Origin: Jimgerdemannia flammicorona
Lineage: Eukaryota
DNA length: 47,122 nucleotides
Assembly (NCBI GenBank): GCA_003990765.1
Contig: RBNJ01000048.1
Span: forward strand, 1-47,122
Direction: 5' to 3'
This document shows positions 1 through 47,122 of the stretch, piece after piece. The position numbers were made by a program, and so were the translations under genes. The notes under the pieces were generated by a model. The model searched no databases and had not been told where the DNA came from. It saw only the letters and a list, made by a program, of their open reading frames with translations. Each line of letters opens with the position of its first letter. The stretch's first letter is position 1.

Positions 1-53
1 GGGCCATGCGGGATTGAACCATACGGAGGTGGAGGTTGGTGGTTCTCGGCCAT
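1..53 (-). CDS. 5' end of a host gene running off the window edge (MAENHQPPPPYGSIPHG...)
   Basis: ATG at 53-51 opens a frame to the window edge, GC-rich and CpG-retaining, with a PPxY motif. A TATATA-like stretch lies at ~134-140. Confidence 0.45.
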   Translation of the reverse strand, partial: MAENHQPPPPYGSIPHG

Positions 54-642
54 TGAAGACGTGAAGTCGCAGCGCGAACTGAGGGGGACAAAAAGCGAAG
101 TTTAATATTTACCGTAGCTACGCGGAGGGTGAGTATATATCGCGAACTCACCTATTGAATGCAATGCAGCAAACCAGAAGTGTTCGTTTTTCTTTGAAAA
201 CCAAGCTCCTGCTCTGCCAAGCTTGTTCGACTGCGGTATATGGTTTGAAGTCCCGTTTGGCTCCTAACGGTCCCCCACGGAAATCAGTTCTTGAGTTCGG
301 TTTGGTGAGAAGGCTTTCTCAATCTTTAGCAACTAATCAGTGTCCCTGACACATAATATTTATGGGTAACTTTTTCTTTGTGAACTTCGCTGCCTTTATT
401 CCTTTATATACTGGCTTAGGTTATGCTAGAACTAACTATATCAGGTAGCTAATGTGTGACTTATCCTGATGTTACTAATAGTGACAGAGCGGACAGTGGG
501 TTCGTGACAGTCATGCCACAAAGAGATTGGTGCCTGATTTAATTACATTTTGGAGATTCAAAACCCCTGTTATTTAGGTTTCAACTCCGCGCTTGTCACA
601 GTCTGGCGCGAAAATTCTTCCATTCACTGAAGATAATTACAC

Positions 643-1161
643 AAATTCCCTCCAAGGATATATACAGCTGGCCACGCGCTCAACATCGCATTAGGCACAG
701 ATATCAACGGGCAATTCACTAAGGATTACAAAGGCACCATCAACGACGCCAACAGGTTCGCCACCGCCCTCAAACATCTATCGCTGTGCCCCTACCCGGA
801 GCAACAGGCCAAGGTCTTCGTAGGCGGAGGCGCCACACGTGAAAGCATCGTCGAGGAGCTGGATGCCGGGTCTTCAGCATCGAAGGAGTGGCGCAGCAGT
901 TTTTTAAGGGGCACCGAATACGCGACGGATCCAAGACCTTCCAATTGCACTGTAGGACAAGCTGCGGGAGATCGAGGGTCAGGTCTTGCCGCTCCTGAGC
1001 GCTTGCTGCGCCGGCGGTGTCATGCCAAAACTCGGCGGGTCCTAATCGGAACGCCTTGCCGCTTAACGACAAACACTCACTAGGTTAATAGATGGAAAAG
1101 GGTTCGCCTATCTGACCGCGGCGCAATCATCGCGTAAGGCCTATACCGGGTTCTTGGTATA
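643..1161 (+). pseudogene. Caspase-family (peptidase C14, metacaspase/orthocaspase-like) pseudogene, frameshifted and cut by the Copia insertion
   Basis: Consecutive segments in different frames give the C14 motifs in order: GHALNIALGTD..GTINDANRFATAL..CPYPEQQAKVFVGGGATRESIVEELD (frame 1), FFKGH (His codon 912-914), VLPLLSACCAGG (Cys codon 1004-1006), then LIDGKGFAYLTAAQSSRKAYTG up to the LTR. Confidence 0.7.
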
Positions 1162-1324
1162 TGTTGAAATATCTTAGTTATAGCAACTCGATATGTGGTG
1201 GCGCAGCCGCAGCCTGACTACGCCATCCTGTAAGCGTCATCAGCACGCGTAAAAGCGCGTAAGCTAGTATCAATAAACAATCGCTGCTTCTCTCCACCTG
1301 TCTTTCCCCAAGTATTCTACAACA
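1162..1324 (+). repeat. Copia-1 5' LTR (163 bp)
   Basis: TGTTG...CAACA termini, an internal AATAAA, and a PBS just downstream. Confidence 0.75.
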
Positions 1325-1328
1325 AAAA

Positions 1329-1340
1329 GGTTATGAGCTC
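1329..1340 (+). promoter_or_regulatory. Copia-1 primer-binding site, copia/Ty5-type (internal initiator-tRNA-Met fragment primer)
   Basis: GGTTATGAGCTC lies 4 nt after the LTR and matches the GGTTATG(G/A)GCCC PBS type of Drosophila copia and yeast Ty5. Confidence 0.7.
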
Positions 1341-3919
1341 CACTAGCAAAAGTGAATAATAACAAAGACAAAGACACCTCTCTAACATATATGCTATACT
1401 ATGCAAAGAAGATGTCAAATCTACTAGATACATCAAACATGAGCCTGCCAAGTAGTATAAGTAGAATGGGACCCAGAATGGGTACCAGCAGCATGAGCAT
1501 GCCGATTATGACAGTCATGACTATGATCATTCCTGCAGTAGCACCAACAACAACAATGGTAAAGAGGATGATTTCTGTCTTTGATAGTAAGAACTACTAT
1601 ACTATATGAATGTACCATATGAAGAATCTCTTGGAAAAATGTGATCTGGAGGACTACTGGAAGCCACAGGTGCAAATAATGTGATATAACACCACAAGGG
1701 ATTGCAGAGCACTAAGGGAGATTATGTTCATCCTTTTGAATATATAAATAAAACTTATCATCAATGCTATAATGATGAACAAAGCCTGGGAGATCTTATG
1801 CAATCACTACCAATAGGCATCCATATCAAACAGATTTTATCTGAAAGCACAAATGTTCAACCTCTGAATGAAGTCCAAGAAGAGTATCTGAGACTATACT
1901 AACCATGTCAATAATCTAATAAATTAAGTGAATTCTCTTTCTATATTAGTAGATCTCATCAAAGATGAAGACAAGGTCCTGGCCCTTATATATAGTCTTC
2001 CCAAGACATACAACATAGTTATCATCACTATGAGAGAATTTGACAAACTATCAGATTATAAGTATATCATTATAAGTCTTTTAAACAAGGAATCAAGACT
2101 GGGTGGCAATAATAATGAAAATGATAAGAAAGAATTCTATAAGTATATAGATGAGGCAAAGGCAAGCTGAATAAAGGACAAGGACAATACCAGTAGTACA
2201 ATGATTAATAAGCCAAATTTGATAATAAATGCTTCTACTATAATAAGTATAGATACTGTAAACAAGACTGTAACTATAAGAAAAAGAAAAAGAGCAGTCA
2301 AGATGAGTAATATAAATAGATAAATATTATAGATAATAACTATAATAAAAGTGATAGAGATAGCTGATGTCTTTTTTTTTTATAAAAGTAACAACTTATC
2401 TATATATAAAGGAAGATATAAAAGTGAATTTGGAAAATACTTTTACACTAATGAAAAATATGCCAACTATCAGTTTTATTAGTTTCAGTATTAGCACCAA
2501 TGTAAGCTATATATCTAGTAATATTAATATATATAGTAAAGAGATCTGACTTATAGATTTCAGTATAATATAATATATAATAATATATTATATATAAGTG
2601 GTTCTCTATATATGAGAAGTTTGAGCATTTTATATCTATTAAACTGGGTGATAATAATGTTATTTATACTCAAGACAAGGGCAATATCAGTATATATCTA
2701 TATAAAAATATTGACAAACCCTCAGACATTTTTGTGGATATATTATATATATTAGATATAGATAAGAACCTTTTCTCAATAGGCCAGATGATAGCTTAAG
2801 GTAATAAAAGAGTAAATATATATCCAAATAATATGATAGTAATTAATCTAAAAAATAATAAGAAGCTAATATATATATCAAAAAGAGGAAACCTATATAC
2901 AATCAATGATATATTAAGTAGCATATCATTTGTATATTCTGCAATAGTGACTGATATCTGGTATATATAGTATGAATACTTAAGATACATCAGTAAGATG
3001 AGCTTAAAATAGATTATAAGAAGTAAATCTGTATAAATATTACTGAACTATATTCTACTGAATTTCAGCTTTTATAATAGATATATAATAAATAGGGCTT
3101 TCCAGTGATCTTTTTAGGAACAGGTAAAATGAGCAGTCAGTATTCTTAATATAATATATATAGATATCTACAGTTTTATACAAACTTTAATATACTTTGA
3201 AAAGAGATACTTTATTATCTTCATTGATGATTATATATACTTATAAAATCTATGTATACTTCCTTAGAGTAAAGAATGAGGCATTCAAAAAATTCTGAGA
3301 TTTCAAGATAACTGTGAAAAATGAAATAAAATATAAGATATAGACTCTATATTTAGATAATAATAAAAAATATATCAATAAATCCTTCAGAGACTTCTTG
3401 AAGAAGTATAGTATCTAATACTCTATAATAGCTCTCTATACACCTAAATAGAATAGTATAGTAGAATGTTTTAACCAAATAATAGTAGAGATAACTCAAA
3501 TGATAATGAATATAACTGGCTTACTGTACTCCTTTTGGGCTAAAGTAGTAAATATAGCAATATATACTCAAAATTATTATATTTCTTGAGCTCTAAGCAA
3601 GAATTCTAGTAGATTCAGCAGATCTGACAATAATTAGCAAACTAGAAATAATAAATTTAGAAATAATAGTAATCTTATCTCTGAAGAATTGTGGAGTAGA
3701 TCTAAGTCTAGCAGTCTCATTTCTTTTTTTACATAGTTTGTGGTTTGGTTTTACTTTGGAACACTATATTCAATTATACAAATTAACTATCTGAAAAGAT
3801 TTTTATCAGAAATCTATAATATCTATATCTATTCTAAGAGTCTTTACTTTTTTTTTTTTTTTTTTTTTTTTTCTACCTTCTGTAGTACTCACTAAATGTG
3901 AGCAATATATATCATTTAG

Positions 3920-4490
3920 TATTATGAAAGAGAGATTGATTTTATTGAAGTTGTGTAGGTTGTATATTTCTCTATATTACTGATGAATAATATAAAGTTG
4001 ATGGAATAGCATAAGGTTATATGCTAGTATATTGAATTGCTATCTCAATACTTCTGCTCAATGAGATATATAACTCCAAAAAAAAAATACAATCTAGAAT
4101 AGAAGTAAACTAGAGTAAACTAAATATGACCAATGAGATACTATCTAGATAACTACAGAAGGTCAAAATTCTCTACTTATAAGCATGGAAATAAATAAAG
4201 AATATAATAAAATACAAGTAATATAGGAATTTTTATGAGTTGAAAAGTGTTCCAAAATATATGAAATATACACCCATAGGTAAAGAATGTGAAGAATATA
4301 ATATATATAATCCTCTTATATGTAGATAAGAGATATATAGATGATACAAAGTCTTTTGATAGTCTGAAAATTGTCCTATAGTTAACTGAATGCTAGTATA
4401 TAGCTCATAAGACTCATCTCTTTAGCACATTGCTTGAACTTTGGCTTTGGAAGAGCTTTGGTTAAGAATATTAACTTTTCTGCTACTATA
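3920..4490 (-). mobile_element. 3' fragment of a Copia-2-family element (RNase H tail, 3' UTR, PPT, 3' LTR 3920-4050)
   Basis: The reverse strand encodes LTKALPKPKFKQCAKEMSL and aligns with ~39720-40235. The LTR aligns with 26321-26447 and is preceded by a purine tract, GAGCAGAAG. Confidence 0.75.
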
Positions 4491-4499
4491 TATATACTT

Positions 4500-6330
4500 T
4501 CTCTACTGACTGTTATTTAGAATAAATTCATCAAAGTAAAGTTCTATACTATAAATACTGCAGAATGGATATTGTGAAACTAGAGATCATTTTCTTTGAT
4601 AAGATAATGCTGAATTGATTTTATAAATACATACATTCAGATAAATATCATAAATATGGACCTTAAATTTTTATTGATTGTTGTAGCTACAGGTTGTCTA
4701 TATATATATATTTCAGAAATCTTATTGTTTGAATAATACAAGACACCTCACTCACAAATTAAATACTTATATCTTTACTTTTTGACTTATTACTTTAAAT
4801 TAATTAATCTCCTTATTGTTATTAGTACCTCACTCAAAATACAGCTGTTTAGCTCTCTGATTGATATTGTTGACAAGACAATCCCATGCTTGCTGATTAA
4901 CTATAAGGTAGTCAGAAAGACCATCAATGTTTTTCAAGAGTTCAACTTCACAGACAATTATAATATAGTATGGCTTAATAATTATGATAAGAGAGTAGAA
5001 CAGCTATGTAAGCTACTAGGGTAGTAGAAAGAGCTGGATATTCTTTATATTATAGATTATGCTGAGCTTAAGAGGTTGTAGGCTAAAGAGAAAGAAAATT
5101 ATAAAACTATTTCAGAAATACTCAAAGATCAAACTGTTCAAGAATAATATAAGTTAATTACTATTGAGTAATTAGTAGAGGATTTAAAAAGAATAGTGAA
5201 CTTATCCAAAGATGCAAGAGACAGTTAGATATAGAAGAAAAAAAAGAAAAGATAGAGAGAGAAAGAGAAAGAGAGAGAAAGAGAAAAAAAGAGGAAAGAG
5301 AGATAAGCAGAGATAGGAAAATAGAAAAAAAAGCTATTTATAAAAGTGAGAATAGAGATAATAAGAGAGCCATATATACAGATAGTTATAATGGTCATAA
5401 TATTTAAGATAAGAACTTCTATATCTAAGAATGAGACTATTACTATAACTAAAGAAATCAAAAGATTAAGAAGAAGAGTATTCTTATCTGATATATAGTA
5501 GTTAAATTAGCATATTTCTTGTTAAACATTTTTGTTAATATTGCTCTCACTTGATCACTATTAAATAGTTATCATTATAGTATAGAGTATATTGCACAAC
5601 TTTGTTAACTATATATGAGATATCTAATTATATACTAAACATAAGATATAAGAGGTTTTTCACTACTTAATAATAGGGAATTTTGTCATTTACCTCTATG
5701 TATCAATTATATTTGATAGTACTTTTATCTTATATTTACTAATTAGGCATTTGTTGATAATAATAAATTATACATTTTTAATAAAAATTTTGAAATATAA
5801 TTATTAAATAGAAGTTTAAGATATAGATAATATTGTCAAATCTCTATTTATTTTTAATAAATATTATATAGAAATAATAGAAAAACAGTAGACAGAAGTA
5901 AATAAATCAACAAACCAGTTATACTATTTAATATTTTAGCTTTACTTATTACTGATATTTTCAAATATCTCATAATTTCAACTTTCTTTACCTTATTTAT
6001 CAGTTTTACTACAATTCTTCTCTCTTTAGACTTCTTTATTATCTTTCTATATATATCAGAGCTTGCTGAAATATAATATAGCACACTAGATCTAGATGTC
6101 TTCTAGGCCAGACTATACTTGCAGCAGCTTGATTCTGTTCTGAGAGATACCCTTGCTTCATACTCCCCCCAATCTACTGATTGAGCACTACTCAAGATCC
6201 ATCACATAAAGATTTTCTAAGACCAGCTAAAATATATCATAATTTCAAAGCTAACAAACAATTTATATGAATATATCCAGAAAATTGGAGCTTGCTGCCT
6301 TTAGCTTTTAGGAGCCAGCAGAGCTCTGCA
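4500..6330. other. Unclassified CpG-depleted repeat-derived DNA with a K/E/R-rich low-complexity tract (~5230-5330)
   Basis: AT-rich, essentially CpG-free and full of stops, with no motif I could recognise. Confidence 0.35.
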
Positions 6331-6741
6331 ACTTGGACCCCTAGGTTTTCCGCATTGGAATACAGTGGACTTCCAGTTCCCTGTAAGACTGGACTTCGTT
6401 ACTGCCTTTGCTGATGGCGTTAACACATCGAAGTTTTCAATCCCTGCGAACGACGATCACTTCGCGAATCTGCCTCGAAATCTTAACTATACTGAGATTG
6501 AGACAAGATATTTGACCCTGCATGTAGTTGTCACAACGGCCTGTCTAAGTGTGCACTATTTATAAAATTTATTTAGTGTGAGGATAGTCCTCGCTCCCTG
6601 GGTTAAATATGGAATTTAATTCAAATATAAATGTTGCGGTATCAAATACTAATCCAATGGTACAACCCACAAGCGCTCCCATAAACGTCACACTCAGTCT
6701 TTTAGTATCCGTTGAACGTCCTAACTTAAGAGAGTGAACAA

Positions 6742-8589
6742 CTATTCAAAATATTTGCGATAGGGATGTTCCCACACCATCTTCATCCCGTCAAACTTGC
6801 CCTTGCTCAACACTTGGCCCTCGACGCGCGCCTGACATTCTGTCTCTCCCGATAATCTGTCCTCTGTCATTATAAACAATGCACGACAATAACCCTCCGC
6901 ACGCAGGTCGGCTTCATACTCTGCATAACAGGCGGCGATTTCTTCAGGGTCATCCATGTAACCCTCTTCTATGTCGCGGTTAGTATACCCGGCAACGCGA
7001 TCCTTGAAGTACTTGTCCGGAATGTAGGGCAGCGGCAACAACACTATCTTCCACTCCCCTCGCAACGAGTCAGTCAGGATTATCTTCCACCGTGCAGCCG
7101 ATCGGTTGGTTGTGTCGGCGCCCACGGCTCTCTTATACAAGGCCAGCATTTGGTTAGCTTTCAGCAGCTCTGGGCCGAACTCGCCATCGTTGGCTGTATT
7201 CATGGCGACCCCGCGGTTGACCAGGAATGGAATAAAATACTCAAACGAGCAACTGCATTCCCAAAATTCTTCCGACGTTTCGCTCTTCCACCCCCGCGTG
7301 AGAGAATCACCAACGCCAAACTGCACAGAGCACAGGCCCGAGTCAAGGAGCAGCCGCGCCTTCGGGGTATTAAAGCCCTCAATGGCAAGGAGCATGACAC
7401 GCCTCCATGAGACGGTGGATGGAGCGTGTTTTAAGACATGACTGTAGAGATTGGGCATGCTCATAGATGCGTAGAGGTAGTCTTCGGTGACGGTGAAGTC
7501 GTCGCCCCAGAGCCAATCCCATAGCTCCTGGTTCTTTCGATCGCGAGGGTCAGATTCATTGATTTCATCCTGAGGAATCCTCCTGGGGTAGATGTACGCC
7601 CTCATGTGATGAATCGACCGCTCCTTTTCGACGCCGTATTCTTCCACGAGCATTTTCATCAACCTGGTTGAGCCGTCCCACTCATGTGCATGCATCCACA
7701 ACTTTTTTGAGTCGATTGTAGGGAATTCTCCGTTTTCACGGTACAAGTCAAGTAGATATCTCGTGGCTTCCAAACTACCATGTTCAATGGCTCGGAAGAC
7801 GAGAAAGTCTCCGTTATAGTCCAGCAATAGCTGTTTGGCAATGTCGCAGGTGACCAGGTACTTGGCAAGATCGCCACAATCGTTGTGTTGCGCAAGCACG
7901 GCGTCAAGGACATTGTGCATGTGGAGGTGTGGATAGTACACACTTGCACCGTAACGGTGTATAAGATCACCAATTATTGCGCGATGGTAGGCGCTCGAAC
8001 GGCAGGCAAAACGTGCGAGAACCCAGCCGTCTGCGTGATCGACAGGCGCCCCTTGATCTATCATGAAGATGGTCTCCAACTCCTTGTACCAGAACGCGAC
8101 GTGCATCAGTACACCGTCACGAAGTTCGAGAAACTTGCGCGGATGCCGAGAGCGGAGCTTCCGGAGGACAGCGAGATCGAAGAAGTCCGGATTATGTGGA
8201 GCAGGGACATTGAGGTACGCGTAGTACTGTGGCTTTGACTGACCGAGCCGGCGTTCTCCGAAGGCATTTTTCCAGGATTCGTCCTTCGGCCTGCCAAGCA
8301 ACCTGAGGTCAAATATCGTCTTAGATTTGAGCACCCGCCTTTTCAGAAGCGGCTGCTGAGCCAGCCATTCAGTTTTTACCCAAGGCGTGTAGGCTAAGTT
8401 AAAGAACTGGCGTGATACGAGGCACCATGTTCGCAAGTCGGATAGGACGATGATTTCTTCGTGAACGGTTATGGGTAGTTGGGTGAAGTGCATTGTGACA
8501 GTGACGGATACGGGAACAAAGAGGTGTTGATCAGAAAGGTCCAGGCGGACGTAACCTTTTGAATAAATAGCCGTCATGCCACCATCCAT
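6742..8589 (-). CDS. F-box-like / degenerate ankyrin-repeat protein (615 aa; possible true start Met at 8493)
   Basis: Long GC-balanced ORF. F-box-like MHFTQLPITVHEEIIVLSDLRTWCLVSRQF and ankyrin-like segments AIEHGSLEATRYLLD, MIDQGAPVD and FLVNRGVAMN. Confidence 0.75.
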   Translation of the reverse strand: MDGGMTAIYSKGYVRLDLSDQHLFVPVSVTVTMHFTQLPITVHEEIIVLSDLRTWCLVSRQFFNLAYTPWVKTEWLAQQPLLKRRVLKSKTIFDLRLLGRPKDESWKNAFGERRLGQSKPQYYAYLNVPAPHNPDFFDLAVLRKLRSRHPRKFLELRDGVLMHVAFWYKELETIFMIDQGAPVDHADGWVLARFACRSSAYHRAIIGDLIHRYGASVYYPHLHMHNVLDAVLAQHNDCGDLAKYLVTCDIAKQLLLDYNGDFLVFRAIEHGSLEATRYLLDLYRENGEFPTIDSKKLWMHAHEWDGSTRLMKMLVEEYGVEKERSIHHMRAYIYPRRIPQDEINESDPRDRKNQELWDWLWGDDFTVTEDYLYASMSMPNLYSHVLKHAPSTVSWRRVMLLAIEGFNTPKARLLLDSGLCSVQFGVGDSLTRGWKSETSEEFWECSCSFEYFIPFLVNRGVAMNTANDGEFGPELLKANQMLALYKRAVGADTTNRSAARWKIILTDSLRGEWKIVLLPLPYIPDKYFKDRVAGYTNRDIEEGYMDDPEEIAACYAEYEADLRAEGYCRALFIMTEDRLSGETECQARVEGQVLSKGKFDGMKMVWEHPYRKYFE

Positions 8590-9786
8590 GTGAACCCCCT
8601 AAAATAGTCGCCCTCTACATTACGAATGTGTAATCTGCTTTACATTTTTCATCCTGCCACTATTTAACGATATCTATTGGAATAGTCTTTATAGGTATTG
8701 CTGTGCATCTTCCATCATATAAGGTAAATTATTGTTGTGCGGGTCTTGACAACGATGACCGCTCAGCTAATTAATTGTCGCTCAGCTGCCTGGCAGTTCA
8801 ACTAATCGACCGATTGTCACCCAACCAGCTCTGTTAATCGCCGATGGACAACCAATCGTTGCCCATTCCAATATTGCCATCCAAGAGTGAGGACGGGGGA
8901 AATCTCAGATTCAGGATTTGGTCCGCTTCGTATTTATTCTGGTATCCCGGTAATCGCCAGATGAGGAAGTGGAACACAACCCCACAATTAAGGTTGGTAT
9001 ACGTTATATTCGGAATGGTCCTAAATATCGTGGCTACTGGAATTAACGCGTTGGGAATAAAACTCCACCACCTTGTTCGTTGGGTCCGTCTCCTCTGCGA
9101 AAGATTGACCAGCACATACTCTTGAAACATACACATAGCTCAGGATGGTTCGTGGCATTTTGTTATATTGAAGCAATAACGTATATACGCCACATTCAGG
9201 ATGGTATATCATGCACGTGTATTGGATCTTTTTGCCCGACATCACATGCCAATTCCAATACTGGGCCAAGTGTAATGCCTGGGCGTAAAATTACCCCCAG
9301 GGGCTTTTTCCTTACGCCTTCGCTTACATTTCCCATTTTACATATTGCAATTGTATGTACGGGTCGGGTTTCGCCTGTTTTCTACCAAAGTACGAACAAT
9401 CTGGTTAATTGGGTGGAGGTGTTTCAGCCTTTCATGCATCGGATTTTCCAAGTTGATTACAACAAAACAAGCGTGACCTGGGAGAGCAAAAATCCGGAAT
9501 CCGGGCAAGTTAGATGCATCGGCTGACCAATGTGAGTTTATATCAAAATTTGGTCTCATAGTTGTATATACATTAGACACAAAGAGTAAAGTTTTTTAAG
9601 GAAAAGAGCTATTACTGGGAATGACGACTTGCTGATTTGGAAACAAAGCACTGGAAGTCAAATTATTCCCCTCGGGCACGACGGATATTCATGTCACACA
9701 ATAGACACTCGACCTTTGTCTACACAATCATTAGGCTTATAACCAACGCTTTTTAACCCACGACATATACTTCCTAAGAGCTTTCT

Positions 9787-11925
9787 ATGGATCCACTAGC
9801 GCTTTCCCTCCAAAAAATGTTGCTTTCACAACAAGACCCTCGACAAACCTCCACGAACTGTCCCGACTCGTCCAAAACTCCGTTCAATTCCCTCGAGCGC
9901 ATCTCCCTTTTCGAACTCCGCTTGAATACTATCCACCTTGGACGTGTCCTCGTCTGTCGCACTATTAGCAAGCCTATTCAGTCCGCTGCCGTCCATGTAG
10001 AAATCGAGGACCCGATCATTGGTGAAAGGTCATCTGCCGCACAGGAAACAGATGTCACGACGGCTCGTCTGCCTCTCTACAACTTCAATGTAAGCGGCGT
10101 GCTGGGTGACGTGTTGGACATCGGGACTCGCCTTTTCATTAGGAAACCTTACTGCGAATTTGACGCGGAGGACGGCCTCCCAATGCTCCGGTGCTATTCC
10201 CCGGACGATGTGGTCCTGGTGCCGAACGAGCAGGTTGACGGACCATTGTTAACCGGATTGAGGTGGTCCAATGCGGTGTCAATCACGTATGGCCCTCCCG
10301 TCAAGCAACAATCAAGACCTCGAAGCGGAAAGATCGACGACCTGCAACGGAGGGGAAACGAACAATTCATTCGCAAAGAATATGCATCGGCTATCGACAG
10401 CTACACTCAAGCCTTGGAGCTGGAGCCCGATGACGTCGCACTACTCTCCAACAGAGCTCATGCACATCTGCAACTCCAGCAGTTCCGGAAGGCGCTGCAA
10501 GATGCCGAGGCGGCTTTAAAACTTGATGGAGCGAATCCAAAGGCGCGGTTTCGTCAAGCCAAGGCGCTCTATGCCATGAGATCCTATGAGGAGGCATGGA
10601 ATAGCTTAAAAATGTTGAGCAAAGCGACCGTAGAGACCCAAGAATTGTCTCGACGCACGCGGCAGCGACTTGAGGAACAAAAGAATGGTCGGTACAACGT
10701 CATGAGTATTTTGCATGAAGCTCGGTCGACGTGGCCACCCTACTTGGACCATTCCGATTACGTTGGGCCCATGCGCGTTACTGAGATCCCGGGAAAGGGT
10801 CGTGGAATGGTGGCCACAAAGGAAATTGCGGAAGGATCACTGCTTATGTGTTCCAAGGCCTTCGCGGTAGTTTTCGAAGAGAAATCCGTTCACGACATCG
10901 TCATCAAGATTGTCGACAAATTGAAGAAAGAACCGTGGGTGGCCACTGAACTCTACGATCTCTATGCCGGCCCCAACATGCCGCCCATGTCTACGAATTG
11001 TACAAACGCAACGGAAGCCGCGGAAATCGATATCGCCCGCATTACAAACATCGTTATTGAAAACAGCTTCACGGTCGACAAAGAACTCTGGACGCCGTTA
11101 TCTTCCCAACTACTACCTCATGCCAACCGCCGCGGGGTGCTCGACGTGGGAACCGGGCTCTGGATACTCCCATCCCTCATCAACCATTCGTGCCTTGCCA
11201 ATGCAAGCTTCTTCAACATCGGCGATTTCATGTTCATTCGAGCGGTTCGCGATCTTAACGAGGGTGAGGAAGTCTGTGTGGCGTATGTGGGAGTCTTAGA
11301 TACGTACGAAGGTCGCACGAAGAAGCTCGAAAAGCGCAATTTCGAATGTCATTGCCCACTCTGCGACTTCGAGCGGGCTCAGCCGGAGGCGACGTGTCGC
11401 CGCGCGAAGCTGCTCGACGAATTCACCAGGATGCGGCCGGAAATTCAAATGGGCAATGTTGGTAAGATGCCACGCCTGAAGGTTATCATGGACGAGATCC
11501 GTAAGACGTACTCTACCGCCAGTGCGACGATATCCACCTCCTCGCGCCGGGGCAAAAAGGGCAAAAAGAAGGTTACCGCCGGCGGTGTGGCCACAACCAC
11601 GTCACCGCCCGCGATGGAGCCACACCAGCTTCCTATTGGCCTCTTCCGCACGCTCTCCGCTTATTCCCACCTGAACGCTTGCCTTGGCCAGTTCAACCAG
11701 GCGGTCCAAGCGCTACACGAGGCGTTCGAGGTCCTGCCGCGCATTGCCGGGGTCAATTTCGTCCGCGTCGACATCGCCATGCAGATCGGAAAGATGTACG
11801 GGATGCTCAACAGGTTCGATGAAGTGGGGCGGTGGAAGAAGGTGGCCAGAAAGGAGTTTCAGATGCTTTATGGCGAGGATCAAGGGCTTTGGAAGGAGTA
11901 TGTGGATGATTTCGACGTGTGTTGA
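9787..11925 (+). CDS. TPR + SET domain protein (SMYD-like putative lysine methyltransferase, 712 aa)
   Basis: Three TPRs (RGNEQFIRKEYASAIDSYTQAL; LLSNRAHAHLQL; KARFRQAKAL). SET motifs GKGRGMVAT, INHSCLANA and RAVRDLNEGEEVCVAY, post-SET FECHCPLC, C-terminal TPR-like helices, and a basic RRGKKGKKK patch. Confidence 0.9.
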   Translation: MDPLALSLQKMLLSQQDPRQTSTNCPDSSKTPFNSLERISLFELRLNTIHLGRVLVCRTISKPIQSAAVHVEIEDPIIGERSSAAQETDVTTARLPLYNFNVSGVLGDVLDIGTRLFIRKPYCEFDAEDGLPMLRCYSPDDVVLVPNEQVDGPLLTGLRWSNAVSITYGPPVKQQSRPRSGKIDDLQRRGNEQFIRKEYASAIDSYTQALELEPDDVALLSNRAHAHLQLQQFRKALQDAEAALKLDGANPKARFRQAKALYAMRSYEEAWNSLKMLSKATVETQELSRRTRQRLEEQKNGRYNVMSILHEARSTWPPYLDHSDYVGPMRVTEIPGKGRGMVATKEIAEGSLLMCSKAFAVVFEEKSVHDIVIKIVDKLKKEPWVATELYDLYAGPNMPPMSTNCTNATEAAEIDIARITNIVIENSFTVDKELWTPLSSQLLPHANRRGVLDVGTGLWILPSLINHSCLANASFFNIGDFMFIRAVRDLNEGEEVCVAYVGVLDTYEGRTKKLEKRNFECHCPLCDFERAQPEATCRRAKLLDEFTRMRPEIQMGNVGKMPRLKVIMDEIRKTYSTASATISTSSRRGKKGKKKVTAGGVATTTSPPAMEPHQLPIGLFRTLSAYSHLNACLGQFNQAVQALHEAFEVLPRIAGVNFVRVDIAMQIGKMYGMLNRFDEVGRWKKVARKEFQMLYGEDQGLWKEYVDDFDVC

Positions 11926-12109
11926 TTTGTGTTTGGTCGCTGACGAAAGTGTTACTCGAAAGCGCAAGACAGAATTCATATAATAATAGCCAGTGATTTG
12001 CTGTCAAGAAAGTAAAACGTATCCATGTTTCCCCATATGCATGCAATGTAATTTACTCCAACCTTATTCCACGCAATGGCGCTATGCAGCCACATCACAA
12101 AAATAATTC

Positions 12110-12290
12110 AGCATTCTCACATAATTCTAGTGCATTCGCAGAATGTTGTAGAACTCCAGAATGCCAGTACATTATGTGAATAAGAATGCGGATGATATGG
12201 ACCAGAATGCCAGTACATTATGCGTACCGGAATGCTCAGAATTCTTAGTGATAACGCCAGAATGTAGTAGGCCAGAATGCGTCAGAATCA
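12110..12290. repeat. Cluster of RGAATG(C) motifs with an exact 21-bp direct repeat
   Basis: CCAGAATGCCAGTACATTATG occurs at 12156-12176 and 12202-12222, with further AGAATG/GGAATG copies here and at ~12745-12830. Confidence 0.6.
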
Positions 12291-14455
12291 TTACAAAAAT
12301 CGCACGTATATCCGATATATCTGGATATACCAGGATCCAAATTTTTATTGTTATATAATTATTAGAATTACTAGAGAAAAGATAATGAATGAAATAAAGC
12401 TATAAATGAATTGAAAGCATATGTCCCACAGCTGCATCATGATGTGTTGCGACAGGTCGAGCTGCAGGAGCGAGGGTAGCGTGGATGTCTTTTCGAGCAA
12501 GGCGTCTTGTCAGCGGAGGGGTCAGGGGAATTGTTTGGCAATCAGGCCATTGGCAGTCTCGTCAGCGGAGGTGTCTTATCAGCAGAGGGAATATTTTGGG
12601 AATATGGAGTGGGGCGTTGTTTATTATTCCAGATAGCGCGGCGAGTGACGTAATCAAAGATGAAAGAATCACGTGTCTAAGCCACATTATCGAGATGTCA
12701 ACAATAATAGGAATTTCAACACTCCCGCTCATTGAGATAATATGCAAGAATGCAATGTAAGCAGGAATGTAAGAATGTAATGAAACCAAGCAATAACCAC
12801 AAAATGACTGCAAATGTACTAAAAGAATGCTATCTACCCATGCTTAAACTATAGTGAAAATAAAGAATATAGATAGATCTTAATAGTAAATAGAGAAGAA
12901 GAAGAAAAAGAATAATAATAATAATAATGCAATGTAATACTTGAAGAGAGAGATGTATAAATATGTATTGCATTGTTTTTCTACTTTCTTTTCATTATTA
13001 CTCATTATTCATATATAGTTTTATTACTAATATATAGTTTTTTATAAGATTTATTTCTTTAATATATTGCTTAAACTTTTGTCCTGGAAGGGCTTTGGTA
13101 AGTGAAGCTGTGATCATATGCTCTGTGGGGATATCTAAGCATATAGTTCTATTCTCTATATATATATTCTCTTATATAATAGTATTATATATTAATGTAC
13201 TTTATTCTACTATAATGAATAGAGTTCTTTAATATAATAATTATAGACTAGTTACATATCTTGATGAATGAGTATAGAGTGCTATTTCTGATCAAATTCA
13301 AGTTTCTTTAATAACTGATATAGCTAAATAGCTTTCTTTATTACTGTGAATAATACTTGATACTTTGCTTATATAGATAATATTATTACTAAACTCTACT
13401 TATATATTTACTATAAAATAACTTCTTTATTATTTAATTGAAATAAGTACCCAGTTGTAGATCAGTGATCATCTAAGTCTCTAGCTCAATCAGTATTTCA
13501 TATATTAGATAATTATATATTTTTATTATTACTAATATTTCTACTCAATTCATTAAAGATAATCATATAGTATATTATATCTTTATTATATCTAAAATTC
13601 TGCTAATAGTACTCTAATACAAATTATTATAGTATGAGATTAAATCATCCTAGGATAGTTTAGATATAAGTTGACTATAAGAGATATATAGTATATATAC
13701 TTCTATTATATATAATAGATATCTTCAAAAGAAAGAATATATTACCCATATTAGTTATCTTAAATTCTTTATATAGAGCTTCTTTGAGTCTATTAAGCTT
13801 ACTTTTTATTTATATTATTTACTCAAATACTTATAAATATTACTCTATTAGTATAGTGTTGAATATATATATAGTTATCTATTTTACCATATAAAGCTAT
13901 TGTTAAGGAGATATTCATCAATTTTTCTATTCTACAATTGGACTACTTGCTTAATATTATATAATACTTTGTATAGTTTGTATATGAGATAATTATTCTA
14001 ACTATTATATAGTTCATATACTTATAGCTGATAAATATATAGCTCTGTATCTATATTACTATTAAGAAAGGCTATCTTTATATTTATTTAATAGATTTTC
14101 AGATTATATATAGTAATATTTATAAGAAATATTCTTAAAAAAGTAAGCTTAAATATTAGAGAAAATGTTTCATCATAGTTTATACTATAATCTTATAAAT
14201 AATCCTTAATAACAAAATGTATTTTATATTATTTTATACTTTTATCACTCTTGTACTTTTTAAAAATCCAATGAGATTCTATAGTTTGTTAATTAATCAG
14301 ATAAAGTACCAAATCCTATATATCATTTTTGATAAGTAAATTATACTTTTCATCTATTACTTACTTCTATCTCTTATTGTTAGAAAAAGTTATTACTTTA
14401 TTATATATACTTGACTCATGAAAAGTTACAATAAACATATATTTATATATCTTGA

Positions 14456-14847
14456 TAGTACTTCTAGTAAATTGAATTAAATTAAATTTGATCTAAATTC
14501 AATTTTATTTGAATTAAATCAAAGGTTTAATTCAATTTGAGATTTGATTTGAACTCTATTTTTTAAAATATAATAATTTAATGAAAACATATTTAAATTT
14601 AATAATCTTTAGCTTACTAGATTCCTCTATATAAGAGATATCCAATAAGCTAAAGATCATTAAATTTAGATGTGTTTTTATTGAGTTATTATATTTTAAA
14701 AAATAGGGTTCAAATTAAACCCTTAATTTAATTCAAATTTAATTTGATTTGAACTTAATTTGAATTAAAAAATCTCTAATTCAATTAAATTCAAATGACC
14801 CTCAATTCAATTTAATTTAAATTGATTTAATTCATTTAAAAGCACTA
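14456..14847. mobile_element. Non-autonomous hAT-type MITE, 392 bp, largely palindromic
   Basis: Termini TAGTACTT...AAGCACTA. The 8-bp flanks TATCTTGA / TATCTCAG can both derive from TATCTCGG by transitions. Subterminal AATTCAA/TTGAATT arrays and a long internal inverted repeat centred at ~14630. Removing it restores colinearity with Copia-2. Confidence 0.75.
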
Positions 14848-15635
14848 TATCTCAGTATAGCTCACACAGTCTTTATATTAAGATATCTTTATTATATCCT
14901 AATAACTCTCTAGATTAGAACAAGTCTCATTTCTGAGCTTATGCTTTGACTTTTTCTTGTCTTTGATAGACTATTTATCATCAGAAGTCTTATTATCCTT
15001 AATCTCTATTATCTTTAACTCAGATAACTCTGGCTTAGATATATATAGTAGTTGAAAATAATTTTACTTTATCAGAGAGATTAATATAGATATTAAAGTC
15101 AAGACTCTAATAGATTTATCTATATCAGATTTCTGATTTTCTTTTTTATTAAACTATATATTAGATAAGATTATACATAATATTTATATGAATTCTAGAG
15201 TTAATATATTTTAAAAGAAATATATGCTTACTGGCTTTCAGCTTGAACTTATACCAATTAGTATTACTCTTATTGAGAATATATAAATTATATCTGAATA
15301 TATATAGATATAAAATGTCTGACTTTATTTTACTCTATAATTCTTTAGGAGTAAGATTATAATTATTCTTGAAATACTTATTATTGATAGATTTCTTGCT
15401 TAATCCTTAAGATACACATTGGTTGTATATATATACTATTATATTGATAGCCTTAATCTAATAAGAATATGATAATTAATTATTATATATACTATTTTTA
15501 TAGCTATATAGTTAAATTACTCAGTAATACTATTCTGTTGGAATATATAGAGCTATTATTTGATGGTATATACTATATTTTCTCAAATACTGCTTGAATT
15601 TACTATTGATATATTTATATCTATTATCTGAGTAT

Positions 15636-17186
15636 TATTATATAGTGGTCACTAAGTTCTTCAAATATATCAGATTCTCTTCAAGATGTATCTCTTAGAC
15701 TAACTACAAGTTTGTTATAAGCAAGTTCTTATTGGAGTACCTTCTTAAGGTCTTATAGTCCTCAAACTTCTTATCTTTAAACTAATTATCTCTTAGATTG
15801 CTTATATAGAATTGAGTATAAGTGAACTTGACTGACTTTATTTTAAAGAACATAAGAGAGATATTTATATAAAATATAATTTAATAATTATTAAGATATA
15901 AAGCTAAATATAAATTCCAATAACCAAATAAAATACTAGAACATAGAAAACTTTGGTTGTAAGTACAAATTTGAGTACCTATATAAATGATTGCATAAGC
16001 TCAGGATATCAGTAGATTTTAGTGATACAGAAAAAGAATACTGGTAGAATTCAGTTATATATATAGAAAAAGGATGCCAGAAGATTTCAGTGTACTAAGA
16101 ACTTAGAGCAGAATATTCTAGACCATGGGGGCTTCATCTTTATCACTATCATCAAGACTAGAGGTTAGAGACAGGATGTCTTCAAAGGAAATGAGATTAG
16201 TGAATATTTCGTCTATTTCATATACTTCATGTATATTATCAATTAGTGAAATGATATTATTGCCAATGATGTCATCATGTTTGATAGTGATAAGGGCTCT
16301 CTAATCTATGACATTTTATTCCACAAAATAAGAAACAAATGTAGGATCTTGGGGAGACCTAACCTAAATGCTGAGACCTTAGAATACTGAGATCAATTCT
16401 TATAGGAATTGATCTGGATTGTCCTGGAGGATGGAATTCTAGAATTTTTCTACTTTATTACTATTAAGAGTGATAGTGGACTGGGCTTCTGTAGCCACTA
16501 TGGCTTTCAGTACATTGGTATAGTAGACTGACAATTTCTTGAAGTCTGAGACTCTGATATACTCTAAGTTGGGAATTGACTATAGTGTATATCTAAAGAC
16601 CTGATGAATTTTCTTAGCTATCTTTATTTCACATGCATCTATAGAAGTAGTATCTTGTATCTCTTGGGGACTAGCCTGAGAGAATTTCCAATAGAGGAGA
16701 TTTCTTATTTTGTATTCCTGTCATATCTAGAGATATTTAGTAGTAATAGTGATTCTTTTTTCTATTTCATGGCAGTAGAGAATTTAATTATAAGAGTTAC
16801 CAGTACCTAGGTTGAGACTAGGAGTCCTTCTTGTATAGGTCCTCATAGCTCTTCTGATATCTTGGAATATCCTTTCTTAGACTGAGAGGCCTTAGTGATT
16901 CCTGAATCTTGAGATTTGGTGAGCAGCAGGCATTTTATTTGTGATAAGTCTTTTGAACTATTTCTGTAAGCCTTGTTTGAGTTGCTGCTACTGTGGTTTC
17001 TTGATCCTTCTTTTATATTCCTTGAGATGTCTGTCTTGTAGTCATGATGACTCATAATTAGTCACTATTGCTCATCTTGTAGCCTGGGTGAGTTATACTA
17101 TATGATCTTCTTATACTCTAATCTGGTAGCTTGTAAGGAAAGGCTATCTCCTGTGATGATATCATTATTCTGAGGTTACCATTATA
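15636..17186 (-). repeat. Gypsy-A1 3' LTR (1551 bp)
   Basis: Direct repeat of 22834-24350, adjacent to the PPT. Confidence 0.9.
16103..16933 (-). pseudogene. Disrupted copy of the LTR-encoded ORF
   Basis: Starts ATG CCT GCT GCT CAC CAA (MPAAHQ) and ends NILL*. Homologous to 30077-30910, with internal stops. Confidence 0.85.
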
Positions 17187-17229
17187 TCTTCCTCCTGAAT
17201 AAGGATCTTCTCTTGAATATCTTTATTCA

Positions 17230-17488
17230 TTAGTCTAGTCTGAAAAATTTGCTAATCTTATAATCTCTGGCAGGGGGTCAAAAAGTGGTATTTATGAACT
17301 GGTGTCTCCTTATATATTTTGGCATAATGGTGAAGAATTACTCTCTTCATATAGAGCAAGGGCCTGATTCTGATCTTGACCAATCAGTTGATGGTTTGAA
17401 CTCCTCTAACTTTGAAAATCTCATGAATGAGTAGTTGCTGATACCATATCTCTTAGAGAATGGTCCAGACAGATTATCTGCTAGTTAT
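17230..17488 (-). pseudogene. Disrupted small ORF3 between integrase and PPT
   Basis: Homologous to 36794-37054. The start codon reads ATA. Confidence 0.5.
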
Positions 17489-17499
17489 GAGATATACTG

Positions 17500-20400
17500 T
17501 TATGATTCACAGACTAGAACCTCACAGGTAGTCATTATGTTTTACTTCTCTTATATAGGTTTATGGTACTTCTTAAGTCTATTCCTATATACTATAGTAG
17601 GCAGTATGATCTCTGAGAGTTTTCTAAGCCAGAAGGTAGTTCTATTGATATCTTGTACATAGAAGGGTCTTTCTCATTTGAGCTCCAGTTTTTGTGACCA
17701 TGAAGCTTCTACTATATTTTAATACAGTAGGACCTTTTCTCTGATTTGGATGAGTTCTAGAGTTTTGTAATTCTTTTCTATATTCTTCCTTATCAGTACT
17801 TGTGACTTGATGATATAATCTTCAGCCTTCTTTCTGATTTAGTATAGCCTCTAGATTTCTGAGTCAATCTATCTCTAAGTTAGATCTAGATTTGTAGCTG
17901 AGATTATATCAGAATCTTTTTCTCCAAAGAGCAGTTCTCTTGAAGTAAAGTGTATACTCTGTGACTATATATCTTGTAGAACAGAGAGGACAGTTGGGAG
18001 GTAGTTATCCTAATTATTATATATGTCTGAGATCTTTGCCAGAATGTTCTTAAAAGTCTTGTTGGTTCTTTCTGTTTATCTATTTCCTTAAGAGTGATAC
18101 ACAGTGGTCTTGATATACTGAATTTTATATTTCTGATATATTATCTTATGGAATCTATTGACAAATTCTGTACCATAGTCTGTGGTGATTTGTCTTGGTG
18201 TTTTGTAATGGCAGATGATTTCTTGGTACAGGAAGTCAGCTATAGAGAGAACATTGACTTCTTGTAATACTCCTACTTCTATTCATTTGGTAAAGAGGTC
18301 TAATATAGTGGTTTTCTGATAGTATTACTGGTAGTGGTCCAATAATATCTCTTGTGATGTAGTGGAAGGAGATAGGCTCAATTCTTGATGACCTGGGTGC
18401 CTGGTCTTACTGATCTTATTTCTGTTTTTAGTACTTATCACACCCTTTGACAAATTGGCACAGGTTTTCTTCTATCTTAGGCCACTACATGATTCTTCTT
18501 ATCTTGTTATATATATTGGTTCCTCTTAGATATTCTTGTTCATATACTTCCTTTATTACTTGATACTTCTTGTATTTGAATATTATAAGCTTTTCTCCTT
18601 TTCTGAGTATGGTATTGTCTAGTTCAAATTGTTTTCAAGTCCAGTTAATGATAGTGATAATTCAGAGTTTGAGGTGGTTGGGCATCTTTCACTATCTAAA
18701 GTAGCTGATTAATCCATAGTATAGCTCCTTATTTATATTGAATAGTCTTGATGAGAATGTTTCAGGATATCCTTGAGAGTGCATCAGTATTGATATTGGT
18801 TCTTTCTGAGTGATGCTTAACAGTATAGTTATACTCTTACAGTCTGTAGATCCATCTGGCATATATTTCTTTCAGACAAGAGCAGAGTAGTCTATTTGAA
18901 TAGTGAAGTATTTCTCAGCTAGATTGTAGTGAAACTTGTCTACTACTCAGACTACTGCTAAGCGTTTAAGCTTATATGACTCATAGTTCTGTTCTGCTTT
19001 GCAAGTATCTTAGTTTGTATAGGAGATGACATATTTATGTCTATCTTTCTTCTGAGCTAAGACTGCTCTAAGTTCTATAGTACTTACATCTGTCTGTAGA
19101 ATGAACTCTAAGTTCTAATCTGGTCTTCTGAGGATGGGTGCTTGGGTCAATCTGGTCTTGAGTTCATTGAATGTTTCTTGATATTCCTTAGTCCATTCAA
19201 ATTTAATCTCCTTCTTCAGTAGCTTATAGATAGATACTGCAGTATTGGAGTATCTTTTGATAAATCTTCTATAGTAGGAGACTAGTCTAAGGAAGGTGTA
19301 GACTTCTATAGTTGTTCTGGGTCTTGGGTAGGTTACAATAGCCTCAAAATTCATAGAGTCTATATAAATTCCAGTCTGGTTGATAATGTGTCCTAGGTAG
19401 GTGATTTCCTGAGCTACAAACTTACACTTCTTGGGCTTGATATAGAGATCATACTCCTTGAGCTTCTTGAGAGCTAGTTGTATATGGTTGACATATTCCT
19501 ATATAGTATTGCTGAAGATAATCACATCATCAATATAGATAAAGAGCTATTTTCCAATCTCATTACTGAAGCTCTATTTATAATTTGCAGAAAACTTACT
19601 GGAGCATTATATATTCCAAATGATATTTGCATATAGATATAAGTGATATCAGGTGTGATGAAGACTGATTCCTCACTAGCATCTTGAGTGAGACCAATCT
19701 GACAGAAGCCTGAGAACAGATCTAAGATAGTATAGTATTTGACTTTACTTCTAAAAGTGGTAAGGATTTCTTAGATATTTGGCAAGGACTGCTTATCTTT
19801 CTTGGTAATTGCATTGAGCTTCCTGTAATCAATACAGAGTCTTGGGGCAAACTCTCCAGGCTTGTTTTCTTTCTTTGGGGCAAGAACAATAGGTGAAGCC
19901 CAGGGGCTGATAGCTTGCTTGATGATTCCAGCTTCTTCTATTTCCTTGAGTTTGGCTTGCAGCTATTCTCTATAGGCAGGTGGTATAGATCTGGCTTTCT
20001 GATAGATGGGCTTGGTATTGCTAGTATCAACTTTATAGTAGTACTTAGGTTCTTGATTGTGGATGTCCCTGAAGTCTGTGGTAAGTACTTCTTTATTCTG
20101 ATATAAGATCTTGAGAAGTTGTTCTTCTTGGAGAAAGTTTTCTCCAATGATATATATATACTTGTTCTGATTCTTATATTTCTTGTGCTTGAGTTTAGTA
20201 ATCTTGATAGCAGCATAGACTCTTCTTCCAGTAGATCTAAAGCCTTGTTCTCCTCTCTTGGTCTTGATAAATTCAATGGCTTCAGTGATCTTAGACTTCT
20301 TGACTTCATGGATTAGCATCTGGCCAATCCTGTCATACTTCTTAACTTTGAATAGGGTGGTGGAGTTGTAATTCCTAACTATAAGGAAGATCTTACCAGT

Positions 20401-22707
20401 ATAATTAGGGTCAATTATTCCTCCTTTAACTGAGATTTCACTTTTGGCCAGACTGCTCCTGATCTTGATAATTCTGGTATAGTTCTCTGACAATTTGACT
20501 CCAATTCTAGTGCCAAGTAGAGTGGTGGTCTGTGGTTTGAGGATAGCATCTTGGATGTTAGCAAGATCTATTTCTATAGCTCCTTCAGTCTTATATTCTA
20601 GGATCTTGGCTTCAGAATGAAACTTCTTAACCTTGAGAGTAATGTCTAGTTCTTATTTCTCCTCATTACTATTAGCTTAAAGCTCTGGGGGCTGGTCATC
20701 TTTTTTGGCTTTTTTTTTTTACTTTAGCAACTTCTTACTTATACTTTTGTTAATGGATTTTCCTGACTTCACTGATATAGAACTAGCAGTCATTTAGGTG
20801 TTCAGAGTAATACATTCTAGTACTATGGGGGCATCTTTCTTGAGAGGCATAGCCATTGATGATCTCATTATACTACTGCTCATCTGTAAGCTTGGGTGTC
20901 TTGTTCTTATTCTTATATACTGAGTATATGAAGACTTCTGTATCCTCTTCATCTATGTCTAGTAGTACTCCTTTATGGATATTGATAGAGACTCATACCT
21001 TTCTTTCTCTATAGTTGATCTGCATCTTCTAGAAATTGAGGTCAATGATTACCTTGGCCTTATGGAACTATTGATTACTAATGAGGATATCATAGTTGGT
21101 ACCTATAATAATTATATTTACTAGGATGATAGCTCCTCTTATCTTGATGAGAACTTCTCAGATCTTGTCTAAGAGGGTAGCTTGTGTGCTATCTATTATA
21201 ACATAGACCATTTTGGTAGACTCTTCAATATCCTAGCCTAGGCAGTCAATTGTCTTCTTACTCATAAGACATCCTCCAGTACTAGTATTAATGATGACAT
21301 CAAAGATACAATCTTTAATCTGATATGGGGTATAGGCTGATATTTTGTGCTAGTCTTCAGATTCTTTATCTGAGTTCTCAGATTCTTCTTATATATTGTG
21401 AGCTTCTATAATCTTGTACTCTTAGTTCTTGATAGTAGTTGTAAGTCCTACTCTTAACTACTATCTGAAGACAGGAACTTTGGCTAGTTGTCTAAAAGTA
21501 GTATTGATCTTCTGTTCTTTAAGATCTTTGTAGATATCATACCAGTGGATCTTAGTCTTGCACAGCTTCTGTTCTTGCTTTCACTTTCTCCTGAGACTAG
21601 AGTAGTACCTTTAATAATTTGGTAAGTAGCTTCATCTAACTCTATATCTTGATCAATCTCCTCAAGTTGGGTCTTGCTTTGAATAGTAACAACTGGGGTC
21701 TTCTTTGGTCTTCCAACTGGCTTTCTGTTGCTCTTCTTATCATAGAGCTTGGACTGGGTTCTGGTATCTTCAGTAATAGGATAGAATTCAGACTCCTCAT
21801 AATATTCTTCATCATCAGTATTATCAATCTCCTCAATGACTACTGCATTGGTTTGTTCTCTAGTTCTAGTAGCATTACTTGGTGGGACTTTACATCTTGT
21901 TTCAGTCATACAACTCTTTGCATAGTGGCCTTCTTTTCCAAATCTTAAGCATGTGATATTATATTCTTCTATAGCAACTACAAATATCTATACTGGTCTC
22001 CTGTTGGTGCTTTGGACTTCTATAACAACATCACTAAGGTGTATAGTCATCTCAGCAAACTGCTTGGTGAGTTTCTCTACTGAGTTAGCTTTGGCTGCCT
22101 TGGGGGTAGGTGGGGATGGTTGTCTGTTAACAATTATAGTGAGTATAATACTAGTTGGTTTTTGTGACTCTATCTTAATATCAGTTATTTTCTCCATTGA
22201 GTGTTTGGTAGAGTATCTGATAGTTCAATATCTCTATGTAAAGACTACTTTCTGGTCAAGGATCAGAGCAGCTGAGATAGACCAGATTGCCAGGATAATT
22301 TCAGGATGATCTCCTTTAAGGAAGGTTGAATCAGCTATTTGATCCTTAAGGATATCATCATAGCCAGCCAAGACAATCTGGTGGCAGATTTAGATATAGA
22401 ATGAGTTAGGATCTTCACTGAGTCTGTGGCAGATAGTATTGAGTTGATCTTTGAGAGCTTGCTTGAACTCTTTAGTATAATATATAGTTCTGAGGAAGTT
22501 CTTCATATTGATAAGTTTGGCTACACCAGTATTAGCAATGGTGGCTATATTGAACTTGTCTCTGGCAGGTCCTCTGAGGCTGACTGGTAGAAGGGCCAAT
22601 TGTGCATCTATATTGAGGGCTTATATGGTGGCAAATTGTTCAAAGTCTTCAATAAAGATCAGGATTGACTCTTCAGTAGTATATCTATAGAATGTGGAGA
22701 GATACAT
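17500..22707 (-). pseudogene. gag-pol: Gypsy-A1 gag-pol (gag/CCHC, protease, dUTPase ~20227-20640, RT, RNase H, integrase), inactivated
   Basis: dUTPase RSSLAK..GGIIDPNYTG..RGEQGFRSTG, RT FIYIDDVIIFS, FLRLVSYYRRFI and APILRRPD. Many stops. Confidence 0.9.
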
Positions 22708-22833
22708 TTCTATTTTATCTTGAATTCTTACAGAGATAACTCTTGTAGTTAGAGTAGTTGTTATAGTAGTTATTTATTTTTTAACTTAAAAATAAGAGAT
22801 TCATCTTGAATTACCAGCCAATAGGCACTAAGT

Positions 22834-24350
22834 TGTTATATAGCAGTTGCTGAGTCCTTCAAATATATTAAATTCTCTTCAAGATATATCTCTTAGACTA
22901 ACTACAAGTTTGTTATAAGTAAGTTCTTATTGAATTGCCTTCACAAGGTCTTATAGTCCTCAAACTTCTTATCTTTAAACTATCTTATTATCTCTTAGAT
23001 TGCTTGCATAGAATTAAGTATAAGTAAACTTGACTGACTTTATTTTAAAAGAAATAAGAGAGGTATTTATACAAAATATAATTCAATAGTTGCTAAGATA
23101 TAAAGCTAAATATAAATTCCAATAACTAAATAAAATACTGGAATATAGAAAACTTCAGTTATAAGATAAATTCAAGTGTCTGTACAAATGGTTGCTTAAG
23201 TTCAGGATATCAGTAGATTTCAGTGATATAGAAAAAGAATATCAGAAGATTTCAGTGTTACCAAGAACTTAGAGCAGAATATTCAGGACTATGGGAGCTT
23301 CATCTTCATCACTATCATCAAGACTAGAGATTGGGAACAGAATGTCTTCAAAGGAAATGAGGTCAGCAAACATTTTGTCTATTTCATATACTTTATATAT
23401 GTCACCAATTAGCAGGATGACATCATCACCAATGATGTCATTATGTTCAGTAGTGGTGGGGGCTCTCTAATCTATAACATTCTCTTCTACAAAATAAGGA
23501 ACAAATGTGGGATCTTGGGGAGATCTAACCTAGATACTGGGGTCTTAGATTACTAAGATCAATCCTTAGAGGAATTGATCTGGATTGTTCTGAAGGATGG
23601 GATTCCAGAACTTTTCTACTTCATTACTATTGAGGGTAATGGTGGACTAGACTTCTGTGACCACTATGACTTCCAGTATATTGATATAGTGGGCTGACAA
23701 TTTCTTGAAGTCTGAGACTCTATATACTTCAAGTTGAGGATTGACCATAGTACATACCTAAAGACTTGATAAATCTTTTTAGCTATTTTTATTTTATATA
23801 TATCTATAGGAGTAGTATCTTATATCTCTTGGAGACTAGCTTGAGGGAATTCCTAGTAGAGAAGGTTTTCTTTTTCATATTCCTGCCATATCTAGAGATA
23901 TTTGGTAGTAATAGTAATCTTTATTTTCATTTTACAGCAATAGAGGATATAATTATAAGGGTCACCAGTACCTAGGTTGAGACTAGAAGTTCTTCTTATA
24001 TAGGTCCTTATAGCTTTTTTGATGTCTTGGAATATCCTTTCCTAGACTGAGGGGCCTTAGTGGTTCCTGGACCTTAAGGTTTGGCAAGTGGTAGGTATTT
24101 TATTTATATAAGTCTTTTGAACTATTTCTGTGAGTCTTGTTTAAGTTACTGCTACTGTGGTTTCTTAATTCTTCTTTTATATTCCTTGAGATATCTATTT
24201 TATAGTCATGATGACTCATAGTTGATCATTATTGCTCATCTTGTAGCCTGGGTAAGTTATGCTACATAATCTTCTTATACTCTAATCTGATAGCTTGTAA
24301 GGAAAGGCTATCTTCTGTAATAATATTATCATTCTGAGATCACCATTATA
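22834..24350 (-). repeat. Gypsy-A1 5' LTR (1517 bp), containing a disrupted LTR-ORF copy at 23269-24098
   Basis: Direct repeat of 15636-17186, followed in element orientation by ACT and the PBS. Confidence 0.9.
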
Positions 24351-26320
24351 GTATATAATATATAATATATATTCTATTTCATTTTCTACAACTACTTTAA
24401 ACTCTTCAAATTTCTCTCAGATTTTGCTCTTTACTGATAAAAAATATACATATTGTGAGAAGTAGCAGAATTATACCATCAAAATCATAAATTAGCTACA
24501 TACTATATCTAGTAAGCAATCAAGACTACTTTACTATACCAACCTGTAAAATTAGCCAGAGATGCCAGAAACAATATATTTATCTATACTGGTCTAGTAT
24601 ACTGTACTATTTAGAAATACTTACCATAGATAGCAATCTATAATTAGCAATATAGTAACCAGATAGCAACTACAACTATATAAAATACTCTAGAGATAAG
24701 AGTGAATAAGCCTCAGTCTGAAAAGTTGAAGTATAAACCAAAGAAGTCATTAAAGATTGTGAGCATTGGTTCTCTTTTTCCTACTTCAGTTTACTTTCTG
24801 ATACAAAGCTTAAAGATTTACTACTAAGTTCAAGTAAATAACTCAGATATCTTTTGAAGGAAAATCTGCTGCTTAAAGAATAAGCTGCTATATTTTGGTT
24901 GGCTTACTAGATAAGTCTGAAGAGTTCACCTTAAGAAATCTTGCCACAAGTCAGTCTATCTGATATAACTTTATAGTGGAACTAGTCTATAACATAACCT
25001 CATATAAACAAAGCCAGTCTTATAAAAAATCTGCAATCTATATCATCTGAATTATCTGAATTATCTGTGTTCTTTAAATTATTGAATTATCCACTACTCA
25101 AGTTAAGTTATTAAGTTATTTAATATTTCTCAGAAGAGCTAATTCAGAAAGAATCTATGTCATCTGAGTTATCTGAGTTATCCAAATTATCTATGCCATC
25201 TGAGTGATTATTCAAAAGAAAAAGACTGATTTCAGAGAATTTATATCAAATCAAGTTATCTACCAAATCTGTATACAGAATTCTACTAAGATTATTATAT
25301 AGAAATTACATACTTTTGGAGATCATCATGCTAAACAGAGATTGTATTATACAGAGATTATATTATTATATATAAGGAAACTGCTCACACTATATAAAAA
25401 TTACTATTTATATCTAAGAATCTATCTCAATAAGAAAATCACCAAAATTACTTACAGATATCCAGCTTTAACTATTATACTACTAAACACCAATAAGGAA
25501 TCTTAGAACATTTTGTTGCTTTTTGACATAGTAACTGAGGGCTCAAACCAAACTTCATCAACTCTCAACTTTGTAATTTACCTCCATTGAGTTGGGTATA
25601 TTATATTTTAGAGGCCCCAACAGGAAGATTTCAAAATCAATATAACTTTTTAACTCATAAGAACCCACAGTCTAACTGGATACATTTGATACAATCTCAA
25701 TCTCTATCACTATAGGAGAACTAGTCATTACCAGTATTTAGACAAGAAGAGAAGTAATTACTTTAAAACTTACTAACTATCTAGCTTCAGAAGGATCCCA
25801 ACAAGAAGCCAGCATAGTACAGAATCTCCAGTCAGTGTCAATAGACTTATTACTAGACCAATCAGATCAATCAGATTATATAGATTGTCCTGCCAGAGTT
25901 TTTGATAAGCTTATACAACAACTTGAAGACCTCATTGAACAAGCCTGATTTCCTGCAGAGATCTCACTAATTTCACCCATTGAACCTTTACCAATAACTG
26001 TTATAGAATAAGAAGACCAAGGAGTAGCTCCTTCAAAAATACCCATACCTATTCTACCTTATTCAAGATCTCCAACATCATCCTCAGAATATCTTAGTAT
26101 CTCAAACTTTAATAAAAATTCAGATAGTGAATCAGAATCAGCACCAGAATCAGAATTAGAATCAGAATTAATACTAAGATCAAAACCAGAACTATAATCA
26201 GAAGACAGTAATGATGAAATAGCTACTTCATTATCAACCTTTGCAGGATATACTGAAGAAGACTCAAGAGAATTTCTTAATATATAGAATTGAAAGAATT
26301 ATAGCTCTAAAGAACCTTTC

Positions 26321-26447
26321 TGTTAAGATGGCAACTTGATATATCAGTATATTACCTTATACCATACTATCAGATTTACGTCATTTATCAATAAAGTATG
26401 AAATATATGACCTATGCAACTTCAATAAAATATCTCTCTTTATAATA
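26321..26447 (+). repeat. Copia-2 5' LTR
   Basis: Starts with TG after the TSD, matches 40109-40235, and is followed by the PBS. Confidence 0.85.
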
Positions 26448-29400
26448 AAGTTTATGAGCTCTGCTGGTACTAAGTAGCTATAGTAAATAAATACATCTCT
26501 TTAAAATACACTATACTAGAAATATCTGATAATTAGCTTAGTAATGTGAGCATAAAAATAGATATATCAATTATAAGCATTCCACCAACCATAGATGTAA
26601 CCACCTCTATAGATATAGGAAATACAGTTTCAGTTATTAGTATAAATATAGCCAAGAGGTCCATCTCAATCTTCAATAGAAAAGACTATACCATTTGAGT
26701 GTTTTATATAATAAATCTTCTTGATGAATATAGCTTAGTAAAATATATAAAGCTACAAGTACTAATTTAAGATTATAATATCACAAATGATTGCTGAGTA
26801 TTACAAAAGATCATATTCACATTATTGAATTCTCAGATAAAGCTCATAATGCACACTATGATAGCTTATGAGACATGGAAAGTCCTATGTAATTATCATA
26901 TATATACAAGCATTTATGTCAAATTGATTCCACCTGAAATCTCAGTTATTTAATCTTCAAATGAAGCTTAAGGAGAGCATCTATGAATATGCCTATCATA
27001 TTGACAATCTGGTGAATCAAGTGAATTCCCTCAGTATGTCTGCAGATTATAATAGAAATGAAGACAAGGTTATAGCACTCATAAGAGGACTTCCGGATGT
27101 ATATAATATTATAGTAGCAGTTATATATAAGAGCAGAAGACTCTCAGATTATCCTACATGATAACAAGCCTTATGAATGAGAAAATATATCAAGGAAATG
27201 GTGCTGATGATGATGAAAATATCTTTGATAGATCTTACAGATATAGTGCTAAACAAGAGAAGTGTGGACAATAAGGTCAAAGAAGATGAACCCAAACCCA
27301 AGCTCAACAATATAACAATCAGTCCAGCTAATCAACCAAGTATAATGGTTACTGTGAATACTATAGCAAGTATAGATATAGAAAGTACTATTATTATAGT
27401 TGGAAAAATGACAAGGAGAGTAGTAAAAATAAGTATGAAAAAAGCCAGTATTGGTAATATAGGAATGACAGAAAGAACTATCAAGAGAAGTATAGCAATG
27501 TAAATATTACTAAAACTAATGAAAGCAGTAATCTATTTTTTGTACAAGCTGCCAGTAATGCCAGTTCTGCCAGCATAAGATCTACTGTCAAATTCACCAA
27601 CCTATTATCTTTGAATTCTCATCAGTAAGACACTTTTGGACTGATAAAAAATAGTAATATCAATACTGCCAATAACTATATATTCTCTAAGTATACATCT
27701 GATAAATGCACCAATAATATAACTAATGACAATGATGTTTAGCTAATAGATTCTGGAGCAACATAATATATAATACCATACAGAGAATGGCTCTCTATAT
27801 ATAAGTCTTTCAAGCACTCTATACTTATTAAGTTAAGAGATAACAATATCATCTATATTCAAGAAAAAGAAAATATAGAGATATATCTCTATAGAAATAT
27901 CATTGAGCTCACTGCTACTTTTGTAACTATAATGTATACTCTAAAGATAGAAAAAAAACCTCTTCTCTATAGGCAAAATGATGACTTATAATAATATAGA
28001 GATTTATATATATTCAAAGAGTACTATAGTATACAATTTGCATGACAATGAGCTGATGATAGTTTTGAAATATAGTTATCTTTATATGATCAATAAGATA
28101 CTATATAGTATAAAAGCCTCTAATTATAACAATTACATCTGACATATTCAATATATAGTATTAATATTTAAGATATATTAGTAATATAAGCCTTAAATGT
28201 ATAATAAGAAGTGACTTATTAAGTGAATTGCCAGTATATATACATGAAGAGGATAAATTTTATGAGACATATAGAAAAGAAAGCTTCTCAATGCCTGTTC
28301 AAAGAATGATTAAAGCATATCTTAAGAATCCTTGATCTCATCTATACTGAAATATATAGTCTAATGCATACTTTATCATATTCTGGTAAGAGATATTTTT
28401 GAATGTTTATTGATAATCATATGTACAAGGTATATATATTTCCTATTGACAAAGAGCAAAGTCTTAGAGAAATTCAAAGAATTCAAAACAATTGCTGAGA
28501 ATGAAACAGGATATAGAATATATAATATATACTAGTTAATGGATATGAATATATCAATAATATATTCAGGCAATTCTTGATAAAATATGGTATAAGCCAT
28601 CAGATGATGACTCCTTATATACTTTAAGAAAATGGTATAGCTAAGCAATTTAACCATATGGCTATAGAAATAGTATATACATATAATAATCAATGTAGCT
28701 AGACTAGAATTTTCTATTGGGCCAAAGCCATCAACACAGCAGTATATATCTGCAACTGATATATACATATATTGATTACTAAGTAAGAAAGCTGGTCACA
28801 ATAAGTATAAGAACTCCTAAAGAATTATGGAGCAGATCCAAGCTGAATATATCTTATCTATATATATTTAATTATAAGACATACATCCTATCTAGTATAA
28901 ATTCAAGTCAAAGGCAGTTAAGCACATACTTCTAAGATATAGCAGAAAATCATATAGGCTCTAGAATCTATATATGAATTGTATGGTAATTTCACATAAT
29001 GTATAGTTCAGAGAAAAAGGAAATAATAAGGAGATCTATGTAGAAATATCAGTTAAAACAACCTTTACATCTCAGCTAGTAGAAATATAGCAATTAGTAC
29101 AACTGTCATCCATCTGTTCAGTAATAAATCAAAATTATTTTCAACTACTATATATATCTAAGCCTGAGTTAAGGATTACCAAGATCAAAGATGAAGATGA
29201 TAAATACAATGATAAAGAATCTTATACAAAGAGAAAATAATTACAAAAGTACTCTAATATATACTGAAAAATACTTTTAGAATTGAAAAGTTATTGGGAC
29301 ATACTAGTAAGCTCTAGACACCAGCAATATTAAGACTATATAAGCTATACTGAAGCATATAAATATACATATATTATACATCTTTCAGTAAGCCAAGCAT

Positions 29401-29952
29401 ATATGACAAGACAATACAATATCTCAATAATAAGAAATAGCAATGCATAATAGATGAGAAGTATGATTCACTCATTAAAAATAATATATGAGATCTAGTA
29501 TCTCTTTTACCAAACTGTCAAGCAATTAGATCCAAGTGAGTGTATAGAATAATACATAATACTGATAGCAATATAGAGCAGTATAAAGCTTATTTTGTTA
29601 TCAAGGATTATTTGTAGAATTATAGTATAGACAATAACAAAACATTTTTACTAGTATTTAAGCTTACTTTACTTAAAATACTCCTTGTGAATTGTGTAGT
29701 ATATAATCTCAAAATCTATCAAATAGATATAAAGACAGTATTTCTGAATAGTGATGTAAATACTGAACTATATATCTATCAACCACAAAGATATAAAAAT
29801 AGTGAGCTCATATACAGATTATATAAAAGACTATTGTAACAGTGACCCCAGAATGATGACATCAGTACAGGAGACAGTCTTTTCTTGCAAGCCATCAGAT
29901 CAGAGCACAAGAAGATCATATGGCATATGAGATGAGTGATGATGACCAACTG

Positions 29953-29996
29953 TGAGTCATTGTGACCACAGTTCAGATATCTTGAGGAATATAAAA
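29953..29996 (+). promoter_or_regulatory. Putative promoter of the LTR ORF: AP-1/Gcn4-type TGAGTCA (29953-29959) and TATAAAA (29990-29996)
   Basis: Both motifs are retained at the same place in all four LTRs (ATGAGTCAT in three), ~80-125 bp upstream of an A-rich ACAAAATG start. Confidence 0.55.
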
Positions 29997-30076
29997 GAAG
30001 GATCAAGAAACTACAGTAGTAGCAACCAACAAGACTCACCAATCCCAAAATAGCTCAAAGACTTACCACAAACAAA

Positions 30077-30910
30077 ATGCCTGCTGCTCACCAAACCTCA
30101 AGGTCAAGAAACTACCAAGGTATCTCAGTTGAAGAAAAGATGTTCCAAGACATCAGAAGAGCCATGAGGATCCACTTAAGAAGGACTCCTAGTGTCAACC
30201 TGGATACTGCACATCCTTATCACTTTATTCTCTACCATCATGAAATGGAAACAAGGATCACTATTGCTACCAAATGCCTCCAAATGTGGCAGGAGTACAA
30301 AATAGGAAACCTCCTCTGTCAAGAGGTCTTACAGGCCAGCACTCAAGAGCTACAAGATGCCACTCCTATAGATATATATGAAACAAGAACAGCTGAGAAG
30401 ATCTATCAGATCTTCAGACATGCACCATGGTTGATCCCCAACTTGGAGTATGTTAGAGTCTCAGATTTTAGAGACCTGTCATCCTGCCATATCAATGCAC
30501 TAGAAGCCAAGGTGGCAACAGAGGCCCAGTCCACTATCACCCTCAATAGTGATGAAGTAGAAGACTTCTGGCATCCCATTCTCCAGAACAACCCAGATCA
30601 ATTCCTACAAGGATTGATCTCAGTATTCCAAGGCCCAAGCATTCAGGTTAGACCTCCCCAAGACCCCACATTTGTTCCCTATTTTGTGGAAGAGAACCTC
30701 ATAGACTGGAGAGCTCCAGATCTCCTTGTTCTCACCACTGCCACTGCTGAATATAATGATGTCATCAGTAATAATGTCATCCTACACAACATCAAAGTAT
30801 ATAAAACATGCAACTTATGTAATGGTGACAAATTCACAGACCTTATCTCCTTTGAAGACATCCTGACCTCTGATGATAAAGCCCCTATAGTCTTGAACAT
30901 TCTGCTCTAA
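30077..30910 (+). CDS. Intact 277-aa protein of unknown function encoded entirely within the LTR (U3)
   Basis: ATG-to-TAA open frame with homologous disrupted copies in the other three LTRs. Basic N-terminus, acidic C-terminal half, no obvious signal peptide or transmembrane segment. Confidence 0.8.
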   Translation: MPAAHQTSRSRNYQGISVEEKMFQDIRRAMRIHLRRTPSVNLDTAHPYHFILYHHEMETRITIATKCLQMWQEYKIGNLLCQEVLQASTQELQDATPIDIYETRTAEKIYQIFRHAPWLIPNLEYVRVSDFRDLSSCHINALEAKVATEAQSTITLNSDEVEDFWHPILQNNPDQFLQGLISVFQGPSIQVRPPQDPTFVPYFVEENLIDWRAPDLLVLTTATAEYNDVISNNVILHNIKVYKTCNLCNGDKFTDLISFEDILTSDDKAPIVLNILL

Positions 30911-30922
30911 GTCTCTTAGTTA

Positions 30923-31045
30923 TACTGAATAATGCCAGCACTAGCATTTTGATATAATACTGAATAATACCAGCATTGGCATTTTGATGTAATACTGAAT
31001 AATGCTAGCACTGGCATTTTGATGTAATACTGGATTATACCAGTA
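30923..31045 (+). repeat. 35-bp tandem repeat (3 copies plus a partial) in U3, enhancer-like
   Basis: Unit TACTGAATAATGCCAGCACTGGCATTTTGATRTAA. The 3' LTR has only 2 full copies (38184-38253). Confidence 0.85.
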
Positions 31046-31172
31046 TCCTGAACCTGAACAACCATCAGTGCTGACTCTGGAACTTAGCAGTTTTTCCTGT
31101 CCTGGCATTTTATTTTAGTTATTGGAATTTATATTTAGCTTTATATCTTAGCAATCATTGAATTATATTTTG

Positions 31173-31205
31173 TATAAATACTCCTCTTATTTCCTCTGAA
31201 ATAAA
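31173..31205 (+). promoter_or_regulatory. Putative main LTR TATA box (TATAAATA 31173-31180) and poly(A) signal (AATAAA 31200-31205)
   Basis: The motif pair lies ~210-240 bp from the LTR end and is present in the other LTR copies. Confidence 0.5.
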
Positions 31206-31416
31206 GTCTGTCAACTCAGTGCAATACACACACTTCCTTGCAAACAATCTAAGAGATAACAAGACAGTTTAAAAGATAAGAAGTTTGAGAACTATAAGAT
31301 CTTAGGAAGATACTCCAATAAGAACTTGCTTATAACAAACTTGAGTTAGTCTAAGAGATACACCTTGAAGAGAATCTGGTATATTTGAAGGACTCAGCAA
31401 CCACTATGTGACAACT

Positions 31417-31433
31417 TGGTACCCATTGGCTGG
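31417..31433 (+). promoter_or_regulatory. Gypsy-A primer-binding site (tRNA not identified)
   Basis: TGGTACCCATTGGCTGG lies 3 nt after the LTR. The other copy reads TAGTGCCTATTGGCTGG. Confidence 0.7.
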
Positions 31434-31539
31434 TAATTCAAGATGAATTCCTCACTTTCAAGCTGAAAAATTAACAACCTCCACAACAACTACCCTGACT
31501 ACAAGAGTCACTCCTGCAAGAATTTAAGATAAGATAGAA

Positions 31540-34500
31540 ATATATCTCCCCACATTTTATAGATATACTACTGAAGAGTCAATCCTGATCTTTATTGAAG
31601 ACTTTGAACAATTCACTGCCATATGAGCCCTTGGTATGGATGTACAATTGGCCCTTCTATCAGTCAGCCTCAGAGAACCTGCCAGAGACATATTCAATGC
31701 AGCCACTATTGCTGATAATGATGCAGCCAAACTTGCCAATATAAAGGCCTTCCTCAGAACAACATACTATACTGAAGAGATCAAGCAAGCTCTCAAGGAT
31801 CAACTCAATACTATCTACTAGAGACTTAGTAAAGATCCCAACTTATTCTATATCTGAATCTGCCACCAGATTGTCTTGGCTAGCTATGATGATGCCCTCA
31901 AGGAACAAATAGCAGATTCAATCTTTCTTAAAGGAGGTCATCCTAAAATTGCCCTAGCAATCTGGTCTACCCTAGCTGCACTAACCCTTAATCAGAAAGT
32001 GGTCTTTGTATAGAGATATTGGACTGCCAGACACCCTGCTGAATACTCAATGGAGAAAATAACTGGTATCAAGATAGAGTCATCAAAGCCAACTAGTATT
32101 ATATCTGCTATAGTTGTAAACAGACAACCAACCCTACCTACCTCCAAGGCAGCCAAAGCTGACCCAGTGGAGGAACTTGCCAAGCAGTTCACTGAGATGA
32201 CTGCACACCTTGGTGATGTTGTTAGAGAAGTCCAAAGTGCCAACAAGAGACCAGTGTAGAGATTTGCAGCTGCTACAGAAGAATACAATATGTATCACAT
32301 ACTTCAGATGTAGAGAAGAAGGCCACTATGCAAAGAATTGCATGACCAAAACAAGATGCAAAGCCCAACCAAGCAATGCTAGCAGAACCAGAGAACAAAC
32401 CAATACAGTAGTTATTGAGGAGATTGATGATACTGATGATGAATAATACTACAAGGAGCTCAAATTCTACCCTGCTACTGACAATACCAGAACTCGGTCC
32501 AAGCCCTATGACAGGAAGAGCAACAGTAAGCCAGTTGGAAGACCAAAGAAGACCCAGCTGTCACTATTCAAAGTAAGACTCAATTTAAGGAGATTGATCA
32601 AGATATGGAGTTAGATAAAGCTGCCTGCCAAATCATTAAAGGTACTACTCCAGTCTTAGGAGAAAGTGAAAGTAAGAAGGAATAGAAGCTGCACAAGACT
32701 AAGATCCACCAGTATGATATCTACAAGGATCTTAAGGAACAGAAGATCAATGCTACTTTTGGACAGCTAGCTGAAGTCAGATAGCAGTTGAGAGTAGGAC
32801 TTGCAACTACTGCCAAACAAGATTGTAGAAGCTCACAATGTATAGAAAGAATCCAAAAACTCAGATGAAGAATCTGAAGACCAGCACAAGACATCAGCCT
32901 ATACCCCATGTCAGATCAAAGACTGTATCTTTGATACCATCATTAATATCAGTGCTGGAGGATGCCTCATGAGCAAGAAGGCAATTGACCACCTAGGTTG
33001 GGACATTGAAGAGTCCACCAAGATGATCTATATTATAGCAGATGGTATATGAGCTACCCCTCTTGGCAAAATCTGAGAAGTCCCCATCAAGATAAGAGGA
33101 GCTACTATCTCAGTAGACATGATTGCTATAAGTGTCACCAACTATAACATCCTCATTAGCAACTAATAGCTTCACAAGGCCAAGGCCATCATTGACCTCA
33201 ATGCCCAGAAGATACAGATCAACTATAGAGGAAGAAAGGTATAAGTCTCTATAAATATCTATAAAGGAGTTCTACCAGACATGGAGGAAGGAGATGAAGA
33301 GGACACAGAGGTCTTTATGCACTCAGTGAACAAGAATAAGAACAAGACACCCAAGCTCACAGGTGAGCAGTGGTACAATAAGATCATTGATAGCTATGTC
33401 CCTCAAGGAAGATGCCCCCATGGTACTAGGATGTACTGCTCTGAACACCTGAATAACTGCTAGTCCTGTATCAGTAAAGTTAGGAAAATCAACCAACAGA
33501 AATATGAGCAAGAAGCTGCTGAAGCAAAAAAGAAAGCTAAAGAAGATGACTAGCCCCCTGAGTTTCAGGCTGACAGTGATGAGGAGGAACAAGAACCAGA
33601 TATCACCCTCAAGATTGAGAAGTTCAACCCTAAAATCAAGATCCCAGAATACAAGACTGAAGGAGCTATAGGAATGGACCTTGCCAGCATTCAAGATGCT
33701 ACCCTCAAACCACAGACCACCACTCTACTTAACACTGGAATTGAAGTCAAGCTGCCAGAGAACTATGCCAGAATTATCAAGACTAGGAGTAGTCTGGCCA
33801 AGAGTGAAATCTCAGTTGAAGGAGGAGTAATTGACCCTGATTACACTGGTGAGATCTTCCTTATAGTCAGAAATTACAACTCTACCACCCTATTTGAAGT
33901 CAAGAAGCATGACAGGATTGGCCAGATACTGATCCACGAAATCAAGAAACCCAAGATCATTGAAGCTATCAAACTCATCAAGACCAAGAGAGAAGAACAA
34001 GGTTTTGGATCTACTGGAAGAGGAGCCTATGCTGCCACCAAGATTACCAAACTTGAACATAAGAAAGATAAGGACCAGAATAAGCACACATATACTATTG
34101 GAGAAAACTTTCCCCTGGAAGAACAACTTCTCAAGATCTTATACTAGAATGACAGAGTACTTACTACTGACTTCAGAGATATCTATAATCAAGAACCCAA
34201 GTACTTCCATGAAGTTGACTCTAGTAATACCAAGCCTATCTACCAGAAGGCCAGACTCATACCACCTGTCTACAGAGAATGACTGTGAGCAGAACTCAAG
34301 GAAATGGAAGAAGCCAAAATCATCAAGCAAGCTATCAGTCCCTGGGCTTCATCCATTGTCCTTGCCCCAAAAAAGGAAGCAAGCCTAGAGAGTTTGCACC
34401 AAGACTCTGTATTGACTATAGGAAGCTCAATATCATTACTAAGAAAGATAGGCAGCCCTTGCCAAATATTCAAAAAATTCTTACCACTCTTGGAAGCAAA

Positions 34501-36782
34501 GCCAAATACTACACCACCTTGGATCTGTTCTCAGGCTTCCATCAGATTGGTCTCACTTAAGATGCCAGTGAGAAATCAACCTTCATCATACCTGACACCA
34601 CCTATATCTACTTGCAAATGCCATTTGGAATATGCAATGCCCCAGTAAGTTTTCAGCAAATGATGAACAGAGTCTTCAGTAATGAGATTGGAAAATAGCT
34701 CTTTATCTATGTTGATGATGTAATCATCTTCAGCAATACTATATAGGAATATATCAATCATATACAGCTAGTCCTCAAGAAGCTCAAGAAGCATGGCCTT
34801 TACTTCAAGCCCAAGAAATATAAGTTTGCAGCTCAAGAAATCGCCTATCTAGGACACCTCATCAACCAGACTAGAATCCATACAGACCTTATGAAGATTG
34901 AGGTTGTTGTAGCCTACCTGAGACCCAGAATAACTACAGAAATCCATGCCTTCCTTAGACTGGTCAGCTACTACAGAAGATTTATCAAAGGATATTTCAA
35001 CATTGTAGTACCTATCTATGAGCTACTGAAGAAGAAAACCAAATTCAAATGGACCAAGAAGTACCAAGAAACCTTCAATGAACTTAAGATCAGGTTGATC
35101 CAAGCACCTATCCTCAGAAGACCAGATTGGAATCTAGAATTCATCCTGCAGACAGATGTAAGTACTATAGGACTTGGAGCAGTCCTAGCTCAGAAAAAAG
35201 ATGGACATGAATATGTCATCTCCTATATAAGCTAAGGTATCTATGGAGTAGAACAGAACTATGAGTCATATAAACTCGAATACTTAGCAGTAGTTTGGAC
35301 AGTAGACAAGTTCCACTACTATCTAGCTGGGAAACACTTCACCATTCAAACAGACCATTCTGCTCTTACCTGGCTATTCCACACTCTGAACCCCAAAGGA
35401 ATATATGCCAGATGAATCTACAGGCTACAAGAGTATGACTGTACTGTCAAGTATCACTCAGAAAGAACCAACACTAATACTGATATACTCTCAAGGACAC
35501 TCTAAAACACCCCCATCAAGACTATTTAATATAAATAAGGAGCTATATTATGGATTAATCAGCTACCTTGGGCAGTGGAAGATGTCCAACCACCTTGAAC
35601 CCTGGACAATTACCATCATCAATCAGACTTGGAAACAGTTTGAACTAGACAACACTATACTCAGAAAAGGAGAAAAGCTAGTAATACCCAAACACAAGAA
35701 GTATCAAGTAATGAAGGAAGTATATGAGCAAGGATACCTAGGAGGAACCAATACATATGATAAGGTAAGAAGAACCATATGGTGGCCCAAGATAGAAGAA
35801 GACCTGTGCCAATTTGTCAAAGAGTGTGACAAGAGTGCCCAAAACAGAAACAAGATCAGCAAGACCAGGCACCTGAGTCATCAAGAATTGAGCCTATCCC
35901 CTTCCACCACATCATAATAGATATCATTGGGCCACTATCAGTGATACTATCAGGAAACTACTACATCATAGTTATTGTAGATCTCTTTACCAAATAGATA
36001 GAAGCAGGAGCATTACAAGAAGCCAATGCCCTCTCTATAGCTGACTTCCTACACCAAGAAATCATCTGCTACTACAAAACACCAAAGCAAATCACAACAG
36101 ACTGTAGTACAGAATTTGTCAATAGATTCCATGAGATAATATATCAGAAATATAAGATCCAGCACATCAAGACCACTACATACCACCCTCTAGGAAATAG
36201 ACAGACAGAGAGAACCAACAAGACCCTCAAGAACATCCTGACAAAGATCTTAGAGACATATGAGAATTGGGATAATTATCTCCCAACTGCTCTCTCTGTC
36301 CTATGAGATATATAGTTATAGAGCACACACTTTACCCCAAGGGAACTGCTCTTCAGAGAAGAAGATTCTGATGGAACCTTAGCTATAAATCTAGACCTAA
36401 CTTGGAGATAGGTTGATGCAGAAATCTGGAGACTACACCAAATCAGAAAGAAGGTTGAAGATTACATCATCAAGTCATAGATACTGATAAGGAAGAATGT
36501 GGAAAAGAATCACAAGACTCTAGAACTCATCCAAATTGGAGAAAAGGTCCTACTATATTTAAATATGATAGAAGCCTCATAGTTGCGAAAACTGGAGTCT
36601 AAATGGAAAGGACTCTTCTATGTGCAAGATATCAAAAAAAAACTACCTTCTGGTTTAGAAAAATCTCAGAGACCATACTGCCTACCACAGTATATAGGAA
36701 CAGACTCAAGAAGTACTATGAACCTATACAAGAGAAGCAAAATGTGATGACCACCCATGAGGTTCTAGTCTATGAATCATAA
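31540..36782 (+). pseudogene. gag-pol: Gypsy-A2 gag-pol polyprotein, inactivated by stops and frameshifts
   Basis: Zn knuckle FRCREEGHYAKNC, protease IINISAGG, RT SPWASSIVLAPKK / RLCIDYRKLN / MPFGICNAP / YVDD (34708-34719), RNase H LQTDVSTIGLGAVLAQ, integrase core and a GPY/F-like KWKGLFYV. No chromodomain. Confidence 0.93.
33608..34018 (+). other. dut: dUTPase domain between protease and RT, with no internal stop
   Basis: All five trimeric dUTPase motifs are visible: AIGMDL, RSSLA, GVIDPDYTGEI, DRIGQ and EQGFGSTG. Confidence 0.93.
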
Positions 36783-36793
36783 CAGTATATCCC

Positions 36794-37054
36794 ATGACCA
36801 GCAGGCTATCTGTCTAGACTATTCTCTAAGAAATATGGCACCAGCAACTACTCATCTATGAGACTTTCAAAGCCAGAGGAGTTTGAACCATCAACTGATT
36901 GGTCAAGATCAGAATCAGGCCCTTGCTTTATATAAAGGGAGCAACTCTTTACCATCATGCCAAAATACAAAGAGAAGACACTAGTCCATAAATACCACTT
37001 TTTGACCCCTTGCCAGAGGTTATGAGATCAGCAAATTTTTCAGGACTAGACTAA
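36794..37054 (+). pseudogene. Small ORF3 (87 codons including the stop) between the pol stop and the PPT, reconstructed
   Basis: ATG lies 11 nt after the pol stop. The five internal stops are each single transitions from TGG/CAA/CGA, and the other copy has sense codons at two of them. Confidence 0.55.
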
Positions 37055-37096
37055 TGAATAAGGATGCTCAAGAAGATCCCTTATTTAGGAGGAAGA

Positions 37097-38639
37097 TGTA
37101 ATAGTGACCCCAGAATGATGACATCAGCACAGGAGACAGTCTTTCCTTACAAGCCACCAGATCAGAGCACAAGAAGATCATATGGCATATGAGATGAGCA
37201 ATGATGACCAACTATGAGTCATTATGACCATAGTTCAGATATCTTGAGGAATATAAAAGAAGGATCAAGAAACTGCAGTAGTAGCAACCAATAAGACCCA
37301 CTAATCCCAAAATAGCTCAAAGACTTACCATAAACAAAATGCCTGCTGCTCACCAAACCTTAAGGTCAAGGAATTACCAAGGCATCTCAGTCAAAGAAAG
37401 GATGTTCCAAGACATCAGAAGAGCCATGAGGACCTACTCAAGAAGGACTCCTAGTGTCAACCTAGGTACTGCAGATCCTTATCAGTTTATCCTCTATTAC
37501 TATAAAATGGAAACAAGGATCACTATTACTACTGAATGTCTCCAAATGTGACAGGAGTATAAAATAGAAAACCTCCTCTATCAGAAGTTCCCACAGACCA
37601 GCACTCAAGAGCTATAAGATATCACTCTCATAGATATATGTAAAACAAGAACAGCTAAGAAGATCTATCAGATCTTCAGGCATACACCATGATTGATCCC
37701 CAACTTGGAGTATGTTAGAGTCTCAGATTTCAGAGACCTGTCATCTCACCATATTAATGTACTAGAAGCCAGGGTGGCTACAGAGGCCCAGTCTACTATC
37801 ACCCTCAATAGTGATGAAGTAGAAGACTTCTGGCATTCCATTCTCCAGAATAACTCAGATCAATTCCTGCAAGGATTGATCTCAGTATTTCAAGGCCCAA
37901 GCATCTAGATTAGACCTCCCCAAGATCCCACATTTATTCTTTATTTTGTGGAAGAGAATCTATAGACTGGAGAGCTCCAGATCTTCTTGTTCCTGCTACC
38001 GCCACTGCTAAACATGATGACATCGTCAGTGATAACATCATCCCACATGATATTGAAGTATGTGAAATACACAACCTATGTGATGATGATGAATTCATGG
38101 ACCTCATCTCCTTTGAAGACATTCTGACCTCTGATGATGAAGCTCCTATAGTCTTGAACATTCTGCTCTAAGTCCCTTGGTTATACTGAATAATACTAGT
38201 ACCAGCATTTTGATATAATACTGAATAATGCCAGTACTGGTATTTTGATATAACACTGAATTATATCAGTATCCTGAACCTCTACAACCATCAGTGCTGA
38301 CCCTGGAACTTAATAGTTTTTCCTATCCCAGCATTTTATTTTAGTTATTGGAATTTATATTTAACTTTATATCTTAGCAACTATTGAATTATATTTTATA
38401 TAAATACTCCTCTTATTTCTTCTGAAATAAAGTCAGTTAACTTAGTACAATATATATACTTCCTTGCAAGCAATCTAAGAGATAATAAAACAGTTTAAAA
38501 GATAAGAAGTTTGAGGACTATAAGACCTTGGAAAGGCACTCCAATAAGAACTTACTTATAACAAACTTGAGTTAGTCTAAGAGATACACCTTGAAGAGAA
38601 TCTGATATATTTGAAGAACTCAGTGACCACTACATAACA
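37097..38639 (+). repeat. Gypsy-A2 3' LTR (1543 bp), with a disrupted LTR-ORF copy at 37339-38171
   Basis: Follows the PPT AGGAGGAAGA. It is 36 bp shorter than the 5' LTR, accounted for by one 35-bp unit plus a 1-bp deletion in the ORF. Confidence 0.93.
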
Positions 38640-40108
38640 CTATATAGCATTAAGCAAGCAATACAACTATGGAATAAAAGAATCAATAAGCATCTACTTG
38701 ATAATAGATTCATATATTATGAAGTGGATAATTGTATATATATCTAGTATTATAATGATAGTATAGTATTCATTAATATATAGATTGATAACATTATTAT
38801 CATTATCAGCAAGAATAGACTTAATAGAATTAAAAAAGCTCTATGCTGAGAATTCAAGATGACTAATATGGGCAATATATGCTTCCTTTTAGAGATATCT
38901 ATTATATATGACAGAAATATACATACTATATATATATCTCTTATAAGAAAATTACACTAAAGTCATTCTCAAATGCTTTAATATGAGTGAATACAAGCCT
39001 GTTAGCACTCCAATGGAGACTTCTGTGAAATTAAGAAAGCCCAACAATATGTTCAAAGATAATGATAATATACCACCAAGAGTACTGCCACCAATATTCC
39101 CTATAGACAAGTAGTTGGTTTTCTTATATATCTTATACTTGGAATGAGGCCCAACATATCCTATATTGTCAATAAAGTAGTACAGTATTGCTCATACTAT
39201 GACAACTTGTACTGGTTGGCAATCAAGAGGATTTTCAGATATTTAAAGAGATCAGCATAATATATACTCACATGGATAATAATATTGGATTGAGTAGAAG
39301 TAATGGTAAGAGTAATAGTATTCAGCTATCTAGTGTATATAATGCTGATTGGGCTGAAGACTTGGATGACTACCAGTCTATAATCAGATATCTCTTTCAC
39401 ATTAGTGAAAATAACAAAGGAGTTATCTTATAGCAAATATATAAGCAATTATTTTTAGTAATATCATCAATATAGGTAGAGTACCAGATATTGTCATTGG
39501 TAACAAAGAAAGTTATTTGACTCCATAAGCTTTTAAAAGAACTCAGATTTACTCAGAAAAGTACTATTCTATACTAGGATAATCAGTCTATAATTGTACT
39601 TACTAAGAATCCAGTATATTATAGCAGAATAAAACATATTGATATATAGTATTATTTTATATATGAATATATAGAAAATAGTGCTATATACTTAGAATAT
39701 ATCTCCACAGAGTGTATAGTTGCAGACTCATTGACCAAAGTCCTTCCAAAGCTAAAGTTCAAGCAATATACTAAAAAAATAGGTCTTATAAGCTATATAC
39801 TAGTATTTGATTGATTATAAGACATTTTTAGACTGTTAAAGCCTCTCATACTATATATATATTGGTTATATCTCACATCTTATCTGGAGGATTATATATA
39901 TTATATTCTCCATGTACTTCATCTATAGATATTTTGGATATTTTGAGTATATTTCAGAATACTTTTCAACCTATAAAAATTTCTTAAATATAGAATTTTA
40001 TATAGTAAATTGGGTTGTATATATTTCTAATTTTATATATATTATGTATTATTTTTATTCTAGTTTACATTCTCTATTTTTTTTATTATATATCTTATTA
40101 AGTAAAAG

Positions 40109-40235
40109 TATTAGGATATCAACTTGATATGTTAGTATATAACCTTATATTATATCATTAGATTTATATCATTTATCAGTAAAACATAAAATATATAACC
40201 TATACAACTTCAATAAAATGTCTCTCTTTACAACA
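40109..40235 (+). repeat. Copia-2 3' LTR
   Basis: Ends in CAACA followed by the TSD CTTTC, and is preceded by a decayed purine tract. Confidence 0.85.
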
Positions 40236-43200
40236 CTTTCTCCTAAAAGAAAAGTTGTCATCTACAAGGCCCAACTCAGAGAACCAGCCAAAGGAATTTT
40301 CACTTAAGCAAGAAATGACCTAAACTCAGACCTTAGAGTAGCCATCAATATAGTACCAACTTGACTAGCAAAGTATGAAGCCATGACCCATTGGTTCATT
40401 GAGAAGTATACAGGAAATGAGACCCACTATAAGGCTCAAAAATTTATCATAGGAATGAAGATAAATCTTAGAGAATTACCTAGAGCCTTCTTTATAAGAA
40501 TTCAAAAGAGAATGTATGCTACTGGATTCAATGCCGCCAATTAAGACATCATAGATTCAATGATCTTCATGAATGAAATTCTTCCAAACATTACTCAGTA
40601 TATCTATATCTTAGACATCAGAAGGTCTGATGAACAAGTAGATATAGCCCCAGGATATTTTGATATCTGACAAGGAACTATCTGGAGCAATTATAATAAG
40701 AAAGATGATAAAGAAGACATCCTGGTCAAAGCTCTACAAGAACTCCGTTAAGGATAGGAAAGATTTGAAGAAAGAAAGTTAGCTAAAGAATAGAAGAAAG
40801 ATAGGAGTAAAATTCAAGACCTTAGTTCCAAGTTGGATCAATTGGTTAGACAGATTGAAAAACTCACTATATAGGAAAATTGATACTACCCACAAGACAA
40901 CAGAGGATATATACTACAAAGAAATCAAGGTTATCTCCCTAGAGATAACAGGAGCTATCAGCAAGAAGAAGATATTCTATCTAAGACAGAGCTCAAGTCT
41001 AGTGCTTTTACTATGGACAATTCAGACACTATGCTACTGAATGTAATAATAAAAGAAGTGATCAAAGAGATACAGAACTATCAAATTGAAGGAATAAAAC
41101 CCAGTACAAGAAGACTGAGGCCCATTCTGTTGAAGACTTTGAAGAGAAAAACAACAGTGAAGACTACAGTAACCTAAACTTATATATAGTCAAAGTCACC
41201 ATTAGAAAGACAGTCTATTTAGCAGAGAAAGAGAAGAGACCTATAGAAAGACCATCCAGGAATATCAATAGAAGAATTCAGAAGAAAAATGAAGAACATA
41301 AAGAGGAGTAAGTAGAAGTATCTTTCTGGTCTTCTTTATCTTTTATTCCTGAAACAAATGAGCTACCTTCAGAAAATGAAGAAATGAAATAAGAGAAACA
41401 AGAACCTGTGACTCTGAAGCCTAAGAAGAAGTACATCCCAAAGACCATACTCTGAGATATCTACAATAAAGCCTGGTAAAAGATTTAAGAAGTCAAGATG
41501 GAAGTCTCTCTCCTGTAGTTTCTGCAACTGATACCAGCTAGAGTTCAAAATAAATTAGGAAGAACCACCAGGTCTAGCACTGGTCAAGTCTCAATCTCAT
41601 AGTAAGAACTAGCTCCTATCTCTATTCAAGCTGCAGAGAGATATGTCAGTACTTATCTATATAGAGATATTGGAGGACAAAAGACAAAAATCCTCATAGA
41701 CTAGAAGTAACTATATATGGTATTATTAAATGATTTCTAGATACCCTCTAATGGCCTATTGATGGACTATCTAACCTCAGTATCATAGTAGCAGATGAAG
41801 CCTAAACTCAACCCCTTGGAGAAGTGTGAAACATTACCATCTCTTTGAGATACATTTAGTTCTCTCTTCTGAAAGCTGTTATTACTGAAGCTGTTACTTA
41901 TGATATGATTCTTGATACCAACTGGATACAGGAAATGAATACAGTTGTTAATATTGGTCAACAAGTACTCAAGTTTGATTACTGAGATAAAAAGTATAAA
42001 GTTAAGATAACTAGCTATGAGCAATCAAAGAAGAAGAAGAAGGTCACCATCCAGAAAGAATATGCCAGTAGTGAAGAATCTACTACAGAAGAAGAGGAAG
42101 AATCCAAAGATAGAAATGATCCCAGACTCAATCCCCAAATCAACCTAGTAGATGACAGGCCAGAAGACAATATATAGGCCAGAAATACTATCCCTATCAC
42201 CATTGGAGCTATTGCGGGATAGATCAAAGAATGTCCCACCTGTCTCAAAAGATACAAGTGTCCCAAACACTCATCTAAGAACATTAGAATAAGGAATTTG
42301 CCTGGTACAGTCTGCTCTGAGTGTAGAAGAAAGAAGAAGAAATACAGATAAATTTCAGAAATATCTGTAGCCAAAGCTGCAGAAGTATAAGCAATCTGGA
42401 GTCAAGAATCATCTGAGAAAGAAGAAACTCCTGAATAGGAGGTTCCTAAACAAGAAGTACCTGAAGAAGGGGAGATTCCCAAACTCATTCCCTAGGATGA
42501 TCCTTACTGGACACCATCTAAAAATAATAACCCTTGAAATACTGAAGAAGGACTCAGTATAATTTCCATTATCTCAAAATAAGAAATATATCAAGAAAAA
42601 GTCTTTTGGCTAGAAAGATATCTACATCAAATAGTCTTTCACTCTTCTTGAGATTACTACTACTAGTGCTATCTACTAGATCAACAAGAAAGACAGAGAC
42701 CCCAAAGGCTAGAACTCTTAACTATAATTATATAATCAACTACCTTCTAAGAAGTCACTACAAGGTTGTATAGTCAATTTAGAGGATAAGATTTCTTTAC
42801 TCAAACAGAAGTATATCTCTTAGCCACCCTTCCTCCAACTTATGACTAATTCCCAAGACAATAGAAGATTAATGGCTGAGAATAGTATTTTTGAGCAATG
42901 GGATATTACAACCATAGAAGACACCCAGACTACTGAGATTACAGATACCAGAAGATTTACCTCAGTTAGGATATTGTAGTCTACATTCTAAAAAGAGAAG
43001 ACAACAGAACTCAGATCTAAAAAAGCCAGACTAAGAAACTAGAAAGAAGGATTCTTAAAATCTAAAATTTGAGAGAAGACATCCTAGCTCTCATCAGATA
43101 TACAACTTATTGAGAATTGGTAGAAGATATCAAAAATTTTATAGAAGCTCTAGATATTATAGTAAAAAGAGGAATAAATTATCTCTAAGATCTCTCTACT

Positions 43201-43309
43201 GAAGCCAGATAGCTACACCTCAATCTCAGAGCTTGGAGACTTCCTGCCAGTAGAGCTTCAATCTAAGAACAGCCTGAAATCAGTCAAGAATGTTGCCCAG
43301 TATGTTCAG

Positions 43310-43700
43310 CTATATCCTAAGATCAAACCCACAACTAAAGCTCACTGAGAAGATATAGGGTATGATCTCTACAGTCTGGAGGATGAACTTATTAAGCCTA
43401 GAAGAACATTGGTATTCAGAACTAGACTAGTTATATAGTCATCTAAAGGAATCTACATCCAACTGACCTCAAGGTCTGGACTTACCAGATAAGGAGTAAC
43501 TGTAGAAGGAGAAACCATTGACCCAGAATATATAGGCAAAATTAAATCATCTTACACAATAGTAGTACAGAATAGTACTGAATTCTTAAAGGATAGAAGA
43601 TTGCTCAAGCAGTCTTCATAAAAGTCAAGACCCTCCAATTACAAGAAGTCTCCAAACTGACTGAAAGAACAAGGCAAGCTGAAGGATTTGGAAGCTTAGA
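43310..43700 (+). pseudogene. dut: Gypsy-B dUTPase domain, degenerate
   Basis: IGYDLYS, SRSGL, GETIDPEYIGKI, KIAQAVF and RQAEGFGSL, with stops and a frameshift. Confidence 0.85.
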
Positions 43701-44034
43701 TAAGAAGGAAGTATATCTCCTACAGGTTAACTAATCCAAGAAGAATGCTCCCCAGTAAGTATATTGCCAATCAGTCAAACTATACAAGAATCTCATCCTG
43801 GAGCCTAGAGAGCAAGCCACCTTTGAAATCTTTGCACCACCTGACCCCAGGAATCTCTTCTTTAAACCTAATAAAGATATCCCAAATCTGAGTATTGAAG
43901 GACACATACCCTGACAAGATGGATCCAGTATACTTCTAAGCAACCAACTAGAGCTAAGAATGTATCATCTTATCAAAAGGAATTATCATTGAATATTTGG
44001 TATCTTTTTATAATTCTATACTCACTATATCACT

Positions 44035-45270
44035 AGTAATATCCAGGTTTCTCTCTGTCTCCAGTTCATCTGCTTCTCCCTGCTGAGCCTTCAATGTCTC
44101 CAAGATCTCCTAATAATCCACACCATCCACAGCCTCTATCTCCATACAATACTCCTTGCACACTACCTGCCACTTTGCCAGACCTTTTCTTGAGTCTCAT
44201 ATATAAGCAGCTCTATCATTTGCAATTGCCTGAAGTGCTGCCTCCTTATTATCATTAATCTGATATGCCTCAGCCTCTAACAATATCACTATTATCTTAT
44301 TCTAGAGTTTTCATAGTACCTTCTTACTATATAAGATTTTACCCCAATGTCTCTCACTCAGTACCTAGAAGTCCTCTCTTCCCAGCTTCTTAGCTGCCAT
44401 ATTCTCAAGTATTTTCACAGCCATTTCTCCTTGACCTCAGTCTCTACCATTTCCTAGACCACTCTCTTCTCCTCTTTCACCTGTCTGCTCTCTGCATTCC
44501 TCCTCACCAACTCATCCCAATCCTCCTCCCACACATCCTGCAATTCATCATTATCTCTACTCATACTGGACACCTCATACTGAGGGCACTCCCCCTCCAC
44601 CATCTTGGTATCTTTCACAATGATACTCAGTTCTGCACCTTCTCTCCCTTCTGGAGTCCCCTCAGATGCTACTTTCTTCTCTTCTGCTCAGACACTTACC
44701 TTTGATCCCACTTCTCTAGTAGTGATCCCTCTGACTGCTCTCCCTTTCAACTTAGTCAGCAGATCCTTCTGAATGTGCCTCCTCTGTGCTCTCTTCTAGG
44801 CTGTCTGATTTAGCTACACCTTTTTACCATTTATAATTTCTATAACCATCTTAGCCTCATACTCCTTCTAGGCCAATCTCCTCCTTTCTATAGCTCTAGC
44901 CAAATCCTCCAATATCTCCAGTAAGTCCTCTTCTTCCTCCAGCATATCTTTCACTCTTGAGACTTTATACTCCACAGGTCTCTACCTAAGAACTGCCAGT
45001 CCCTTGCCTTCTCTATATTTTCCTTACTCACTAGCTATACTCTAATGTCTATATCTTCTGTTCTGAATTCTGTACCCTCCTAAACCTGAAATCTAATATC
45101 TATAATCTCTCTATACTTCTTGATAGTCTCTACAATCAACCCCTTTGCCATTTTCTTTAATACTGTAAGAACATCCAGTACTATCAGCTGTACCACTCAG
45201 GGGTCTCAGTATAAGCACTGGGCTATGAGAATTGCCACCTTCTCTACTACTACTCTCTTCTTCATTACTT
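44035..45270 (-). pseudogene. Unidentified E/K-rich coding remnant within CpG-depleted repeat DNA
   Basis: Strong purine skew on the minus strand and protein-like reading with scattered stops (EAALQAIANDRAAY..GLAKWQVVCKEYCMEIEAVDG). Confidence 0.4.
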
Positions 45271-45427
45271 CCAATAATAAATTATATATATTAATTATAT
45301 TTATTTTATATATCAATTATATTTATTTTATATATCAATTATATTTTATTTTATATACTAATATAATTATATTAAGTATTTTTAATAAATAAACTTACAA
45401 TTAGTGTGAATAATAAGTAGATATAAA

Positions 45428-45655
45428 TGGCCTCAAATGGCAGCCTTGAGTAGCCTTGAGTGGTCTTGAATAGTGGTCTTGAATAGTGGCCTTAAGCAAT
45501 AGCTTAAGTGGCTTGAATTTTTGGTTTGAGTTTTTGGCTTGAGTTTTTGGCTTGAGCAGTTTGAATTTTTGGCTTACGTGGCTTAAGTTTTAGGCTTGAG
45601 TAGCTTGGCTTGAGTAGCTTGAGTAGTTTAAGCAGCTTGATGAAAACTGGCTTAT
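45428..45655 (+). repeat. Degenerate GGCTTGAG/GCCTTGAG short-motif array
   Basis: Repeated GGCTTGAG, GGCTTAAG, GCCTTGAG and AGCTTGAG motifs separated by short T-rich spacers. Confidence 0.75.
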
Positions 45656-45857
45656 AATTAATTATTCTTTAAAGTCAAGATTGTGACTGGCCTTAAATTT
45701 AAAGCCAAAAAGTCAAAATTTGACTTTAAAAATAAGTCAGTCTAAATAAAATTTGATGCTTAAACTGCTTATTAAATTATTATTTATTTATTTTTTTATT
45801 TATTTATTTATTTTAAAAAATAAAATAAAATAAAATAAAAGTAAAAAGTATTAGCTA

Positions 45858-47093
45858 TTAAGTTTCTCTTTACCAAGTTCTCTTCTGTTGAGTTTCTCTC
45901 AACTAAGTTCCTCTCTGCCAAATTTCTCTCCACTGAGTTCATCTCCATCAGTTCTCCTCTGCCAAGTTCCTCTTTCTATACTTAGTTCATCTTTACCAAG
46001 TTCTTCTCTGTCAAATTCCCCTCACTTTATCAAGTTTACCTCTGCTGAGTTTCTCTCTACTAAGTTCTCTACCAAGTTCTCCTCTACTAAGTTCTCTGCT
46101 GAGTTCCCCTCTACTGAGTTTTCTGCCAAGTTATTCTCTACTGAGTTCTTCTCTATCAGTTCTCCTCTGCCAAGTTCCTCTTCTGAGTTCTTATTCCAAA
46201 TTCTCCTCTACTGAGTTTCTCTTTGTCAAGCTCTCCTCTCTCTACCAAGTTCCCCTCTCTTTGCTGAGTTTGGCCAAGTTTCTCTCTGCTGAGTTCCTCT
46301 CTGCCAAGTTCCCCTCTATCAAGTTTCTCTCTGTCAAGTTCCTCTCTACTGAGTTCCTCTTTACTGAGTTTCTCTCTGCTGAGTTCTTCTTTACTGAGTT
46401 CCCCTCTACCAAGTTTATCTCTACTAAGCTCTCCTTTCTCTACTAAGTTTACCTCTACTGAGTTCCCCTCTGATTTCTCTCTGCCAAGTTCTCCTCTCAA
46501 ATTCTCATCCTAAATTTCTCTCTGCTGAATTTCTCTTTGTCAAGTTTCCCTCTCTCTGTTGAGTTCTACTGAGCTCCTCTCTGCCAAGTTCCTCTCTGCT
46601 AAGTTCTTCTCCACTGAGTTTCCTTTTGCTGAGTTCTCCTCTGCTAAGTTTCTCTCTACTGAGTTCATCTCTACTGAGCTCCCCTCTGCTGAGTTTCCCT
46701 TCTCTCCACTGAGTTTACCTCCACTAAGTTCTCCTCTACTGAGTTTCTCTCTGCCAAGCTCCCCTCCCCTCCACTGAGTTCATCTCTCCTCTACTGAGTT
46801 CCCCCCCCACTGAGTTCACCTCTACTGAGTTCTACTCTACTAAGTTCCCCTCTACCAGTTCTCCTCCACTAAGTTCCCCTCTTAAGTTCTTATCTCAAAT
46901 TTTCATCTACTAAGTTGCTCTTTGTCAAGTTTCCTTCTCTCTGCTAAATTTCTCTCTACTGAGTTCCTCTCTCTTTGCTGAGTTCCTCTTTACTGAGTTC
47001 TCCTCTGCTGAGTTCCCCTCTACCAAGTTATTCTCTGCTGAGTTTCCCTCTACCAAGTTCTCCTCTGCTGAGTTCTCCTCAATCAAGTTTCTC
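45858..47093 (+). repeat. ~15-bp-unit minisatellite (CTGAG/CCAAG/CTAAG-TTYYYCTCTR), ~1.2 kb, followed by a poly-T run
   Basis: Dozens of tandem imperfect copies, for example CTGAGTTCCTCTCTG and CCAAGTTCCCCTCTA. Confidence 0.9.
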
Positions 47094-47122
47094 TTTTTTT
47101 TTTTTTTTTTTTTTTTTGTTTT

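Follow-up and report, generated by a model that had tools for sequence, protein, structure and literature searches.

Can the LTR of a retrotransposon carry a complete gene of its own? Retrotransposon LTRs are treated as non-coding control regions, and to our knowledge accessory genes within LTRs are textbook matter only for a few vertebrate retroviruses. The question is raised by an open reading frame of 277 codons located within an LTR in the 47,122-nucleotide stretch of DNA analysed here (the window). The reading favoured here, which we hold to be rather probable, is that an old, probably fungal, dUTPase-bearing Ty3/gypsy lineage carries a genuine accessory gene inside its LTR, of which the frame and its remnants in the window are the fossil.

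The carrier elements

The window contains two decayed dUTPase-bearing Ty3/gypsy elements, A on the forward and B on the reverse strand. The elements and their LTRs were delimited by blastn and LTR alignment, the target-site duplication and PBS-like stretch by reading the sequence, and the internal domains by Pfam matches on frame fragments:

15636-24350, minus strand: element B
15636..17186, minus strand: B 3' LTR, 1551 bp, with an ORF remnant at 16106-16933
17187..22833, minus strand: B internal region, degenerate, with a dUTPase (PF00692) at 19966-20652
22834..24350, minus strand: B 5' LTR, 1517 bp, with an ORF remnant at 23272-24098
29831..29834, no strand: left copy of the A target-site duplication, CTAT
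29835-38639, plus strand: element A
29835..31413, plus strand: A 5' LTR, 1579 bp, TG..CA
31414..37096, plus strand: A internal region, degenerate, without a long ORF
31417..31433, plus strand: A PBS-like stretch, TGGTACCCATTGGCTGG, with a similar stretch in B
32201-32443, plus strand: A gag zinc knuckle
33554-34144, plus strand: A dUTPase (PF00692)
37087..37096, plus strand: A polypurine tract, AGGAGGAAGA, with the same tract in B
37097..38639, plus strand: A 3' LTR, 1543 bp, with an ORF remnant at 37339-38168
38640..38643, no strand: right copy of CTAT, the same four bases after the 3' LTR

The LTR pairs of both elements have TG..CA ends, and B is flanked by a 4-bp target-site duplication of its own (ATAC); duplications of this length are ordinary in some gypsy elements. 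In A and in B the PBS-like stretch begins with TGG and lies 3 nt beyond the 5' LTR, and the polypurine tract precedes the 3' LTR. The whole window holds no tRNA gene and no Rfam family. Besides the domains listed, element A matches RT, RNase H and the zinc and core domains of integrase. The pol domains follow the order RT - RNase H - integrase, with the dUTPase (E 6e-28 in A, E 9e-21 in B) upstream of RT, while a protease domain was not detected by Pfam in the frame fragments. By their LTRs and target-site duplications, their PBS and polypurine tract and their pol order, both are LTR retrotransposons of the Ty3/gypsy (Metaviridae) type. The LTRs of A and B differ from each other by ~25%, and the nearest Pol fragment in the databases, P0013, is 86% identical, the next 40%.

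Layout and proposed expression of the LTR-borne frame

The gene sits entirely inside the LTR in two diverged elements, both from one window, on which the LTR location of the whole gene family rests. Within the A 5' LTR the ORF starts 242 bp into the LTR and stops 503 bp short of its end, and it is framed by the following motifs:

29953..29959, plus strand: TGAGTCA, a bZIP/AP-1/Gcn4-type word, at the same place in all four LTRs
29990..29996, plus strand: first TATA box, TATAAAA, 81 bp upstream of the ATG, in all four LTRs
30077..30910, plus strand: LTR-borne ORF, 277 codons plus stop, product P0001, the sole open copy
30922..31043, plus strand: 35-bp tandem repeat, 3.5 copies, in the prospective 3' UTR
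31173..31179, plus strand: second TATA box, TATAAAT, present in all four LTRs
31200..31205, plus strand: AATAAA poly(A) signal, 27 bp past the second TATA, in all four LTRs

The first-pass annotation had described four LTR copies of ~1.5 kb, each with these motifs in a set order and each with an ORF of ~277 codons. The four copies are borne out by blastn and alignment, with which the target-site duplications, PBS and polypurine tract agree, and the alignment likewise gives the order TGAGTCA, TATAAAA, coding frame, 35-bp repeats, second TATA and AATAAA in 4/4 LTRs, the repeat being shorter or diverged in the other three. The ORF claim holds in part: a remnant is present in every LTR, but the frame is open in the A 5' LTR only. 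Four stops and a 1-bp deletion interrupt the A 3' remnant, ten stops, a 1-bp deletion and an ATG>ATA change the B 5' remnant, and 13 stops the B 3' remnant. Seven stops are common to both B LTRs, so that the ORF may have been dead already when B inserted, which would make the gene dispensable in cis; alternatively, C>T hits may have struck both LTRs in parallel, as can be demonstrated for codons 71, 93 and 190. The stop-free run in the A 5' LTR spans 295 codons, while none of 2000 Markov-simulated LTRs reached 277 codons (longest 210), and this long open run is not due to chance.

As a word, TGAGTCA is not enriched in the window (9 found, 8.2 expected); what is notable about it is its fixed position in the LTR, not its frequency. 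Conservation of the TATA boxes in decayed copies is weak evidence, because AT-rich motifs hold few mutable C/G sites. Between TATAAAA and the ORF start, a reading of the A 5' LTR finds no ATG.

From these sequence features we infer the placement of the ORF in U3, its private promoter and any function that it had. In live elements the genomic RNA would start shortly after the second TATA (31173) and no further upstream than AATAAA (31200), and the ORF would therefore fall in a U3 of ~1.37 kb, with a very short R and a U5 of ~190 bp. Reverse transcription would copy U3 from the RNA 3' end to both DNA ends, and thus each new insertion would receive two copies of the gene. The upstream pair of TGAGTCA and TATAAAA could drive an LTR-contained mRNA of ~1.2 kb, with a leader of ~55 nt, the ORF start as its first AUG and a 3' UTR of ~300 nt ending at the shared AATAAA; expression from a spliced, 3'-coterminal mRNA would be an alternative route. 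The likeliest route of the gene into the LTR is a shift of plus-strand priming to a site upstream of a 3' accessory ORF.

The same motifs can be read differently, although we regard this as improbable. If the first TATA (29990) were the promoter of the genomic RNA, the ORF would lie in an R of ~1.2 kb, as the first cistron and at both RNA ends; transcription would need to read through the 5' AATAAA, and the ORF would then not be a U3 gene with its own promoter. TGAGTCA and TATAAAA at a fixed place in all four LTRs suit this layout as well, as does the ORF start being the first ATG past the first TATA, and no sequence feature forbids it. However, the second TATA stands 27 bp before AATAAA in every LTR, which fits the usual arrangement of promoter, short R and poly(A) site, and both an R of 1.2 kb and a gag downstream of an 834-nt cistron would be unusual among LTR elements.

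Relatives, decay and selection

About 13 database proteins match P0001 at 24-81% identity and form at least three subgroups with a common N-terminus and internal motifs. BLASTP yielded five homologues at 64-78% identity, one of them full length (271 aa), a search of 1.84 billion representatives yielded five clusters, among them proteins with lengths of 214, 342 and 200 aa and identities of 25-42%, and a profile search yielded 12 proteins. All full-length members begin MP(A/P)..R..QT(S/A), 16 columns are invariant across eight aligned sequences, and frames of 271, 325 and 342 aa remain open at 24-70% identity with the common start and motifs. Judged by these relatives, the element family has a true protein-coding gene in this frame, and the product belongs to a small orphan protein family. 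Pfam gave no family for the product at E<=1 except one noise hit, and the PDB no sequence match at E<=5. The first-pass annotation held the protein not to be env-like, and hydropathy agrees: no membrane-type hydrophobic stretch was found in the four family members tested, whose highest 19-aa windows score 0.59-0.74 (P0001, 0.68). Two AlphaFold runs gave unreliable models (mean pLDDT 34.8 and 42.9), and a Foldseek search of the PDB with a low-confidence model, which is too poor to count, returned no match at E<=0.001. The best score in the protein atlas was 0.85, to bacterial clusters, with 0.9 as the level for a lead. Searching metagenome and viral contigs with the family alignment gave no match to related loci. 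With the Pol homologue P0013 as query, three distant gypsy loci were found at 38-42% identity; no LTR pair lay within reach of them, and even their best match to the ORF (E 0.002, over 39 aa) was not convincing. The ORF was also considered as a piece of gag-pol, and this was rejected, as hhalign against two full dUTPase-gypsy polyproteins gave a probability below 1%. The homologue P0006 has an unusual C-terminus that is the reverse complement of its own ORF end, and probably derives from a hairpin contig.

Could the gene be a host gene or retrogene that a single lineage captured in its LTR by transduction, and that is decaying there as cargo with no role for the element? The cassette does resemble a complete gene, with TATA, ORF and 3' UTR, both B LTRs share the seven stops described above, and the ORF evolves far faster than gag-pol: transversion divergence between A and B is 4.1-4.6% in the ORF and 0.5-1.8% in gag-pol segments, so that the ORF exceeds gag-pol ~2-9 times and comes near the non-coding LTR tail (5.4-7.5%). 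A host origin is nevertheless quite unlikely, given that two elements with such different LTRs carry the ORF and that the subgroups of the family, at 24-42% identity, still have open frames. The 12 proteins of the profile search all come from jgi or ena records, with none sourced from NCBI or UniRef and none carrying a Pfam domain or annotation. Moreover, the homologue P0034 compared with P0033 shows R>C/W/H decay of the type typical for methylated repeats, and on reading the sequence the cassette has neither a flanking poly(A) tract nor an internal duplication.

Returning to the gene as an accessory gene of the element, its copies in the window have been strongly eroded. CpG observed/expected is 0.00-0.05 in all transposon DNA, against 0.8-1.2 in the host-gene bins (6-12 kb). 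P0001 deviates at 17 of 162 columns that are unanimous among its close homologues, and 13 of these deviations each trace to one C>T or G>A change that the window copy has suffered; H110Y, one of the private changes, hits the near-invariant IHQ motif. When C>T/G>A changes were placed at random, 20 hits left the frame open in 23% of trials and 30 hits in 10%. Every copy of the gene in the window is dead, and the open frame is a mutated relic whose survival can be explained without selection; therefore nothing suggests present activity at the locus. This also bears on the proposal that the frame at 30077-30910 has been domesticated, that is, kept open by host selection as what is now a host gene, which is very unlikely. 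It is the sole open copy of four and lies in the least decayed LTR (39.3% GC, against 32-37% in the others), but CpG observed/expected in this very LTR is 0.00, the 13 private missense changes fall where close homologues agree, and the frame survives neutrally in 10-23% of cases per copy. In addition, non-synonymous changes between the A 5' and A 3' copies (40/71) are near the neutral 62-68%.

Between lineages, the indels that separate A from B within the ORF (-21, -6 and +24 bp) are all in frame, while two private ORF indels are 1-bp frameshifts. Among codons that are the same in the two LTRs of A and likewise in the two of B, non-synonymous changes make up 12 of the 28 single transitions, where 62-68% would be expected (P 0.005-0.03), a deficit that is not significant when compared with the terminal branches (Fisher P 0.09). 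Transversions on the internal branch show no third-position excess (10/5/7). By the transversion divergence given above, constraint on the ORF between lineages A and B is weak. Nei-Gojobori dN/dS was 0.30-0.39 for all pairs, even when the two LTRs belong to a single element and neutrality is expected; since this uniformly low ratio results from transition bias, it was discarded as a test. That the frame is not a gene, and its homologues are gene-caller noise on repeats, is nearly refuted: gene callers do list open frames only, leaving broken copies invisible, and the selection signals within the window are weak, but the simulated LTRs fell short of 277 codons, related frames stay open with common motifs and start at up to 70% and down to 24% identity, and the indels between lineages keep the frame.

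Possible function and comparison with known systems

The product would be soluble and acidic, combining a basic N-terminus and a helical middle part with a conserved block rich in Pro and a tail of acidic-hydrophobic character. Its putative role as a nuclear adaptor or transactivator serving the element is the weakest step of the proposal, draws no support from the unreliable structure models and is offered tentatively. The roles put forward in the first-pass annotation (transactivator, anti-silencing factor or integration-targeting factor) are likewise speculative. It is equally doubtful, though conceivable, that the lineage is a "complex" retrotransposon whose U3 gene, with its bZIP site, TATA, first-AUG ORF and shared poly(A) signal, encodes a nuclear regulator of the element. 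If this were so, each LTR, including solo LTRs that recombination leaves behind, would be an autonomous protein-coding unit able to act in trans on other copies, and the gene would be to these retrotransposons what sag is to MMTV or tas to foamy viruses.

The closest parallel in layout is MMTV, whose LTR of >1 kb holds the complete sag ORF of ~300 codons; as here, the ORF lies wholly inside a long LTR, so that every integration doubles it. The MMTV LTR also has a short R, immediately preceded by the poly(A) signal, and its U3 contains an additional promoter. The proteins themselves differ, since Sag is a membrane-anchored glycoprotein, whereas the ORF product lacks a membrane-type segment and has no sequence or family match to Sag (Pfam, PDB). 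The carriers differ as well, MMTV being a vertebrate betaretrovirus and the carrier here an env-less, probably fungal Ty3/gypsy retrotransposon. In HIV/SIV (nef) and foamy viruses (bel/bet) a 3'-terminal accessory gene shares sequence with U3, and foamy viruses use a second promoter in addition to the LTR promoter. However, nef and bel/bet do no more than overlap U3, while the LTR described here contains the ORF in full, together with its putative promoter. No homology to these genes was detected, and neither Pfam and the PDB nor Foldseek on the low-confidence model gave sequence or fold kinship to Sag, Nef or Bel.

The arrangement is probably an accessory gene borne by the LTR in the manner of retroviruses, but in a retrotransposon that is probably fungal. 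A conserved LTR-resident family in fungal Ty3/gypsy elements would show that this layout originated independently in retrotransposons, would give solo LTRs a coding afterlife, and would add an orphan family without a fold or family match to the transposon accessory factors, for which roles in transcription, targeting and anti-silencing are considered. For annotators it is a warning that real genes can hide in long fungal LTRs. Since the locus is only a fossil, its value is as a pointer to the family and not in the window copy.

Additional ORFs (aORFs) of LTR retrotransposons such as Athila/Bagy2 (env-like), Grande, RIRE2, Retand and Boty are family-wide, have an unknown function and no relatives outside the elements, and sit between the LTRs, in most cases downstream of pol and ahead of the 3' LTR (PMC7264820). 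The frame described here is likewise an extra ORF, found in 4/4 LTRs of two elements, but it lies inside the LTR itself rather than in the internal region; a text search of the review returned no passage on ORFs inside an LTR (PMC7264820). Similarly, a text search of "LTR Retrotransposons in Fungi" returned no passage on dUTPase, long LTRs or LTR ORFs (PMC3248453). Open-access phrase searches for LTR-resident ORFs led to MMTV and other retroviral or unrelated work and to no retrotransposon case, which is not proof that the arrangement is unpublished. The suggestion of a possibly undescribed complex lineage, for which the first-pass annotation also cited the dUTPase and the 4-bp duplication, is overstated on these two points: the duplication is ordinary, as said above, and a dUTPase adjoining RT, between PR and RT, has been described for fungal gypsy elements (PMC2864245; PMC5408684). 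The passages there mention no LTR-borne ORF (PMC2864245; PMC5408684). The dUTPase gypsy elements of basidiomycetes (Phanerochaete, Postia) and bdelloid rotifers share the same backbone of gag, dUTPase, RT, RNase H and IN with the elements in the window.

Two gypsy elements and the reading frame in their LTRs

The window (47,122 bp, 35% GC) contains two Ty3/gypsy elements, A and B, and comparison of the reported stretch with the window by blastn recovered four LTR copies. Element A has inserted into a Ty1/copia element, and the 72 codons before the insertion match a copia-type RT (RVT_2, E 1e-9):

29835-38639, forward strand: element A, with LTRs at 29835-31413 and 37097-38639, 87% identical to each other
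15636-24350, reverse strand: element B, with its 5' LTR at 22834-24350 and its 3' LTR at 15636-17186
26928-27158: copia gag of the Ty1/copia element hosting A
29618-29833: copia RT (RVT_2), abutting the insertion point of A

Both elements have TG..CA ends, a 4-bp target duplication (CTAT for A, ATAC for B), the polypurine tract AGGAGGAAGA immediately 5' of the 3' LTR and a PBS-like stretch that starts with TGG 3 nt past the 5' LTR. The copia reading frame seemingly resumes past the right-hand CTAT (38644 onward). No long ORF is left in the interior of either element, where frame fragments follow in the order gag zinc knuckle, dUTPase (E 6e-28), RT, RNase H, integrase zinc domain and integrase core. 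The ~800 bp from the integrase core to the 3' LTR (36301-37096 in A, and the counterpart in B), annotated as ORF3 on first pass, are 85% identical between the elements, on par with pol, and have no Pfam match.

The first-pass annotation had proposed a complete gene cassette inside each LTR. The ordered set of features is indeed seen in the four-way alignment, with TGAGTCA at the same position and the first TATA (TATAAAA, 29990), the second TATA (31173) and AATAAA (31200) present in all four copies, but the start ATG (30077) is found in three, being ATA in the B 5' LTR, and the frame is open in the A 5' LTR only (30077-30910, 277 codons). In A 3' and B 5', a 1-bp deletion accompanies four and ten stops, respectively, and B 3' has 13 stops. 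The ORF start is the first ATG downstream of the first TATA, and a 35-bp tandem repeat, present 3.5 times in the A 5' LTR, follows the coding frame. The stop-free run of 295 codons is not due to chance, since the longest run among 2000 Markov-simulated LTRs was 210 codons.

Evidence that the LTR ORF is a gene

The LTR ORF is a gene at the family level. A word-indexed search of 5.8 billion proteins found five relatives, which are 64-78% identical to it by BLASTP and include a full-length protein of 271 aa. An HMM search run exhaustively over 1.84 billion cluster representatives returned five clusters, with proteins of 214 aa (42% identity), 342 aa (33%) and 200 aa (25%) among them, and 12 proteins were listed by a profile search, including one of 325 aa at 29%. 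In all three subgroups, the full-length members start with MP(A/P)..R..QT(S/A), the subgroups have further blocks in common, e.g. HQ(I/V)F.H.P, the FWNPILQDNPDQ(F/W)LQ region and F(Q/E)GP.I, and 16 columns are invariant in an alignment of eight sequences. Without selection, frames of 271-342 codons cannot remain open at such divergence.

Evidence from within the window points in the same direction, but is weaker. The three ORF indels separating A from B are in frame (-21, -6 and +24 bp; 0.037 by chance), and the two copy-private indels are 1-bp frameshifts. At codons where both LTRs agree in each element, 12 of 28 single transitions are non-synonymous, compared with 62-68% expected. Other results speak against strong constraint. 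Nei-Gojobori dN/dS is ~0.3-0.4 whichever pair is compared, even the two LTRs within one element, and reflects only transition bias. Furthermore, internal-branch transversions have no third-position excess (10/5/7), and the transversion divergence between A and B is 4.1-4.6% in the ORF, compared with 0.5-1.8% in gag-pol segments and 5.4-7.5% in the non-coding LTR tail. The protein thus either evolves rapidly, which is common among accessory proteins, or was only loosely needed. Across the LTRs the divergence (1.7-7.5%) is several-fold higher than in gag-pol, so that either the LTRs evolve much faster, or those of one element were recombined in from a more distant relative.

The protein has no Pfam family and no sequence relative in the PDB at E<=5, and its best score in the protein atlas, 0.85, is under lead level. 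Comparison with two gag-pol polyproteins revealed no relation, and an origin as a piece of one was rejected. The models obtained with AlphaFold are unreliable (mean pLDDT 34.8 and 42.9), and Foldseek found no match with them; they predict helices at about residues 18-185, followed by a conserved Pro-rich block, PPQDPTFVPYFVEEN.IDWRAPD. The protein as a whole is acidic (pI 4.5-5.2); its first 60 residues carry a net positive charge, its second half a net negative one, and its tail is DLISFEDI..(S/D/E)n..AP..LNFLL. On the basis of this basic head and acidic-hydrophobic tail, a role as nuclear adaptor or transactivator can be proposed, although it is rather unlikely to be the right one. A membrane-type hydrophobic stretch is absent, so that the protein is neither env-like, as had been noted on first pass, nor Sag-like.

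Decay of the copies

The copies of the ORF in the window are fossils. In 2-kb bins, the observed/expected CpG ratio is 0.00-0.05 in all transposon DNA (0.00-0.04 in the four LTRs), compared with 0.8-1.2 where host genes lie (6-12 kb), and the GC content is 21-42% compared with 46-54% in gene-bearing bins. C>T and G>A make up the overwhelming majority of differences between LTRs. Nearly all changes among repeat copies are of this type, and the identical site is often struck in separate copies. Together with the loss of CpG, this points to cytosine methylation and deamination directed at repeats, or to a RIP-like process. At codons 71, 93 and 190, separate copies have each acquired the same stop independently; codon 190 is TAG in A 3' and both B LTRs, while Q is kept in A 5' and all homologues. 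The seven stops common to both B LTRs may reflect parallel decay, or B may have transposed with a dead ORF.

Among 162 columns on which its close homologues all agree, the open copy deviates at 17. A single C>T or G>A substitution in the window sequence accounts for 13 of these deviations (R>H, R>C, H>Y, E>K etc.), with H110Y falling within a near-invariant motif. As the frame stays open in 23% of trials with 20 random C>T/G>A hits, and in 10% with 30, one open frame among four copies needs no selection. Relative to the homologue P0033, arginines of the homologue P0034 have been replaced (R>H, R>C, R>W), the same CpG-decay signature, and therefore copies in other genomes also lie in decaying repeat DNA. 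In a further homologue, P0006, the aberrant C-terminus (residues 101-160) corresponds to the last part of this ORF in the B LTRs when read as the reverse complement, which suggests a hairpin or an inverted-repeat contig in the source assembly.

Expression, known systems and surroundings

The second TATA lies 27 bp ahead of AATAAA. Genomic RNA would most likely start at or after AATAAA, which would give the classic layout with a long U3 of ~1.37 kb, a very short R and ~190 bp of U5, and the poly(A) signal would be read in the 3' LTR only. The ORF would then reside in U3, so that genomic RNA would carry it at its 3' end and reverse transcription would copy it into both LTRs. In the main rival explanation, the first TATA, likewise kept in every copy, would be the promoter of the genomic RNA, with the ORF inside a 1.2-kb R; the spacing of the second TATA and AATAAA favors the classic layout. 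With the ORF in U3, the TGAGTCA-TATAAAA pair and the first-AUG rule would fit an LTR-contained mRNA of ~1.2 kb ending at the same AATAAA, or alternatively the protein could be made from a spliced 3'-coterminal mRNA.

A dUTPase adjoining RT has been published for fungal and rotifer gypsy elements (PMC2864245, PMC5408684). Extra ORFs of LTR retrotransposons have been reviewed as features of the internal region, and the available text of that review contains no passage on ORFs in the LTR (PMC7264820). Phrase searches of an open-access library for ORFs residing in LTRs brought up papers on MMTV sag and other retroviruses, or unrelated usage. MMTV sag is the closest analogue, in layout and not in descent.

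Outside the elements, the window contains:

1928-2167: second copia-type gag fragment (Retrotran_gag_2, E 8.5e-6), within a stretch of 24-25% GC
6742-8589, reverse strand: intron-free host ORF, 615 aa, with a weak ankyrin match under the Pfam cut-off
9787-11925, forward strand: intron-free host ORF, 712 aa, encoding a TPR and SET-domain protein

The nearest atlas clusters of the TPR-SET protein are mostly fungal. These relatives, the intron-free ORFs (46-54% GC) adjoining CpG-erased repeats and the dUTPase-bearing gypsy element are consistent with a fungal host.
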